Positions 1 to 57,715 of a stretch of DNA of 57,715 bases are shown here, in pieces (positions within the stretch are counted from its first letter, which is position 1; each line of letters starts with the position of its first letter). The notes below the pieces were generated by a model. It was not told the DNA's origin, made no database searches, and saw nothing but the letters and a program-made list of their open reading frames with translations. A program made the translations under genes and the position numbers. The stretch comes from a virus (Duplodnaviria; Caudoviricetes). Location: positions 1-57,715 of the IMG/VR virus record IMGVR_UViG_3300032212_000007; one strand, given 5' to 3'.

Positions 1-87
1 TTGGAAAGAAGCTGAACCATATATTATGAAGGATGCTAAATGGGCTTATAGGTATGCTAGACATGTACTTGAAGCTCCTTGGAAAGA
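1..87. repeat. Terminal overlap identical to 57629-57715 (circular assembly overlap inside a 78-bp tandem repeat)
   Basis: First 87 nt match the last 87 nt exactly; the reading frame continues across the join. Confidence 0.9.
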
Positions 88-736
88 AGCTGAACCATAT
101 ATTATGAAGGATGCTAAATGGGCTTATTGTTATGCTAAAAATATACTTGAAGCTCCTTGGCAAGAAGCTGAACCATATATTATGACGGATACTAAATATA
201 CTTGCTGGTATGCTAAAGATGTACTTAAAGCTCCTTGGAAAGAAGCTGAACCATATATTATGAAGGATGCTGAATGGGCTTATTACTATGCTAGTTATAT
301 ACTTCAAGCTCCTTTTCCAGAAGCTGAACCATATATTAAAAAGGATGCTGAATGGGCTTATAGGTATGTTAGATATATACTTAAAGCTCCTTTTCCAGAA
401 GCTGAACCATATATTAAAAAGGATGCTGAATGGGCTTATAGGTATGCTAGATATATACTTAATACTCCTTTTCCAGAAGCTGAACCATATATTAAAAAGG
501 ATGCTAAATGGGCTTATTACTATGCTGAGTGGGTGCTTAGAGGTTCTTGGGAAGATGCTGAACCATATATTAGAAAAGATAAGTTCTATGCTCAAATGTA
601 TTTACAATATGTATGTAGAATCCCTTTTCCTGAGGGTGCTAAATATTATGAAACAGGTAAATCAATTCCTGAACCAGTATTAATGAGGTATATAAACGCA
701 AATATGCCTCAAGAAGCCGAGGAAAATGATGCATAA
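2..736 (+). CDS. 26-aa tandem-repeat protein, paralog D, 3' part (continues from 57384 across the contig join; about 326 aa in total)
   Basis: Repeats of WAYxYAxxVLxAP(F/W)xEAEPYIxK; in frame with the ORF starting at 57384 once the 87-nt overlap is removed; unique C-terminal extension. Confidence 0.85.
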   Translation, partial: WKEAEPYIMKDAKWAYRYARHVLEAPWKEAEPYIMKDAKWAYCYAKNILEAPWQEAEPYIMTDTKYTCWYAKDVLKAPWKEAEPYIMKDAEWAYYYASYILQAPFPEAEPYIKKDAEWAYRYVRYILKAPFPEAEPYIKKDAEWAYRYARYILNTPFPEAEPYIKKDAKWAYYYAEWVLRGSWEDAEPYIRKDKFYAQMYLQYVCRIPFPEGAKYYETGKSIPEPVLMRYINANMPQEAEENDA

Positions 737-920
737 TTATAGTAAAGAGAATTTTACATTAAATAAAATGATATTATTCCTTGCAATAATAGGATTAATA
801 GTTAATATACTATTTAACTTACCAATTACGTTAAACAGTATAAATACTTTATGTAGTAATTGTATAGTAGAGAAATACGGAGGAGAGATATATGGCGTAG
901 TCACAAACATTTTAGAATAA
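726..920 (+). CDS. Small predicted membrane protein
   Basis: 64-aa ORF with hydrophobic stretch ILFLAIIGLIVNILF. Confidence 0.4.
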   Translation: MMHNYSKENFTLNKMILFLAIIGLIVNILFNLPITLNSINTLCSNCIVEKYGGEIYGVVTNILE

Positions 921-950
921 TTTTTTAATAATGAAGATAAGGTTAATGAT

Positions 951-1550
951 ATGACAAATAAATTTAAAGTAAGCGGAGATATAGTATCTCCATTTGCTCC
1001 TATTATTTTCAGACATAATTTATGTGAGAAAATGGCATGGAGTAATAAAGAAAAGAAATCTGTACCGAATCCTGAAGGTACATATAGTGTTACACAGCTT
1101 TTTGATCCTTCTAATAAAGAGCATAAAAAGTTTATAGATAAGTTAGAAGAGTTGAATCAGAAAGCATATGAATTAGGTGATCCTGATAATAAAATTAAGA
1201 CACTATATAAGACTAGTGAGAAATCTAAATCTGTACCAGAGGGAATGAGAGCTTATACATGGACCCAAGCAGGAGATCGTTCTCCAACTGTAAAGGATAT
1301 GCAGAAGAATGAATTACCTGATAGTATTGTTAATGAAATGTCTTCAGGCTCTAACATTAGAGTTGTTCTCTTCTATAAAGAGATTGACGCTAATGGCTGG
1401 GGAGGTATAAAACTATACCTTAGAACTGTGCAGGTAAAAGACCTTCAGAAGTTTGGTAGTGACGATAATCTACTGGATGATGATGATGATGGTTTTGTTC
1501 TTGATGAATCAGTTACAAATTCTGATCTGAGTGATGAGGACTTCATCTAA
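951..1550 (+). CDS. Single-stranded DNA-binding protein (T7 gp2.5-like)
   Basis: OB-fold-like motifs (GTYSVT, GSNIRV, GIKLYLRTVQV), acidic C-terminal tail ending DEDFI, directly upstream of the primase-helicase. Confidence 0.75.
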   Translation: MTNKFKVSGDIVSPFAPIIFRHNLCEKMAWSNKEKKSVPNPEGTYSVTQLFDPSNKEHKKFIDKLEELNQKAYELGDPDNKIKTLYKTSEKSKSVPEGMRAYTWTQAGDRSPTVKDMQKNELPDSIVNEMSSGSNIRVVLFYKEIDANGWGGIKLYLRTVQVKDLQKFGSDDNLLDDDDDGFVLDESVTNSDLSDEDFI

Positions 1551-3145
1551 TGAGTTCAGGGTGGTTAGAGAGTGGACTACCGTGTAAGTACTGTCCTTCA
1601 TCAGATGCTGTGAGCTTAAATGATGAGGGATGGTACAAATGCTTCAGTTGTGGAGTGAATTATAAAGACAGTGATGAGATTGTTAACAAGAGGCGATACA
1701 TGAATTTAGTAGATGGACATATACAGGCATTAAAAACAAGAGGGATATCTTTAGAGACCTGTAAGAAATGGGATGTTAGCTGTGGGTATAATCAATCGGT
1801 AGCCGGTGTGATATTCCCTTACAAAGATGCTACAGGTAAAACTATTGCCCAAAAGTTTAGAAGCACTGATAAAGGCTTCCAACTCCTTGGTGAGACATCC
1901 AAAGTGTCTTCCTTACTATTTGGGTCGTGGCTATGGCCTGCTGGCAGTAGTATGAAGATCATTATCACTGAGGGGGAACTGGATGCTTTATCTGTATCAC
2001 AGATGCAGGGAAATAGATATCCTGTCGTATCAGTGCCACTAGGGGCTTCAAAAGGATCTTCCAAGATTACTAAAGTTCTTGCCGAGAATTTAACATACTT
2101 AAATAGTTTTCCAGAAATCATTTTAATGTTTGATATGGATGAGGCTGGACAGAATGAAGCCAGATTATGCTCTAAACTATTCTCTCCCGGTAAGTGTAAA
2201 ATAGCTTCACTACCTTTGAAAGATGCTAATGAGATGGTGAAAGCAGGGAGAGAGGAAGAGCTAAGGAAGTCTATTTGGAATGCTCAACCATACCGTCCAG
2301 AGGGTATTCTGACTATTGATGATCTAATGAGTGAATTGGATATTGAACCTGAACCGGGTATATCATATCCATGGGCACCATTAACAGAATGGACCTATGG
2401 TTTAGGGAGGCCTGAGTTCAATGTGTTTATATCCGGAACAGGTATGGGAAAGACTTCGATATATAGAGCTATTATGGCTCATATCTTAAAGGAGCATGAC
2501 GCTAAAATAGGGGCTATATTCTTAGAGGAAACACCTAAAGATACCATTATTAAACTAGCTGGTAATATGGTGGCTAAGAGATTTGATAGCCCCTTGATCT
2601 CCTTTGATAAACAGGACAGAAATGATGCTATTGAGTCATTACGAGGTAAGGTATTTGTTAACGATTTACGTGCTGATAATAGCTGGGTGAGAGTAGAAGA
2701 GAAGATTAGACATATGATCGTAGGAGAGGGATGTGAGTATATTTTTCTGGATCACTTAACTAAATTCAGTGATGGGGCCAGTGACCCTAATAAAACAATG
2801 GAAACAATATGTAGTTCTATTTCAGATATGTGTATGGAGCTAAACGCTAATATTAATTGTATTGCCCATACTAGAAAGACCGCAGGGGATGGGAAGAGCT
2901 TTGAAGAAGGTGGCAGACCGGGTAGTGATGATATTAAAGGTAGTGGGGCTATTAAACAATATGCATGGAATATATTAAGTCTTAGTAGGAACCAACAATC
3001 TAATGATGAGTATAAACGTAACATCAGTAAGATTACTTTAATTAAATGCAGGAATGCAGGAGAGAATGTAGGTAGGGAATTTTATATACGTTATGATCCT
3101 GAAACAGCTTTGTTAACTGAGGAACCTGATATGGAGGATTTGTAA
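1550..3145 (+). CDS. DNA primase-helicase (T7 gp4-like)
   Basis: Zn finger CKYC...CFSC; TOPRIM IITEGELDALS and FDMDEAG; Walker A GTGMGKT; FLDHL; DDIKGSGAIKQ. Confidence 0.95.
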   Translation: MSSGWLESGLPCKYCPSSDAVSLNDEGWYKCFSCGVNYKDSDEIVNKRRYMNLVDGHIQALKTRGISLETCKKWDVSCGYNQSVAGVIFPYKDATGKTIAQKFRSTDKGFQLLGETSKVSSLLFGSWLWPAGSSMKIIITEGELDALSVSQMQGNRYPVVSVPLGASKGSSKITKVLAENLTYLNSFPEIILMFDMDEAGQNEARLCSKLFSPGKCKIASLPLKDANEMVKAGREEELRKSIWNAQPYRPEGILTIDDLMSELDIEPEPGISYPWAPLTEWTYGLGRPEFNVFISGTGMGKTSIYRAIMAHILKEHDAKIGAIFLEETPKDTIIKLAGNMVAKRFDSPLISFDKQDRNDAIESLRGKVFVNDLRADNSWVRVEEKIRHMIVGEGCEYIFLDHLTKFSDGASDPNKTMETICSSISDMCMELNANINCIAHTRKTAGDGKSFEEGGRPGSDDIKGSGAIKQYAWNILSLSRNQQSNDEYKRNISKITLIKCRNAGENVGREFYIRYDPETALLTEEPDMEDL

Positions 3146-3354
3146 TGCCCTTATATAATGTAACTAAACGGACTCTTATCACAGAGGTGTTTAGCATTGA
3201 AGCATGGTCGGAGGATGATATTGATATTGTTGACCCTGATACTTATACTGATTTACTATCCCGAACTGAAAAAGATTATGGCACACCTAAGATAGACTTT
3301 ATAACTTATTTACCGGAGGAATTGATAGATGTCGAAAGATTTGATGACGTATAA
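3145..3354 (+). CDS. Hypothetical protein
   Basis: 69-aa ORF coupled to the upstream gene (TAATG overlap). Confidence 0.55.
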   Translation: MPLYNVTKRTLITEVFSIEAWSEDDIDIVDPDTYTDLLSRTEKDYGTPKIDFITYLPEELIDVERFDDV

Positions 3355-5455
3355 TGATATAGATTTAGATATCTCTAAAGTCTATACATTTGATATTGAA
3401 ACGGATGGCTTGAAGGATTATACCGTTATACACTGTATGGTTCTAGAGGACCTCCATACCAAGGAGATATTTGAATATACACCAGATGAGATAGTTAAAG
3501 GTTTAACTAAACTTAGTACTGCTGATGTGATTGTAGGCCATAATATTATAGGGTTTGACCTAAAAGTTATAAAAGACTTATATCCAGAACAATACAATCC
3601 TTTATTAGAGTGTGAAATATTAGACACATTAGTGATGTCACGATTATTATCAAATAATAGAATAGTACGTGATGAGGTGCTTATAGCAGCACAAAAGATG
3701 GCTAATGAGGACTTTCTAACTATGGATAGTTTCACAGGTCGTGTTAAGTCCTTAAAAGGGTCTCATAGTTTAGAGGCGTGGGGCAGACGTTTAAGTCGTT
3801 TGGATTTTAAAGGAGAAGATTGGAATAAAGGTGACTTTGGGAAGACTACTGATTGGAAGGAGTATACACCTGAAATGTTAGCGTATTGTAGGCAGGATGT
3901 TATACTTAATACGAAACTTCTAGAACTATTGCTGAAAGCAAAGGATACGTATAACTGTCCTTGGTTACCTATTCAGATGGAGTGTGAGCTACAGTTCATA
4001 TTAACAGAACAGGAACGTTACGGCTGTGCGTTTGATCTAGATAAAGCAACTGGACTATACGGTCTGTTAATACAGCGTAGAGAAAACTTAAAAGAGGAAT
4101 TAAGGCAGTCCTTTAATGGATGGACGGAGACCATGAAGACTCCGTTATATTATACTGCTGAAATAGATGACAGGAAGTTTAAAGCCGTTACGAAGAGTCA
4201 ATTAAGTGCTGAATTATATGCCTCATTTCAGTCTACAGATGTAAGACCGCGCTACAAAGTAACTAAGAAATGGCTGAATAAGTTTATTAAACCCGGTCCA
4301 TTACGTACCAAACATCATCCATTTAATCCGGGATCAGCTAGTGATATAGAGAGGGAATTCCGTAAGAAGTATAAATGGAGGCCAAAGGAGTATAACTATA
4401 ATGGTACTGCTAAATGTGGAGTCGAGGTGTTAAAGGATTTGGATTATCCGGAAGCAAAGCTATTAGTAGAGTTGGAAGTTGTTCAAGATCGTTTAGAGAA
4501 GTTAGCAGAAGGTAAGAGAAATCCCGGCTATATTCATGATATAGGAGATGATGGACGTATACACCATCATGTTAATACGTTAGGGACAATCACTAATAGA
4601 TGTGCCCATTCACGTCCTAATTTAGGACAAGTACCTGCTACTGGTGTGTTATATGGAGAAGCATTTAGAAGCCTTTTCACAGCGTCGGAAGGCCGTGTAT
4701 TAGTTGGCTCAGATTTATCTGGCATTGAAATGAGAGTACAGGCTGAGTATATGCACGAATGGGATGACGGTGAGTTTATAAAGTCTGTAGTATTTGGTAA
4801 ATCTTCTGAGGGCACCGATGCACATAGTCGAAATGCTGAGATATTAAAATGTGATAGAGCTACTGCCAAGACCTTTTACTATGCTATGATCTATGGGGGC
4901 GGTATGTGGAAATTAGGCGATACAGTAGGAATCACAGATACTGATATGAATAATCTAGGAGGACCAATGCCGCAGTGGATTTCTGCATATTTGGATGGTC
5001 AAGGTAAGGCAGTTAATACTGTTAACAGAGCTAAGGTAATGAAGGGAAAGAAGCTTAAAGAAAGAATGATTGAAGGAACTCCTGCTCTTGCAAATATGAT
5101 AGATCGCAGTAAGGAGCAACATAGTACCCAAGGCTATATAACATCTCTAGACGGTCGTCCAATCTTTACCAGAGCGGCTCATAGTGCTTTTAACAGTACC
5201 TTACAATCAGGAGGATCAATTGTTGCTAAGTTTTGGGTAATATGTGTAAATAGATTATTAACTCAAGAACAGATAGATGCTAAACAAGTGTGGTTTGTAC
5301 ATGACGAGATTGCACTAGACACACTACCTGAAGATGCTGAAAGAGTTCAAGAGATTTGTAAAGAAGCTATAAAGCTTGTGGAGAAATTCCTAGACTTTAA
5401 ATGTCCTCTGGATGTAGATACAAAGGTGGGTAAAAATTGGTTAGAAATACATTAG
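3329..5455 (+). CDS. DNA polymerase family A (T7 gp5-like) with 3'-5' exonuclease
   Basis: ExoI FDIETDG, ExoII GHNIIGFD, ExoIII YCRQDV; motif A DLSGIEMR; motif B RATAKTFYYAMIYG; motif C FVHDE. Confidence 0.96.
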   Translation: MSKDLMTYNDIDLDISKVYTFDIETDGLKDYTVIHCMVLEDLHTKEIFEYTPDEIVKGLTKLSTADVIVGHNIIGFDLKVIKDLYPEQYNPLLECEILDTLVMSRLLSNNRIVRDEVLIAAQKMANEDFLTMDSFTGRVKSLKGSHSLEAWGRRLSRLDFKGEDWNKGDFGKTTDWKEYTPEMLAYCRQDVILNTKLLELLLKAKDTYNCPWLPIQMECELQFILTEQERYGCAFDLDKATGLYGLLIQRRENLKEELRQSFNGWTETMKTPLYYTAEIDDRKFKAVTKSQLSAELYASFQSTDVRPRYKVTKKWLNKFIKPGPLRTKHHPFNPGSASDIEREFRKKYKWRPKEYNYNGTAKCGVEVLKDLDYPEAKLLVELEVVQDRLEKLAEGKRNPGYIHDIGDDGRIHHHVNTLGTITNRCAHSRPNLGQVPATGVLYGEAFRSLFTASEGRVLVGSDLSGIEMRVQAEYMHEWDDGEFIKSVVFGKSSEGTDAHSRNAEILKCDRATAKTFYYAMIYGGGMWKLGDTVGITDTDMNNLGGPMPQWISAYLDGQGKAVNTVNRAKVMKGKKLKERMIEGTPALANMIDRSKEQHSTQGYITSLDGRPIFTRAAHSAFNSTLQSGGSIVAKFWVICVNRLLTQEQIDAKQVWFVHDEIALDTLPEDAERVQEICKEAIKLVEKFLDFKCPLDVDTKVGKNWLEIH

Positions 5456-5464
5456 GAGATTGTT

Positions 5465-5620
5465 ATGCAGTTTGAGAAATATGTTAATTTCAAGGCACTA
5501 GATGTGTTAAGTATGGACGGAACAGAGTTAGCACAACTTCAAAAGGATGTTAGAAAGATGGCTAAACAGTGTTCAGATAGTCCCTATCAGTATAAAGATT
5601 CGGAGGTCCGTCATGTCTGA
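5465..5620 (+). CDS. Small protein (51 aa, not in the ORF track), similar to the N-terminus of 52447-52890
   Basis: AGGAG RBS; translation MQFEKYVNFKALDVLSMDGTELAQLQKDVRKMAKQC... Confidence 0.6.
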   Translation: MQFEKYVNFKALDVLSMDGTELAQLQKDVRKMAKQCSDSPYQYKDSEVRHV

Positions 5621-5771
5621 TGTCTTATCGCCTATAGAAGGTGATTTAGTTAAATTATCCACATATGGAAGGGAAGTAATCACTCGCTGGAGTTGGCGAT
5701 ATATACATCCCGATATTAAGGTAATAGAAGTATTAGATGAGGAGTGTGTAAGATATGATACAGCAGTTTAA
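5613..5771 (+). CDS. Hypothetical protein (start likely at MSDVL)
   Basis: GGAGG RBS before the ATG at 5613. Confidence 0.45.
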   Translation: MSDVLSPIEGDLVKLSTYGREVITRWSWRYIHPDIKVIEVLDEECVRYDTAV

Positions 5772-5922
5772 AGAAAGCTTACTGGCTTTAGTATATGCTT
5801 TGTTTATATTTTACATAGGAACTACAGTGATAGTTATATTATTACTAATTCTAGCGGCTTCTCCTGTATTCTTAATTATTAATACAGTACATGAATTCAT
5901 ATTAGATATTAGAGGTAAATAA
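5755..5922 (+). CDS. Small membrane protein (55 aa, not in the ORF track)
   Basis: GAGGAG RBS; long hydrophobic segment; stop abuts the exonuclease ATG. Confidence 0.5.
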   Translation: MIQQFKESLLALVYALFIFYIGTTVIVILLLILAASPVFLIINTVHEFILDIRGK

Positions 5923-6729
5923 ATGGTTAGGTTATTAATAGATGGGGATATTCTGATATATCAGACTAGTGTATCACTTCAAGTAAGCACTCCTATAAAC
6001 GAGATTATAGAATTAGAGGAACTTAAAAATGGGTTTCATAATAATTTCCTGACTAAGGAAGACGTTTCTGATATCATTGTTTCATGGGCCAATATAGATG
6101 ATGTGATGATGGAAGTTCATAGACGTGTAGATGCTTTAAAACGTAGATTTAAAACTGATAACATTATTATTACCTTATCAGACTTGAAAAACTTTAGGAA
6201 AGATGTTTTAGCTACATATAAGATGAATAGAAAGAATGTTATAAAGCCTGTATGCTTACCTTTTGTTAGAAAACATATTCAGCAATATTATCCGCATGTA
6301 ATATATCCGAGACTAGAGGCTGATGATGTGATGGGGATATTAGCTACTGATCCTGATAATAGTGAGGAACAGATTATTGTTTCTGATGATAAGGATTTAG
6401 AGCAAATACCGGGACGTTTATATAAGCCAATGACTAAGAAATTATTAACTATTACGGAGAAGCAAGGACAATACAAATGGTATGAACAAACACTGACAGG
6501 AGATGCTGTTGATAACTATATTGGATGTCCTAAAATAGGCCCAAAAAAAGCTAAACAAATATTAGATATTAACTTGACAGGTGAAGATGTTTGGAGTAAT
6601 ATTCTATCCACCTACCAAGGAGCAGGTTTAACAAAAGAAGATATGTTAGTGCAGGCCAATGTGGCAAGGATGTTAAAACATGGTGATTATAATATTGACA
6701 CTAATAAAATTAAACTATTTAAATATTAA
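5923..6729 (+). CDS. 5'-3' exonuclease (T7 gp6-like)
   Basis: LLIDGD, NFRK...YKMNR, LEADDVMG, SDDKDLEQIPG, GDAVDNYIGCPKIGPKKA. Confidence 0.93.
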   Translation: MVRLLIDGDILIYQTSVSLQVSTPINEIIELEELKNGFHNNFLTKEDVSDIIVSWANIDDVMMEVHRRVDALKRRFKTDNIIITLSDLKNFRKDVLATYKMNRKNVIKPVCLPFVRKHIQQYYPHVIYPRLEADDVMGILATDPDNSEEQIIVSDDKDLEQIPGRLYKPMTKKLLTITEKQGQYKWYEQTLTGDAVDNYIGCPKIGPKKAKQILDINLTGEDVWSNILSTYQGAGLTKEDMLVQANVARMLKHGDYNIDTNKIKLFKY

Positions 6730-6732
6730 GGA

Positions 6733-7296
6733 ATGAATATGACTAATATAATTGATTTCACTTCTGAAAAATCAAAACTTGCTTCTAAATCCGTTAAACC
6801 CCCTGAAACCGGTGATGACTATGATTTAGCCTCGTTAATGTCTACAGCCGATGAGGCAATAATCTATATGGATGTACAAGGTAATTATCCGCTTGATATT
6901 ACATGTATGAATACTGTGTTTAAAGTAAATAGAGATATTACCGCAGAGAATGTTGCATTACGTATGACTTTAATGCGTGAGGAATTTGAAGAGACTTATA
7001 AAGCTTTAGAAGGAGCCTTACATGATATAAAAAACACTGGTTCCATAGCGGACGAGACATATATAGAAATATTAGATGGACTTGTGGATCAGACAGTTAT
7101 TAATCTAGGCACAGCGGATATATTAAACATGGACTTTGACGGTGCTTGGGATGAGATTTTACAGAGTAACCTATCAAAGGTGGATACTGAGACTGGTAGA
7201 ATTGAGTATAGAGAAGATGGGAAGGTGTTGAAGGGAGCTAACTATAAAGCACCGGATTTAACTGAATATATTAACTTTCTTCAGGACTTGGAATAA
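6733..7296 (+). CDS. MazG-like / PRA-PH-family nucleotide pyrophosphohydrolase
   Basis: EEFEE...EILDGLVD...WDEILQSNLSK...YREDGKVLKG pattern. Confidence 0.75.
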   Translation: MNMTNIIDFTSEKSKLASKSVKPPETGDDYDLASLMSTADEAIIYMDVQGNYPLDITCMNTVFKVNRDITAENVALRMTLMREEFEETYKALEGALHDIKNTGSIADETYIEILDGLVDQTVINLGTADILNMDFDGAWDEILQSNLSKVDTETGRIEYREDGKVLKGANYKAPDLTEYINFLQDLE

Positions 7297-7634
7297 TGAA
7301 GACACAATCAGCTAAGGCAAAGGGACGTAGATTACAGCAGTGGGTACGTGATATGATCTACAAGACCTTTCCAGTACTGAAAGAAGGAGATGTAAGAAGT
7401 ACATCTATGGGAGCTGGAGGAGAAGATATACAATTATCCCCAAAGGCTAGGAAATCCTTCCCATATAGTGTGGAATGTAAGAGTAAGGCTAAATATGCAG
7501 TTTACAAGGATTATGACCAAGCTGTTAGTAATTGTGGTAAGTATCAGCCTTTATTAGTTATCAAAGCAGATAGAAGAGATCCTTTAGTGGTAATAGATGC
7601 TAAATACTTTTTTAAAATGGTTAAAAGGAAATAA
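7296..7634 (+). CDS. PD-(D/E)XK nuclease, probable Holliday junction resolvase
   Basis: SAKAKGRRLQ, SMGAGGEDI, SVECK motifs. Confidence 0.75.
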   Translation: MKTQSAKAKGRRLQQWVRDMIYKTFPVLKEGDVRSTSMGAGGEDIQLSPKARKSFPYSVECKSKAKYAVYKDYDQAVSNCGKYQPLLVIKADRRDPLVVIDAKYFFKMVKRK

Positions 7635-7636
7635 GA

Positions 7637-10318
7637 ATGATAAATATAGACTATAAACGTGATGAGCTATTTGATGAGTATTCAAAAGAGACATTTAAAG
7701 ATAGATACCAATTACCTCATGAGCACTCTCCTCAAGACGCTTTGGCAAGAGCGGCACAAGCATGGTCAGGAGGTGATAGTGAATTAGCTCAACGTCTTTA
7801 CGACTATAGTTCCAAGCATTGGTTTATGTTTGCGTCACCAGTATTAGCCAACGCACCGGAAGGTGATGAAAGTCCTAGAGGAATGCCTATCTCATGTTTC
7901 CTCTCGTCTGTGGAAGATTCTCGTAACGGTATTAATAAGCATTGGTGTGATAATACATGGCTAGCTTCAGGAGGGGGAGGTATAGGCTCTAATTGGGGGA
8001 AACTACGTAGCATTGGACAGGCTACTTCTACAGGTAATAAGACCACTGGTATAATGCCCTTTATAAAGGTAGTAGATAGCCAAATGTTAGCAGTAAAACA
8101 GGGTAGTTGTTACGCTCCGGGAACAGAAGTCCTGACTAATAAGGGGTGGGTTGATTTTAAGGACTTAGATGTTTATCATAAAGTGGCTCAAGTAACGGAT
8201 GATAGAACAACAGAGTTTGTGACACCTTTAGACATTATTAAAGAAGATTATGAAGGTGACTTATATCATTTCACACATAATAGCCAGTGTATAGATTTAC
8301 TAGTTACGGCTAATCATTCTATGGTATATGAAGATGAAGCAGGTAAGCTACATAAAAGACGGGCTGATGAGATAGTATACAAAAAAGGTATGACACACCA
8401 TTGTTCTGCTCCTGCTGCTACTAGTAGTAGTAGTCCTCGACTCACTCATAGACAGCGTTTACAAATAGCTTTCCAAGCGGAAGGATATAGACTGTCAACA
8501 GATAATAAGCTACATTTTAGATTAGCTCAACAGTGTAAGGCTGACCGTCTAAAGAGTATATTAGACCTATGTGGTACTGACTACCTACTATCGATGGATG
8601 CTAATGATAATACGTTATTTTCTATAGATAAGACTACTTTCTGTTCTAAGGACTTCCGTGAAATGTTTTCTTTAGAAAATGTGACCCAGCAGTTTGCAAA
8701 AGATTTTGTTGATGAAGTAAAATATTGGGGAGAGGGACACTCTAGTAGTGGTAAGTTTAGCTTTACTAGTCATTATAAGTATAACATTAACTTCGTTCAT
8801 GGCATGGCAGTTTTAGCGGACTATAAAGTCACTGATAGGGAGGGCTTTCTGGTGATTACTGATCATGCTTCGGTTTCTGGAGACGGTATTGAAATCTCTA
8901 CTAGGGCGTATAAAGGAAAGGTATATTGTGCTGAAGTTCCATCAGGCCGTTTACTAGTACGTTATAACGGCGTGGTCTCTGTATGTGGTAATACTCGCAG
9001 GGCAGCATATGCAGCTTACTTGCCGATTAGTCATCCGGAAATAGAAGAGTTTATGAGAATACGTAAACTAGATGGAGGAGACTTAAATAGGAAATGTTTA
9101 AATCTACATCATGGAGTAAGTATTCCAGATAGCTTTATGAATCTTCTACTATCTTCTATAGAGAATCCTGAAGTAGATGACTCATGGGATTTAGTGGACC
9201 CACATTCAAAAGAGATTGTTAAGACTGTATCAGCTAAGGCGCTATGGTCACATTTACTGACTTTAAGATATGATGTAGGTGAGCCATATCTATTCTTTGA
9301 AGACACCACTAATCGACTCCAGCCAGAAGCTCATGCAAAATTAGGTTTAAAGGTATCTCAATCGAATCTATGTACAGAAATTACGTTACCTACAGGCTTA
9401 GATCATTATGGTAAGGAGCGTATAGCAGTATGTTGCCTGTCTTCTTTAAACATAGAGAACTATGAGCAGTGGAAGGACACAAATATAGTACAAGATTTAA
9501 TTACTATGTTAGATAATGTGATTGAATATTATATCACACATTCTACAATAGAGGCTGCTGCGTATAGTGCCGCTAGAGAAAGAAGTCTAGGATTAGGTAC
9601 AATGGGATTCCATGCATATTTACAATCCAAGAATATTCCATTTGAGTCAGCATTGGCGGTAGGAGCTACAAACAATATATTCCGTATAATCAGAGAACGT
9701 ACTGAAGAGCAGACTAAAGTATTAGGAGCATTAAAAGGATCATGTCCGGACTATATTGACGCACAGTTACCGGGCTTTAGACGTAATATGCACTTATTGG
9801 CTATCGCACCGAATGCGAGTTCAAGTATATTATGCGGAAATACAAGTCCTAGTATAGAGCCTTTAAGAGCTAACTGTTTCTCTCAAAAGACTAGTAACGG
9901 TACTAATATTTATAAGAATCCTTATCTGGATAAATTACTAATGGAAAAAGTAGGTCATGATGAGATATATAAGGAGACATGGAAATCTATCACTGATAAT
10001 AGAGGTTCTGTACAGCATTTAGATATTTTAACAGATTATGAAAAAGATATCTTTAAGACAGCTATAGAGTTAGACCAGTTCTGGGTTATAGAACATGCCT
10101 CACATCGTCAAAAATATTTAGACCAAGCACAGTCTATAAATCTGTTCTTCCCTGAAAATTGTGCTAAATCGTATATACATAAAGTCCATACAACTGCATG
10201 GGCTAAGGGAATTAAATCATTATATTACTGCCGTAGTGAGGCTAGTAGCAGAGCGGAAAATATCAATACTAAAGTTACAAAATTTGATTATGATGAATGT
10301 TTAAGTTGTGAGGGATAG
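7637..10318 (+). CDS. nrdA: Ribonucleotide reductase class I alpha subunit, intein-containing
   Basis: PISCF, GGGIG, QSNLCTEI, AIAPNASSS, DQAQSINL, C-terminal CLSCEG. Confidence 0.96.
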   Translation: MINIDYKRDELFDEYSKETFKDRYQLPHEHSPQDALARAAQAWSGGDSELAQRLYDYSSKHWFMFASPVLANAPEGDESPRGMPISCFLSSVEDSRNGINKHWCDNTWLASGGGGIGSNWGKLRSIGQATSTGNKTTGIMPFIKVVDSQMLAVKQGSCYAPGTEVLTNKGWVDFKDLDVYHKVAQVTDDRTTEFVTPLDIIKEDYEGDLYHFTHNSQCIDLLVTANHSMVYEDEAGKLHKRRADEIVYKKGMTHHCSAPAATSSSSPRLTHRQRLQIAFQAEGYRLSTDNKLHFRLAQQCKADRLKSILDLCGTDYLLSMDANDNTLFSIDKTTFCSKDFREMFSLENVTQQFAKDFVDEVKYWGEGHSSSGKFSFTSHYKYNINFVHGMAVLADYKVTDREGFLVITDHASVSGDGIEISTRAYKGKVYCAEVPSGRLLVRYNGVVSVCGNTRRAAYAAYLPISHPEIEEFMRIRKLDGGDLNRKCLNLHHGVSIPDSFMNLLLSSIENPEVDDSWDLVDPHSKEIVKTVSAKALWSHLLTLRYDVGEPYLFFEDTTNRLQPEAHAKLGLKVSQSNLCTEITLPTGLDHYGKERIAVCCLSSLNIENYEQWKDTNIVQDLITMLDNVIEYYITHSTIEAAAYSAARERSLGLGTMGFHAYLQSKNIPFESALAVGATNNIFRIIRERTEEQTKVLGALKGSCPDYIDAQLPGFRRNMHLLAIAPNASSSILCGNTSPSIEPLRANCFSQKTSNGTNIYKNPYLDKLLMEKVGHDEIYKETWKSITDNRGSVQHLDILTDYEKDIFKTAIELDQFWVIEHASHRQKYLDQAQSINLFFPENCAKSYIHKVHTTAWAKGIKSLYYCRSEASSRAENINTKVTKFDYDECLSCEG
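8108..8992 (+). mobile_element. Intein in NrdA (about 295 aa, degenerate LAGLIDADG-like middle)
   Basis: Starts CYAPGTEVLT; block B LLVTANH; block F VYCAEVP; ends VCGN followed by T; removal restores KQGS|TRRAA. Confidence 0.9.
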
Positions 10319-10422
10319 GATGAAAAAAGACCAAGAATATGATATAACTAATCGAGAATTATTAATAGAAATTTTAGAGGAGTTAGAAGTGTTACAAGAA
10401 GATATAGCGAGGGTATTAGGTA

Positions 10423-11397
10423 ATGAGTAGAATATTAGAAGAAAGAGTGGCATATAAGCCTTTACTATATCCTTGGGCTTATGACTCTTATAAAGAACAG
10501 CACCAAGCTCATTGGCTGCCTGAAGAGATTAATTTTGAAGATGATATACAAGATTGGAATAAAGCTTTAACAGATGCTGAGAGGGATTTCCTAACTAATA
10601 TCCTTCGATTCTTTACACAAGGGGATGTTTCAGTAGCAGAAGCATATACTAAAAAGTTTTTACCAGTCTTTAAACATCCTGAGTTAGTTATGATGATGTC
10701 TTCAATAGCATCATGTGAGGCAATACATATAGACGCCTATAGTCAGGTAATTGATACTATAGGTATGCCAGAAACTCTTTATAGCTCTTTCACAGAGATT
10801 AAAGAGATGAAAGATAAATATGATTATATAACTGAACAGAAATCATTTGTACTACCTGATGGCAGTATAGATATTCCTGAATTAGCTAAACAGATCGCTA
10901 TATATGCTGCATTTACTGAAGGTATGCATTTATTCAGTAGCTTTGTCATGCTATTAAACTTTCCTAGAATGAATAAGATGAAAGGCATGGGACAGGTTAT
11001 TACATGGTCTATAAGAGATGAAACTATACATTTTGAAAGTATGATTAAATTATTTAGAACAATCATTAAAGAGAATCCATCTATTTGGACAGATGATTTT
11101 AAAGCAGAGCTTTATCAGATGGCTAGAGATATGGTAAAACTGGAAGATAACTTTATTGACATTGCGTTTAGTTCGGGCGGGATAATTAATCTAACTGCTG
11201 ATGAAGTGAAGAATTATATTCGATTTATAGCGGACAGGAGGCTACTACAGCTAGGATTAAAACCTAATTACAATGTTACTACTCATTCACTAGATTGGTA
11301 TGCTGATTTGGTAAATGCAGTAGAACATACAAACTTCTTTGAAAATAGAGTTACTGAGTATTCTAAAGGAACATTAACTGGAGATTGGTATGCCTAG
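10423..11397 (+). CDS. nrdB: Ribonucleotide reductase class I beta subunit
   Basis: HWLPEE, FFTQGD, EAIHIDAYS, EGMHLFSSF, RDETIH, NFFENRVTEY. Confidence 0.96.
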   Translation: MSRILEERVAYKPLLYPWAYDSYKEQHQAHWLPEEINFEDDIQDWNKALTDAERDFLTNILRFFTQGDVSVAEAYTKKFLPVFKHPELVMMMSSIASCEAIHIDAYSQVIDTIGMPETLYSSFTEIKEMKDKYDYITEQKSFVLPDGSIDIPELAKQIAIYAAFTEGMHLFSSFVMLLNFPRMNKMKGMGQVITWSIRDETIHFESMIKLFRTIIKENPSIWTDDFKAELYQMARDMVKLEDNFIDIAFSSGGIINLTADEVKNYIRFIADRRLLQLGLKPNYNVTTHSLDWYADLVNAVEHTNFFENRVTEYSKGTLTGDWYA

Positions 11398-11683
11398 AAA
11401 GAAATTAAATGGATGGAAATGTCCTATAAAACATCCACCGAAAACAGGAGACACTATTTTAATATATTATGGTAAACTACCAGCTACCGTATATGTCAGT
11501 GGCGATATGGTTAATCCGAATGTAAAATATTATCTAAGTGTAGAGACTGGTAAGATATTACAGGATATAGGTATACTCTACTGGAGACAGATACCAGAGC
11601 CGCCTAATGACTTGGAGCAGTTGATGGAAGAAGCTGTACAGAAGTCTAAAGAGCTAAATGAGGTCAATGAAACAGTACATTAG
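11390..11683 (+). CDS. Hypothetical protein (DUF551-like W...P...WxxxPEPP pattern)
   Basis: Motifs WKCPIKHPP and YWRQIPEPP. Confidence 0.5.
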   Translation: MPRKKLNGWKCPIKHPPKTGDTILIYYGKLPATVYVSGDMVNPNVKYYLSVETGKILQDIGILYWRQIPEPPNDLEQLMEEAVQKSKELNEVNETVH

Positions 11684-11818
11684 AGGAAGATATGGTTACC
11701 GGAAAAGATGTAAATAATATTGTTAGAATTAATAAATTACAGAAAGAGATTAAAGATTTACAGATGAAATTACTAGCAGCAAAGCATCTTAATTCACAAT
11801 TAAAGGAGAGGTTAGATA

Positions 11819-12484
11819 ATGAATATAAAGATACTGAATAATATTACATTACTAGATTCAATGGGATCTGATTTAACAGTAGTTAATGCGGCTAGAGTGT
11901 CATTAAGTAAATCACATGAAGTTTTTGAAGAAGAGAATGATACTAGGCTAATAAATTACTTAGCTAAACATAAGCATAAAGCTCCATTCTTCCATCCTAA
12001 GATACAGTTTAGGATTAGAATGCCTATATTCATAGCTAGGCAGTGGTTTAAACATAATATTGGCATAGATAGAAGTGAAGAGTCTCGTAGGTATATCGAT
12101 AATGATCCTGAGTTCTATGAGATAACCAAATGGAGGGAAGCTTCCTCAGACATTAAACAAGGATCATTAAGCAGTTCTGTGGACTTAACATTAATACAGG
12201 ATACTCTATCTGATCATTATTTACAAGCACGTGAGTTATACGGACGTTTACTAGACCTTGGGGCATGTGCTGAACAGGCTAGAACTATGCTGCCACAATC
12301 AATGTACACCGAATGGATAGAGACCGGTTCGTTATATGCTTATGCTAATTTAGTAGAACTTAGAACAAGTGAACATGCTCAAAAAGAGATAAAAGATTAT
12401 GCGTTAGTTATCGAAAGACATGTATCAAAATTATTCCCAGTTAGTTGGCAAGCATTAATGGAGACTATGAGAGATGACGTTTAA
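11819..12484 (+). CDS. thyX: Flavin-dependent thymidylate synthase
   Basis: VVNAARVS, H..PF, PIFIARQW, SEESRRY, EQARTMLPQ, HAQKEI. Confidence 0.95.
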   Translation: MNIKILNNITLLDSMGSDLTVVNAARVSLSKSHEVFEEENDTRLINYLAKHKHKAPFFHPKIQFRIRMPIFIARQWFKHNIGIDRSEESRRYIDNDPEFYEITKWREASSDIKQGSLSSSVDLTLIQDTLSDHYLQARELYGRLLDLGACAEQARTMLPQSMYTEWIETGSLYAYANLVELRTSEHAQKEIKDYALVIERHVSKLFPVSWQALMETMRDDV

Positions 12485-12767
12485 GAAATTTGATCAAGAT
12501 AAAGTAAAATTATCTTTACTGCCTTGGAAAGCTATAAGAATAGTTACACGTGTGTTAATGTTTGGGGTAGAGAAATATGGAGAGAATAATTGGAAACTGT
12601 GTGATGATCGGGACAGGTATGTAAACGCAGCTTTAAGGCATATCACCGATTATATAGAGGGCGAAAAAAAAGACCCAGAAACTAATCTGAGTCCTATAGC
12701 ACATGCTATATGTGATTTATTATTCGTGTTACATTTTGAGCTAGAAGATGAAGTACAAGCCGATTAG
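12474..12767 (+). CDS. dATP/dGTP diphosphohydrolase-domain protein (DUF5664-like)
   Basis: KFDQDK, FGVEKYGENNW, AALRH, DPETNLSPIAHAICDLLF. Confidence 0.8.
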   Translation: MTFKKFDQDKVKLSLLPWKAIRIVTRVLMFGVEKYGENNWKLCDDRDRYVNAALRHITDYIEGEKKDPETNLSPIAHAICDLLFVLHFELEDEVQAD

Positions 12768-12910
12768 TTATATAGAAGATGATTTATATTATGATGAATG
12801 CGGAACACCTCATTTAGAGGTCACAGACGAAGGGAGTGATTATGTTTTTTCAGGACTATATGATGCTAATGGTATTCCACTATATCATGTTAAACCAACT
12901 ATCGGATTTA

Positions 12911-13243
12911 TTAAGTGACTTTTTGGAATATACTGAAGATTCCTTTCACTTTACCAATAACCCATCCACTACCTAAAGCCACTCCACCAATAATCCAAGC
13001 CCATGTAGAGTTAAATGTACGCTCTACAGGGCTGGCTTTATTATTAAGTCGATTAACAGTTTTAGCAGTTAGTTTACAGAGTTTAACATCTTGTATAACG
13101 TGATCTGGTACTTTATTCTTTAATATCCATTCTGCCGTTTCTCTTGTAGGTTCGTGTGCATGGAATACAGGACGTACATTGACATATTTAGTTTGAGTAC
13201 AGCCTGATAAAAATAGTGTCACTATTAGAATATATTTAATCAT
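12911..13243 (-). CDS. Lipoprotein, probable spanin
   Basis: Lipobox LFLSGC after a short hydrophobic signal; last gene of the lysis cluster; hydrophobic C-terminus. Confidence 0.6.
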   Translation of the reverse strand: MIKYILIVTLFLSGCTQTKYVNVRPVFHAHEPTRETAEWILKNKVPDHVIQDVKLCKLTAKTVNRLNNKASPVERTFNSTWAWIIGGVALGSGWVIGKVKGIFSIFQKVT

Positions 13244-13490
13244 CTAGTAAATATTCCCTATCATTAAGGCTTATAAACTTATTATATTCCTCTGATATTA
13301 TCTCATTATCTGTCGCTTGTTCGGATATAATACTTAGTGAGTTCTCTAATTTACTATCCGTAATACCTTCAGCTTTACCGAAATGATATGCCAACATAGA
13401 AAAGCCTATCCCCAAGATTATTAGAGATAGGCTCATAATGCTTATAATTTTATAAAACCTTTTAACAGGTATTGTATCAGTTGTAGGCAT
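13236..13490 (-). CDS. Probable inner-membrane spanin
   Basis: N-terminal transmembrane helix then a helical soluble segment; overlaps the lipoprotein gene. Confidence 0.5.
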   Translation of the reverse strand: MPTTDTIPVKRFYKIISIMSLSLIILGIGFSMLAYHFGKAEGITDSKLENSLSIISEQATDNEIISEEYNKFISLNDREYLLDD

Positions 13491-13723
13491 TATTCAATAG
13501 TTTTTGTTGCTTTTTTACGACCACTAATAGAACGTAAACTACCGATAATAGCAGAAATAGCTCCTATTGCTACTAGAATAGCTTCAGCACCGATTTGTAG
13601 TACCTCACCATCTAATACTAATCCTGTCGCACCAGCGACGGAAACCAGTACACCAATTATAGCATAGATGTTATTACGTATTGTCTGTGATTCATACCAC
13701 TTTTTTGAGTCTGTCATACTCAC
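13490..13723 (-). CDS. Holin
   Basis: KKWYESQT start, two transmembrane helices, basic C-terminus. Confidence 0.65.
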   Translation of the reverse strand: MSMTDSKKWYESQTIRNNIYAIIGVLVSVAGATGLVLDGEVLQIGAEAILVAIGAISAIIGSLRSISGRKKATKTIE

Positions 13724-13746
13724 CTCTAAATGTTAATTGTTTATTA

Positions 13747-13775
13747 AACTTACCATAGTTATAGAAATTTGTCAA
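13747..13775 (-). promoter_or_regulatory. Sigma70-type promoter for the lysis cassette
   Basis: TTGACA-17 nt-TAAGTT with TG extension on the minus strand, just upstream of the holin. Confidence 0.55.
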
Positions 13776-13778
13776 TAG

Positions 13779-16661
13779 CTATTTCTCTATGTTACGCCTA
13801 TCAGCAGATTCTCTCATTAACTGCCTGAATTCCTCTTTAGTGTCACGATCACTAAGCATCTCTTTAATAGCAATAGCAGATCCAAATGCCATCGCTCTAG
13901 TACTTGGAGTGTACTGCGTTGGTTGTCCTCTTCCTAATATAAAGTTCCTAAATACAGGAGACATTAGTAATTGTGCTTCCAGATTCATAGTAGAGATTTC
14001 TAGACCGGATGACAAGGCTCTTGTAGGGTTAGTAAATAAAGTATGTAAGCTGAAATCCGCGGCTAGAGACGCTGCTTGTAGAGACGCTCCTACATCCCCC
14101 TCAACTTTAAGCATATTAGAAATTGTTGTCCAATCCTTTATTTGTTGAGCTACTTTATCAGGGAATATTAACTTTGTTAAACCACTCTCCTCAAATCCTC
14201 GCATAGTTTTACTAAATTTCTTTGTATCTAATTTCAAAGAATTTTCGGTGAGGTCAATAGAATCTTTCGTAGCCTTTTCCAGCATACCCCATCTTAGCAT
14301 CTTTTTAATAGCTTCAGGACGGCGTACAGACTTGATAATGGTATTTAATTCCTCAACACTAGCCTCACTAGCAAGTTTAATTGCGAACTCAGCATCAGTT
14401 ACATCTTTAGTGAGTAACTCTTTAAACTTACCTTTATTAAATATATCAAATGCTGCTCCTACAGATTTCAGATTCTGAACGTCATTAGAATTAACAAGTA
14501 AACCTAAACTGTCACTGCTCTCCAATTTCCGTAGCTTCTGAGTTATCTCATTAGGATTGTTTAATAGATTTAAATAAAATCCTTCACGTATCTCATTAAA
14601 GGCTTTAGGATCAATTGTGTCACGTAATAATAATAGATATTCAGTATCCTCTCCTTCTAATAGTCTTCTACCTAATGCAGAATAATCTTTATCTTTAACT
14701 AATCCTAATGCATAATCAGCTTTCCTATTCTTTATAAAGGAGCTATATTCATGATTCAATTCTCTCCATGCATCTAATTTCTCTACCGGAACGCCTAACG
14801 GGTTAGCTCGTGCATCGGTAATAGATTTAACTATTCCCCTTGCAAAGGATTGACGTGAATCTGTAATAGCAGGATCAGTAGAGTATGCATGTTTAGACAT
14901 GATATCAGAGATACGATTCATTACATCTAATCCACTTGTTGTTACTTCCCCTGTTATAGGATCTACTGTGTCCTGTATCTTAGTGGATAGTGATCTAACA
15001 GTATCTAAGTCAGTTAAAAAGTCTTTTCCGAATGAAGGTTTTAGTTTTACACCATCAACTTCAAGAATTTGTGTAGAAGGATTAGTATTAATCTTTTCGA
15101 TTGTATCTGATAAGTCAAAAGTAGGTCTGTCTTGTCTAAGAGCTTTATAATTAGCTCTGTAAGCATTTCGGAAGTATGTCTGATTATCTGTTACATATTT
15201 ATTAAATGCAGCTTTAGCTTTTGTACCTACTTCAAACGTACTTGGGCGTTTTCCAGAAATAGTTTTTAACGTCTTTTCAAAACTACCTCCTCTAGTAGGG
15301 TCCCCAGTCTTATCCAAGAAGTTCTTAGTCATTTCCGTAAATTCCAGATCATCCAGTACAGAATCCTTATCAAATTCCGCTAATGTTCTAAGTTTAATGC
15401 CTTGAGTTACAGTGTCATGTAAGGCTACTTTTTGACTTAGATTTAATGTAGGCAGTGAGGAAGATAGTTCTTGAATCTCTTCAATATTATTAAAGAGAGT
15501 TTGAATTTGTTCTTTCTTCTTGGTTCTTAGTCCCTCTGAGAATGCCGATAGTTGAGCTTCACGCTGCTTTGCGGAGCTGAATTTCTGTCCCGGTGTGAAA
15601 AACTGTTCTGCATCTATATCAAGTCGGGCAGCGGCTTCTGAAGCCTCTAACATATCATCACGTCTATTTTTAAACGTACCTATCTTGCCTATAAGCGGAG
15701 TACCAGACTTTCTAAGCTGTGAAAATCTATCTACAAAGGTAGCAAAGCTTTCCTCCATAGTCCCTTGAATAGCTGCATTCTTCCACTGACGTTCCTGATC
15801 TTCTTCTGTATCAATCTGAACACCTTGAATCTCTTGGAAATATTGTGATAGTTGTTCTGATAAAGAACCTGCACCAGACTGTTTAGCCAAACGTATGCCC
15901 CAATTTACCAGTCCCGGACCCCTTCCTAACGGTGTCATCTCTGCGACTGCTATGGCTGCCTCTTCTGGGCCTATAGAACCAATAAATGATGCAATATCAC
16001 CGCTATCATATTCACGGAAATTCTGCACCGGATACCATGTCTCCTTATCTTTCTCTTTAAAGAATACTTGATCTCCTGATAATGTAGGAGTTACGGTGTA
16101 ATCATAATCTGGATATTCATTCCTTAAATACAATACTTGTTCTAAACTATTGTCTAAATCACCTAGTCTAGCTCTTAATAAAGTATCGCCACCAATGAAG
16201 TCCCCGAAAGTCCTATCAAATGAATAAACTCCGAGATCTCTGGTTAGGTTTATGGACTCCAAAGCATGTTGGCGTTTTACTTCCTCTTTATACTGTATAA
16301 AAGCAGAAGGAGAAGTAGGTTCCTTGGTTACGGCTGTAAAAGGATCGGGGGAAAGGACCGACGGATCTACAGGTACATTCGGTAATTCTGAAAATAATGG
16401 AGATACTGGTGCCTGTAATGTATCACCTTTAAACTCCTTTTGAATCACTTGATAAGGGTTATATTCTTGTTGTATATCTACTGGTTCATTTGCTTCTATA
16501 AGAGCTTGAAGCTCTGTATCTAAAGCAATATCTTCCTCAGATCTTACATTAGGATTTATCCCCAGATCTATATCTTGGTTCTCTAGTACTAACTGGTTTA
16601 ATTCATCTTCTTCAGTCTGTAGTACTGAATCGGCTATTGTTATCGGTGCTTGTTGTGGCAT
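13779..16661 (-). CDS. Large internal virion (ejection) protein
   Basis: 960 aa, predicted helical, at the end of the podoviral structural operon; call is positional. Confidence 0.55.
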   Translation of the reverse strand: MPQQAPITIADSVLQTEEDELNQLVLENQDIDLGINPNVRSEEDIALDTELQALIEANEPVDIQQEYNPYQVIQKEFKGDTLQAPVSPLFSELPNVPVDPSVLSPDPFTAVTKEPTSPSAFIQYKEEVKRQHALESINLTRDLGVYSFDRTFGDFIGGDTLLRARLGDLDNSLEQVLYLRNEYPDYDYTVTPTLSGDQVFFKEKDKETWYPVQNFREYDSGDIASFIGSIGPEEAAIAVAEMTPLGRGPGLVNWGIRLAKQSGAGSLSEQLSQYFQEIQGVQIDTEEDQERQWKNAAIQGTMEESFATFVDRFSQLRKSGTPLIGKIGTFKNRRDDMLEASEAAARLDIDAEQFFTPGQKFSSAKQREAQLSAFSEGLRTKKKEQIQTLFNNIEEIQELSSSLPTLNLSQKVALHDTVTQGIKLRTLAEFDKDSVLDDLEFTEMTKNFLDKTGDPTRGGSFEKTLKTISGKRPSTFEVGTKAKAAFNKYVTDNQTYFRNAYRANYKALRQDRPTFDLSDTIEKINTNPSTQILEVDGVKLKPSFGKDFLTDLDTVRSLSTKIQDTVDPITGEVTTSGLDVMNRISDIMSKHAYSTDPAITDSRQSFARGIVKSITDARANPLGVPVEKLDAWRELNHEYSSFIKNRKADYALGLVKDKDYSALGRRLLEGEDTEYLLLLRDTIDPKAFNEIREGFYLNLLNNPNEITQKLRKLESSDSLGLLVNSNDVQNLKSVGAAFDIFNKGKFKELLTKDVTDAEFAIKLASEASVEELNTIIKSVRRPEAIKKMLRWGMLEKATKDSIDLTENSLKLDTKKFSKTMRGFEESGLTKLIFPDKVAQQIKDWTTISNMLKVEGDVGASLQAASLAADFSLHTLFTNPTRALSSGLEISTMNLEAQLLMSPVFRNFILGRGQPTQYTPSTRAMAFGSAIAIKEMLSDRDTKEEFRQLMRESADRRNIEK

Positions 16662-17932
16662 TATTTGCCTCTTCTGCTTGGGAATAATTGATCTAATGCA
16701 GCGTTATATTCTTCAGGTGTTACTAAGCCTTTTTTCCGCTTCTCCATCCATTCTCTAGCCAGTAAGTTCCTGTTATTCTTGGCTTGATCCGGGGTTAGAA
16801 TACCTGCTTTACTTTCATTATATAATTGATTAAATCTGGTGTGTAAGGCATTAGCTGGACTGTCTACTTTGACTTTCTCTTCTTTAGGTGTCCAAAGTTT
16901 TTTAATTGTAGGACTGACAGAGTCTGTAATGATAGATGGGCTTTTACCGTTATTCGTTAAAATGTTTCTATTATATACTAGACTATCCCCTAAATAAGTT
17001 TGCATAGCAGATACTGCTGCTGCAATTTGTTTGGGACTATTAATAATGCCGATAGTACCATTTTTCATGCCTTCTGAAATCGATGTAGCGATAGCAACAG
17101 CCTGTCTGTCTTTATCTGACAATCTATCACCATCATTCGCTGCTTTACCTACCGCGGTGATATATAGAGATATTTCCGCCTGAAGAGCAGAAGCGGCTTC
17201 TATATCTTTATCAGTTAGCTGTGTTCTATTAAACGGAGTTTCACCTGCTGACTCCCCATCCTCAATGAAACCCATAGCCAAGTCTAAGGCTCCTTGTAGG
17301 CTTTTAGTTGACCCTGTAAAGGTATCAAAATATCTTCCAAAGGTGTTAGCAATTCGTGAACGAGTATCCAAGGCCCCAGTTTTTAGTCCTGTTAAAACCC
17401 TTTCACCTAATGTATATGCACTTCTACCAGACACAAAAGCTGTTTCAGCTAGTCTTTGTGCTGATTTAGATAACATATCATCAGATAAGCGGTCTCCTGT
17501 CCTGTACACTGTAGCACGTGCCTGTGACACATCCAAGTCACTATTCTCAACTAGGTATTTGACTTCAGCTTCCTGTTGTCTTAATTTATATAAAGGATCG
17601 TTGAACTCTCGTTGTCTACCGAGTTCCAATCTATCGGCATTTGTCTCTAATTGACTATAAGCGGCCTCGAAATCTACATTACCTTTTTGGTAATCAGAAA
17701 GTACAGCGGATGTTTTAGCTAGTTTAGCTGCTTCTTTAGCCGCTTTACTACCGTTAATAGCCTTTTCACGTCTGACAGCTTCATCAGTCTGGAATCTAAT
17801 TTTAGCCATATCAGAACGAGTTTTGGAAGCAGCTGCCGCAATAGCTTTTTGATCTGCTGTATCTTGGTCTAATAATTGCGTAGCCTTATCAGAGGCTCCT
17901 ATCAGTAATCCACTTAGAAACGCACTTACCAT
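16661..17932 (-). CDS. Internal virion protein
   Basis: 423 aa, Ala/Lys-rich helical, hydrophobic N-terminus; positional. Confidence 0.5.
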   Translation of the reverse strand: MVSAFLSGLLIGASDKATQLLDQDTADQKAIAAAASKTRSDMAKIRFQTDEAVRREKAINGSKAAKEAAKLAKTSAVLSDYQKGNVDFEAAYSQLETNADRLELGRQREFNDPLYKLRQQEAEVKYLVENSDLDVSQARATVYRTGDRLSDDMLSKSAQRLAETAFVSGRSAYTLGERVLTGLKTGALDTRSRIANTFGRYFDTFTGSTKSLQGALDLAMGFIEDGESAGETPFNRTQLTDKDIEAASALQAEISLYITAVGKAANDGDRLSDKDRQAVAIATSISEGMKNGTIGIINSPKQIAAAVSAMQTYLGDSLVYNRNILTNNGKSPSIITDSVSPTIKKLWTPKEEKVKVDSPANALHTRFNQLYNESKAGILTPDQAKNNRNLLAREWMEKRKKGLVTPEEYNAALDQLFPSRRGK

Positions 17933-17935
17933 AAT

Positions 17936-18643
17936 TTACCTCGCATTTAATAATTCTTCTTGTGTAGGACCTCTTGTAACATCAGCTCCAAAGGGATCAA
18001 AAGCATCAGCCTGTCCTTGTAAGACTTGTTGAGCTATAGTGTCTGTTTTATTAGGGTCTTTATCTATCTCTGCTGCTGCAGCATCTGCTGACATTTGTTC
18101 TAATGATGTTGTAGTATCTGCCCCTAGGGCCGCTCTCTCTTCTGCTGTACGTAGTCTATCCGGTCTAGTATCTTCTTCTAAAGGACCTGTAACATCCGCT
18201 GCAAATGGATCTTTAGACTTATCTTCGATAGCTTCTAACTCCATTTTAAAGGCTGTTAAAGCATCTTTAGACGTTGGCGGAACAGTATTTACATTCTTTA
18301 ATCCACCAACATGAGCTATAGCTGTTACCTGAGCCATAACAGTTGGCTCCATAAGTAACGCCATATCTACAGACCATTTCCCTTTACTTACGCCAGCCAG
18401 CAATACTGTCTTAGCTATGTCCTGTACATTTATACCTGCTTGATTCTTTTCCACACCAGCCTTAAGAGTCTCAATAATTCTATATGATTGCTCTGGAGCT
18501 GATAAACTAGTCCATATAGCCCTTAATGCTTGATCATGTTCTACATATTGTGGAGGCTTATCCCACGGCCTATTGCCTAACTTTTCAGTTAAAGCTTGTC
18601 CGGGAATAGGAGCATCAAATAAGTCTTTTGTTCTATCGGCCAT
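17936..18643 (-). CDS. Putative virion protein
   Basis: DAPIPGQALT...RPWDKPPQY motif; lies in the structural operon. Confidence 0.5.
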   Translation of the reverse strand: MADRTKDLFDAPIPGQALTEKLGNRPWDKPPQYVEHDQALRAIWTSLSAPEQSYRIIETLKAGVEKNQAGINVQDIAKTVLLAGVSKGKWSVDMALLMEPTVMAQVTAIAHVGGLKNVNTVPPTSKDALTAFKMELEAIEDKSKDPFAADVTGPLEEDTRPDRLRTAEERAALGADTTTSLEQMSADAAAAEIDKDPNKTDTIAQQVLQGQADAFDPFGADVTRGPTQEELLNAR

Positions 18644-18651
18644 ATATCTTC

Positions 18652-18960
18652 CTATTTTACATTCATATATTTACTGAGCATAGCTATCCATCTAGCTTCT
18701 ATCTCAGCAGGATTAGTTACTTCAGCGGACTGTCCTGTTAAAACTCTTGCGGGGCTTTTACTCACTCCTGTCATCCCTTCTTTTAACTCTCTTGAAGATG
18801 GTAATGAGGTTTGTTGTGTCTCTCTTTCAACCCGTCCAATAGTCCCTTTAGCTAAGTCTTTAAAGAAGTTAAAAGTATTCTCACTTGTGGAAGTCCCTGC
18901 AAAAGGAACGCCGGTTGCTTTAGCGAAGCCTCCGTCAGGTATGCCTGTATCATTTATCAT
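18652..18960 (-). CDS. Hypothetical virion protein
   Basis: 102-aa ORF in the operon; shares an 18-aa motif with 27703-28911. Confidence 0.5.
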   Translation of the reverse strand: MINDTGIPDGGFAKATGVPFAGTSTSENTFNFFKDLAKGTIGRVERETQQTSLPSSRELKEGMTGVSKSPARVLTGQSAEVTNPAEIEARWIAMLSKYMNVK

Positions 18961-18979
18961 ATATTACCTGCTATGTTTA

Positions 18980-20419
18980 TTAGAAGAAGTCCAGAACCTT
19001 GTCAATGCCTGAAGACACATAGTCAACAGCCGTACCTAGGTCACTGAAATCAAGTTTATCAATAACTGTAGTAGCTAAATTACCTAAAGATTGTCCTGTA
19101 GCCCTATCTGTTAAGTACTCTCTATTACCGGAGACTACAGCTAAGTTATACGCCCTGTCAGCAGCACTTTCTGAGGCTTCAAAAGCCCATGCTAATTTAT
19201 CTCTATATTCCATTATCATATTATTTAAAGCAAAGTTACTGAGGTTCATTCTATTTTGTACATTTACTTGATTAGCTGCGTTAATTGCTGCAGTTTCTGC
19301 TGTGTTTAATCCTCTACGCCACTGTACGTTTGACTGATCTACTACTTGCTGATTTTGGGCATTCCATGTTTCTCTATTATTTTTAAGGTTAGCATTAAAT
19401 TGCTGTACCTGTAATTGTGTTTGTCTATCGAACTGAGCTACGGCTATAGTATTACCAGCATTTTGTGCTGCTATTGTATTAACTTGATTAGTATTGAACT
19501 TCTCAATATCTGATGTTAATTGGGCGTTAGTAGTCTTGATCTGTGATATAGTGCTAGCTATAAATTGTTGTACTTGAGTTTTACTAGCTGCGTTAAACTG
19601 TTCAGTAGCATTGGCTATACTGACGTCTGTTAACATGTTCTGCTGTCTTGCTTGGAAGTTTACCAGACTAGCTTGTTGTTCGGAATTAAACTCATTTAAA
19701 TCCCTTTGGAAATAGGTTTGAGCATCCGCCGCGGCTATAGGCAGTGCTGATTGCTGTATAGCTTGTACTATAGCACCAGCAGCTATTGAAGACCCTTGAA
19801 TACCTCTTGCTGCCATAGCTTCCATAGCTGCATTGTGGGATGCTTTAGCCCATGCTGGTACTTGTCCTGTTTCTATGTCTGCATATAATGATGCTAATCT
19901 GTTCTCTACTAATGCATCATCGGATAGATTAAATTTAGTAGGATCAAGTGTTTCTACAGGACTTGTAAATGTACCGGTTATTTGTTGACCTGTAGGATCA
20001 ACTCCTGCTAATACTTCTGCTGCATCTATCTGCTGTGCTGGAGCAGCCTGTTCAGTAGCTATGGTCGGGGCAGCTCCTATAGGCTGTACTCCAGCAATTT
20101 GAGCACCTTCGGGTGTTAGTTGTTGAGCGGTTAAAAACTCTTCTGGCTGTGCTGTCTGAATAGTAGGAACTAGCTCTCCTCCTACCGGAAGTGTAGGGTT
20201 CTGTACAAGTCCGCTTACAAACTCATTAATAGGGATATCTTGTTGTCCAGCAGTCTGTGCCGCTCTAAATGCCTTGGCACGCCCTCCACCAAATGCTTCG
20301 TTAAAGCCTGACGCTGCTGTTTGGGCTTCTAATGCAGTCAGACCGGATGCCTCCAGTTCTGCGGCTGTTTTGCCTGCTCTAAGTGCTGGATTCTCTCTTA
20401 ATTCTTGTGCAGTGGGCAT
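18980..20419 (-). CDS. Internal virion/ejection protein (Q/N/A-rich)
   Basis: VPAWA, QFNA repeats, DQSNVQWRR; positional. Confidence 0.55.
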   Translation of the reverse strand: MPTAQELRENPALRAGKTAAELEASGLTALEAQTAASGFNEAFGGGRAKAFRAAQTAGQQDIPINEFVSGLVQNPTLPVGGELVPTIQTAQPEEFLTAQQLTPEGAQIAGVQPIGAAPTIATEQAAPAQQIDAAEVLAGVDPTGQQITGTFTSPVETLDPTKFNLSDDALVENRLASLYADIETGQVPAWAKASHNAAMEAMAARGIQGSSIAAGAIVQAIQQSALPIAAADAQTYFQRDLNEFNSEQQASLVNFQARQQNMLTDVSIANATEQFNAASKTQVQQFIASTISQIKTTNAQLTSDIEKFNTNQVNTIAAQNAGNTIAVAQFDRQTQLQVQQFNANLKNNRETWNAQNQQVVDQSNVQWRRGLNTAETAAINAANQVNVQNRMNLSNFALNNMIMEYRDKLAWAFEASESAADRAYNLAVVSGNREYLTDRATGQSLGNLATTVIDKLDFSDLGTAVDYVSSGIDKVLDFF

Positions 20420-20421
20420 AA

Positions 20422-20760
20422 TTATTTATCCTGTTTAGTTTTAACTAGATCTGCTATATCTTTACGTAGATCGCCTATAGAATTCCCTAGGCCTGAAAGG
20501 CTGGTTAGTAAATTAGTTTGTAAATGTATCACATCATCTTTAGTAGCATAATTCTTTGGTAAATCTACTTTAACACCTGTTAACTCTTTATCCACACGTA
20601 GGAACCTCTCTTCGCATTCTTTATCATTATCGACTTGCTGCTGTATAATAGCATTTAATCTCTGTTCATTAGAGGATATTCGGTTATACATATGGTAGTA
20701 TATAATACCAATTAATGTGCCTATAATGGTAAGAACTGCTTTTATTAATATACTTTCCAT
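20422..20760 (-). CDS. Single-pass membrane protein with coiled coil
   Basis: N-terminal transmembrane helix; LPKNYATKDD motif. Confidence 0.5.
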   Translation of the reverse strand: MESILIKAVLTIIGTLIGIIYYHMYNRISSNEQRLNAIIQQQVDNDKECEERFLRVDKELTGVKVDLPKNYATKDDVIHLQTNLLTSLSGLGNSIGDLRKDIADLVKTKQDK

Positions 20761-20769
20761 AAGTCCTCA

Positions 20770-21897
20770 TTATGATTTTTGTAAGCCATATAATGCAATA
20801 GTACCGGATGTCATATTACCTGCCGAAATACTTAATTCAAATGCATCAATATCTACTGCGTCCGCTAAATGACCCCCACCAGTACCAGATACAGATCCTG
20901 TTGTTGCGGTATAGCCCATCTCTAAATTATAGGTAAGTCGATTTGTGGTGCTTGGTGAGTGAAATGTAATAACTGAATTATATACATCGCCTGCAGCGGA
21001 TGCGGGTGCTGTCGTAGTATCTGAAATATTTATTGAACTACTTACCGTATAATAAATTACTGAATTTGAGCCAGAAGATACAAATGAACTTAAATATCCC
21101 CTTGCTTGCACAAATGTAGAACCTAAGTCACTAGAGAACTTTAAAATAAGATTACCGGATCCTATACTGGATACCACATCTGTTAGTACAATTTGATATG
21201 TGTCGTATGTAGACGTTATACCTGCTGCAATAGTTTTTGATGTATCCGCACTTAAAGAGGTCGTTGAAATTAATGTCCATCCTTTATTTATTGTAGACAC
21301 TGCTCCCGACGTGACAGTGAAATCATCTGAATCAAAACTAGCAATACCTTTATTAGACGTGGAAGCATCTTCACCAGCTATAGTAACAGTAGTACCAGAA
21401 CCTGAAGTATCAATGCCCTCACCTCCAGCAATAGTTAATGCATTTGCGGTAGCTGCTGCGGTCCCGGAATCAGTTGGGAAGGAGTTTGTTACAGCCCCGG
21501 TTACAGCTACGGTAATAGAACCTGCCCCAACACTTGTTGAGATTCCTGTACCATCTGTTAAGACTGCTAATACAGGGTCCGCACTTGTAGAACCAATAAC
21601 TAACTGTCCGTTAGTAGCCTGTCCTAAGGGTGTTAAAGCACTAGTACCAGAGCCTAATAACACACCTCCATCAGTAAGTGTTGTGGCTCCTGTGCCTCCG
21701 TTAGCTACTGGTAATGTACCGCTTACCGAAGTGGCTAGAGGTATTTGAGGACCATCACCCGATCCGCCTGTATGGGTATGACCTGTAGAGCCATTAAATC
21801 CATCTTCAACAGCGTTATACTCATTATTAAAATGACTGGCCTCAATAGTATTTCCAGTAATTATATTAGCTGACTCTTGTCGTGTATATCCAACCAA
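20770..21897 (-). CDS. Tail fiber protein
   Basis: N-terminus GYTRQ...FNNEYNAV...GHTHTG; [11 protein letters not shown] repeat; Thr/Gly-rich; C-terminus SGTIALYG; TTG start. Confidence 0.75.
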
Positions 21898-22494
21898 TTA
21901 AATATCCTCCTCGGAATTCTTGTCTATTTTAAATACTATATGACCTTTATAGCTACGGTTTGGGTATTTGTCCCTAGAGACTTTTCTTAATCCTTTTGCA
22001 CTAATACCGTGATCTCGTTCAAATTCGTTTAAATTACTGTAAATATGTTCAATACCATCTGGTGTTATTACTTTCCAATTCCACGGAAACTGTATCTCAC
22101 TAACATATTTACTAAGTTTTTTACGTGTTTCTGGTGTTACTTCATGGCCTAGTTTTGATTGAGATATTTTGGCTTTAGTCTCATCTGACATAGTACCACC
22201 TTCTCCTCCAAATGTCAAGTTATAGCCGTTGTCAATTGCATCATACCACTGAATAAAGAAGGGTTCCATTGTGTTTAGTACATGATCGTGATCCGGGTGT
22301 TCATATACAGTAGCTATTTTAAAATTATCTACACCATATTTATTAATAGCATTATGTAGTTTAAAATATGAGCTAGGATCTTTAGCTTTTGCTTGATGTT
22401 CTTTCCAACGTGTCTCTATATTACGTGCAGTAAATCCTATGTAAGGCTTCTTATTTACCATATTAGTGATTTTATAAATACTAGCTAATGACAT
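21898..22494 (-). CDS. Free-standing GIY-YIG homing endonuclease with NUMOD3-like motifs
   Basis: SIYKITN..PYIG, RWKEH, GYNLTFGGEG, MSDETKAKIS, TPETRKKLS; ATG overlaps the upstream stop (TAATG). Confidence 0.9.
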   Translation of the reverse strand: MSLASIYKITNMVNKKPYIGFTARNIETRWKEHQAKAKDPSSYFKLHNAINKYGVDNFKIATVYEHPDHDHVLNTMEPFFIQWYDAIDNGYNLTFGGEGGTMSDETKAKISQSKLGHEVTPETRKKLSKYVSEIQFPWNWKVITPDGIEHIYSNLNEFERDHGISAKGLRKVSRDKYPNRSYKGHIVFKIDKNSEEDI

Positions 22495-24044
22495 TATCTC
22501 TGTCCTTTCTGTAAATACTGACATTCAAAAGCATCAATCCTGTGTGGAGCTTCTGATGTACTTCCTGAGAACTTAAATTTAACTTCAAAGCAACTGCCAA
22601 TAAGATTCTTTTTAAATACTTGGACAGAGAAAGAGCTGTAAACTCCGGTTCCATATAGTGCCGTACCATATTTAGCTTGTCCACCAGTGAATGTTAAGGG
22701 AATAACCGCAGGTTGTAAAACATCTGCTTCATTGAAGTTTAATATAGCTGCTAGGTTTAACGTCAAATCACCATCAACTTTTGTATATACAGTTATCTTT
22801 TGTAGTACTTTACGGAAGAGGGCATCACTCATCATAATGTCGGGTGTAGCATATAAGTATGGAATACCTGTACCATCAAAATCATTGCCGCTTTCCATTT
22901 TACATACAAGACCACTTGTGGGGTGACCGAATACAGATAACTCTGAACCAGTGGAAAGATATTCACTATCCGTCCATGTCATATTTAGTCCTTCAAGTTT
23001 ACTCCATTCAAATTGTTTTTCCGCACTGGCTCTTCCTAAAAAGCCCGATGCATCAGCGTCATTAGCTAATGTAGTATCAATGAAGAAAATACGGTATTGA
23101 CTTTTATCCCTTATTAGACAACTAGCTATATCATCCTCTCCTTTACCTGATATTAAGGTACGGAAAGTAGGCTGTATGGCACGTGAAACTAGAGCTAAAT
23201 CAACATCACCTATACGATCAGTTCCTGCCAATGATCTTAACCCATCAGGGGCTAGATATATTAAATCTCCAGCAATCTCCTGTATGGAATCATGAGAAAT
23301 ACACCCAATACTTCGTGTAACACTTTGTATAGTAAAATCAGATGACGTATTACCTACTAATTTAAAAATACTATTTGTACAGAAAATATACAGAATATCT
23401 CTAAATCTTTTTAACCCCGTAACACGGTCGCCAACATTAATTTCAATTGCACCATTAGTACCGTCAAAATCTGTTTCAAGATTTGGTGAAGATATCGCTA
23501 TTGATGAGGAATTAGAAGCGGGAGCCAATACTAATCTGTTTTTAATCATCTCAGCATATTTAGGAGCGGTAGGGGTGCCTGTACCATTAATTACTGTCTC
23601 TGTTTGAGAGCTGTCAAAATGTCTAGCAGCATCTTGTCCTGTAGTAAGTATTACTACTTCCTCACTAATAGAGAAAGAAATAAATCTATGCTTTGTTGAT
23701 GATGTACTTAAATTAGCGGAATTAAGTTTAGTTCCCCACGTACTGCCTGTACCATAAAAGACATCCATAGATGTGGATCCTGTATTTTTACGACTGACAT
23801 ATACACCATCGTGGGCTACTTTACCTCCTAATAAAGGAGAACTTGCCAGTCCGGGGACAGTTGTAGTACTATACTTCTGAAAGCCTTTTATACGTTCATA
23901 ACCGCCTTCAAGAGATGGTTCGTAATTAATTAACTGAGAGGCAGTACCTAGTAACTGCTCTATAAGTCCGTGTTCAAGAAGTTCAACATTTTCTATTAAC
24001 CCCCCTCTACACGGTACTTTAATGTTCTGAAATCTATCTGCCAT
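22494..24044 (-). CDS. Tail tubular protein B / nozzle
   Basis: 516 aa beta-rich; NYEPSLEGGYERIKG, GCISHDSIQEIAGDLIYLAPDGLR; follows the adaptor gene. Confidence 0.7.
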   Translation of the reverse strand: MADRFQNIKVPCRGGLIENVELLEHGLIEQLLGTASQLINYEPSLEGGYERIKGFQKYSTTTVPGLASSPLLGGKVAHDGVYVSRKNTGSTSMDVFYGTGSTWGTKLNSANLSTSSTKHRFISFSISEEVVILTTGQDAARHFDSSQTETVINGTGTPTAPKYAEMIKNRLVLAPASNSSSIAISSPNLETDFDGTNGAIEINVGDRVTGLKRFRDILYIFCTNSIFKLVGNTSSDFTIQSVTRSIGCISHDSIQEIAGDLIYLAPDGLRSLAGTDRIGDVDLALVSRAIQPTFRTLISGKGEDDIASCLIRDKSQYRIFFIDTTLANDADASGFLGRASAEKQFEWSKLEGLNMTWTDSEYLSTGSELSVFGHPTSGLVCKMESGNDFDGTGIPYLYATPDIMMSDALFRKVLQKITVYTKVDGDLTLNLAAILNFNEADVLQPAVIPLTFTGGQAKYGTALYGTGVYSSFSVQVFKKNLIGSCFEVKFKFSGSTSEAPHRIDAFECQYLQKGQR

Positions 24045-24980
24045 CTAATTTATGTACCTAGAATATTCTGGGAAAGGAATTAGTTCATCAATAAGTAAGT
24101 TCACTTGTTCCTTAAATTCTGTTTTATAGAAGGATGCTAACTCTACGTTATCTCGGAATCTATTACCAGAGCTTAATACGCCAGATTTAAGTATATGTTT
24201 ATGTCTCTCTGGGAAAGCTGGAACATCTGTAGAGCTACTTAACTCTGTAAAAGCATCGTAGTATGCATAGCGTACCAGATACGTATTATCCGGTTTAATA
24301 GGGGCTACTTTCCAATTATTATCATTCTCTCTAACTACTTTAGAAGGTGTGGTATAGTTTGTTGTTAAAACAGCTCTACGTGCGTTCTCTAAATAGTTGT
24401 TTACATATGTATCTTCATCAATTAATGTAAGTTTTCTAGAGGAAGAGAAGGGAAATGCATTCTCTACTTTAAAACTAGTATCCGGTGTAGAGATAGTAGT
24501 AACTGACTCCGAAACGGTCATAACAGTAGCTGTTAATGTTGTAATAGTGAAGTCAGATCCTGTGTTTGCTGATAGGTTCTGCCATCTAACTTTCATTCCT
24601 ACCTCAAACCCTTTAGTAATGAAGCTACCTGCTGTTATAGTAAATGTAGATGTTCCAGAATCAGCAGTAACTGATGTAAAGTCATTCTCGTCACCGTAAA
24701 CACGATCAATATAAAAACTTCCCCAATCCAGTTTTGCCGCAGCGGAAGGGGAAGTATAATCAGTCTCACCGATGGTAAGTACTTGAGTAGTGAATACACG
24801 TTGGAAAGGCCATTCGTTATGTCCTTTTTGATAGATCTTAGCTAGAACATTATTAATTTGTTCTTTGATAAATAAGTGAAATCCTGTAGCCGCATCGAAC
24901 TCTGTAGTATCAGCGAATGGAACTTCATTAAAAGATGTTAAGATTTCATTAGCTATACCAAAATAGGTGTAATCTGCCAT
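24045..24980 (-). CDS. Tail adaptor / tubular protein A with an inserted beta domain
   Basis: N-terminal helices, EWPF, C-terminal PAFPERHKHIL; position after the capsid genes. Confidence 0.65.
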   Translation of the reverse strand: MADYTYFGIANEILTSFNEVPFADTTEFDAATGFHLFIKEQINNVLAKIYQKGHNEWPFQRVFTTQVLTIGETDYTSPSAAAKLDWGSFYIDRVYGDENDFTSVTADSGTSTFTITAGSFITKGFEVGMKVRWQNLSANTGSDFTITTLTATVMTVSESVTTISTPDTSFKVENAFPFSSSRKLTLIDEDTYVNNYLENARRAVLTTNYTTPSKVVRENDNNWKVAPIKPDNTYLVRYAYYDAFTELSSSTDVPAFPERHKHILKSGVLSSGNRFRDNVELASFYKTEFKEQVNLLIDELIPFPEYSRYIN

Positions 24981-25000
24981 ATAATTTAACCAATTTATTA

Positions 25001-25038
25001 AAGAAAGGGTGGAGTGCTATAGAACCCTATAACACTCC
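25001..25038 (-). terminator. Probable rho-independent terminator after the capsid genes
   Basis: Minus-strand hairpin GGAGTGTTATAG-GGTT-CTATAGCACTCC followed by ACCCTTTCTTT. Confidence 0.6.
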
Positions 25039-25046
25039 GTTAAAAC

Positions 25047-25508
25047 TTAGTTAGTGTAAGTCTTAGGTTCTGCTCTTGGAACAGCTAGTTTAGCAGGTGG
25101 TGTTATTTCAACACTCCACGCTATCTTACCTGTTATAGAGGCTGATGTTACAAAACTTCCAGCAATGTAGCCATCACTAGCAAGAAGAGTAACTGCTGTC
25201 GCTCCTGCTGCTACAGTAGTGAAAGTTCCTACTGCTGAATCAGTTTGTGCATCTATATAATCATCTGGATCAGTAGCCGAAGCTATTGTATTACCAAAAT
25301 CAGTATTAGTCACACCTACCAATGCAGTTGTAATTTCAGCATCAAAGTTCTTGAACATAGAACCTGCTTCAAAAGGTACTAGACGAAACACATCGCCGCT
25401 AGCAAAGCCGGCAGCATCTAGTTTAGCTAAATCAATAACTCCACTATAGATATTTGTGCTTGTTCTCTGGAAATCCGTACCCTGTAGATATGTATCTATA
25501 TTAGCCAT
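25047..25508 (-). CDS. Minor capsid / decoration protein
   Basis: 153-aa beta-rich ORF directly after the major capsid gene. Confidence 0.55.
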   Translation of the reverse strand: MANIDTYLQGTDFQRTSTNIYSGVIDLAKLDAAGFASGDVFRLVPFEAGSMFKNFDAEITTALVGVTNTDFGNTIASATDPDDYIDAQTDSAVGTFTTVAAGATAVTLLASDGYIAGSFVTSASITGKIAWSVEITPPAKLAVPRAEPKTYTN

Positions 25509-25523
25509 ATATCAGTTCTCCTA

Positions 25524-26426
25524 TTAATGAGTTACAAAGCCAACAAAAAGCATCTCTGGTCGGATAACTTTCCTACCAAATGCAGCCATACCCATGTATC
25601 TCTGCATCCACTTTCCATTGACATCTTCTATCTTGGTTTTTGTTATAGCCACCGCTGTAGCAGTCGCCTCCTTATGCCCAAACAGGATGATATCATCACT
25701 ATTTGCACTTACCGGAATATTAGTACTCTGATAAAGTTTAAAGCCATTAATCTCCTGTCCGCCAAACATTAAGTTCTTATTAAGGAATGAAGAACTTGAT
25801 CCTGTTACGGATGCATCAGATAATCCACTACTTTCTCTACGAAGTTGTTTGAAGAAAGCAGGTTTAGCAGCAGCAAATCTATTATCAGCATATACATTAT
25901 TCTCATCAAGAATAGTACATGCATCGCCTAAGAAGTCGATAGGTGAGATATTACCTGCGTCATTGTTAACCGTGATTGGAGAGCCTGATGCTCCTAAAAG
26001 AGCATTAGTACTAGCGTTATCTCTCATATGTTCCAGAATATTAACATCAATTGCTGATGTAAGATCAAACACTGCACGTGTCATTTGCTTGGAAGCCCAA
26101 TCAATGTTGGCTAGTTTAGTTTGAACATCTTCTGTAACGAAGTTAAACGATTTACCTTGGTCAATAAGAAGCTGAACTGAATCGTCATTTAGGAACTGAT
26201 CATTAGCTGATGCTCCTGCTGAGTAGTCTTCAATTGTAATCTCATTCTCTTTAAGGATGGTTAGAGTATCGCCATAAGCAAAAAGTTCTTGCTCATAGTC
26301 AGTGTTAGTTATAGCGGAACTTACAAGGTTCTCCCTAAGGTTCATGATTAATTCACGTGACCAGATTTCTGGTGCGTATTTACCTGTAGGGAAATTACCA
26401 AAGCCTGCCGCAGTTGGGAAGGTCAT
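25524..26426 (-). CDS. Major capsid protein
   Basis: PEIWS, ITNTDYE..GDT, LLIDQ, FGRKVIRPE; follows the scaffold gene. Confidence 0.88.
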   Translation of the reverse strand: MTFPTAAGFGNFPTGKYAPEIWSRELIMNLRENLVSSAITNTDYEQELFAYGDTLTILKENEITIEDYSAGASANDQFLNDDSVQLLIDQGKSFNFVTEDVQTKLANIDWASKQMTRAVFDLTSAIDVNILEHMRDNASTNALLGASGSPITVNNDAGNISPIDFLGDACTILDENNVYADNRFAAAKPAFFKQLRRESSGLSDASVTGSSSSFLNKNLMFGGQEINGFKLYQSTNIPVSANSDDIILFGHKEATATAVAITKTKIEDVNGKWMQRYMGMAAFGRKVIRPEMLFVGFVTH

Positions 26427-26461
26427 ATTATTCTCCTAATATTAATTAAAAAGAGCTAATA

Positions 26462-27214
26462 TCATTGAATCAAACCTTTATTGTCTTGTTCTTTGATCTT
26501 AGCCAAGTTTTCTCTAAACTCAGCATCAGACATATTATTAATTTGAGCCATAGTAAAATGAGTTCCTGTACCTTCTGTTTGTACCGAACTATCAGATTCA
26601 ATAGGCATACTATTAGTGATTTGGTCTTGTTTCATTTGTTTTGCCTCTTGTTCCTGTAATATCTTACTATCACGGTGATTTTTATAATAGTCTAAATAAA
26701 GTTTAGTGTCTTGTATGGTGACATCTTTATCCCCAGATAAAGCCTTTTGAGCTACAGGGGACTGATCTTTCAGCCATGTCTGGAAATCATCACTCTTCTT
26801 AACATCGGCTAAATCTGGTAAAGCTTCTTTTAAAGCTTGATTATGTTGTTGTGATGTTAGTTCAGATTGAGCATTACGAAGGAGTTCTATTTCCTTACGA
26901 ATCTCTTGACGAGTTTCTAGAGAGGCTTTGCCAGCCATAGTTAGCATGTTATTAAAACTATCAGGATGTTCTTTGGCAAAGTTAGCTAAATCCTCATCCG
27001 TCGATGGTAATTTATTTCTCTCTGCTTCAGTCAGTTTAGCCTGTAAGTCTGCAATAACAGTATCCTTATCATTGAGTTGCTTCGCAGTATAGGATCTAGT
27101 ATCATTGTAACGTTTGTTTAATGAAGCTAAATCATTCTGTAACTTTGAAGGGTCAGTAGAAGGATCTTGGTTCTGTGAGGGGTTCAAATTATTTGAAGTA
27201 GTCTCAGTAGTCAT
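26462..27214 (-). CDS. Scaffolding protein
   Basis: Coiled coil, KRYND, FQTWLKDQ, C-terminal INNMSDAEF; upstream of the capsid gene. Confidence 0.75.
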   Translation of the reverse strand: MTTETTSNNLNPSQNQDPSTDPSKLQNDLASLNKRYNDTRSYTAKQLNDKDTVIADLQAKLTEAERNKLPSTDEDLANFAKEHPDSFNNMLTMAGKASLETRQEIRKEIELLRNAQSELTSQQHNQALKEALPDLADVKKSDDFQTWLKDQSPVAQKALSGDKDVTIQDTKLYLDYYKNHRDSKILQEQEAKQMKQDQITNSMPIESDSSVQTEGTGTHFTMAQINNMSDAEFRENLAKIKEQDNKGLIQ

Positions 27215-27272
27215 GTGAATATTCCTTGGGGTTTATTATACAATAAAGTGGCCAAAGGGTTCCTATAAGTTA

Positions 27273-27713
27273 TTAAAGGGGTTCCTTTTTGGAAGTAGCC
27301 TTAAGATCTGAATCAACATCAGAAGATGTATCATCCTCTGTGTCATCTTCAGGTATAGTATCAGCGAAACCTAATAGATTATCGCGGACATTATCTGGTA
27401 AATCTTCTAACATCTTTTCAGCCTCTTCTCTAGGAAAGGGCATAAGGACGGTAGAAGCATCTGAGTATTTCATTACAACATCACCTACCTCAGGACCAAG
27501 CCATGCTCCCATGAACATAGCTACCTCAGGGGTAAATAATGTGACTGCAAATTCTTTCATCTCAGGTATTAAATTGTCTAAAGAAGTCTCCAATTCTGCT
27601 TCTATGTTTAAAGGAGCTTCTTGAGGTTGCTCAACAGGAGGGGCTGTATTAGCTACTGGAGCTGCCTCAGGTGTTGGAAGTGTTTCAGGTATTTGTGTAT
27701 TATTATCTATCAT
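27273..27713 (-). CDS. Hypothetical acidic protein
   Basis: 146-aa ORF in the structural operon. Confidence 0.55.
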   Translation of the reverse strand: MIDNNTQIPETLPTPEAAPVANTAPPVEQPQEAPLNIEAELETSLDNLIPEMKEFAVTLFTPEVAMFMGAWLGPEVGDVVMKYSDASTVLMPFPREEAEKMLEDLPDNVRDNLLGFADTIPEDDTEDDTSSDVDSDLKATSKKEPL

Positions 27714-28911
27714 TTCTTCTCTCTCTTAAGAATCTTCCGAAAGCTGTTTCTTCCTGTTCACGTCGTGCAGTGACGGATGGAACCTTAAATCTACCTAACT
27801 TCTGCCCGGTAACGGGAGCACCTACGGTATCTCCTGAAGTACTAATAGGTGAAGGTCCTTGTTCTTGTACAACACTAACAGGCTTACGTGACACAAAGGC
27901 TTCCATTTCGTCAAAGGCTGTTTGCTTTGACCTCTCAGCTAACTCTGCCATACGTGGTGCGGTAGCTGCTAAAGCCTCATCTACATTAATGAAGTTAAAT
28001 TTCTGTGTATTACCAAATGAATCTGTTGCTGTAATAAATCCTATAGGAGGCTCTAATTCGCCACTAGGAAAATATTGTTGTGACATTCTTCCAGCAGCTA
28101 TACGAGCTGTATTAGCATCTTGTACACGTTGTCTGGTCAAATCACCATATGCACTTAAGTATTCTGATAAAGCAGCTTGTCCTTCCTGTTCATCTGGATG
28201 TATGGCTTTAACCAATCCCATTAAAATGTTGGTTCCTCTATCTCCAGCCTGTACACCAACTCTAAACTGTGTGTTTTCTAAATTTACACCTGATTCATTG
28301 ATTGCATTTATACGATTTGTAAATTCAGGTAATATTTTTGATTCAGTTAGTCCACGATGTTCTTGAGCTATTCTTAAATTCTTGTCATCACCTAGTAAAG
28401 GTGTTTCTCCTGATAAATCCACACCTTGTGAAAACTCTCTAGCTCCTTGTGATCTGTTTAACATCGCTAAACCTGTAAAGACAGCTACAGGTAATGCAGC
28501 AGCTTGTAAAGCTTGTCCAACTCCTAGAATAGGTGCTGGTAGATTTGCTGCTAATCCTGATGTAACAGGTTGTGAAAACCCTGTAGCTAAGTCCCCTCCT
28601 GCACCTGAGAAAGGAACACCAGTAGCTTCTGCGAAGCCTCCAGCAGGAATGCCTGTACCGCCAATTACAGTTTCAGTTCCTGTAATAGCCGAACTTACTA
28701 CATCCTTTGCTATACCTGCTCCTTGCTTTATACCTTCTTTAGTTCCTTTACTAATAAGTGTTTCACCTATAGTAGGGGCCTCAGGTATTGGTCTTTGTCC
28801 TTGGGTTGTAGTTTGGAATCCCGGTCCTAATCCGAAACTATCAATAGCTAAAGGGTTTATAAAGCCTAGGCCATATGTACTACTATTGAATTCGGGAACT
28901 ATTACTGCCAT
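27703..28911 (-). CDS. Hypothetical virion-associated protein
   Basis: 402-aa Gly/Ala/Thr-rich ORF between portal and scaffold. Confidence 0.55.
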   Translation of the reverse strand: MAVIVPEFNSSTYGLGFINPLAIDSFGLGPGFQTTTQGQRPIPEAPTIGETLISKGTKEGIKQGAGIAKDVVSSAITGTETVIGGTGIPAGGFAEATGVPFSGAGGDLATGFSQPVTSGLAANLPAPILGVGQALQAAALPVAVFTGLAMLNRSQGAREFSQGVDLSGETPLLGDDKNLRIAQEHRGLTESKILPEFTNRINAINESGVNLENTQFRVGVQAGDRGTNILMGLVKAIHPDEQEGQAALSEYLSAYGDLTRQRVQDANTARIAAGRMSQQYFPSGELEPPIGFITATDSFGNTQKFNFINVDEALAATAPRMAELAERSKQTAFDEMEAFVSRKPVSVVQEQGPSPISTSGDTVGAPVTGQKLGRFKVPSVTARREQEETAFGRFLRERRNDR

Positions 28912-28915
28912 ATGT

Positions 28916-29131
28916 TTAATTCTCTAAAACGTTTTTAGTTAGTGCTGGGAGTTCTAATATCTCAGCCAGTGAAATTACTTTCCCCTGATTGCGGAATATT
29001 TCCTGTTCCGATGTTTCCACCGCCAACGCCTGATAGGTCTGCTGGATTAGCTCCTGAAGGTACTCCTCCATTTCCTTCCAACTGTCCTGCCGGAGGAGTT
29101 CCCGGAGGCGTTGTGCCTGCTGCTTGTCCAT
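28916..29131 (-). CDS. Small protein overprinted on the portal 3' end
   Basis: Amphipathic 71 aa with IFRNQGK motif; its stop fills the gap to the next gene. Confidence 0.6.
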   Translation of the reverse strand: MDKQQAQRLRELLRQDSWKEMEEYLQELIQQTYQALAVETSEQEIFRNQGKVISLAEILELPALTKNVLEN

Positions 29132-31079
29132 TACCTTGTGCTCCTTGTGTTAATTGCATGAGTAAAGCCATTTCTTTAGCTTTAGCTGGGTCATTAATTA
29201 CTTTGTCCGGATCTAAATCCATTGTCTTCGATATTTCTCTTGCTAAATACTCCCAATCTACTTGTGGAGCCATAGCAGGATTTGTGCCTAATAATTGTGC
29301 GAATGTCATAAGTCTTTGAGACTTAACTTCTCTCTGAAGTAATGAAGATGTTCCACGTGGTTTGATAGATATGTCTCCACGTATAGTAGGATTATCTTTA
29401 TTAAATTGCATATTCCATTGGAATAAAGCGTTACCAAACGGCTCTAAAATATCTCTATCTATATTCTTCACAACAGTTTTAATGTTTTGAGCGGTAGCTC
29501 CTAAGAGCATAGATGTTTGTGAAGCAGTTCTAATGCTTGAAGGTAAATTACCAGACCCAGTATAAAATCTGGGGATACCGGTCGCATCATCACTAAACTG
29601 CATTGCCTTATCCACTGCTGTAAAATGATTAAATGATGTGTCATTAAATGTAATCCCCCTTATAGCCTGTCCTTGACCACCTTTTGTGAATATATGTTTA
29701 CCGGGATATAATGCTAGATCCTGTCCCGGAACTAATCTGTTTTTATCAACTTCAAGAATTACACTTCCTGCCAGATTTAAGTTATCTATAGCTGCCCTCC
29801 AATGGGCATTCACAAGCTGTTGTGTATCTCTATTATTATGTGGAATTCCTTTGCCCCATATCTGATAATGTTGATCTTCATAAGCTGCAATGTTATATGG
29901 TATCCTCATTGGTATAAAAGGATTTACAACAGCTTTTAATAGCCTGCCTTCACATATGAATGCATTGATCTGATATTCATCAGTCTCTTTGAATTTTAAA
30001 CCTAATTGTTTAGCTAATTTACTATCAATATAACCCCAATATTCAAGCACCTCATACCTGTTATATAAATCAGATCTGTTACTGTCGGTTAAATTCTCCT
30101 CCCAGTGTTTCGGGACGTAACTCGGATCAAGAGCTACTAGCTCTTCTATTTTATCTTTCTTGAAACTCTTATTCTTTAATAAAGAACGTAATTTAGGTTT
30201 ATTCATTAAATGACGTTCAACGATACCTTTGCCCTCAGAAACCCTAGCAACACTATGGTCCGGATAGATATTCCAGATAGTAGGAGCGGAAACATCAGGT
30301 ATATTTATTGAATCCGGCTTGTATACTAACTCACCTTTGTCATTCTCTATCCACTTGTCACGCTTTTTAATTGTTGTGAAAGGCCCCTTCAAACATCCGC
30401 TACCTAAATGTGCTAATTCCCAACATGTCTTTGTTATTTTAGACTCAGCATCCATCTCAATGAATTGATCTTGGAATTGCTTGTTTAACTGTTCCGCAGA
30501 ACGTTTGGCAGGATGTATCTCTAATTCAGTAGGATCTGATGCCTGTCCTTTTTTAACTATAGCACCTGCGGATAGAAGTTTATTAAACTGCTTTTTAAGA
30601 CCTCCTAACATATTGCTAGTAGTGCCGGGAGGTATTTCCATGCCATCGCCGGGGAATCCTAATAGATCAGCAGGCTCCTCTTCGCTGTTTTCAGTACCTA
30701 AGCTGATGGTTACTGTATCTTCTATACCCTCGGGAATAGGTGTGGCATCTGCTGATATTGGGAACTTACCGTCCGCCGTTAGTATCTCTAATATATTACC
30801 ATATGCCGCTAAAGCCTTAACTGTCGAAGTCTTAATAAATACGGATGAAGCTAATGGATTTCGTTCTCTTAATTGGCTTATAATAGCTAATTGATCAGGG
30901 CTATATGTTCCTTTAACATCTTGTAAAGCACGTAACCACTCATCCTCATGGGGTCTTCTAGCATCTTCAGACTCCCTCATAAAGGACTCTATAACGCCTA
31001 CTAAAACCCTTTCCGCATCAGCTTTCTCTTTTAATTGAGCTTCTAAATCTTCGTTAATAAGTTCCATTCTATGCTCCAA
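28962..31079 (-). CDS. Portal protein
   Basis: 705 aa after TerL; GSGCLKGP, VLEYWG, IWGKGI, AAIDN...GS, RTASQTSML. Confidence 0.9.
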   Translation of the reverse strand: MEHRMELINEDLEAQLKEKADAERVLVGVIESFMRESEDARRPHEDEWLRALQDVKGTYSPDQLAIISQLRERNPLASSVFIKTSTVKALAAYGNILEILTADGKFPISADATPIPEGIEDTVTISLGTENSEEEPADLLGFPGDGMEIPPGTTSNMLGGLKKQFNKLLSAGAIVKKGQASDPTELEIHPAKRSAEQLNKQFQDQFIEMDAESKITKTCWELAHLGSGCLKGPFTTIKKRDKWIENDKGELVYKPDSINIPDVSAPTIWNIYPDHSVARVSEGKGIVERHLMNKPKLRSLLKNKSFKKDKIEELVALDPSYVPKHWEENLTDSNRSDLYNRYEVLEYWGYIDSKLAKQLGLKFKETDEYQINAFICEGRLLKAVVNPFIPMRIPYNIAAYEDQHYQIWGKGIPHNNRDTQQLVNAHWRAAIDNLNLAGSVILEVDKNRLVPGQDLALYPGKHIFTKGGQGQAIRGITFNDTSFNHFTAVDKAMQFSDDATGIPRFYTGSGNLPSSIRTASQTSMLLGATAQNIKTVVKNIDRDILEPFGNALFQWNMQFNKDNPTIRGDISIKPRGTSSLLQREVKSQRLMTFAQLLGTNPAMAPQVDWEYLAREISKTMDLDPDKVINDPAKAKEMALLMQLTQGAQGNGQAAGTTPPGTPPAGQLEGNGGVPSGANPADLSGVGGGNIGTGNIPQSGESNFTG

Positions 31080-33606
31080 ATGTACTATCCACTATCAGCG
31101 GAGTGGCTTGTTGGTATTGCCCGTGTAAGTACCCATCTCTGTAAGTTGGCATTTCTACCATCGTGTCTGGCATTGCCTGTAATCCATAACGTAACGCATC
31201 TATGGCATGGTCTGGTAAAGATGTTTTACGGGAAGTGTCTATATCCTCAGGGTTATTCTCACTTACCATGACTGTACTTAATTCTTGTATAATCTCTTTA
31301 CAGGTATCAAATATTTGTAACTTGGGTTTTAAGATGCCTAGAGAGTTTAACTGTGGTGCTAAATATTGATGTATGAGTTGTTTACTGGCTATACGTGATC
31401 CCTTACTACGATCTGCAGGAATCCATGTAAGCCCCTGTTCAGCCATTGTATCAATAATTGACTGTCCTATGCCTCCTCTATCAGAATCAATAGAACCATC
31501 TATATATCCTTCTTGAATAAAATCACCTTTCTCTAATTCCAATACTGTGACAGCAAACTCATCGGCTAATACTCTTTGTGTAGTTAGCTCACGATAAATA
31601 TATACGTTATCATCCCAGTCTGCAGCAAACCATAACACGGCTGCCATTGTGGAATACCCCCAGTCACATGCTCTCCATTTATACCAGTTAGGAGGTATTT
31701 TAAAGGGGCTAATAACATGGACAGGCTTTTTAAATTCCGGGAAAGCCAATCCGACAACTGCGTCCCATGATCCGTGTAATTCAGCATCACGTAATGCTTC
31801 ATCGGGGATAGCATATAAAGATGCAATATAATTAGGGTTAGATTTTAATAGGACTTTATTATCACTCCAGTGACCAAAGAACCATTTCCTAGTTAAAGTT
31901 AAGTCCCCTACTTCAGTTTCGTAGGTATTAACCAGCCTCTCCTCTTGATTCCCTATTTGAGTTGTATGATCAAACTCTATCTCCCAGCGATCTTTAACCC
32001 ATGACTTACCGGGGCCCCAAGGGTTACAGGTATTTCCTGAAATCCAGATAAATCCTTTCTGTCGAAGAAAGAATGTTTCATTATCCTGTACTCCAATACA
32101 ATATACATTACCTGTATATTTTTCATGGAAAAGATATTTATTATCCGGCTTAGTTGGGACCTGAATTGTCTTAGTAGTTAAAGTACCTGTTACACAGTAA
32201 CTATTACCGCCATAAGGATATATTCTCGTTGAGTAGCCTAGCTTTACCAGTATCTCTGCTATATCATCAATTAAATCTTTATCAACAGTAGTATATTTAA
32301 CTAACTCTATATCAGGACTATAGCGATGTGGGCCTATAACATAATGTAGTAATTCCTGATATTGTTCTAATGTAGCATATAACATGAAGTCACGTGGTAT
32401 GCGTTTATTACCTGCAATAATGAACTGTTTAAAGTAATCTATCATATCATCACGATAAATACTATAATCATCATGTCCACTGAATAATTTGTTCTGAGGT
32501 TTTAACCAATTACCAAAATATTCTATAAAAGATGATGGGGAAGCAAAGATATCCGGATAATCAAAACTCTGTATTGTTAGTGGATTATAAGAGTAATGGC
32601 ATCTCGCTATTTGTGTAGTCTTCCTTGTAATCTCGTTAAACGGTATTATCGTATCTTGATGAGTGATAGTATTACGTTCTACAACTCTATGATCTTTAGT
32701 GAATGACAAATACTTAGTACCATCTTTATATCTTACTAACTCTTCATCTTCAACAGGATATATAGCTGCCATTGTAACTGGCTTTAAACTCATTTTACCA
32801 CGTTCGTCAGTACTGTAAACTAAATCGCCCTTTCTTACATCCTGTATTGGCATCCAGCCTTTAGCTGTTAATACCTCTCCCTCATCTACACAACACCTTA
32901 ATGCGATTGGTAGGGTTGGGTCGGGAGATCTCATTGAGGCCTTTAAACGGTCTATAATCCATGAACCCCCATATTGAGCTATCTCATCAATGCCTACCCA
33001 TGTATATTCCTGTCCACGATAACGTTCTATATCATCTTGCTTATCACAATAACCAAGTTCTAATGTAGCTCCTGAAGGGAAAACAAACATACCAGCTTGT
33101 TGTTTCCATTTTGTACCGGGGTAGGCACTCTTATAAAGAAGCTCACAACGCTTTTGAAGCTCTCGTAAATCAGGCATTGATTTCCTGATTAACAAACCTC
33201 TAAAGTTCTTATTGGTGAAGTACGGCAAAGGGTCGGCTATTAGTGCGCTACTTTTAGCGGCTCCTCTTGTGCCTGAATATAATACCTCATCTTCTGTACT
33301 ACTTAAGAATCTAGCCTGTTTACCGGGATTAGCCGCTAATGCCTCTAAGTTCTCATCAATAGTGAGGTCAGGGTCATAATCAGGTAAGAACCCAATCTCT
33401 CTTGTATCTACAACTTTATCAGGTAAGATGTTATTCTCTAAGTCATCACGAACCTTTAACGCACTTTCAACAGCTTTATCAGCTTCTTCCTTCTCTATAA
33501 TCTGCTTAGTCGCAGTTTCTTTAGCATTTTTTAAAGGAGCTTTAATGTTCTTAATGCGTTTACCAGATGTCTTTCTCTTTCTTGCTGGTAGATTTTGTTT
33601 AACCAT
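31069..33606 (-). CDS. terL: Terminase large subunit, intein-containing
   Basis: LYSGTRGAAKS (Walker A), IGIDE-like VGIDE (Walker B), TCNPWGPG, ACDWG, PDHAIDALRY. Confidence 0.93.
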   Translation of the reverse strand: MVKQNLPARKRKTSGKRIKNIKAPLKNAKETATKQIIEKEEADKAVESALKVRDDLENNILPDKVVDTREIGFLPDYDPDLTIDENLEALAANPGKQARFLSSTEDEVLYSGTRGAAKSSALIADPLPYFTNKNFRGLLIRKSMPDLRELQKRCELLYKSAYPGTKWKQQAGMFVFPSGATLELGYCDKQDDIERYRGQEYTWVGIDEIAQYGGSWIIDRLKASMRSPDPTLPIALRCCVDEGEVLTAKGWMPIQDVRKGDLVYSTDERGKMSLKPVTMAAIYPVEDEELVRYKDGTKYLSFTKDHRVVERNTITHQDTIIPFNEITRKTTQIARCHYSYNPLTIQSFDYPDIFASPSSFIEYFGNWLKPQNKLFSGHDDYSIYRDDMIDYFKQFIIAGNKRIPRDFMLYATLEQYQELLHYVIGPHRYSPDIELVKYTTVDKDLIDDIAEILVKLGYSTRIYPYGGNSYCVTGTLTTKTIQVPTKPDNKYLFHEKYTGNVYCIGVQDNETFFLRQKGFIWISGNTCNPWGPGKSWVKDRWEIEFDHTTQIGNQEERLVNTYETEVGDLTLTRKWFFGHWSDNKVLLKSNPNYIASLYAIPDEALRDAELHGSWDAVVGLAFPEFKKPVHVISPFKIPPNWYKWRACDWGYSTMAAVLWFAADWDDNVYIYRELTTQRVLADEFAVTVLELEKGDFIQEGYIDGSIDSDRGGIGQSIIDTMAEQGLTWIPADRSKGSRIASKQLIHQYLAPQLNSLGILKPKLQIFDTCKEIIQELSTVMVSENNPEDIDTSRKTSLPDHAIDALRYGLQAMPDTMVEMPTYRDGYLHGQYQQATPLIVDSTFGA
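32032..32892 (-). mobile_element. Intein in TerL (about 287 aa)
   Basis: Starts CVDEGEVLT; block B FTKDHRV; block F VYCIGV; ends ISGN followed by T; removal restores ALRC|TCNP. Confidence 0.88.
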
Positions 33607-33980
33607 TAATATATATCTGCTTTTAATAGAGCCATACGATCTTCAAGTGGAAGATAGGCTTCTGGGAAAGGTTTACGTGTTTCTACTACCTTTTGTAGTC
33701 CCCACGGTGAGATAGATTGGTTACCATGATAAGTTAAGTAATTAGCCATCTCAACCCATGTTAACTCATTCATACGATCTATCACAATTTTTAAGGACTT
33801 AAACCGTGAGTCTACTGGCATTAATATAGAGGAGTCCTCTGCATCAACGTCGTAGCCCCACGGTACTGTATATGCTGTATTTAAAACTGGTAACGCTAGT
33901 CGAAAGCGTAAGTTCCTCTGCAAGGATTTATGGTCCCTGAAAATAACTGTAGCATCGTATATGTTACCTTTAACTGTCAT
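33606..33980 (-). CDS. Hypothetical protein (possible DNA-binding)
   Basis: VPWGY...MANYLT...ISPWGLQKVV; coupled to terL. Confidence 0.5.
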   Translation of the reverse strand: MTVKGNIYDATVIFRDHKSLQRNLRFRLALPVLNTAYTVPWGYDVDAEDSSILMPVDSRFKSLKIVIDRMNELTWVEMANYLTYHGNQSISPWGLQKVVETRKPFPEAYLPLEDRMALLKADIY

Positions 33981-34372
33981 TAAATAGTGATTTCCAATGT
34001 TACGAATACGCTAACCGCATTAGTAGATCCACCATCAGTTTCAATCTCTACTGAACTTCCTGCGACTACAGTTCTAGCTGCTGTTGGTGTGGCAGTATCT
34101 ACAATACCCGCTGCAGAACCTGAGTTAGCTATAGTTATAGCACCACCTGTAACAGCAGTACCACCTATCTTAGCGGTTAGAGCTGCGTCCCCGGTTGTGA
34201 TAACTCCGTTTAATACCGTGGTAATGCCTGTTAAAGTACCTCCGAAAGGGGTTGCAATGTATATTTGCCCCGCTGTTGATACGTCTGTAATTGTACCAGT
34301 TAAATATACCTTTGTCAACCCTTCGGTATATTTATCACTTAAATATTTATCTGTAACCTTTTTACCAGTCAT
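33980..34372 (-). CDS. Small beta-rich virion protein
   Basis: Thr/Gly/Ala-rich; N-terminus shared with the tailspike. Confidence 0.55.
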   Translation of the reverse strand: MTGKKVTDKYLSDKYTEGLTKVYLTGTITDVSTAGQIYIATPFGGTLTGITTVLNGVITTGDAALTAKIGGTAVTGGAITIANSGSAAGIVDTATPTAARTVVAGSSVEIETDGGSTNAVSVFVTLEITI

Positions 34373-34381
34373 GTTTGTCTC

Positions 34382-34765
34382 CTAGTCAATGTTCTTTGCA
34401 GGAACAACAATCACGGTGGCCGGAGCATCCTGCTTTACTTCAACCTGTGTCTTTTTAGTAACTCCAGCACGGTCAAGAATACTGTCAGCAGCCTTTAAAC
34501 GTGTGTTTGCACCTAATATCTCTGTTCCCCTCATTACTCCAACTACTGTACCGGCTGCTTCTAATCCATGTTGTATTAAGAAGTCTTCAGCTCTGGTAGC
34601 TAGTTCTTTACGTACTTTATCAGTCATAATCTGGCTAAACGGAGTTTTAGGAGAATACCCAGCTACATCCATGCTTGGACGGCTTTTATTAAATGTTTCT
34701 GGGTTTTCATAATCTGTAAACGCAGCTATGAATGCTGCTTCTTTATCTGTCAATTTTTGTGACAT
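34382..34765 (-). CDS. terS: Terminase small subunit (probable)
   Basis: LTDKEAAFI...AGYS, RLKAADSILDRAG, VIVVPAK; near terL. Confidence 0.7.
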   Translation of the reverse strand: MSQKLTDKEAAFIAAFTDYENPETFNKSRPSMDVAGYSPKTPFSQIMTDKVRKELATRAEDFLIQHGLEAAGTVVGVMRGTEILGANTRLKAADSILDRAGVTKKTQVEVKQDAPATVIVVPAKNID

Positions 34766-34773
34766 ATTTACTC

Positions 34774-36858
34774 CTACGCTGCTAAATTCGCCATTGCTTT
34801 AAATACTGGTGCTGAGTAAGCTACTGCTGCTGTGCTGACAGTTGCATCACATACAGTGTCCACAACAACCGTTGTTCCTGTAACGCTGACAACCTTTTTA
34901 ACTCCTGTTACTCCCGCTATAGTAATATATACATTAGGTACTAGACCCAGTTCCGTAGATACCGTGATAGTTGCGGATGATGCCGTAGTATCGGCAGTTG
35001 TTGCTACTATCGTTCCATAAGTACCACTTTGAACACATGCCGTTCCTATTGATGAAGATGCGGTAGGTGTATCGTCAAACACTATATCACCTCTATACCA
35101 TGTCCTTTGGTACGAAGTTGTAGGTACGCTATTCGCACGATATATACTAAATTTCTCCCCATTCGCTGTGTCATCCCAGTCAAGTACTCTACCAGACCAT
35201 CTATTATCAGTTCCTGATGTCTCACCAATAGCATTAAGTGTGGTGTATGTACCATATATTGTGTTTCCTTTTACTGTAGTAGTAGGCCCAACCCTATTAT
35301 CAGTACTATGGAGGAAAAAAGAATAATGACAACTACTCTGTAGCTGATATATAACTCCTGCACAATCTTTAATGAGATTATTAGTAATCGTGGTGTAGAT
35401 TGTTTTGCGTATAAAGAAAACAGTCGATGCTGCGTTAATTATTGTATTACCATCTATTAAACATGATGTTAAGAAACCGTCGCCAACTTGTATTGCTGTA
35501 TCTGTATTTTCTATAACATTACCTTGTATTATATTAGCTTTATCATCATCTATAAATGATGTTCTGGATACTTGTACCCCATCTGTGACATTTCTAACCA
35601 GATTATCTTTAACTTTGAACCCTGTGACATTATCAGATACAAAAACGCCATATATTAATTTATCTGCTCCTGTTCCGTAACGTTCTTCACTCTGAATAAT
35701 ACGATTATCACTTACTGTTGTTGATTCTGTTCTAATAGATATGCCTGACATACTGCCATTAGTTACATTCCCTGTATCTATTACGTCATTACCTCTAATA
35801 ACATGCCCCACATCGGTTGTAATTACAGACGTATATGTTAATGTATTTAATGCCACTCTTGTGATAATTCCACCATATGGCGTGCCTGACTCTGCTGTAA
35901 CTCCATTTAATGCAGTACGCACTAGAGAATTATTAGTAACCATAACACCTAAAGTCCCACGGACATATATACCAGTTTCCCATGTATCGGATATCTTGTT
36001 GCCAGTTATTAACATTCTTCTCTGGAAAGTACTTCTGTCACCGGGGTCTGTTAATGTTCCTGTATATGCCTGTATACCAGCCTTAGGACCCTCTACAACA
36101 TTGTTACTAACAATTATTGGAGTTTCTCCCCAAGTCTGACTAATTGATATTCCTTGATCTAGCCCCGCAACAGAAACAAAGTTATTACTTATTATACCAT
36201 TATATGAAGAAGGAGTAACCACCCCCTGTAGCTGATCACTTGTAATACCTGCCGTTCCTGATAAATTAGTAGGGAAAGTTATAGTACCAGCATCAAGGCT
36301 TGCTATAGTTTTTCCAATATCAGCTATTATATTATTATCTAAAATTTTAAAGTCATTAGAATTATCATAAAAAACACCAATACTAAACTTATTCATTTTA
36401 CAATCTTTTATAGACCATCTTGAACAACCTGTAACCGATACACATGAATTTTGGTATATTATGGCTGAAGTAGGGAATGCTTTATCATCTGGGTCTTGAT
36501 TCCTGAAAGATAAGCCATCTATTGACCAATCATCTACACCGTTTGCATAAACTAAAGGATGATGATTAGCTCCAGCATCCGCTGATTTTAACCGCCCTTG
36601 TCCTGTCCAAATTACATTAGCTTTCTTTGTTATATAGCCATCTATCTCATATACACCCAAAGGGAAATATAGTGACACTGGTGACCCCTCAGTGACCGCC
36701 CTTGCTGCTGCTGCGTCTTCCGCTGCCTGTATATATGTTGTGTTGTTAGCTGCTGTTTCTAATGTGCTGGCACCATAGTCTAATATACTAAATGAAATAC
36801 GATCACCTAACGTGTATTTATCTCTCATATACCGACTTGTTACTTTTCTTCCTGTCAT
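34774..36858 (-). CDS. Tailspike with right-handed beta-helix (pectate lyase-like depolymerase)
   Basis: SILDYGA...IQAA...LYFPLGVY; repeated I.GN.I / V.NN beta-helix turns. Confidence 0.8.
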   Translation of the reverse strand: MTGRKVTSRYMRDKYTLGDRISFSILDYGASTLETAANNTTYIQAAEDAAAARAVTEGSPVSLYFPLGVYEIDGYITKKANVIWTGQGRLKSADAGANHHPLVYANGVDDWSIDGLSFRNQDPDDKAFPTSAIIYQNSCVSVTGCSRWSIKDCKMNKFSIGVFYDNSNDFKILDNNIIADIGKTIASLDAGTITFPTNLSGTAGITSDQLQGVVTPSSYNGIISNNFVSVAGLDQGISISQTWGETPIIVSNNVVEGPKAGIQAYTGTLTDPGDRSTFQRRMLITGNKISDTWETGIYVRGTLGVMVTNNSLVRTALNGVTAESGTPYGGIITRVALNTLTYTSVITTDVGHVIRGNDVIDTGNVTNGSMSGISIRTESTTVSDNRIIQSEERYGTGADKLIYGVFVSDNVTGFKVKDNLVRNVTDGVQVSRTSFIDDDKANIIQGNVIENTDTAIQVGDGFLTSCLIDGNTIINAASTVFFIRKTIYTTITNNLIKDCAGVIYQLQSSCHYSFFLHSTDNRVGPTTTVKGNTIYGTYTTLNAIGETSGTDNRWSGRVLDWDDTANGEKFSIYRANSVPTTSYQRTWYRGDIVFDDTPTASSSIGTACVQSGTYGTIVATTADTTASSATITVSTELGLVPNVYITIAGVTGVKKVVSVTGTTVVVDTVCDATVSTAAVAYSAPVFKAMANLAA

Positions 36859-36917
36859 GATCTAACTTGTTGCCTCATTCTGAATACTTTTCTTTATAGC
36901 TGATTTTAAGTTATGCA

Positions 36918-38510
36918 TTAATAAACCGCCCATTGCTGATTAAAGTATTCCTCTAATATCTGCCTTTCATAGTCTAAGAGAGTCCCATCAATAACACCTA
37001 GTATGGCCATACTACCGCCAAAGGTTCTTGTAGTTAGTGAGGGGTTCCCTACATAAAACGCACCTAGTCCATAACTAAATGCCACCGTTACCGAATCAAG
37101 TTGATTTGTGCCATTAATCCATACTTTAGTGCTTGCTGAGGTCCCTTCAATTACTGCAAGGCCATAACTACCGTATGGAAAACTCGTTAAAGGAGTATAT
37201 AAACTTGTTGCACCTTGTCTTAATCTTACTCTATCAACCCCAGTAGCAACACCAGTATCTATATAATTACTTCCATTTGAGCCAAATACTTGCGAATCAT
37301 TTGTAGGCCCTGTGTTTTGGTTTATCACCATTATAACAGTTCTATCTTCTGACCCTGTTAGGTTAGGCATACTGATAGTATAGTCCAAGCCTTCATTGTT
37401 AGTTATATCAAAGTCAATAACGTTATATCCATTCTGAGTAGATGCATTTGTTGTTGGTCGCTCACTAGATGTTGTTTGGTCTACATGCACTGCGAAATCT
37501 GTCTGATCGTTCCACTTATCAACAGCCCCACTAGTGTCCTCTATCGTATCTGTGTCTTTTGCGTTTAGATACATAACAAAATTATTATTAATTATATCCA
37601 GTGCATTGTACTTCCATTTATTGATTAGATAGTTCTCTACCGTCTGCATTTCCGTTAAAGATAAAGCTCTATCATACATTATAATCTCATATACACTTCC
37701 GTCGAATGGAGTGATAGCAAGAAGTCTACCTACTTTAAACCCTGTATTTGTAGATAATTGCGTACTTACTGCGTCTGTAACCAGCTCTACGCCATCGCCC
37801 CTTATCAGTCTGCCTGAGGAGTTTAATTGAAACGTTAATACTCTATCTTCTAAGCTATATCCGCTTGCAACTGTTGCATCTAAGTCACTCCCATAATGCC
37901 CTAATGTCACTTGTGTAGCTGACCTATAACCGCAATGGAAATTCTGATTTACAGCAGCAGTTGTACCTCCCATTATCCATTGACCAGAAGCGTTGCTATT
38001 AGCCTTAGCCACCACAAAAACTGTATATTCTGTATTTGCAAGGAAGGTTGCATCTCCGTCCATTCTGTCATCAGTACCATCAAAATCTAAACCGTACTTA
38101 CTACCAAGCGTATTTATACCTCTGATAGGTTGTAGGCTCGATGTTCCTTGTGTGATATCTCTGGAATTACCAGACTTATCATCCACCTGACTAGGTGACT
38201 TGGCAACCTCCAGACTAGTTAAGGCTGCGTAAGTGGCTGTTAAAGTCTCTACTGTGTTTATCGTAGTGCCTTCGATACTAGCCACCGTATAAACATCCGC
38301 ACTATCAACCCTTATAGTCATACCTGCACGTGCTATTCTCGCCATTGTGGCGGAGGCTGTTAATACCGTTGTACTAATAGTACCCGATACCGTTTCTGTA
38401 GCCGTTTGATATGCTAATGTAACTGTTGTAGCATCGGCAGAGTCTAACCAAAGCTGTATGCTCGGAATATCTGAAGGTAATGTTGTCTTCTTATTAAAGC
38501 CTAATAACAT
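36918..38510 (-). CDS. Tandem LamG/ConA-like lectin-domain protein
   Basis: Two domains: LWLDSAD...DKSGNSR...FDGTDD...EIIMYDRALS..VENYLINKW, then MYLNAKD...LEEYFNQQW. Confidence 0.75.
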   Translation of the reverse strand: MLLGFNKKTTLPSDIPSIQLWLDSADATTVTLAYQTATETVSGTISTTVLTASATMARIARAGMTIRVDSADVYTVASIEGTTINTVETLTATYAALTSLEVAKSPSQVDDKSGNSRDITQGTSSLQPIRGINTLGSKYGLDFDGTDDRMDGDATFLANTEYTVFVVAKANSNASGQWIMGGTTAAVNQNFHCGYRSATQVTLGHYGSDLDATVASGYSLEDRVLTFQLNSSGRLIRGDGVELVTDAVSTQLSTNTGFKVGRLLAITPFDGSVYEIIMYDRALSLTEMQTVENYLINKWKYNALDIINNNFVMYLNAKDTDTIEDTSGAVDKWNDQTDFAVHVDQTTSSERPTTNASTQNGYNVIDFDITNNEGLDYTISMPNLTGSEDRTVIMVINQNTGPTNDSQVFGSNGSNYIDTGVATGVDRVRLRQGATSLYTPLTSFPYGSYGLAVIEGTSASTKVWINGTNQLDSVTVAFSYGLGAFYVGNPSLTTRTFGGSMAILGVIDGTLLDYERQILEEYFNQQWAVY

Positions 38511-38511
38511 A

Positions 38512-38877
38512 TTATGTAATAGATCTCACTATGAATGTAAATGTTTTACTAGTTTCACTGGCACTACTCTCTACCTTTGCCGCTCTTACTCCTGCAAATA
38601 TAGCTGGATCAAAGAAGTACTGATTTGCAGTAGTATCAACTGTTACACTGTATGAACTGTTAGTGATATCTGTCAATGGACTAAATGTACCTACAGAACT
38701 ATCCGCTGCTACGGAAAAAGTAAGTGATGTAGATGATAAACTAGCAGGAGTTATTAACCCTACAATAGTACCCCCCTTTAAATCCCCCGTCGAAGCAGAT
38801 GTAGATCCTGACGTAGTAACAACGTCTACCGTGTAGACAACTGCATGGGAAGTATTTGATGCATGATTCTGACCCAT
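38512..38877 (-). CDS. Small beta-rich virion protein
   Basis: Ser/Thr-rich 121-aa ORF with AGGAG RBS. Confidence 0.5.
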   Translation of the reverse strand: MGQNHASNTSHAVVYTVDVVTTSGSTSASTGDLKGGTIVGLITPASLSSTSLTFSVAADSSVGTFSPLTDITNSSYSVTVDTTANQYFFDPAIFAGVRAAKVESSASETSKTFTFIVRSIT

Positions 38878-38892
38878 AATAGGCTCCTTATA

Positions 38893-40116
38893 TTAAAAAT
38901 AATCTTTATATGTAATTGATCCCTCTATATCCGAGGCTGCAGCTGATTCCGCTGCTAATGTGACTCTTTCACCAGTGTGTATATCTATATCCAATTCTAT
39001 TAACGACTCATTTAAATCAGCAGCCTTACTTAAGTGAAACTCTCCTTTAAGCGTCCCTCCTGTAACCGTAGTACCTGCGGTATCTATCTCTAACACTGAG
39101 TTTGTAGCATCAACAGCACTATAACTTGGTACTCCGCCTAATGTAGCTCCCTCTAATAATCTTATAGTAACAGGTTTAGTGCCATCAGAATCTACTGATA
39201 AGTAGTTTAAAGCTGACCTAACTCTGTTAGTCTCCCCTTGGAAAGTAGTTGGACTCTGTAAGGTAAGAATGTTAGTTAATGTGCCGCTTGACAGAGTCTT
39301 ACTGCTGTCAACAGTAAACCTTCTATGACTAGCATTATCCTCTTTACTACCATTATATGCTCCTCCTGTCCATGAACCTGTCTTCATAGTAACAGAGGTA
39401 GCGGCTGCACTTGTCTTAGTTACATCACAACAAATTGGTAATACAGGATTACCTATACTGGTTCCTGCCTGTGTGTTAGGGAAATCAATGATATGAAAGG
39501 GTATCCATCCATTATTAATCCCTCCATACACACTGAATACTACAGGTGCGGTACCTAACCAGCCATATTGAATAAGGAATATATTTAGATAGCTGGTATT
39601 TAAATTAAATCCACTAGGGCCATTACCATCTAATGTATCTTTATTGAAATTAGCCTGTGTAATATGTGTATCTACTGTATTCTTTCTATACCCACAGCCA
39701 AATGTAGTACCATTATACCCAACAAAGAATCCATTATCAGCACTGAAAGTACCAATAGCCTGTACCGTATTAGCTAAACCACCATCATCCCATTGAGCTG
39801 TAAAATATCCGTATGCCTCATCAGCAGGTCTATATCTGATACTATGTTTACTCTCCATAATAGCAGAGGCACTAGTACCAGTTCCAGAACTCACTACCCC
39901 CATGTTCGTGGCCTGTGTAGTAGTTCCTGTATCTACTATAGTAGACTTAACATCTTCAGTAGATAAATTATACTGAAACTGTACAGCAATATCCGTCTGC
40001 TTAGTACCTACCATTAACTCGTTAAACAGTGTTACACCAGCTTGACTACCACTAACACTAGTTAATGTTACGTCAGAAGGAGATTGAGGCTGTGTTGGCA
40101 TTGATGTTATAGCCAT
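38893..40116 (-). CDS. Beta-rich virion/receptor-binding protein
   Basis: 407 aa; IRYRP, IQYGWLG, SIGNPVLP motifs. Confidence 0.55.
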   Translation of the reverse strand: MAITSMPTQPQSPSDVTLTSVSGSQAGVTLFNELMVGTKQTDIAVQFQYNLSTEDVKSTIVDTGTTTQATNMGVVSSGTGTSASAIMESKHSIRYRPADEAYGYFTAQWDDGGLANTVQAIGTFSADNGFFVGYNGTTFGCGYRKNTVDTHITQANFNKDTLDGNGPSGFNLNTSYLNIFLIQYGWLGTAPVVFSVYGGINNGWIPFHIIDFPNTQAGTSIGNPVLPICCDVTKTSAAATSVTMKTGSWTGGAYNGSKEDNASHRRFTVDSSKTLSSGTLTNILTLQSPTTFQGETNRVRSALNYLSVDSDGTKPVTIRLLEGATLGGVPSYSAVDATNSVLEIDTAGTTVTGGTLKGEFHLSKAADLNESLIELDIDIHTGERVTLAAESAAASDIEGSITYKDYF

Positions 40117-40472
40117 TAAACTATATTCCTCTCTATTCCGTCTACTGTAAATGTTAAGGCATTAGTCACAGACGTCTGTACCGCCAAATTACCTGAAGGA
40201 GTCTCTAAACTTAATCCATTCAGAAATTCAATCAAAGTATAAGAATTACCTGCTAATGTTACTCCGTAAGCCAATGCTGTAGTCTGATCATAGGTAGTGC
40301 CATCATTGTCACGATAAATACTGAAATCTGCATTAACAGTAGTAGTATTAGCTATAACAATCTGGTAAATGAGTCCGGAGCTGTTAGCAGGAGGTGAGTA
40401 AATACTGGCTGCATTTACATCACCGGGGCGTAATTGGCCTAACTGTTTAGGGCGATATTGGGAATAATCCAT
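40116..40472 (-). CDS. Small beta-sandwich protein, first gene of the late operon
   Basis: Start reassigned to MDYSQ (40472), because the listed upstream start lies inside the promoter. Confidence 0.55.
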   Translation of the reverse strand: MDYSQYRPKQLGQLRPGDVNAASIYSPPANSSGLIYQIVIANTTTVNADFSIYRDNDGTTYDQTTALAYGVTLAGNSYTLIEFLNGLSLETPSGNLAVQTSVTNALTFTVDGIERNIV

Positions 40473-40500
40473 ATAAGACTGAGAAGTGAATGATGACGTC

Positions 40501-40529
40501 ATTATAACACACGCTAAAAGGGGTGTCAA
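40501..40529 (-). promoter_or_regulatory. Consensus sigma70 promoter heading the structural operon
   Basis: Minus strand TTGACA-ccccttttagcgtgtgt(17)-TATAAT with an A-tract upstream. Confidence 0.85.
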
Positions 40530-41035
40530 GGAGCTAAAATATTATGTTTTTATTTTTTTTTTCAGAAATACTTGCACTAGTACACCATTATGGTTGTGTT
40601 TCTCGTTGCATTCTGGTTTCGACCTATGATAGGATTAGGTAGGGATTATGATAGGATTATTTTACGACGGTTTCCTAGGCCGTGGAGCCGGTTTTTAAAG
40701 GGCTTTTAAGGGTGTTTGAAGGGGTTTAGAGGTGGTTGAGCCATTATTTTTGGTATTCACATGTAATCGGCTATAGTACAGTCCTACCCCCACCTACACC
40801 CCTAGCCCACCCCTCTCCCAGCCTGTTAAACTGCCTTCCAGAGCCATTTCCAAGGCATTTGAAAGCAGTTTCAACAAAATGGCGAAAATTTGGCCTAAGG
40901 TGTGGGGAATAGTGGACTGGGTGGTCCAGAATAGCCTAAAACGCTACAATCCGCGGTGACAGCTAATTACAGGCGATTTGTATACATAAACTGTGACATT
41001 TCAGCCACGTTACCAGCCTTTTAACTATTTTACTA
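40530..41035. other. Non-coding divergence region; candidate genome termini/packaging site
   Basis: No ORFs; between divergent promoters; duplicated TATGATAGGATTA; G-rich to C-rich switch near 40780. Confidence 0.45.
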
Positions 41036-41064
41036 TTGACTTAACCAGTCCAGTCCAATATCAT
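41036..41064 (+). promoter_or_regulatory. Sigma70 early promoter
   Basis: TTGACT-17 nt-TATCAT upstream of CAGGAG RBS and ATG 41095. Confidence 0.7.
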
Positions 41065-41094
41065 GGGAACATAACACAAACAGGAGTTAAACAA

Positions 41095-41328
41095 ATGTTA
41101 ACAGTACCGAACAAATACCGCACCAATAAATCATATACTGAATTATCAGCAATGGAACGATCTACGTATGACCGTCTTGCAGAACTCTTATATATACGTA
41201 TAGACGAGCTAGAAAATACAGACTTACAAGGAGCGATTAACTTACTCGCATACGCTATGGAAGTAGATCGTACTCTATTAAAAGAAGTGTATAATGACTT
41301 AGTACAAACTAGCTACGATGTGGAGTAG
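41095..41328 (+). CDS. Hypothetical early protein (start MLTVPNK)
   Basis: RBS CAGGAGTTAAACAAATG. Confidence 0.6.
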   Translation: MLTVPNKYRTNKSYTELSAMERSTYDRLAELLYIRIDELENTDLQGAINLLAYAMEVDRTLLKEVYNDLVQTSYDVE

Positions 41329-41485
41329 TAACATGACAATGGAACAATTTTACAACATAGTATTAAATATCTATCGCAGCAACGGTGATATTAATACATT
41401 AGCTGTACTATTCTATTTATTTATAGCTATGATAGTAATATTATTAATAACAGAACATAGGCACTAGAAAAGAGAGGTAACTAAG

Positions 41486-41695
41486 ATGATAGACGACATG
41501 ACGGTAAGATTCTTTGCAACATGTATAAGTAATGATGATGTGGGTGTTATGGAAATATCAGAGCAACAGTTTATAACAGTAGATGGAGATATAACATACG
41601 AACGTCATACCATTTCTACAAATGGAGTAGAACAAATTTGTTTAACCCGTAATAACGAGCTATATTTAATAATTAACCAAGAGACAGGAGAATAA
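41486..41695 (+). CDS. Hypothetical protein
   Basis: GAGG RBS, 69 aa. Confidence 0.5.
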   Translation: MIDDMTVRFFATCISNDDVGVMEISEQQFITVDGDITYERHTISTNGVEQICLTRNNELYLIINQETGE

Positions 41696-41699
41696 AACC

Positions 41700-41984
41700 A
41701 TGTATATAGAAGTAACAAGAGAAATGTTTATAAACGAGTTTAAAGCAATAAGACCTGACAATTTCAGTCATGAGGGGTTAAACGAACTATTTAACTATTT
41801 TGAACAATTAGAGGACGATTGCGATATGAGAATAGAGCTTGATGTAATTGCGATATGCTGCGAGTGGCGTGAAGACTCACTTCAAGACATACTAGACAAT
41901 TACCAACTTGAGTCACTGGAAGAGCTACAAGAGAATACCCACGTTATAGAGCTTGATAATACAATACTTTATAAGGAGTTTTAA
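41700..41984 (+). CDS. Hypothetical protein, paralog of 43666-43959
   Basis: FSHEGLNELFNY...IELDVIAICCEW. Confidence 0.7.
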   Translation: MYIEVTREMFINEFKAIRPDNFSHEGLNELFNYFEQLEDDCDMRIELDVIAICCEWREDSLQDILDNYQLESLEELQENTHVIELDNTILYKEF

Positions 41985-41985
41985 A

Positions 41986-42333
41986 ATGAAAGAAGCAGAA
42001 AAACACATATTAGATGCATTAGAAACAGACAGCTTCGGTAACAAACTATGTTGTGACCATGCCAAAATAAAACACGCTTACGAACGATTTACCCGCGAAT
42101 ATGGCTGGAAAATAAGACAAGTAGGTGAGTTAGAAGCATTGACTGAATGGCTGCAAGGACTGGCGTTAAATATTAACTATTTAAATTATCAGATACTAGA
42201 AGACGCAGTATCTCAGGGAAGGTTACCAGAGAACCCAACAGCTCTACAAGAGCAGGAAATACTAGAGGACTATTTTCCATTCATGGCAAAAGTGCTGCAA
42301 GGACTGTTTGAAAAAGAGGGACTAATAAAATGA
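41986..42333 (+). CDS. Hypothetical protein (start MKEAEK)
   Basis: AAGGAG RBS; EWLQGL motif. Confidence 0.6.
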   Translation: MKEAEKHILDALETDSFGNKLCCDHAKIKHAYERFTREYGWKIRQVGELEALTEWLQGLALNINYLNYQILEDAVSQGRLPENPTALQEQEILEDYFPFMAKVLQGLFEKEGLIK

Positions 42334-42689
42334 AAGAAGTAATTAAAGCAGGTACACAGTTTATCTTTTCAACAGGGTACTGTAGTACTAAGGAATATTA
42401 CTATATAACAGCCTTAAAAGATATAACAACAGACACTGCAGCTAGTTCCATTGAGGAACTAAAGGATTATAAAAATAATTATATAGGCCTTGACCGCCTT
42501 ACATTCTTAGACAGCCCCGAAAAGGTTCTGGCACTCATGATATATAGGGGGCATGTCTCCTATCCTGAGTTCCCGATAGTCCTGTGCAATGAGTATTGGG
42601 AAACCCCTGAAATATATGACATGGAACATGCTAAAAATATACTTGATGAGGCTTTAGAAACTATTAAAAAATATTTTAAACAGGAGTAA
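42330..42689 (+). CDS. Hypothetical protein
   Basis: ATGA overlap with the upstream gene. Confidence 0.55.
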   Translation: MKEVIKAGTQFIFSTGYCSTKEYYYITALKDITTDTAASSIEELKDYKNNYIGLDRLTFLDSPEKVLALMIYRGHVSYPEFPIVLCNEYWETPEIYDMEHAKNILDEALETIKKYFKQE

Positions 42690-42693
42690 TATA

Positions 42694-42933
42694 ATGCGAG
42701 AAGTAACGATATATAAAACATATGACAACAAGAGTTTCAATACCCAATCCGCAGCAGTTGATCACTGTATGGAGAAGGTAAGAGTTAGATTGACTAGATT
42801 GTTTGAGTCCGAGATAAATAGCGGTGATGCTGTAAAACTAGCAAATAAATTACTACTAAAGCCAGACCTACACGCCGAACTAGATAATATCTTAATGTGG
42901 CTTAATGAAACGGAGATAGACGAAGATGATTAA
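42694..42933 (+). CDS. Hypothetical protein
   Basis: CAGGAG RBS; YKTYDNKSF motif. Confidence 0.55.
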   Translation: MREVTIYKTYDNKSFNTQSAAVDHCMEKVRVRLTRLFESEINSGDAVKLANKLLLKPDLHAELDNILMWLNETEIDEDD

Positions 42934-43016
42934 TCGTATAGACATTGATATTGAAGATGTAAAAATATACCTGCATGATATCTATCTCAAATATTTTAAA
43001 AACAGGAGCTAAACAA

Positions 43017-43661
43017 ATGACGTTACTAGACTATGATTTAAAAGAACTTATAAAGAATGCTAAACAGAGCGGAGCTTGTGGATATGGTTTAAAAGAGCTT
43101 AAAGAGCTTAAAGATATTAAACAAGCATTAAACCACCCTCAAGCTGCTTATTGGCTGTATTACTATGCTAAATATGTACTTAAAGCTCCTTGGAAAGAAG
43201 CTGAACCATATATTATGAAGGATACTGAATGGGCTTATTGGTATGCTAGATTTGTACTCAAAGCTCCTTGGAAAGAAGCTGAACCATATATTATGAAGGA
43301 TACTGAATGGGCTTATTACTATGCTGAATATGTACTTGAAGCTCCTTTTCCAGAAGCTGAACCATATATTATGAAGGATACTGAATGGGCTTATTACTAT
43401 GCTGAATATGTACTTGAAGCTCCTTTTCCAGAAGCTGAACCATATATTAAAAAGAATGCTAAATGGGCTTATTACTATGCTAGATTTGTACTTAAAGCTC
43501 CTTTTCCAGAAGCTGAACCATATATTATGAAGGAAGCTAAATGGGCTTATTGGTATGCTTATCACGTACTTAAAGCCCCTTTTCCAGAAGCTGAACCATA
43601 TATTACGAAAAGCCACTACTACAAGGAACTATACACTGACCACTTTAAAAACAGGAGCTAA
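43017..43661 (+). CDS. 26-aa tandem-repeat protein, paralog A (6 EAEPYI units)
   Basis: N-cap MTLLDYDLKELIKNA..., 78-bp repeats, C-cap ...DHFKNRS; RBS CAGGAG. Confidence 0.9.
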   Translation: MTLLDYDLKELIKNAKQSGACGYGLKELKELKDIKQALNHPQAAYWLYYYAKYVLKAPWKEAEPYIMKDTEWAYWYARFVLKAPWKEAEPYIMKDTEWAYYYAEYVLEAPFPEAEPYIMKDTEWAYYYAEYVLEAPFPEAEPYIKKNAKWAYYYARFVLKAPFPEAEPYIMKEAKWAYWYAYHVLKAPFPEAEPYITKSHYYKELYTDHFKNRS

Positions 43662-43665
43662 ACAA

Positions 43666-43959
43666 ATGTATATACCGATAACACAAAACATGTTTATAAA
43701 TAAATTCAAAACATTTAAAACGCATGGATTTAGTAAACAAGGATTAAAAGCCTTATACAAATATTATCAAGAATTAGAAGAAGATACAGGCCAATTAATA
43801 AGGCTGGATGTTAAAGCTATCTGTACAGAATGGTATGAACACCCCATTGAAACCGCTTTAAAAGCTTATGGCATACAAACAGTAGATCAACTATATGACT
43901 ACACGCCCGTGATAGAAATCCTAAATACATCTACAATAATTTACCAGCCATATTATTAG
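43666..43959 (+). CDS. Hypothetical protein, paralog of 41700-41984
   Basis: MYIPITQNMFINKFK...FSKQGLKALYKY...IRLDVKAICTEW. Confidence 0.7.
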   Translation: MYIPITQNMFINKFKTFKTHGFSKQGLKALYKYYQELEEDTGQLIRLDVKAICTEWYEHPIETALKAYGIQTVDQLYDYTPVIEILNTSTIIYQPYY

Positions 43960-43971
43960 GAGATTAGAACC

Positions 43972-44223
43972 ATGCTTAAAAAGAAGCCTAAATATATAGC
44001 AGTACATAATAACGACGAAGAATTACTAGGAATCATCACGGGTGATATAGCATTCCAACAAAGACTTCAAGCATTAATTGAAGATGAGTATTCAGTAGAG
44101 TTTACAGCTATAATCGATATAGAGCCTATAAAATATCAAATAAACACTATTACTATTGATATATATGACTCATTACTTTATAGTAAAGTACCGCTAACAT
44201 TATCCGAAACATTTCTATATTAA
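43972..44223 (+). CDS. Hypothetical protein
   Basis: AGGAG RBS, 83 aa. Confidence 0.55.
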   Translation: MLKKKPKYIAVHNNDEELLGIITGDIAFQQRLQALIEDEYSVEFTAIIDIEPIKYQINTITIDIYDSLLYSKVPLTLSETFLY

Positions 44224-44235
44224 GGAGCTAAACAA

Positions 44236-45114
44236 ATGACGTTACTAGACTATGATTTAAAAGAGCTTATAAAGAATGCTAAACAGAGTGGGGCTTGTGA
44301 AAATGAGTTAAAAGAGCTAAAAGAGCTTAAAGATATTAAACAGGCTTTAAACCACCCTCAAGCTGCTTTTTGGCTGTATTGGTATGCTAGAGATGTACTT
44401 GAAGCTCCTTTTCCAGAAGCTGAACCATATATTATGAAGGATGTTAAATGGGCTTATAAGTATACTAGAGATGTACTTGAAGCTCCTTGGAAAGAAGCTG
44501 AACCATATATTATGAAGGAAGCTGAATGGGCTTATTACTATGCTGTAACTGCACTTAAAGCTCCTTGGAAAGAAGCTGAACCGTATATTAAAAAAGATGT
44601 TAAATGGGCTTATTACTATGCTAAATATGTACTTCAAGCTCCTTGGAAAGAGGCTGAACCATATATTATGAAGGATGCTAAATGGGCTTATTACTATGCT
44701 ATAAATGTACTTAAAGCTCCTTGGAAAGAAGCTGAACCATATATTATGAAGGATGCTAAATGGGCTTGTTACTATGCTAGATATGTACTTAAAGCTCCTT
44801 TTCCAGAAGCTGAACCATATATTATGAAGGAAGCTAAATGGGCTTATTGGTATGCTTATCACGTACTTAAAGCCCCTTTTCCAGAAGCTGAACCATATAT
44901 TATGAAGGATGCTGAATCGGCGTGTAATTATGCTAGATATATACTCAAAGCTCCTTTTCCAGAAGCTGAACCATATATTATGAAGGATGCTAAATGGGCT
45001 TATAGGTATGCTAGATATATACTTAATACTCCTTTTCCAGAAGCTGAACCATATATTAAGGAAAATAGCTACTACTATGAATGTTACACTGATCACTTTA
45101 AAAACAGGAGCTAA
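44236..45114 (+). CDS. 26-aa tandem-repeat protein, paralog B (9 EAEPYI units)
   Basis: Same N-cap, 78-bp repeats, C-cap ENSYYYECYTDHFKNRS. Confidence 0.9.
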   Translation: MTLLDYDLKELIKNAKQSGACENELKELKELKDIKQALNHPQAAFWLYWYARDVLEAPFPEAEPYIMKDVKWAYKYTRDVLEAPWKEAEPYIMKEAEWAYYYAVTALKAPWKEAEPYIKKDVKWAYYYAKYVLQAPWKEAEPYIMKDAKWAYYYAINVLKAPWKEAEPYIMKDAKWACYYARYVLKAPFPEAEPYIMKEAKWAYWYAYHVLKAPFPEAEPYIMKDAESACNYARYILKAPFPEAEPYIMKDAKWAYRYARYILNTPFPEAEPYIKENSYYYECYTDHFKNRS

Positions 45115-45118
45115 ACAA

Positions 45119-45742
45119 ATGATATTACTAACAATTATTGGACTACCATTACTAGCCTTTTTAAACCGTTTAAAGGGCGTAAAAGTAAAACAACTAGGCT
45201 GGACAAGAGTGCCACTAGTATATACAATAACTGGCCTATATGCTGCCCTGCTTGCCTATACAGTCGGACTCCCGCCACACATTGTCCTAATCTGTCTCGG
45301 CTATGGCTTAACCTACGCACTATGGAGACAAAAAGGGCCTACATTAGCTTGGATAGGTGGTCAAAGTTGGTGGAATCCTCATTGGGAAAAGCCTAACCAT
45401 AAATATATAAATATACTTTTAAAGAAATTTCATAGACTTGATATAGATGATGTAGATATATACTATAACAGCTTACGAATTAGATTAGGCAATATAGGCG
45501 GAGCATATAGGGGATTCCTCTACTTTATTCCTTTTATGCTGTTAGCTGGCTTTATACATCCTATTGGATATTTAACAGCATTGACAAGCCTTTTCTATGG
45601 TTATATACATACTATAACAGGCGAATACGGACCGTGGGGAACTATGAAAGATATGGTGAAAAGAGCAGAGATACTTAGCGGTGTAATAATACTATACCCA
45701 AATATCGTTTTACCGATTTTAATGCGTGGACTAATTACTTAA
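45119..45742 (+). CDS. Multi-pass membrane protein (start MILLTII)
   Basis: Several hydrophobic helices; RBS CAGGAG. Confidence 0.65.
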   Translation: MILLTIIGLPLLAFLNRLKGVKVKQLGWTRVPLVYTITGLYAALLAYTVGLPPHIVLICLGYGLTYALWRQKGPTLAWIGGQSWWNPHWEKPNHKYINILLKKFHRLDIDDVDIYYNSLRIRLGNIGGAYRGFLYFIPFMLLAGFIHPIGYLTALTSLFYGYIHTITGEYGPWGTMKDMVKRAEILSGVIILYPNIVLPILMRGLIT

Positions 45743-45766
45743 CCTAAAACTTATGGAGATTATAAA

Positions 45767-46033
45767 ATGAAAAAACTATTAATAATAACATTACTGACAC
45801 TAGGACTAAATGCTTGCGATGGGCCAATAGATACCAGTTCCTTTCCGCTTCAAACTCCTTTACATGAGTATGAAATTGACACGTGGGGAGCTAATAGCGA
45901 GGTGTATGAGATTATCCCTAAATCAGCCCCTGATTACAGATGTGTAATGCTAATGCTAGACTCAGGAAGGGCTGTAGGATTTGATTGCTTTCCAGTAACT
46001 CAACAAACAGAGGTAAGTAATGAATACAAATAA
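45767..46033 (+). CDS. Lipoprotein
   Basis: MKK + hydrophobic core + lipobox LNAC. Confidence 0.65.
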   Translation: MKKLLIITLLTLGLNACDGPIDTSSFPLQTPLHEYEIDTWGANSEVYEIIPKSAPDYRCVMLMLDSGRAVGFDCFPVTQQTEVSNEYK

Positions 46034-46213
46034 AATTAAAGCAAATGAAATTAAAGCAATAGAACTAGTATCACCAATAACCTTAGAGCAGTTAATAATG
46101 TTAGCAGGTGAGTATAGGGAATTTCAATTAATTATGGATAGCACAAAATCAGTACACTATCTAGAAATAAATAAACTAAATAAAACAATTAATCTACTAT
46201 AGGAGTAAATAAA

Positions 46214-46510
46214 ATGACCAAATCAAAAAAAGAAACTGTACATATACATAATCATATAATTAGAGATACTGTCACTTTCATTTGTTGTCCAAGTAGTACT
46301 ATAGCTAGTGCGTGCGGAGTAGGCAAATCTACATTATGGGAACTAATGAATTGTCCAACGAAGAGATTCCGTATAGAAACTGTAGAGAAAGTATGTAAGG
46401 GACTTGCTCTCAATATTGATGACGTAATTAAGAAAGAGGAACGAAAAGCTATAAGCAAACCTAAAGGACTTAGAATAGAAGTAGGTAAAAAAATATATAG
46501 ATGCCGATGA
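46214..46510 (+). CDS. XRE/Cro-like helix-turn-helix protein
   Basis: STIASACGVGKSTLWELMN...RIETVEKVCKGL. Confidence 0.7.
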   Translation: MTKSKKETVHIHNHIIRDTVTFICCPSSTIASACGVGKSTLWELMNCPTKRFRIETVEKVCKGLALNIDDVIKKEERKAISKPKGLRIEVGKKIYRCR

Positions 46511-46806
46511 TGATGTTGTGGAGATATTAGTAAAACATAATTCAAGATATATTGGACATTGTATTGATAGATTTGGTGACGATGTATGTATTATGTTTGA
46601 TACAAGAGGTGTACCAGTAAATGATATTGGCAGTCAATTGGAAAGGGAAGTGCCCCCTCCTTTTATTCCGTTGAAGGGTTTTATAAGTATGTTTAAGGAC
46701 TCTTCAAATGCATATCATTCCTGCTATGTAGAAGGTAAGTTAGACCTACACACTGATATAATCATAGACCTGTCAACATTAACCGAAGCTAACTTTGTGA
46801 AGGTAG

Positions 46807-47049
46807 ATGAATAATAAAGATATAAAGATGGAAGTGATAATATTTGATGATGGTGACGAATGTACATATGAGGATGTTACATTTAATGTGGTATATTATA
46901 CATTCAAAGAACATCATACAGAAAATATTATATATACATGGACAGAAATAGTTGACTATAGTTACGATAACAAGTACAGTAACTTAGAACAATTAAATAC
47001 ACACTTGGAAAAGTCATTATATGACGAATTGGAGGAGATTGAAGAATGA
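46807..47049 (+). CDS. Hypothetical acidic protein
   Basis: 80-aa ORF coupled to its neighbours. Confidence 0.5.
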
Positions 47050-47537
47050 ATGAAAGAGAACTTAGACAAGTATTAGAGCAGCATGTTCTTTGGTTAGAGG
47101 GTAAAGATGGGGGGAGGAGGGCTGACTTGAGAGAGGTTAACTTGAGAGGTACTGACTTTAGGGATACTAACTTGAGAGGTGCTGACTTTATGGGTGCTGA
47201 CTTGAGAAATGCTGACTTGGGAGGTGCTGACTTGAGAGGTGCTGACTTTATGGGTGCTGACTTTATGGGAGCTAACTTGATGGGAGCTAACTTGATGGGA
47301 GCTAACTTGATGGGGGTTGATTTGAGGGATGTCGTAGGTAACGGTATAGAAATAAAACACAGTAGTGAGTATCATTACCATCTGTCGTGGACAAAAGACA
47401 CTTTAGCTATCGGCTGTAAACAATATCTCATAGAAGACTGGAATAGTTTTAGTGACGAAGAAATAGATACTATGGCCCATGGTGCCCTTGATTGGTGGAA
47501 AGAATATAAAGATGAAGTTATGGAGTTAGTAAAATGA
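47046..47537 (+). CDS. Pentapeptide repeat protein
   Basis: About 14 A(D/N)Lxx units (15-bp DNA repeats); C-terminal LAIGCKQY...WW domain. Confidence 0.9.
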
Positions 47538-48037
47538 AAGAAGGTGATATTATAAGAAAGGATGGAAAGTCCTACAAGGTGACTTTGGAGGAAGTAGAGG
47601 AGAGTTATAGTGGTGCTTTGTATATACACACTGGAGCTAGCTTAGATTATTGGGTTGTTAGGCAGGAGAATGATGGTGCATTTCAGGCGGAGCGTATAAG
47701 TATACCAAGTATCAAATATTTAGATTATGCTAAAAATGTATTTGAAACAGAATCACATGCACAACAATTTGCAGATGCGTTAAATACTATGGCAGAGCTT
47801 AGGGAAACAAGTGTACTGCCTGTAGATGGTGTGGAGCAGTACACATTAAGTCTTTCTTTCAATAAGAAAGGGCAGTATTGGTTGATATCATACTCAGTTA
47901 GATATATGAAAGGGAAGTTATACAGCCCTTTACCATATTACGCAACATGGGCTGAGGCTGAGGAATTACTTAGGAAGGTAGGGGACGAGAGGATTATAAA
48001 GATGTTAAAAGTGTTTAAGGGGATTTATGATGAGTGA
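47534..48037 (+). CDS. Hypothetical protein
   Basis: 167 aa, ATGA overlap. Confidence 0.55.
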
Positions 48038-48404
48038 GATACTAGATAAAGTGGCTATTGCTTTGAGGGATAGTTTTGATGTTGTATATACATACGACAA
48101 ACACGAAGTCCATATGCAGTTATCTGACCCTGTAGAAATGGCTCGAGCAGCTATATACGTTATTAGACAGGATTATAAATTAGTTCCTAAAGATAGCGTT
48201 GTGGTGCTCCCACATGATGCAGTGCCAGAAGTAGGTGATGTTGTTACAGATTCTAATAAAAAAGTTTGTGGAATATATGTAGGTAGAAACACGATTGAAG
48301 GTATGGAAAGCCACAATGGAAAACGTTTTTATGCCCTTAATGGAGATATTATAATAGTTATACGCAATGGTAAACCAGTACTGCAGGAGAAGAAGAATGA
48401 CTAA
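48027..48404 (+). CDS. Hypothetical protein
   Basis: 125-aa ORF in a tightly packed run. Confidence 0.5.
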   Translation: MMSEILDKVAIALRDSFDVVYTYDKHEVHMQLSDPVEMARAAIYVIRQDYKLVPKDSVVVLPHDAVPEVGDVVTDSNKKVCGIYVGRNTIEGMESHNGKRFYALNGDIIIVIRNGKPVLQEKKND

Positions 48405-48813
48405 TAAACTATATTATGATGACCCTTTAAAGGCTACATATATGGCTAGAGAGTTTGGGGTTAAGTATTGGGAAACAATACATTACCCTTCAGAGGACAA
48501 TAATTACTATCCATTTTTTACGTATGACACTGGCGAATATCCTGATGTTAAAGAAGTTATTTATTCAGATTATGATAGATTCTATGTCCACCCTGATTCA
48601 TATCATATATTTGAGGATAATGAAGATTGGGATATAGCATTATTACAGGATGCGGAGGAGTTTTTCTTTCCTTTTACTTACTACGGCGAGAAAGGATGGC
48701 ACTTTTCTTCAACGAGTCCAATAGGTAATTATACGCAGAGCATTCTAGATGAGAAAGGTATAAATACTATTATTCGAGATAATAAACACTTTTTTATGCC
48801 AGAGGTAGAGTAA
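48397..48813 (+). CDS. Hypothetical protein (start MTNKLYY)
   Basis: AGGAG RBS; aromatic/acidic composition. Confidence 0.5.
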   Translation: MTNKLYYDDPLKATYMAREFGVKYWETIHYPSEDNNYYPFFTYDTGEYPDVKEVIYSDYDRFYVHPDSYHIFEDNEDWDIALLQDAEEFFFPFTYYGEKGWHFSSTSPIGNYTQSILDEKGINTIIRDNKHFFMPEVE

Positions 48814-49112
48814 TGAGTAAAATTAAAGCAGTAGTATGTAATGGTGTTAGATACGAAGTTGCTAATAGAAAGAAAGATATAGCTAAGGCTCAAGAGGAGG
48901 CTTTTAATAAAGCTTCATATATAGTGAATGATGTTGGTCGTTTAGGACAACAGATAGCAGTACAGGAATATTATCCAGATATATGTGAGATACGTGAGTT
49001 AAATAGAAATGATAAGAACATTATAGAACTTTACGCAAGTTATGAAGGCGGTAAGCCTTATCTATACAAAACATTATTAAACGTAAGTGAAGTAGAGTGG
49101 TATCAGTGGTGA
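48813..49112 (+). CDS. Hypothetical protein
   Basis: TAATG coupling to the upstream gene. Confidence 0.5.
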   Translation: MSKIKAVVCNGVRYEVANRKKDIAKAQEEAFNKASYIVNDVGRLGQQIAVQEYYPDICEIRELNRNDKNIIELYASYEGGKPYLYKTLLNVSEVEWYQW

Positions 49113-49226
49113 ATGAGAGAGAGTCAATAATTAGAAAATGTGTACTAGATAGTGATGGGAAGTTTCCAGAAGGAATGAACGGTATTTATTTTATGGGAGA
49201 GAGAATTGAAAGAACTACTTTTAAAC

Positions 49227-49258
49227 GTATGTGTAAAGAATTAGGATATTAAAATGAT
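49227..49258 (+). repeat. 32-bp direct repeat, copy 1 (copy 2 at 49697-49728)
   Basis: GTATGTGTAAAGAATTAGGATATTAAAATGAT occurs twice, identically. Confidence 0.9.
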
Positions 49259-49706
49259 AAATTGTTTTTTAGATACAGAAATGATTGAATTTAATATTCA
49301 TTCTATACAGATAAAACAAGCATCAAGAGGGAATTTAATAGCGTTAATATTCTACCAAAGCATGGATATTACTAATTCTGGAACTCCTGAACATAACGGC
49401 GAGCAATCGTTAGGGTGGTTTTATAAAGTACATATAGTCGACGAGAATATAAAGAAATTATATAAACGGATAATAAAATCCTACTTTAAAGAAGAATTTA
49501 AAATATCCCCTCTCATATATATCAGTGAGATTCAAATAAAGACACAACTTAGAAAACCACATTCCTGTGAAGTGTTTATAGAATATCCCCCTACACTAAT
49601 AAAAGATATTTACAAACAAGATGAAATTAAATTTAATAAAACCATAGAGTTAAATCTAGTAGACAACATCATGAACCATATCACATCCGAAAGAGGGTAT
49701 GTGTAA
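49254..49706 (+). CDS. Hypothetical protein inside a direct-repeat-flanked cassette
   Basis: 150 aa; starts in repeat copy 1 and stops in copy 2. Confidence 0.55.
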   Translation: MINCFLDTEMIEFNIHSIQIKQASRGNLIALIFYQSMDITNSGTPEHNGEQSLGWFYKVHIVDENIKKLYKRIIKSYFKEEFKISPLIYISEIQIKTQLRKPHSCEVFIEYPPTLIKDIYKQDEIKFNKTIELNLVDNIMNHITSERGYV

Positions 49707-49728
49707 AGAATTAGGATATTAAAATGAT
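49697..49728 (+). repeat. 32-bp direct repeat, copy 2
   Basis: Identical to 49227-49258. Confidence 0.9.
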
Positions 49729-49945
49729 TACAAACGAAACAGAACTTATTGAGAATTTAAGAAAACGTGCTGATCTATATGATAAAGCTAATGATTATGC
49801 TGAAATACGTAATAACCTTATGTTTGAGGTAAGAAAGATTGAAAAGAAAATAGACGCTCTAAAAGCAGAAGCGGACATAATCAATAGAGATGTTGAAGAT
49901 TACTCACTAAAGACATTTAACTTATTCACAGAGGCTTTAAAATGA
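49724..49945 (+). CDS. Hypothetical coiled-coil protein
   Basis: 73 aa with a heptad-like pattern. Confidence 0.55.
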   Translation: MITNETELIENLRKRADLYDKANDYAEIRNNLMFEVRKIEKKIDALKAEADIINRDVEDYSLKTFNLFTEALK

Positions 49946-50041
49946 ACGAAGAACTAAAACAAAGAGCAATAGAGTTAATGAATGAAATATTATCAGATTA
50001 TTCCGGAATAGAATGGGAGAGAAAATAAATAACATTAGCCC

Positions 50042-50070
50042 TTGACACTGGCGGAATACCTATCTATAGT
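50042..50070 (+). promoter_or_regulatory. Sigma70 promoter
   Basis: TTGACA-17 nt-TATAGT, then AAGGAG RBS and ATG 50091. Confidence 0.75.
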
Positions 50071-50090
50071 GGGAAATAAGGAGAAAATAA

Positions 50091-50261
50091 ATGACTGATA
50101 TAAGTAAATGCGGAAATAGTGATAAATGTGAGGTAAAAGAGCAATGCTATAGATATATAGCTCCTGCTAATGAATATTCACAATCCTATTCACTATTTTA
50201 TAAAGATAACTTAAAGAATCCAAAAGATTGTGAAGGATATTGGAAGGTAGTGACATTATGA
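50091..50261 (+). CDS. Small Cys-containing protein (56 aa, not in the ORF track)
   Basis: MTDISKC...C..KEQCYRY...C..YW; strong RBS. Confidence 0.6.
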   Translation: MTDISKCGNSDKCEVKEQCYRYIAPANEYSQSYSLFYKDNLKNPKDCEGYWKVVTL

Positions 50262-50878
50262 ATAAAAAATATGACTGGTATGTTTGGCACACACCTCCAA
50301 CATCATGCCATTGTGCTACCTCGTCCCCGCCGTGTAGTTATTGTACACGTGAAGAACAATGTCCGCAGTGTTGTGGGGACTTATATGAGGATGAGAGATA
50401 TTGTGATAATTGCGGATATGTACCAAATTATGAAGAAAGTTTTTATAAATTAACAGGAGAACATAACATGAGTGAATATAATAAATATGCAAATTTAATA
50501 GCTGTACTAAATGAAGACTTAACTACAGTAGCTTGTCATGTATTAGGAAAAGATGACGGAGATTTATACTTATTTAAAGCTAGTAAGGAGTTAGCAAAAA
50601 CATTAACCAAAAATGATACAGTACTTGCGGGAAGTGTATTTAGCCCTAAGACCATGTCTATTTGGACTATCAAAGAGATACATGACGAAGTTGATATTAG
50701 TCCAGATAGTGAAAAACAATACGATTTTGTATTCCAGAAAGTTGATGAAGACGCATTAAGTGATCTCATAAGTTTTGAAGAGAAGAATGTAGGATCACTA
50801 AAACAACATCGTAAAGCTGCACTAAAGGAGCAATACCTTATGGAGAATAAGCTAAACGGTATTAAACTTATAAAGTAG
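50258..50878 (+). CDS. Cys-rich N-terminal domain fused in frame to a second domain (internal start at 50468)
   Basis: CHCATSSPPCSYC...CPQC...CDNC; internal CAGGAG RBS before MSEYNK. Confidence 0.55.
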   Translation: MNKKYDWYVWHTPPTSCHCATSSPPCSYCTREEQCPQCCGDLYEDERYCDNCGYVPNYEESFYKLTGEHNMSEYNKYANLIAVLNEDLTTVACHVLGKDDGDLYLFKASKELAKTLTKNDTVLAGSVFSPKTMSIWTIKEIHDEVDISPDSEKQYDFVFQKVDEDALSDLISFEEKNVGSLKQHRKAALKEQYLMENKLNGIKLIK

Positions 50879-50896
50879 GAATAAGATATTTATTAT

Positions 50897-50972
50897 GGCG
50901 GTTAAGATGTAATAGGTTGCATATATGAGTTTATAACATAAGGGAGTCAGTTCGATTCTGACGCCGCCACCA
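50897..50972 (+). tRNA. Non-canonical tRNA-like gene (anticodon ambiguous: TAT-Ile or TTA)
   Basis: 76 nt ending in CCA; T arm GTCAG-TTCGATT-CTGAC; D arm ATGT...GCAT; acceptor GGCGGT/GCCGCC only 6 bp; imperfect anticodon stem. Confidence 0.6.
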
Positions 50973-50986
50973 AACAGGAGAATAAA

Positions 50987-51373
50987 ATGAATGAAAGAAC
51001 AACAAAATTCATAGAAAATGATGGCACACTAAATTCCTTAGAATGTAATGATATTTATTTACTAGACAACGTTACGGACTTAGTACTGGAAAACTGTACC
51101 TTTGAAAGAATAATAAACTGTAGTCAGTTAAAAAATCTTAGAATGCAACATTGTCATGCAGGGGAGATATCCTTAGGTAATAAATTACAAGGTTTAAAAA
51201 TAGAAGATTGTAATATAGACAATTTATGTTTTTTTGACTCCAACCCTCTAGACGATATTATTATATGTAGAAACGCTATTAAAGCAGTAACTTATACACC
51301 TCTAGATAATAAAGACACTGCTCCAGATTTCTTTAAGCAATTACAGTCAGAATCAGGGGAATCATATGACTGA
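50987..51373 (+). CDS. LRR-like / beta-solenoid protein
   Basis: Recurrent LxLxNC units (LVLENC, LRMQHC, LKIEDC). Confidence 0.5.
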   Translation: MNERTTKFIENDGTLNSLECNDIYLLDNVTDLVLENCTFERIINCSQLKNLRMQHCHAGEISLGNKLQGLKIEDCNIDNLCFFDSNPLDDIIICRNAIKAVTYTPLDNKDTAPDFFKQLQSESGESYD

Positions 51374-51565
51374 TATTCAATTTAATTACATAATACTCTT
51401 ATTGGGTTTGTCAGTAATGGTACAAGCTATAGCATCAACAAAACTGAACCCAGCCCCTTTCATTTTTCTAGTAGTAGTGCAAATAATAAACTTCACCATA
51501 AGTATGTATGAAACTTATTTTTAACTTAACAACAAAGGTATTAGTGTAGAAGGAGTAAAAACAAG

Positions 51566-51916
51566 ATGAACGAATATAGTATATTAGAAGACCCCTCAGC
51601 ACTATCTACGGTATTAGCTAATGCTATTAATATAGATGACGTTGGAGAACCATATCCACCATATATGGACATACCTGATAAGCTACAAATACAAATGACC
51701 TTCCCGTTTAGGGGTGCTGCTGTACGGTTTCGAGCAAGGCTTAAAGGCTGTACTCATAGTATATCTGTGTATTTAGATACGGGTAATACATTAGGTTACT
51801 ATGGGGATGGCGGCAGTTATTGGGAGGCTTACCCTATAAATGACGAGACATATAGATGCGATATTAATGATGTAGACGAACTAATGAAAGTAATAGTAGG
51901 AGAGTTAGAAAAATGA
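51566..51916 (+). CDS. Hypothetical protein
   Basis: AAGGAG RBS; ISVYLD...YWEAYP. Confidence 0.6.
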   Translation: MNEYSILEDPSALSTVLANAINIDDVGEPYPPYMDIPDKLQIQMTFPFRGAAVRFRARLKGCTHSISVYLDTGNTLGYYGDGGSYWEAYPINDETYRCDINDVDELMKVIVGELEK

Positions 51917-52278
51917 CTGATAAAGAAATATTAACACGTAGAGAAGATGAACTATTTTATGGTGAGGTATATGATATGTGGGAAGATTTAGGGCTATCGT
52001 GCGCAGGATATAATAGCGAGATAGACGCTGATGTTATCGCTGTCTGTGAGCATATTATAAGCTCTTTTGATGAATCCACCCCTGAACCAAAGCCGTTAGA
52101 CTTAGATGATAAATATGTAGAGCTGATAAAATATATCCTTTGTAATGCGGGATTATGCGACTATGGTACTAGTCCAAGAGTTTGCTTCTCTAATCGAGGG
52201 AAACTAGAAGAGTTCTTGGAAAAGGTATATCAAGAGCAATCTACTATTCGGGAAATACGAACTGAAAAAGGAGAATAA
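51913..52278 (+). CDS. Hypothetical protein
   Basis: LCDYGTSPR motif; ATGA overlap. Confidence 0.6.
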   Translation: MTDKEILTRREDELFYGEVYDMWEDLGLSCAGYNSEIDADVIAVCEHIISSFDESTPEPKPLDLDDKYVELIKYILCNAGLCDYGTSPRVCFSNRGKLEEFLEKVYQEQSTIREIRTEKGE

Positions 52279-52446
52279 CAAGATGAATGAAATAGAATAT
52301 GATGTCCTTAATACGGAATTAAAGCAATCTATAGAAATAATAGACGAGCTATACAGAGAAAGATACAATATTGCTGTATCTATAAGAAAGGAAACTATAA
52401 GAAAGGATAAAATACTAGAAAGATTGCATAAGCATGAGGAATCAAA

Positions 52447-52890
52447 ATGACTGAAACAACATCAAAAGAAGTAGCAACACTTGCTAGCCAATATATAAAA
52501 TTCAAGTCCATATCTGTGACATCAATGGAAGGCGAACAACTGGCAGAGTTACAAAAAGATATAAGGTCGATGGCTGCAAGTTTATTAACACAATGTGAGG
52601 ATAAGGGGGGTTTCTTGGTTTCTAAAGGGCAAGGAATCAATAAAAGCTGTCATAGTGCTGATCTTTCTATCGGTGTAGATTGGACTCATGAAGATACAGA
52701 TAATGATTATAGGGTTGAGTTTTCAGATGACTATAAAACTTATTCAATATATAGGTTTGACTCGCTAATAGAACGAGTGGGACATGCAGAATCACTAAGT
52801 AATAAGGAACATAATAAAGTTATGTCTTACATATATGAGAGGGTTGTGAAATACCAAGAGGGAGGAGAAAATGACCAGAACAATACATAA
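52447..52890 (+). CDS. Hypothetical protein
   Basis: GAGGA RBS; N-terminus similar to 5465-5620. Confidence 0.6.
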   Translation: MTETTSKEVATLASQYIKFKSISVTSMEGEQLAELQKDIRSMAASLLTQCEDKGGFLVSKGQGINKSCHSADLSIGVDWTHEDTDNDYRVEFSDDYKTYSIYRFDSLIERVGHAESLSNKEHNKVMSYIYERVVKYQEGGENDQNNT

Positions 52891-53056
52891 CAAGGCCATA
52901 GAGTGCGTATTACTGCTTTTACTAGCCATAATACTAATATCAGGCTGTCAGCAGTTTAAGCATAGCTTCACGCCACCTGATACAGAGATTAAACAGAAGT
53001 ACCAAGGCTGTTTAGATGGTAGATATATTAGAGTAGAGAGGAAATGTAATGAATAA
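52871..53056 (+). CDS. Small lipoprotein
   Basis: Hydrophobic core + ISGC lipobox. Confidence 0.5.
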   Translation: MTRTIHNKAIECVLLLLLAIILISGCQQFKHSFTPPDTEIKQKYQGCLDGRYIRVERKCNE

Positions 53057-53429
53057 AGAATATTACTATAGATACACATTCTATCCTTCCTTAATGAAAG
53101 GTATGGAATTACACTGTCTAGCTTTTGAAGTTATAAAACACACTAAATGTGGGGTCATTATACAGCTACACTTTAAAGGTAAATATAAATCAGATCAAAA
53201 ATTCATCAATAACAATAACCTGAAAAGATTTGCCTATCCGACTAAAGAAGAAGCTTTAAAAAACTTTCTGATATGTAAAGAATATGAAGTAACAAGGCTA
53301 TGTACAAAAATAGAAGCACATGAAGCACATATAAGGGACATAGAGTATATAGTAACTAAAGCGGAAAATACGGAAGCAGCATTAAATACCTCTGTAACAT
53401 ATAAAACTAAGGAGAAATGTAATGGATAA
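53049..53429 (+). CDS. Hypothetical protein
   Basis: YYYRY...VIKHTKCG...KRFAYPTKEEALKNF. Confidence 0.6.
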   Translation: MNKEYYYRYTFYPSLMKGMELHCLAFEVIKHTKCGVIIQLHFKGKYKSDQKFINNNNLKRFAYPTKEEALKNFLICKEYEVTRLCTKIEAHEAHIRDIEYIVTKAENTEAALNTSVTYKTKEKCNG

Positions 53430-53768
53430 GAATAAAATAACTAATATACTACAACTAGAACGGCCATTAAAACATTGGGAACTAGCTTATTGCCATAAGG
53501 AATACGGAGCTAGTAAAACCAGTGTAAGGAAGTTATATCTGAAATATTTAATTTATAGAATAATAAACTATTAGCGGAAATAAAATAATGTTATACAAGA
53601 TATGGGATCTAGACACAAAATCATGGTGGACATCGGAAAGTAGTATCTCAACATGTAATAGCATATGGGATTCCCAAACAGAAGTACATAAAGCGTTAAA
53701 AGAGCTTGAAGCCCCTAAAAACTATGCTATAATGACGTTTAACTTAGATAATAAAGGAGACTAGAATC

Positions 53769-53921
53769 ATGAATTTATTATCAGCTTTAACATTAATATT
53801 CATTACACTAAAATTAACATCAGTTATTACATGGAGTTGGTGGCTGGTTTTAATGCCAAGTTTAATAGAGGGTACTATCTTTATTCTTATATTATTCATC
53901 TTATGGAAGACACAGAGGTAA
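53769..53921 (+). CDS. Small membrane protein (50 aa, not in the ORF track)
   Basis: LTLIFITLKLTSVITWSWWLVLMP; AAGGAG RBS. Confidence 0.6.
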   Translation: MNLLSALTLIFITLKLTSVITWSWWLVLMPSLIEGTIFILILFILWKTQR

Positions 53922-53923
53922 AA

Positions 53924-54196
53924 ATGTTACATAAATTAGTTATATCCACTACAATAACTTTAGCTCTTTTAGGAGCATTAACTATTACGGAAAATCAGTT
54001 ATTGAATGATAAAAGATTTGAAGCCATAGAACTTGAATTAAAACTTTTTGAATTACAATATAAACTAGACACAGAAGAAAGAAGTAATAACCCATTAAAA
54101 AAGGAGCTTAAAGCCCCTTCTAACAATCCTGATCTAAATCAATATCCAGATATTTATCCCTCTCAGATTTACGACTGGAATAAACACCTCACATAA
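53924..54196 (+). CDS. Hypothetical protein with N-terminal hydrophobic anchor (start MLHKLV)
   Basis: GAGG RBS before ATG 53924. Confidence 0.5.
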   Translation: MLHKLVISTTITLALLGALTITENQLLNDKRFEAIELELKLFELQYKLDTEERSNNPLKKELKAPSNNPDLNQYPDIYPSQIYDWNKHLT

Positions 54197-54221
54197 CTCG
54201 TTATACAGAGACTTTAGCTAC

Positions 54222-54290
54222 ATTTAGCTACCCTACTGTATAAAATATAGTTAAAGCCTCTGCACGGCCTTTAAAAGCCGTTTAAACACT
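54222..54290. repeat. 69-bp inverted repeat, left arm
   Basis: 65/69 identical to the reverse complement of 55624-55692. Confidence 0.9.
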
Positions 54291-54627
54291 ATTCCATCCA
54301 TTCAGAGACATCTAACAGATACACATCACTATATTCTATATCATAAATAGGAATAATATCATTTAAAAGACTGAAAACATCTGTATCTAGTTCATTTACA
54401 TAAATAGTATACATAAAACGTTCTTTAATGGATGTGTTACGTCCTCCGTCGATCAAATCAGGATGGGGAGGTTCAGTACTGTCCATACAATGAGCTGTAA
54501 AGCCAGCTTCAAATTCCTGATAATTATCAATAAGCATAGATTCAAATGCCATAATATCCTTTTCTTTAGCACCACTAAACACCTTAAAAACTATCTTTAA
54601 CTTTTTGTTGTATTTAACATTTAACAT
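54289..54627 (-). CDS. Hypothetical protein, the only credible minus-strand gene of the early region
   Basis: GGAG RBS, own promoter, stop abuts the left IR arm. Confidence 0.6.
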   Translation of the reverse strand: MLNVKYNKKLKIVFKVFSGAKEKDIMAFESMLIDNYQEFEAGFTAHCMDSTEPPHPDLIDGGRNTSIKERFMYTIYVNELDTDVFSLLNDIIPIYDIEYSDVYLLDVSEWME

Positions 54628-54667
54628 TTCAATAACTCCATATAACTAATTTTTAACTATGTAACCT

Positions 54668-54696
54668 GTTATAAGTCCCAGAAAACTATCTGTCAA
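54668..54696 (-). promoter_or_regulatory. Sigma70 promoter for 54289-54627
   Basis: Minus strand TTGACA-17 nt-TATAAC. Confidence 0.7.
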
Positions 54697-54710
54697 GCAG
54701 TAAGTTACAT

Positions 54711-55200
54711 CTGTAACCTGTAACTATTCTTTTCCGCCACATCCGGAGGATGTCACAGTTAAACACCTGTTTAACATCCTTTTAACTGTGTTTAACTACT
54801 TTAAAAGACTTTTAACTATATGTTTTAAAGGGAAATACAGAAGCTGTACCGTAACTAGAACCTTTTAACTTCCATTAAAAAAGGGCTTTAAGCAGCTTTA
54901 AACTCCTTATAGCCCTGTAACCTGTAACTATTCTTTTCCGCCACATCCGGAGGATGTCACAGTTAAACACCTGTTTAACATCCTTTTAACTACTTTAAAA
55001 GACTTTTAACTATCTTTTAACTATCTTTTAACATCTGTTTAACTGTGTTTAACTACTTTAAAAGTCTTTTAACTATCTTTTAACTTTGTTTCTTAAAGGG
55101 GTCTTTACAGGATGTAACGTAACTAGAAACTTTTAACATCTGTTAAACAGCCTTTAAAGCTGCCTTATAGCTACCTATCAGCTGCCTCTCAGCTACCCCC
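54711..55200. repeat. Non-coding tandem duplication with palindromes and TTTAAC(T/A) iterons; candidate replication origin or ncRNA
   Basis: 77-bp identical copies at 54711-54787 and 54915-54991, each with ACATCC-GGA-GGATGT and GTTAAACA-CC-TGTTTAAC; more than 10 TTTAAC(T/A) units. Confidence 0.8.
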
Positions 55201-55220
55201 CTTACCCCCCTATGGCTCGC

Positions 55221-55249
55221 ATTATAGTCTCCTTCGATACCTTTGTCAA
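55221..55249 (-). promoter_or_regulatory. Consensus sigma70 promoter pointing into the non-coding repeat region
   Basis: Minus strand TTGACA-aaggtatcgaaggagac(17)-TATAAT with an upstream A-tract. Confidence 0.85.
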
Positions 55250-55352
55250 GTCTTTTTTTTCTGCACTTATAAAATATTTTTTAAAATAGTGCTTGACATT
55301 TTTATAATTACCTTTCACTATACCTTTTAACGAATTTTAAAGAGAATAAACC

Positions 55353-55619
55353 ATGATACAAGAACATCGATGCAAAACCTTAGCACAAGCCGTTTTGCTA
55401 ACTTTTATAAAAGATTGTTTCAGAACGGGACCAGATATTAGCTCGGCTGATAAAAGATCATATGACGAGAATTGGGCTATGGTGGAATCCCTCGTACCTA
55501 ATGAAGACTTCATCGAGATCTGCTATAACGCTGGTGCCAATCCTAGTATCGTCAAACAAAAGTTACTAGAATTTAAGAATGACCCTATAATGAGCGGGTT
55601 CATAACTATGTTAGAATAG
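55353..55619 (+). CDS. Hypothetical protein
   Basis: LAQAVL...DFIEICYNAG.NP; stop abuts the right IR arm. Confidence 0.6.
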   Translation: MIQEHRCKTLAQAVLLTFIKDCFRTGPDISSADKRSYDENWAMVESLVPNEDFIEICYNAGANPSIVKQKLLEFKNDPIMSGFITMLE

Positions 55620-55623
55620 AAAC

Positions 55624-55692
55624 AGTGTTTAAACGGATTTTAAAGGCCGTACAGAGGCTTTAGCTATATTTTATATAGTAGGGTAGCTAAAT
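55624..55692. repeat. 69-bp inverted repeat, right arm
   Basis: Reverse complement of 54222-54290 with 4 mismatches. Confidence 0.9.
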
Positions 55693-55752
55693 ATAACTAC
55701 AATTACTCAGAGGCCTTTAAAAGGCTATTTAAAGAATCTAACCGAGGATATT

Positions 55753-56037
55753 ATGTATACCACGAAAAAAGAAGCTTATAGAGAAGCTAGATATCAGAGC
55801 AAGAATGATTATACATCTGCTATGATACATGGCTTTATAGATGAATTCACTATTGAAGTGGAAAAACATTTACCTGACATATCACAGAGTGAAATACTAG
55901 AGATATTCCAGAATGTAAATAAACAATTTGGAATTGGTATAAAATTTTTAGATTTAGTGATTGACATCCTAAAAGAATATTGGTATTACTACTCCTTAGT
56001 AGACTTTTCTGCTATTTATCAGGAGCTAAACAAATGA
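55753..56037 (+). CDS. Hypothetical protein
   Basis: GAGGA RBS; ATGA overlap with paralog C. Confidence 0.55.
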   Translation: MYTTKKEAYREARYQSKNDYTSAMIHGFIDEFTIEVEKHLPDISQSEILEIFQNVNKQFGIGIKFLDLVIDILKEYWYYYSLVDFSAIYQELNK

Positions 56038-56597
56038 CATTACTAGACTATGATTTAAAAGAGCTTATAAAGAATGCTGAACAGAGTGGAGCTTGTGGAT
56101 ATGGTTTAAAAGAGCTTAAAAAGTTTAAAGATATTAAACAGGCTTTAAACCACCCTCAAGCTGCTTTTTGGCTGTATTGGTATGCTAGAAATGTACTTAA
56201 AGCCCCTTTTCCAGAAGCTGAACCATATATTATGAAGAATACTAAATGGCCTTATTACTATGCTATAAATGTACTTAAAGCCCCTTTTCCAGAAGCTGAA
56301 CCATATATTATGAAGGGAAGTGAATGGACTTATTACTATGCTAGAGATGTACTTAAAGCCCCTTTTCCAGAAGCTGAACCATATATTATGAAGGATGCTA
56401 ACTGGGCTTATTGGTATGCTTATCACGTACGTAAAGCCCCTTTTCCAGAAGCTGAACCATATATCATGAAGGCCGCTCAATGGGCTTATTACTATGCTAG
56501 AAATGTACTTAAAGCTCCTTTTCCAGAAGCTGAACCATATATTAAGGAAAATAGCTACTACTACGGACTTTACACTAATTACTTTAACCAAACTTAG
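56034..56597 (+). CDS. 26-aa tandem-repeat protein, paralog C (5 EAEPYI units)
   Basis: Same N-cap, 78-bp repeats, C-cap ENSYYYGLYTNYFNQT. Confidence 0.9.
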   Translation: MTLLDYDLKELIKNAEQSGACGYGLKELKKFKDIKQALNHPQAAFWLYWYARNVLKAPFPEAEPYIMKNTKWPYYYAINVLKAPFPEAEPYIMKGSEWTYYYARDVLKAPFPEAEPYIMKDANWAYWYAYHVRKAPFPEAEPYIMKAAQWAYYYARNVLKAPFPEAEPYIKENSYYYGLYTNYFNQT

Positions 56598-56606
56598 GAG
56601 AACAAT

Positions 56607-57137
56607 ATGATAGAATTAGACCATAAGAAAGGATTTATAAATTCTTTACAAAATGTATTACAAGAATTTGAAATACGTATTTACAAAATGCGTCAAGAAG
56701 ATAAAGACATAGCCACTCATGCTACTATAAAACTAGACGGTAAATATATTAACCAAACCAATATGCGAACTGTGCGAGAGTTTTTCAGTCATCAACGCCC
56801 TGTGAACAAATATATTCCAGAAGCCCTTAAAACACAGAAGAAGTATTTTGAAATCGCTGAAAGATATATGGACTGTACGATTATCTCTGAGGATTTAGCT
56901 AAGAAAGAATTTATAGCAAAAGATAAGCAATTATTAGATATATCGGATAATGAGAAACAGCGGTTACAAGCTATTGTTGACACACAGGCTAACACAATAA
57001 AAGCACAGGCTAAACAGATAACAGACTTAGAGCTGACTATAACTAATTTAACCAGCTCGTTAAAGTCCTCTGAAACACGTGAGAAGGAAGTTACAAAGAA
57101 AGTACCAACAGTAGTTAAAACAGGGAAGAAGTCATAA
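56607..57137 (+). CDS. Hypothetical protein with C-terminal coiled coil
   Basis: AGGAG RBS, 176 aa. Confidence 0.6.
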   Translation: MIELDHKKGFINSLQNVLQEFEIRIYKMRQEDKDIATHATIKLDGKYINQTNMRTVREFFSHQRPVNKYIPEALKTQKKYFEIAERYMDCTIISEDLAKKEFIAKDKQLLDISDNEKQRLQAIVDTQANTIKAQAKQITDLELTITNLTSSLKSSETREKEVTKKVPTVVKTGKKS

Positions 57138-57382
57138 TGAAAAGAGAGAAAACACACGTTAAACTGATTGTAGATAGCGATAATACATTGATGGTACCTG
57201 AATTTAACTATTCAGAATCTACATTTATAGGCTTGACTGTGGACAGTAATGGATATCTTTGTGCAATATTAGAACCTATTGAACATCATATTACCATTCA
57301 GGATGAAGACTTTTATGATGACGGGGATTATGCGGAGAGAGAAGTAATGGATACATTTGAGTATTTTAATCAGGATTATTAA
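57137..57382 (+). CDS. Hypothetical acidic protein
   Basis: TAATG coupling to the upstream gene. Confidence 0.55.
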   Translation: MKREKTHVKLIVDSDNTLMVPEFNYSESTFIGLTVDSNGYLCAILEPIEHHITIQDEDFYDDGDYAEREVMDTFEYFNQDY

Positions 57383-57383
57383 G

Positions 57384-57715
57384 ATGTTAGACTATGACTT
57401 AAAAGAACTTATAAAGAATGTTGAACAGAGTGGAGCTTGTGAAAATGAGTTAAAAGAGCTAAAAGAGTTTAAAGATATTAAACAGGCTTTAAACCACCCT
57501 CAAGCTGCTTTTTGGCTGTATTGGTATACTGTAAAAGTACTCAAAGCTCCTTGGCAAGAAGCTGAACCATATATTATGAAGGATGCTGAATGGGCTTATA
57601 GGTATGCTAGACATGTACTTGAAGCTCCTTGGAAAGAAGCTGAACCATATATTATGAAGGATGCTAAATGGGCTTATAGGTATGCTAGACATGTACTTGA
57701 AGCTCCTTGGAAAGA
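57384..57715 (+). CDS. 26-aa tandem-repeat protein, paralog D, 5' part (runs off the end and continues at the window start)
   Basis: MLDYDLKELIKNVEQSGACENELKE... followed by repeats; no stop before the end. Confidence 0.85.
   Translation, partial: MLDYDLKELIKNVEQSGACENELKELKEFKDIKQALNHPQAAFWLYWYTVKVLKAPWQEAEPYIMKDAEWAYRYARHVLEAPWKEAEPYIMKDAKWAYRYARHVLEAPWK

What the first reader, a model, noticed from the sequence alone, without database searches (positions are those of the whole stretch)
43487..45059. Repeat units and caps are swapped between paralogs (diversification by recombination, without RT)
Seen: 43487-43605 (A) and 44784-44902 (B) are identical over 119 nt, covering the EAKWAYWYAYHVLK unit with the distinctive codons cac-gta and gcc-cct; C carries the same WAYWYAYHV core. 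44993-45059 (B) equals 429-495 (D) over 67 nt (WAYRYARYILNTP). YYYAINVLK occurs in both B and C. Caps are mosaic: GACGYGL in A and C versus GACENEL in B and D; NAKQ and KELKD in A and B versus E-Q and FKD in C and D; DHFKNRS in A and B versus IKENSYYY in B and C. Adjacent duplicated units also occur (A units 2-3, D units 2-3). Inference: gene conversion or unequal crossover through the invariant framework builds new combinations, resembling an antigenic-variation or VLR-type library rather than a DGR.
Basis: partly seen in the sequence, partly recalled or inferred. Interest (0 to 1): 0.82.

Follow-up and report, generated by a model that had tools for sequence, protein, structure and literature searches.

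The report
Recombining helical-repeat gene family in phage
A metagenomic phage carries four sister genes for helical repeat proteins whose near-identical 26-residue units differ mainly at a few surface positions and show signs of DNA exchange between copies, a familiar way of evolving binding proteins seen here in an unstudied viral family.

Summary
All quoted identities and motifs are in the sequence: 119 nt are identical between genes A and B and 67 nt between B and D, both maximal. There are 29 units of 78 nt in four paralogs.

The genes encode two-helix alpha-solenoids (AlphaFold pLDDT 93.9). They belong to a large, unnamed family (4114 representatives; nearest Atlas clusters mostly viral).

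Units are about 83% identical in DNA both within and between genes. Amino-acid change concentrates at codons 4, 7, 8, 11 and 24-26, on one face of the long helix.

Exchange has statistical support:
- The A-B tract beats 5000 of 5000 permutations.
- That tract has 0 of 41 silent differences, against 6 of 38 in the A-B N-caps.
- Homoplasy tests on the units are significant.

The limits are these:
- Unit order is collinear between paralogs, so shuffling of order is not shown.
- Only one gene pair is strongly significant.
- All four copies are complete genes, there are no silent cassettes, and no RT or adenine bias was found.
- The contig is an unverified metagenome assembly that ends inside gene D.

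Best reading: concerted evolution plus diversifying selection, as in "high internal conservation" repeats. It is not a VLR-type programmed system. Function is unknown.

The parts
43017..43661 (+). Gene A: 214-aa repeat protein. N-cap, 6 units (43152-43619), C-cap.
   Evidence: ORF and translation; unit table. The start was chosen at the ATG that follows the shared RBS motif.
44236..45114 (+). Gene B: 292-aa repeat protein. N-cap, 9 units (44371-45072), C-cap.
   Evidence: AlphaFold2 model with alignment: pLDDT 93.9, two helices per unit.
56034..56597 (+). Gene C: 187-aa repeat protein with 5 units (56169-56558).
57384..57715 (+). Gene D, 5' part: N-cap, D1, D2 and 47 nt of the next unit. It runs off the contig end.
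   Evidence: The frame continues at the window start.
1..736 (+). Gene D, 3' part: units D3-D8, degenerate D9 (509-586) and a distinct acidic C-terminal tail. Bases 1-87 repeat 57629-57715.
43487..43605 (+). A copy of the 119-nt tract identical to B. It sits in a 150-nt stretch (43456-43605) with only 2 mismatches to B.
   Evidence: Permutation tests.
44784..44902 (+). B copy of the 119-nt tract (end of B6 plus most of B7).
44993..45059 (+). B copy of the 67-nt tract identical to D (429-495). It is followed by a C-like stretch and then an A-like stretch of the C-cap.
429..495 (+). D copy (unit D8) of the 67-nt tract.
43004..43019 (+). 16-nt RBS-plus-ATG motif AGGAGCTAAACAAATG. It also occurs at 43653-43668, 44223-44238, 45106-45121 and 56021-56036, so it brackets genes A and B and precedes C.
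   Evidence: 5 exact copies plus one at 41082 with 1 mismatch; 0.04 expected by chance.
951..1550 (+). Gp2.5-like ssDNA-binding/annealing protein. Candidate catalyst of short-homology recombination (inferred).
   Evidence: phrog_112, E = 7e-16.
5923..6729 (+). Exonuclease (phrog_107). Candidate partner in single-strand annealing (inferred).
   Evidence: E = 5.4e-56.
7296..7634 (+). RusA-like Holliday junction resolvase.
   Evidence: phrog_244, E = 1.1e-14.

Best explanation
Four paralogous genes lie in the small-gene region of a metagenome-assembled phage that has a T7-like replication module. That these genes are expressed early is inferred from position. Each encodes a stand-alone alpha-solenoid protein built from 5 to at least 9 copies of a 26-residue, two-helix unit. 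The unit belongs to a very large, uncharacterised repeat family that appears to be largely viral.

The units evolve in the 'high internal conservation' mode:
- Tandem duplication and loss of units, and homologous exchange (gene conversion or partial duplication) through the 40-65-nt invariant framework, keep all units about 83% identical in DNA within and between the four genes.
- Amino-acid replacements are retained at codons 4, 7, 8, 11 and 24-26. These fall on one exposed face of the long helix and so form a variable binding stripe along the solenoid.

Shown:
- the anatomy of genes and units;
- the position of the variable codons;
- at least one recent A-B exchange tract;
- mosaicism below the level of a unit;
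- absence of RT.

Inferred:
- The phage's own annealing protein and exonuclease (or host RecA) catalyse the exchange.
- The proteins are cytoplasmic binders of host or defence targets.

This is not a programmed cassette system.
For: Anatomy and exact identities.

Variation. It is concentrated in a few codons while the framework codons are nearly invariant. For example, Tyr at column 4 is TAC in 13 of 13 units, whereas Tyr at columns 3, 5 and 20 is always TAT. Allele counts are 33 non-synonymous against 2 synonymous at the hypervariable columns (site-normalised ratio 2.9), and 19 against 9 in the framework (ratio 0.55).

Unit identity. DNA identity is 83.0% within genes and 82.4% between genes, while amino-acid identity is about 70%. 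Adjacent units are more alike than non-adjacent ones, 11.0 against 14.2 differences, one-sided p = 0.006.

The A-B tract:
- Longest matching run is 62 polymorphic sites, reached in 0 of 5000 permutations.
- Divergence is 23 of 204 in N-cap plus first unit against 2 of 141 in the tract, p = 2.5e-4.
- Silent differences are 6 of 38 against 0 of 41, p = 0.0099.

Other exchange signals:
- B-D tract, p = 0.008-0.023.
- The 3' end of B is mosaic.
- All four combinations of TAC/TGG (column 4) with WK/FP (columns 14-15, four base differences) occur in 3 to 8 units each.
- PHI is significant at base level and at codon level.
- The three well-supported clades of the unit tree all mix genes.

Structure. 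Model pLDDT is 93.9, with a 12-residue helix covering unit positions 25-10 and a 7-residue helix covering positions 15-21. On a helical wheel, positions 26, 4, 7, 8 and 11 fall within one 100-degree arc. This is my own calculation.

Family. The same variable columns (4, 7, 8) in otherwise 72-83% self-identical units recur in the unrelated family members P0019, P0016, P0023 and P0017, and in the family consensus.

Other:
- No RT and no adenine bias.
- The phage encodes a gp2.5-like annealing protein, an exonuclease and a RusA-like resolvase.
- Logan unitigs inside the A/B tract and inside the A3/A4 repeat have about twice the depth of the flanks (49.3 and 54.3 against 24-27). This is weak support for two genuine copies.
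Against: - There is one genome only and no close relative to compare. The best protein identity is about 50%. The collection searches found nothing.
- The contig is an unverified metagenome assembly. It breaks inside gene D, and only k = 31 contigs of the source run were available, so the order of units could not be checked.
- Unit order is collinear in all pairwise alignments. Differential unit loss after whole-gene duplication therefore explains the arrangement by itself.
- Four of six gene pairs have no significant tract, and B-D is marginal after correcting for six tests.
- The three incompatible partitions in the N-cap rest on 2, 5 and 1 sites. The minority ones are single transitions that could be homoplasy.
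- Mean silent divergence of units (5.9%) is only twofold below that of the N-caps (11.7%) and rests on small, non-independent counts.
- PHI can be inflated by selection that links neighbouring codons.
- Function, timing of expression and any binding partner are untested.
- The near-neutral pI of 5.3-8.3 gives no pointer to a ligand.
Confidence: 0.6

Rival explanations
1. Whole-gene duplication followed only by unit loss or gain within each gene and by point mutation under selection. Shared tracts are orthologous units that happen not to have changed, and there has been no exchange between paralogs.
For: - All close unit pairs are collinear.
- The WK-type units come before the FP-type units in A, B and D.
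- Four of six pairs show no significant tract.
- The unit tree is mostly unresolved, with 15 of 24 inner branches open.
Against: - The A-B tract has 0 of 41 silent differences although the A-B N-caps differ at 6 of 38 silent positions.
- The nearest paralog of B changes along the gene: C at unit 1, D at unit 2, A at units 6-7, D then C then A at the 3' end.
- Non-orthologous units in different genes are no more diverged than units within a gene.
- The four-gamete violation involves a marker with four base differences.
Confidence: 0.17
2. Assembly artefact. Short-read assembly of near-identical repeats produced chimeric or collapsed arrays, so the mosaics, or some of them, do not exist in any one genome.
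For: - The contig ends inside the D2/D3 identical units, and its 'terminal repeat' is just that overlap.
- k = 31 contigs of the one holder run, which may be the window's own sample, fragment throughout the arrays.
- Short-read assemblies of highly similar repeats are known to fail (passages of PMC11761791).
Against: - All four genes are intact in-frame ORFs with proper caps.
- The longest repeated word is 119 nt. Whether the assembler's word size could resolve that is not known.
- Unitigs inside the two longest repeats have about double depth while the flanks are single depth, as expected for two true copies.
- Chimeras would not create the codon-specific variability that also appears in unrelated family members.
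Confidence: 0.1
3. Programmed, high-frequency diversification, of the VLR or antigenic-variation type. Donor copies would rewrite an expressed copy during infection and so generate variants within the population.
For: - Invariant framework with variable units.
- Identical 16-nt motifs bracket A and B.
- The unresolved unit number in D could reflect heterogeneity in the population.
- The phage encodes annealing and exonuclease functions.
Against: - There are no truncated or silent cassettes: all 9 matches in the record lie in the four complete genes.
- No dedicated recombinase or deaminase was identified among the proteins scanned. That scan covered 10 + 10 + 10 proteins, not every ORF.
- No alternative junctions were seen in the contigs laid. 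Loose ends and the one 'goes back' joint are cross-mapping between paralogs. Contigs cannot show rare variants.
Confidence: 0.07
4. Targeted mutagenesis of DGR type, or another mutator acting on specific codons.
For: Variation is confined to a few codons within otherwise near-identical DNA.
Against: - No RT domain in the record: PF00078, no match at E <= 1.
- Substitutions against the unit consensus fall on A in 68 of 253 cases, and A makes up 25 of 78 consensus bases.
- Variants are whole-codon alleles shared between units, not scattered changes.
Confidence: 0.01

Closest known systems
High-internal-conservation (HIC) repeats of fungal NLR genes (Podospora het-d/het-e/het-r WD40 domains)
   Same: - Tandem units are over 80% identical.
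- Variability is confined to a few positions (on the interaction surface: recalled, not in the passages read).
- Concerted evolution by unequal crossing-over and recombination between paralogs has been proposed.
- Short-read assembly is difficult.
Source: passages of PMC11761791 read. The primary papers it cites were not read.
   Different: - Here the fold is a two-helix solenoid, not a WD40 propeller.
- The proteins stand alone, with no NACHT or effector domain.
- The carrier is a phage, not a fungus.
- Polymorphism in repeat number among individuals could not be shown.
TAL effector repeats (recalled, not tested)
   Same: Near-identical tandem helical units whose specificity residues sit at fixed positions. 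The family evolves by recombination among repeats and among paralogs.
   Different: - The unit is 26 residues, not 33-35.
- There are at least four variable positions on a helix face rather than a two-residue loop.
- There is no evidence of DNA binding: pI is 5.3-8.3.
- There is no sequence or significant structural match.
Pfam PF24591 Phage_YunG-like (function unknown)
   Same: It is the only curated family that the proteins touch. Whole-protein scores are 27.4 (A), 32.1 (B) and 34.1 (C) bits against a cut-off of 27.
   Different: - The matches cover only profile positions 23-49 of 99, repeated.
- D scores 23.3, below the cut-off.
- None (A, C, D) or one (B) of the matched stretches is significant on its own.
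- The other Pfam and PHROG hits to the repeat are short, and nearly all have no stretch that passes on its own.
Generic alpha-solenoids (HEAT, ARM, PUF, TPR, Sel1, designed helical repeats)
   Same: Stacked helix-turn-helix units. These are the top structural neighbours.
   Different: No match is significant. Foldseek E >= 0.02 with TM <= 0.24. VIA Z <= 6.7, which that tool rates as ordinary for helical repeats. The 26-residue period is shorter than any of these classes; that comparison is recalled.
Lamprey VLR assembly and bacterial or parasite antigenic-variation cassettes
   Same: Modular repeat units with an invariant framework, recombined without RT.
   Different: - There is no expression site with silent partial donors.
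- There is no evidence of somatic or within-population rearrangement (not decisive).
- By genome position the products are probably not virion proteins. A cytoplasmic location was judged by eye from the N-terminus, with no predictor run.

Membership tests
HIC-type repeat evolution (concerted evolution plus diversifying selection) | Tandem units at least about 80% identical at DNA level within a gene | tested here: met
   Mean identity is 83.0% within genes (89 pairs) and 82.4% between genes (289 pairs), excluding degenerate D9.
HIC-type repeat evolution (concerted evolution plus diversifying selection) | Variability concentrated at a few positions, with an excess of amino-acid-changing variants, on an exposed surface | tested here: met
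   Entropy peaks at columns 4, 7, 8, 11 and 24-26. There are 33 non-synonymous against 2 synonymous alleles there, normalised ratio 2.9, against 0.55 in the framework. The positions fall on one helical face by wheel calculation from the model. Surface exposure was not measured on coordinates.
HIC-type repeat evolution (concerted evolution plus diversifying selection) | Exchange of repeats between paralogs | tested here: inconclusive
   Strong for A-B (0 of 5000 permutations; silent 0 of 41 against 6 of 38). Marginal for B-D. Absent for four pairs. One unverified assembly only.
HIC-type repeat evolution (concerted evolution plus diversifying selection) | Repeat-number polymorphism among individuals | not testable with these tools
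   Only k = 31 contigs of one run were available. The contig end inside D2/D3 is a hint only.
VLR-type or antigenic-variation cassette system | One expressed locus plus incomplete silent donor cassettes | tested here: not met
   A six-frame search of the whole record gives 9 matches, all inside the four complete ORFs. A, B and C each have the same RBS-plus-ATG motif.
VLR-type or antigenic-variation cassette system | Rearranged variants within one population | not testable with these tools
   No raw reads were served, and contigs drop rare variants.
Diversity-generating retroelement | Reverse transcriptase near the variable region | tested here: not met
   PF00078: no match at E <= 1 in the 57.7-kb record, while the control genomes rang.
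Diversity-generating retroelement | Adenine-specific substitutions relative to a template repeat | tested here: not met
   68 of 253 mismatches fall at consensus A, and A is 25 of 78 consensus bases.
Pfam PF24591 Phage_YunG-like | Whole-protein score above the curated cut-off, with the domain covered | tested here: inconclusive
   A, B and C are above 27 bits and D is below. Only profile positions about 23-49 of 99 are matched.
HEAT/ARM/PUF/TPR/Sel1 solenoid families | Significant sequence-profile or structural match | tested here: inconclusive
   No Pfam repeat family matched. Foldseek E >= 0.02. VIA Z <= 6.7. The PDB profile search found no hit at E <= 1.

The most novel reading that the evidence does not exclude
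The paralogs are a phage-encoded, RT-independent library of evolvable binders. On this reading they are early cytoplasmic solenoids whose variable helix face recognises host takeover targets or anti-phage defence proteins. The phage's own short-homology annealing machinery (gp2.5-like protein plus exonuclease) reshuffles units, within and between the copies, often enough to produce unit-number and unit-combination variants in natural populations. The same mode would operate across a family with thousands of members, including contigs that carry 11-12 tandem paralogs (L010, L012).
Probability: 0.2. Interest if true: 0.8.

Novelty: new variant of a known kind. Interest (0 to 1): 0.5.

Why it matters
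Hypervariable repeat proteins kept in step by recombination are a classic solution for fast-evolving recognition, as in fungal and plant immune receptors and TAL effectors. Phage diversification is usually discussed in terms of DGRs and tail-fibre mosaics.

Here the same evolutionary mode appears in non-structural genes of a phage, in a large and unnamed protein family that appears to be largely viral. The family has a confidently predicted but unmatched solenoid fold and clear candidate specificity positions.

If the proteins bind host or defence factors, the family would be a tractable system in two ways. Fixed-framework binders would be available for reading a recognition code. It would also be a second, RT-free route to targeted protein diversity in phages.

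As it stands, the evidence comes from one assembled genome, and the function is unknown.

Tried and rejected
- Close relatives for an orthologue comparison. Nothing was found by tblastn or megablast against the phage collection, nor by the search for related loci with protein B or the 530-aa protein at 36918-38510.
- Exact-pattern scans. They returned only contigs about 70% identical in DNA (L009-L014).
- Primase-helicase relatives. 80 loci at 38% identity or less were fetched, and 0 of 80 carry the repeat motif within the fetched flanks.
- Reads. One holder run was found. It may be the window's own sample, and only its k = 31 contigs were served. They fragment in the arrays and neither confirm nor refute the unit order. 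Its one 'goes back' joint and its loose ends are paralog cross-mapping.
- The single-sequence fold was poor, pLDDT 57, and was replaced by the alignment-based model.
- NG86 pN/pS over whole units (about 1.2) was set aside. Codons that differ at several bases inflate the synonymous count. I used counts at positions with the same amino acid, and allele counts, instead.
- The whole-unit shuffle null is confounded by the identical D2/D3 pair: 6 of 500 shuffles reach 119.
- The max-chi-square test on the 3' end of B (0 of 5000) is inflated beyond position 107 by a 2-nt indel in C and by non-homologous flanks.
- The unit tree is too weakly resolved to decide between orthology and exchange.
- Pfam and PHROG scans of homologues' N-terminal domains gave only families of unknown function.
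- Literature searches for a phage precedent found none: listings only. Only PMC11761791 was opened, and only as passages. Supplementary files were not consulted.
Full report
**What is there**

The window is a whole IMG/VR virus record of 57,715 nt with 36.7% G+C. It has a minus-strand block of large ORFs at 13.8-40.5 kb, of which two were identified: an SU10-type portal and a beta-helix protein that is a possible tailspike. Its plus-strand replication module is T7-like: a gp2.5-like SSB/annealing protein, a primase-helicase relative (named from its ORF translation and tblastn relatives, no family scan), family A DNA polymerase, exonuclease, RusA-like resolvase, ribonucleotide reductase and thymidylate synthase. 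There is also a long plus-strand run of small genes of unknown function.

In that run lie four paralogs:
- A: 43017-43661.
- B: 44236-45114.
- C: 56034-56597.
- D: begins at 57384, runs off the contig end and continues at the window start to 736.

Each has three parts. First comes a 45-residue N-cap. Then come 6, 9, 5 and 9 units (the ninth unit of D is degenerate). Each unit is 78 nt / 26 aa with the pattern W-A-Y-x-Y-A-x-x-V-L-x-A-P-[WK/FP]-E-A-E-P-Y-I-x-K-x-x-x. Last comes a C-cap.

The record's 'direct terminal repeat' is an 87-nt overlap that falls inside the identical tandem units D2/D3. The genome may well be circularly permuted or complete. The number of D2-type units is unresolved.

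**The observation**

The 119-nt A/B match and the 67-nt B/D match are exact and maximal.

These are the longest inter-gene exact matches. The others of 55 nt or more are B-C 65, C-D 62, B-D 59 (all three in the conserved 3' part of the N-cap) and B-D 55.

Shuffling each codon column among the 29 units gave a longest inter-gene run of 52 nt on average and 85 nt at most. None of 500 shuffles reached 119, and 11 of 500 reached 67.

**What the proteins are**

The frame is real. B finds 646 proteins at E <= 0.001 among the candidates scored in the word-indexed search. It finds 4114 cluster representatives in the exhaustive search, 142 of them at E <= 1e-30 and some over 2000 residues long. Best identities are about 50%, so there are no near relatives.

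Look-alike clusters in the ESM Atlas are 'hypothetical protein' and mostly viral, Uroviricota.

No curated repeat family covers the unit. The whole-protein scores of A, B and C just pass the cut-off of Pfam PF24591 (Phage_YunG-like, function unknown), but only through short repeated matches to profile positions 23-49 of 99. The other Pfam and PHROG hits to the repeat, in these proteins and in homologues, are equally short, and nearly all have no stretch that passes on its own; the fuller PHROG matches lie in homologues' N-terminal domains, in families of unknown function.

With an 88-sequence alignment, AlphaFold2 gives a confident model (pLDDT 93.9, pTM 0.87). It is a regular solenoid with a 12-residue helix (unit positions 25 to 10) and a 7-residue helix (positions 15-21) per unit.

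The model has no significant solved counterpart:
- Foldseek: best E = 0.02, TM <= 0.24.
- VIA-align: Z <= 6.7, with HEAT, PPR, PUF, Sel1 and designed repeats tied.
- Profile search of PDB sequences: no hit at E <= 1.

**Pattern of variation**

Framework codons are almost invariant, down to codon choice. Tyr at column 4 is TAC in 13 of 13 units, while Tyr at columns 3, 5 and 20 is always TAT.

Columns 4, 7, 8, 11 and 24-26 carry 5 to 8 different residues each. Columns 14-15 are bimodal: TGG-AAA (WK) or TTT-CCA (FP).

Counting alleles gives:
- Hypervariable columns: 33 non-synonymous against 2 synonymous variants, site-normalised ratio 2.9.
- Framework: 19 against 9, ratio 0.55.

DNA identity between units (83%) exceeds amino-acid identity (70%).

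On a helical wheel, positions 26, 4, 7, 8 and 11 fall within a 100-degree arc. The conserved W1, A2, Y3, Y5, A6, V9 and L10 occupy the opposite side. Stacked over nine units, the variable residues would form a continuous stripe rich in Tyr, Trp, Arg, Lys and Glu.

The same columns vary in the family consensus. They also vary in four unrelated members whose own units are 72-83% identical to each other: P0019, P0016, P0023 and P0017. This is therefore a family trait and not a peculiarity of this phage.

**Is there exchange between paralogs?**

For:

(i) Collinear unit alignments were permuted over polymorphic sites. The A-B pair has a run of 62 matching polymorphic sites that no permutation reaches (0 of 5000). 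B-D has a run of 35, p = 0.008-0.023 before correction for six pairs.

(ii) A and B differ at 23 of 204 positions in the N-cap plus first unit, but at 2 of 141 in the A5-A6 / B6-B7 block, p = 2.5e-4. At silent positions alone the figures are 6 of 38 against 0 of 41, p = 0.0099. The block is therefore younger than the genes' caps, even though it contains the fastest-evolving codons.

(iii) B's nearest paralog changes along its length:
- C at unit 1 (6 differences).
- D at unit 2 (5 differences).
- A at units 6-7.
- D for the first 67 nt of unit 9.
- C for the next stretch into the cap.
- A for the distal cap and the 3' flank.

(iv) The N-cap shows all three possible 2:2 partitions in the order AD|BC (1 site), AB|CD (1), AC|BD (5 clustered sites), AB|CD (1).

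(v) Within units, all four combinations of TAC/TGG at column 4 with WK/FP occur in 3-8 units each. Neighbouring informative sites or codons are more compatible than distant ones: PHI, 0 of 2000 at base level, and at codon level 0 of 5000 for two window sizes and p = 0.0002 for the third.

(vi) Units are no more alike within a gene than between genes. The three well-supported clades of the unit tree each mix genes.

(vii) Adjacent units are more alike than non-adjacent ones (11.0 against 14.2 differences, p = 0.006), as tandem duplication predicts.

Against, or limiting:
- Every close inter-paralog pair is collinear, so no shuffling of unit order is shown. Unit loss after whole-gene duplication explains the arrangement.
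- Four of six pairs have no significant tract.
- The minority N-cap partitions are single transitions.
- The tree is mostly unresolved.
- PHI can be helped by selection that links nearby codons.
- Everything rests on one metagenome assembly.

The only public run that holds the stretch is served as k = 31 contigs, which fragment in the arrays. Their one useful feature is depth. Unitigs inside the A/B tract and the A3/A4 repeat have about twice the depth of the flanking single-copy contigs (49.3 and 54.3 against 24-27). That fits two real copies, but it is weak evidence.

**Mechanism**

There is no reverse transcriptase and no adenine bias, so a DGR is excluded.

There are no partial cassettes: all nine matches in the record lie in the four complete genes. 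A, B and C start with the same 16-nt RBS-plus-ATG motif, and the motif recurs immediately after A and B. It occurs five times exactly, with 0.04 expected. This suggests that whole cassettes were duplicated from RBS to RBS.

The anatomy therefore does not fit a programmed VLR or antigenic-variation system. It fits concerted evolution plus diversifying selection, the 'high internal conservation' mode described for fungal NLR repeat domains. There, unequal crossing-over and recombination between paralogs are thought to keep units over 80% identical while four surface positions vary (passages of PMC11761791).

The phage's gp2.5-like annealing protein, exonuclease and RusA-like resolvase are plausible catalysts for exchange through 40-65-nt identities. 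That step is inference.

**Function**

The genes lie among small genes on the replication strand, not in the minus-strand block that holds the portal and beta-helix genes. By eye the N-terminus shows no signal sequence. The proteins are 19-23% aromatic, with pI 5.3-8.3.

Many homologues fuse the repeats to an N-terminal domain of about 230 residues and unknown function. Metagenome contigs L010 and L012 carry 11-12 tandem paralogs each.

My best guess is intracellular binders of host or defence proteins, with specificity set by the variable helix face. Nothing here tests that.

The 80 most similar primase-helicase loci (38% identity or less) lack the repeat in their fetched flanks. It behaves as an accessory family.

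**Verdict**

It is a new variant of a known kind of evolution, found in an uncharacterised, apparently largely viral protein family. It is of moderate interest. The decisive data would be long reads and related genomes.

Noticed in passing
window 1-87 and 57629-57715: The record's 'direct terminal repeat', which is the basis of its 100% completeness call, is an 87-nt overlap inside two identical tandem repeat units of gene D. A 9-nt overlap (one more unit) fits equally well, so completeness and unit count are both uncertain.
   Followed up: partly
window 47046-47537 (+): A 163-aa pentapeptide-repeat protein (PF00805, E = 9.5e-23). Its gene carries a 15-nt tandem repeat of about 13 copies at 47117-47310.
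   Followed up: partly
window 54711-55085: A region without long ORFs contains a 77-nt exact direct repeat (54711 and 54915) and about 10.6 copies of an 11-nt unit TTTAACTATCT (54974-55085). It may be an origin or a regulatory array.
   Followed up: no
window 43004-43019, 43653-43668, 44223-44238, 45106-45121, 56021-56036 (and 41082 with 1 mismatch): An identical 16-nt RBS-plus-ATG motif brackets genes A and B and precedes C. It also starts the two unrelated downstream genes. This suggests cassette duplication or insertion from RBS to RBS.
   Followed up: partly
L010 (whole, 12.1 kb) and L012 (whole, 12.3 kb): Two metagenome contigs from one sample carry 11-12 tandem paralogous genes of the same repeat family. 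They have a different N-cap (MKSLDELL...KRLNPEYEE) and a C-cap of the W/Y-x-x-Y type. Exact matches between their paralogs reach 77 nt at most.
   Followed up: partly
window 44347-45096 (-), 43128-43616 (-), 2-595 (-), 267-683 (+): Long ORFs on the opposite strand and in an alternative frame run through all the repeat arrays. They are by-products of a stop-free periodic sequence. Homologues support only the WAYxYA frame.
   Followed up: yes
window 34774-36858 (-): A 694-aa protein with a right-handed beta-helix (PF13229, E = 9.8e-15), likely a tailspike or depolymerase.
   Followed up: no
P0001, P0003, P0009, P0019 (homologues): Many family members fuse the repeats to a conserved N-terminal domain of about 230 residues with a T-x-W-C motif. 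It matches only PHROGs of unknown function (phrog_28193, phrog_17056).
   Followed up: partly

What the first reader, a model, noticed from the sequence alone, without database searches (positions are those of the whole stretch)
43017..45114. Four-member family of 26-aa repeat proteins with a fixed framework and a hypervariable face: candidate phage-encoded modular binder system
Seen: paralogs A (43017-43661, 6 units), B (44236-45114, 9), C (56034-56597, 5) and D (57384 wrapping to 736, 9 plus a degenerate unit). Each has a shared ~45-aa N-cap and a short C-cap. The unit is x-x-x-W-A-Y-X-Y-A-X-X-V-L-x-A-P-(FP/WK)-E-A-E-P-Y-I-(M/K)-K. The EAEPYI half is almost invariant even at DNA level. Positions 1-3, 7, 10-11 and 14 vary strongly: position 7 is Y/W/R/K/C/N, and positions 10-11 are KY, RF, EY, YH, RD, VT, IN, RY, RN, RH, KN, KD, SY, EW or VK. 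Established: i, i+3/4, i+7 spacing places residues on one helix face, and Tyr/Trp/Arg-rich variable faces on capped helical solenoids are how ankyrin/HEAT-derived binders (DARPins, alphaReps) work; TALE, PPR and PUF proteins read nucleic acids with a per-repeat residue code. Inference: these are programmable binders in the early region, either anti-defence/host-takeover protein binders or nucleic-acid readers with one repeat per base. I cannot assign the repeat to a named family.
Basis: partly seen in the sequence, partly recalled or inferred. Interest (0 to 1): 0.92.

Follow-up and report, generated by a model that had tools for sequence, protein, structure and literature searches.

The report
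Phage family of hypervariable helical-repeat proteins
Four related genes in this uncultured phage encode helical-repeat proteins with a fixed core and one fast-evolving surface stripe, and they belong to a large, unnamed, almost phage-only family that probably binds changing host targets.

Summary
Four paralogs carry 6, 9, 5 and 9 (plus one degenerate) copies of a 26-aa / 78-bp unit. D's count is uncertain, because the record's 87-bp terminal overlap lies inside its array.

AlphaFold2 models B as a capped two-helix solenoid (pLDDT 90.8). PDB fold matches are only generic (Foldseek best E 0.011; VIA Z at most 6.9). No Pfam, NCBIfam, PHROG or PADLOC family explains the repeat.

The proteins are not orphans. 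A profile found 6,431 cluster representatives at E <= 0.001 and 73 viral loci. One contig holds at least 23 tandem paralogs. tblastn found no repeat match in 50,697 GenBank phage records.

Positions 3, 7, 10 and 11 of helix A gain nonsynonymous changes 3.0-3.7 times faster than the synonymous rate predicts. The excess recurs at positions 3, 7 and 10 in two other phages' paralog sets and at position 11 in one of them.

Best reading: diversifying binding modules, most likely for host proteins. No target is known. A TALE- or PUF-like one-repeat-per-base code is disfavoured (279 residue triplets in 463 units).

The parts
43017..43661 (+). Paralog A: 42-aa N-cap, 6 units of 26 aa, short C-cap
   Evidence: 78-bp array 43153-43609
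44236..45114 (+). Paralog B: 42-aa N-cap, 9 units, short C-cap. Modelled by AlphaFold2 as a two-helix solenoid.
   Evidence: array 44383-45058
56034..56597 (+). Paralog C: N-cap, 5 units, short C-cap
   Evidence: array 56181-56544
57384..57715 (+). Paralog D, 5' part: N-cap and the first units. It runs off the end of the record.
   Evidence: array 57537-57715
1..736 (+). Paralog D, 3' part. Bases 1-87 repeat the last 87 bases of the window. It holds the remaining units, one degenerate unit and a divergent C-terminal tail.
   Evidence: array 1-572
43004..43019 (+). Exact 16-mer (ribosome-binding site plus ATG) at the start of A
   Evidence: 5 exact copies plus one 1-mismatch copy; 0.04 matches expected by chance at up to 2 mismatches
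43653..43668 (+). The same 16-mer, spanning the stop of A and the start of the next gene
44223..44238 (+). The same 16-mer at the start of B
45106..45121 (+). The same 16-mer, spanning the stop of B and the start of the next gene
56021..56036 (+). The same 16-mer at the start of C

Best explanation
A-D are members of a large, almost phage-only, unnamed family of capped alpha-solenoid proteins.

Architecture: each protein is built from a 26-residue unit. Helix A spans positions 2-13, a loop spans 14-17, and helix B spans 18-24. Core positions (5, 8, 9, 12, 13) and helix B (the EAEPYI segment) are fixed. A narrow stripe on helix A (positions 3, 7, 10, 11, with 1 and 14 at its edge) is under diversifying selection.

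Origin of the paralogs: they arose by gene duplication followed by gain and loss of 78-bp units.

Most likely function: the proteins act as binding modules whose variable stripe recognises changing macromolecular targets, probably host proteins, during the pre-replicative part of infection. That could be host takeover or counter-defence.

Shown by computation: the repeat anatomy, the predicted fold, the spread of the family, the paralog expansions and the excess of nonsynonymous change.

Inferred only: that the stripe binds something, that the target is a protein, and the timing of expression.
For: - Anatomy.
- Fold: the AlphaFold2 model of B has pLDDT 90.8 and pTM 0.81, with a regular 12-residue plus 7-residue helix pair in each unit. 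The ESM Atlas's own model has pTM 0.82 and its neighbours are viral hypothetical proteins and HEAT-type importins at TM 0.5-0.6.
- One helix face: positions 3, 7, 10, 11 and 14 span -20 to +80 degrees on an ideal helix. Positions 5, 8, 9, 12 and 13 span 140-280 degrees (geometry applied).
- Selection in the window (29 units): nonsynonymous changes at positions 3, 7, 10 and 11 are 3.2, 3.0, 3.6 and 3.7 times the neutral expectation from the array-wide synonymous rate (Poisson P from 1.3e-5 to 6.5e-4).
- Replicated in 117 units of one 85-kb viral contig: ratios of 5.2, 5.2, 2.7 and 3.9, all with P <= 3.4e-6.
- Replicated more weakly in 40 units of locus L010: ratios of 1.8, 1.4 and 1.4 at positions 3, 7 and 10.
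- Family-wide: in 511 units from 111 distinct proteins, positions 7, 3 and 10 have the highest entropy (3.87, 3.60, 3.21 bits), followed by position 4 (3.10) and position 11 (2.90).
- Spread: 6,431 / 4,359 / 1,063 cluster representatives at E <= 1e-3 / 1e-10 / 1e-30, and 73 viral loci.
- Paralog arrays: at least 23 tandem paralogs in one contig and 3-5 in several others.
- Cellular genomes: only 12 loci among 185,579 species genomes, 11 of them in MAGs.
- No hypermutation machinery: no reverse transcriptase in the genome, so this is not a diversity-generating retroelement.
- Duplication history: the best nucleotide matches of units lie between paralogs at corresponding places (A6-B7 76/78, A5-B6 75/78, B1-C1 75/78, B9-D8 74/78). 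Mean unit identity is the same within and between genes (82.3% against 82.2%).
Against: - No binding partner, target or expression data exist. The only run that holds the phage is DNA.
- Exposure of the variable stripe is inferred from helix periodicity, not read from coordinates.
- The selection test is a home-made parsimony count on short, recombining units. The tree was built from the same 78 nt, and recombination violates the tree.
- In L010 the excess is modest and position 11 shows none (ratio 0.63).
- No conserved neighbour gene recurs across loci, so context gives no clue to the target. The clusters that did recur were alternative frames of the arrays or near-identical contigs.
- The family is missing from cultured phages in GenBank, so no experimental system supports any function.
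- Unit order inside the arrays depends on a short-read assembly.
Confidence: 0.5

Rival explanations
1. Sequence-specific readers of single-stranded RNA or DNA (or of duplex DNA), with one repeat per nucleotide and a residue code at positions 7, 10 and 11, as in PUF, PPR or TALE proteins.
For: - In the window the variable stripe is rich in residues typical of base stacking and edge contacts. Position 7 is Y13/W8/R5, position 10 is R14/K4, and position 11 is Y10/H5/N5/D4.
- PUF domains appear among the weak fold matches: 1ib2 at Foldseek E 0.17 and TMq 0.31, and 6ny5_B at Z 5.2.
Against: - Residue triplets at positions 7/10/11 are nearly continuous: 279 distinct in 463 distinct units, with the top four making 11%. 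A four-letter code should give a few dominant combinations (recalled from TALE and PUF literature).
- The proteins are near-neutral or acidic (pI 5.3, 5.9, 6.4 and 8.3), with conserved acidic residues at positions 1, 19 and 21.
- Repeat length and helix count differ from PUF, PPR and TALE.
- No Pfam hit to these families at E <= 1 in 4 of 4 proteins.
Confidence: 0.12
2. A structural, scaffold or chaperone-like solenoid with no specific variable ligand. On this reading the surface stripe varies simply because it is unconstrained, and tandem repeats recombine easily.
For: - Surface positions of any repeat protein vary most.
- Fold matches are only generic solenoids.
- No conserved partner gene was found.
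- The N-terminal domain of the long-form relatives has a homolog annotated as 'structural protein' in Pseudomonas phage PA5oct.
Against: - Relaxed constraint can raise the nonsynonymous rate only up to the synonymous rate. Here it is 3.0-3.7 times higher in the window and up to 5.2 times higher in a second phage.
- Repeated expansion to many paralogs per genome is not expected for a scaffold.
- A-D lie among small + strand ORFs, outside the - strand structural block.
Confidence: 0.18
3. An acidic DNA mimic, in the manner of Ocr, ArdA or pentapeptide-repeat proteins. It would use the invariant E19 and E21 (and D1) as a phosphate-like array to block restriction or other DNA-binding defences.
For: - E19 and E21 are conserved in 85% and 97% of 511 family units and recur once per unit along a solenoid.
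- A pentapeptide-repeat protein is encoded nearby at 47046-47537.
Against: - Net charge is close to zero: K+R against D+E is 28/31, 42/43, 22/20 and 45/53. Known DNA mimics are strongly acidic (recalled).
- The conserved glutamates sit at the start of helix B, where they can be structural.
- This model does not explain diversifying selection on helix A.
Confidence: 0.05

Closest known systems
HEAT / ARM-type alpha-solenoids and their engineered derivatives (alphaRep, designed armadillo and designed helical repeat proteins)
   Same: - Two antiparallel helices per unit stack into a capped solenoid.
- The best structural neighbours are AP-2/AP-3/COPI HEAT-like trunks, PP2A A subunit, designed repeat proteins and an alphaRep, at Z 4.5-6.9 and TM 0.5-0.6.
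- The design is a fixed framework with a variable face.
   Different: - The unit is 26 aa, against about 31 aa in alphaRep and 37-47 aa in HEAT (lengths recalled).
- No Pfam HEAT or ARM match at E <= 1.
- Z values are within the range the tool says is common for unrelated helical repeats.
- The family is almost phage-only.
Fungal NLR repeat domains (WD40/ANK/TPR) with highly similar repeats and hypervariable positions under positive selection (recalled; only search listings seen, e.g. PMC10197012)
   Same: High repeat-to-repeat DNA identity, a few hypervariable positions on one surface, positive selection, variable unit number and many paralogs.
   Different: Different folds, a different kingdom and a different role (host receptors rather than viral genes). 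No NOD or effector domain is present here. This is an analogy of evolutionary mode only.
Poxvirus and giant-virus ankyrin-repeat multigene families
   Same: Viral expansions of repeat-protein paralogs thought to bind host proteins. Giant-virus ANK, TPR and DUF4116 proteins are weak structural neighbours (E 0.02-0.4).
   Different: Repeats are 33 aa with a different fold. The PRANC/F-box adaptor domain is absent. The hosts are eukaryotic. No sequence relation was found.
PUF / PPR / TALE nucleic-acid code readers
   Same: Tandem helical units with a few specificity positions per unit.
   Different: Units are 34-36 aa. The specificity residues form a small discrete code, whereas here there are 279 triplets in 463 units. 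No Pfam match.
Pfam PF24591 Phage_YunG-like
   Same: The whole-protein score exceeds the 27-bit cut-off in 3 of 4 paralogs (27.4, 32.1 and 34.1 bits; D scores 23.3).
   Different: Each hit covers only profile positions 23-47 of 99, which is about one repeat. At most one stretch passes on its own, and that only in B. The score is a sum of weak repeat hits, as it is for PF01512 and PF13693.

Membership tests
HEAT repeat (Pfam HEAT clan) | Match to a HEAT-family profile | tested here: not met
   hmmscan against Pfam-A at E <= 1: 0 of 4 paralogs match any HEAT, ARM or TPR model
HEAT repeat (Pfam HEAT clan) | Unit of about 37-47 residues (length recalled) | tested here: not met
   The unit is exactly 26 aa / 78 bp in all 25 anchor-to-anchor spacings
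HEAT repeat (Pfam HEAT clan) | Two antiparallel helices per unit stacked into a solenoid | tested here: met
   DSSP of the AlphaFold2 model shows helices of 12 and 7 residues in each unit. Fold neighbours include HEAT proteins at Z 5-6.9, which is within the generic range.
TALE repeats | 33-35-aa units with a two-residue variable loop (RVD) drawn from a few types | tested here: not met
   The units are 26 aa. The variable residues lie inside helix A. The top four 7/10/11 triplets make 11% of 463 units.
PUF (Pumilio) repeats | Pfam PUF match and 36-aa three-helix units | tested here: not met
   No Pfam PUF hit, and there are two helices per 26-aa unit. Structural similarity is weak (Foldseek E 0.16-0.17; Z 5.2), so fold kinship itself is inconclusive.
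PF24591 Phage_YunG-like | A domain-level match over most of the 99-position profile | tested here: not met
   Only profile positions 23-47 match. At most one stretch passes alone.
Diversity-generating retroelement target protein | A reverse transcriptase encoded in the same element | tested here: not met
   PF00078 search of the whole 57,715-bp record gave 0 matches, while the controls gave hits in 3 genomes
Known anti-phage defence proteins (PADLOC) | Profile match | tested here: not met
   0 of 5 proteins match at E <= 0.01
Unnamed 26-aa phage repeat family (this report) | 26-aa unit with the family consensus, conserved at positions 5, 8, 9, 17, 19-22 and 24 | tested here: met
   B finds 646 proteins at E <= 1e-3 among 8,000 scored candidates. 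The family logo comes from 511 units. A profile search finds 6,431 representatives.
Unnamed 26-aa phage repeat family (this report) | The 'GAC...HP.A..W..WYA' N-cap subclass and the aromatic C-cap | tested here: met
   Alignment of the four window N-caps with 8 others (P0104, P0088 and ORFs of L025, L027, L035, L041) gives that 75% consensus. The C-caps are seen. D lacks the short C-cap.

The most novel reading that the evidence does not exclude
These genes may be a phage-encoded repertoire of binders. Multi-gene arrays (4 genes here, at least 23 in another phage) of a minimal 26-residue solenoid would diversify a four-residue-per-unit paratope by point change and by shuffling of 78-bp units. 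Different paralogs would then neutralise or hijack different, fast-evolving host proteins such as defence systems. The constant 42-aa N-cap, or the roughly 240-aa N-domain of the long forms, could be a common adaptor or effector module. That would make the family a viral analog of ankyrin/F-box or antibody-like repertoires.
Probability: 0.25. Interest if true: 0.85.

Novelty: new variant of a known kind. Interest (0 to 1): 0.62.

Why it matters
- If the reading holds, this is one of the larger uncharacterised phage protein families: 6,431 clusters at 50% identity. It has no Pfam model, and I found no paper on it (four searches).
- The family shows a clear and replicated signal of diversifying selection on a defined surface. 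That makes it a concrete entry point to phage-host arms-race biology in uncultured phages.
- Thousands of natural 26-residue units with known framework and variable positions are also a ready-made data set for consensus design of very compact binder scaffolds.
- For genome curation there is a caution. The 'direct terminal repeat' used to call this record complete lies inside a coding tandem repeat.

Tried and rejected
- Named families: Pfam, PHROGs, NCBIfam and PADLOC scans of the paralogs gave only summed weak repeat hits (PF24591, PF01512, PF13693, phrog_33523, NF011152) or nothing. I reject them as family assignments.
- PDB by sequence: only an E 0.53 chance hit for B, and an E 0.53 hit for the long-form profile.
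- Fold searches: Foldseek against PDB gave no match at E <= 0.001 for the B model or for the long-form P0085 model. VIA-align wide gave Z <= 6.9. BFVD's best hit was an uncharacterised uncultured-phage protein at E 0.014. Families that are not listed are not excluded by these searches.
- Long-form relatives: I folded P0085 (pLDDT 87.3) to learn what the repeats are fused to. Its N-domain, with a conserved T-x-W-C motif, has no fold or family match. Giant relatives of 900-2,250 aa showed only spurious summed hits, plus ankyrin repeats in one of 11.
- Close relatives of the phage: megablast and tblastn against GenBank phages found none. A single-protein scan of viral contigs found none. Ortholog-based dN/dS was therefore not possible.
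- N-cap alone (residues 1-48): no homolog through the word index. It was found only by aligning family members.
- Conserved neighbour genes: none was found. The recurrent clusters were alternative frames of the arrays or near-identical contigs.
- Promoter and terminator scan: not above shuffled expectation (75 found against 79.6 expected), so it gives no timing evidence.
- Sequencing runs: one DNA holder was listed (a microbial mat metagenome) and no RNA holder was listed. Its contigs break in the arrays and show no informative variants.
- Pairwise pN/pS was superseded by the tree-based count. One search also ended in a division-by-zero error after printing its main table.
- DGR-type hypermutation is rejected because no reverse transcriptase is present.
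- The DNA-mimic reading is rejected on charge.
- Complex prediction was not used, because I name no specific partner.
- No paper was read beyond search listings, and no supplements were consulted.
Full report
**What is in the sequence**

The window is a complete-looking 57,715-bp IMG/VR virus record with 36.7% G+C.

Four + strand ORFs share an N-terminal cap and then carry tandem 26-aa units. In every gene the AEPYI anchors are exactly 26 residues apart.
- A: 43017-43661, 6 units.
- B: 44236-45114, 9 units.
- C: 56034-56597, 5 units.
- D: 57384 to the end of the record, continuing at its start to 736, 9 units plus a degenerate one.

Tandem Repeats Finder reports the corresponding 78-bp arrays at 86-96% matches. 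A search of the whole record finds no further copies.

Over the 29 units, positions 8 and 20-24 never change. Positions 11, 10, 7 and 3 are the most variable, at 2.57, 2.28, 1.97 and 1.89 bits.
- D lacks the short C-cap of A-C and has its own tail.
- The N-cap is 42 aa in A-C and 40 aa in D.
- The record's 'direct terminal repeat' is an exact 87-bp overlap (78 + 9) inside D's array, where neighbouring units D2 and D3 differ at 1 of 78 nt. D's unit count is therefore a minimum.

Contigs of the only run that holds the phage break inside the arrays.

**Fold**

AlphaFold2 used a 14-sequence alignment and gave B a mean pLDDT of 90.8 and pTM of 0.81. Every unit is a 12-residue helix (positions 2-13), a 4-residue loop, a 7-residue helix (positions 18-24) and a 3-residue loop. 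Three short N-cap helices and one C-cap helix close the ends.

The ESM Atlas's own model agrees (pTM 0.82). Its structural neighbours are viral hypothetical proteins, followed by importin-type HEAT proteins at TM 0.5-0.6.

- Foldseek against PDB finds nothing at E <= 0.001.
- The exhaustive VIA-align search tops out at Z 6.9, on AP-2/AP-3/COPI trunks, Sel1-like, PPR-like, PUF and designed repeat proteins. The tool itself rates that range as common for unrelated helical repeats.
- BFVD's best hit is an uncharacterised uncultured-phage protein at E 0.014.

On an ideal helix, positions 3, 7, 10, 11 and 14 lie between -20 and +80 degrees. The conserved positions 5, 8, 9, 12 and 13 lie between 140 and 280 degrees. 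The variable residues should therefore form one stripe along the layer of A helices. This is geometry applied. I could not read coordinates.

**Family**

No Pfam, NCBIfam, PHROG or PADLOC model explains the repeat. The hits that appear (PF24591, PF01512, PF13693 and others) each cover about one repeat's worth of the profile and are sums of weak matches.

The proteins are nevertheless far from alone.
- B finds 646 proteins at E <= 1e-3 among 8,000 scored candidates. The best are 45-57% identical.
- A profile search of 1.84 billion cluster representatives finds 6,431, 4,359 and 1,063 at E <= 1e-3, 1e-10 and 1e-30. Some of these proteins are 1,500-2,250 aa long.
- A scan of IMG/VR gives 73 loci, in contigs from 4 kb to 479 kb.

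From 511 units in 111 distinct proteins the family consensus is DPEWAYWYARDVIKGRWPEAEPYIAK. Positions 5, 8, 9, 17, 19-22 and 24 are conserved. Entropy is highest at positions 7, 3, 10, 4 and 11.

Relatives have three kinds of N-terminus:
- a domain of about 240 aa with a conserved T-x-W-C motif;
- a short 'NLY..H.NPE.L.GY' cap;
- the cap seen here, with 75% consensus A...GAC...HP.A..W..WYA, shared with P0104, P0088 and ORFs of L025, L027, L035 and L041.

The long N-domain has no family or fold match. It does have 26-27% identical homologs in PA5oct-like Pseudomonas jumbo phages, annotated as 'structural protein' in PA5oct.

The repeat itself finds nothing in 50,697 GenBank phage records. In 185,579 species genomes there are only 12 loci. 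Eleven are in MAGs and one is in a Chromobacterium isolate.

Paralog expansion recurs. One 85-kb contig has at least 23 tandem genes with 3-9 scored units each, and other loci hold 3-5. Seven contigs contribute two or three separate loci.

**Evolution**

Mean nucleotide identity between units is 82%, the same within and between genes. The best matches link corresponding units of different paralogs: A6-B7 76/78, A5-B6 75/78, B1-C1 75/78 and B9-D8 74/78. The paralogs therefore descend from duplicated genes that later gained or lost units.

A and B are each bracketed by an exact 16-mer (ribosome-binding site plus ATG), which also precedes C. There are five exact copies and one copy with a single mismatch, where 0.04 matches are expected by chance at up to 2 mismatches. 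A second small gene family is duplicated alongside: 41700-41984 and 43669-43959 are 41% identical at E 2e-28.

I tested selection as follows.
- I built a tree of the units and counted synonymous and nonsynonymous changes per codon by parsimony.
- I compared the nonsynonymous count at each codon with the neutral expectation from the array-wide synonymous rate.

Results:
- Window: positions 3, 7, 10 and 11 show 3.2, 3.0, 3.6 and 3.7 times the expectation (P 1.8e-4, 6.5e-4, 6.4e-5, 1.3e-5). Positions 8 and 20-24 show none.
- 117 units of the contig with at least 23 paralogs: ratios of 5.2, 5.2, 2.7 and 3.9 (P <= 3.4e-6).
- 40 units of L010: ratios of 1.8, 1.4, 1.4 and 0.63.

Pairwise pN/pS points the same way. 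The method is crude: the sequences are short, the units recombine, and the tree is built from the same sites. Even so, the excess is too large for relaxed constraint alone, and for positions 3, 7 and 10 it falls on the same codons in three unrelated phages (position 11 in two of the three). No reverse transcriptase is present, so this is not DGR mutagenesis.

**Context**

The replication module sits at 0.9-12 kb on the + strand. It includes a gp2.5-like SSB, primase-helicase, a family A polymerase and ribonucleotide reductase. The structural and packaging genes sit at about 13.8-40 kb on the - strand.

A and B lie in a 13-kb run of small + strand ORFs without known families, starting at about 41 kb. 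C and D lie at the head of the + strand block that starts at about 55.35 kb and runs into the replication genes. Calling these genes 'early' is an inference from this layout. The promoter scan was uninformative.

**Function**

The data best fit a binding scaffold whose helix-A stripe tracks changing targets. I favour protein targets for three reasons.
- The residue combinations at positions 7/10/11 are almost continuous: 279 distinct in 463 distinct units, with the top four making 11%.
- The proteins are near-neutral, with pI 5.3-8.3.
- Expanded viral repeat families usually bind host proteins (recalled).

The stripe in this phage is rich in Tyr, Trp, Arg, His and Asn. That composition suits protein interfaces, but it also keeps a nucleic-acid reading alive at low probability.

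A purely structural role and a DNA-mimic role are less likely, for the reasons given under the rival explanations. No target, partner or phenotype is known, and no conserved neighbour gene helps.

**Novelty**

Four literature searches found no description of this repeat. One used motif strings and three used topical word sets. I saw only the search listings.

The kind of system is known: a capped alpha-solenoid with a hypervariable face and paralog expansion. This family is not described. It has a 26-residue unit, a near phage-only distribution, thousands of members and a replicated selection signal. I rate it a new variant of a known kind, with interest 0.62.

Noticed in passing
window 1-87 and 57629-57715: The 'direct terminal repeat' that marks this record as complete is an exact 87-bp overlap inside the 78-bp coding tandem repeat of gene D. 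Closure of the circle is plausible, because the gene reads in frame across it. The overlap could still hide extra identical units.
   Followed up: partly
window 47046-47537 (+): A 163-aa pentapeptide-repeat protein (PF00805, E 9.5e-23) lies in the same block of small ORFs. The DNA is a 15-bp tandem repeat.
   Followed up: partly
window 41700-41984 and 43669-43959 (+): A second small paralog pair (41% identity, E 2e-28) with no Pfam family. One copy directly follows paralog A, which suggests segmental duplication of the neighbourhood.
   Followed up: partly
window 31069-33606 (-): The terminase large subunit ORF is 845 aa. Its PHROG matches are split into residues 26-228 and 526-812, leaving about 300 unexplained residues in the middle. 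Pfam gives nothing. This may be an inserted element or domain.
   Followed up: no
window 7637-10318 (+): The ribonucleotide reductase large subunit is 893 aa. Its Pfam N-domain covers residues 11-73 and the best-scoring barrel-domain stretch starts at residue 446. Pfam leaves the stretch between unmatched, though PHROG ribonucleotide-reductase profiles span much of it; two further weak PHROG hits (PhoH-like and thymidylate-synthase families) fall at residues 151-365.
   Followed up: no
window 54250-55665: A divergent intergenic region. It holds an 11-bp tandem repeat (54974-55085, about 10.6 copies) and a 12/12 sigma-70 consensus promoter on the - strand (55249-55221). Two near-identical hairpin terminators flank it, at 54271-54253 (-) and 55643-55661 (+).
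   Followed up: no
window 34774-36858 (-): A 694-aa protein with a right-handed beta-helix (PF13229, E 9.8e-15). It is a likely tail spike or depolymerase-type protein.
   Followed up: no
window 43128-43616, 44347-45096, 56145-56591, 2-595 (all -): Long antisense and alternative-frame ORFs run through every array. They are by-products of the repeat, and they also cluster across other phages' arrays.
   Followed up: yes
L019 and L030 (one 84,887-bp viral contig): At least 23 tandem paralogs of the same family, each with an identical-looking 59-61-aa N-cap and 3-9 scored units. This is the largest expansion seen.
   Followed up: partly
GenBank phage records H1-H11 (PA5oct-like Pseudomonas jumbo phages): The roughly 200-aa N-terminal domain fused to the repeats in long-form relatives has 26-27% identical homologs in these phages. 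It is annotated 'structural protein' in PA5oct. The repeats themselves are absent there.
   Followed up: no
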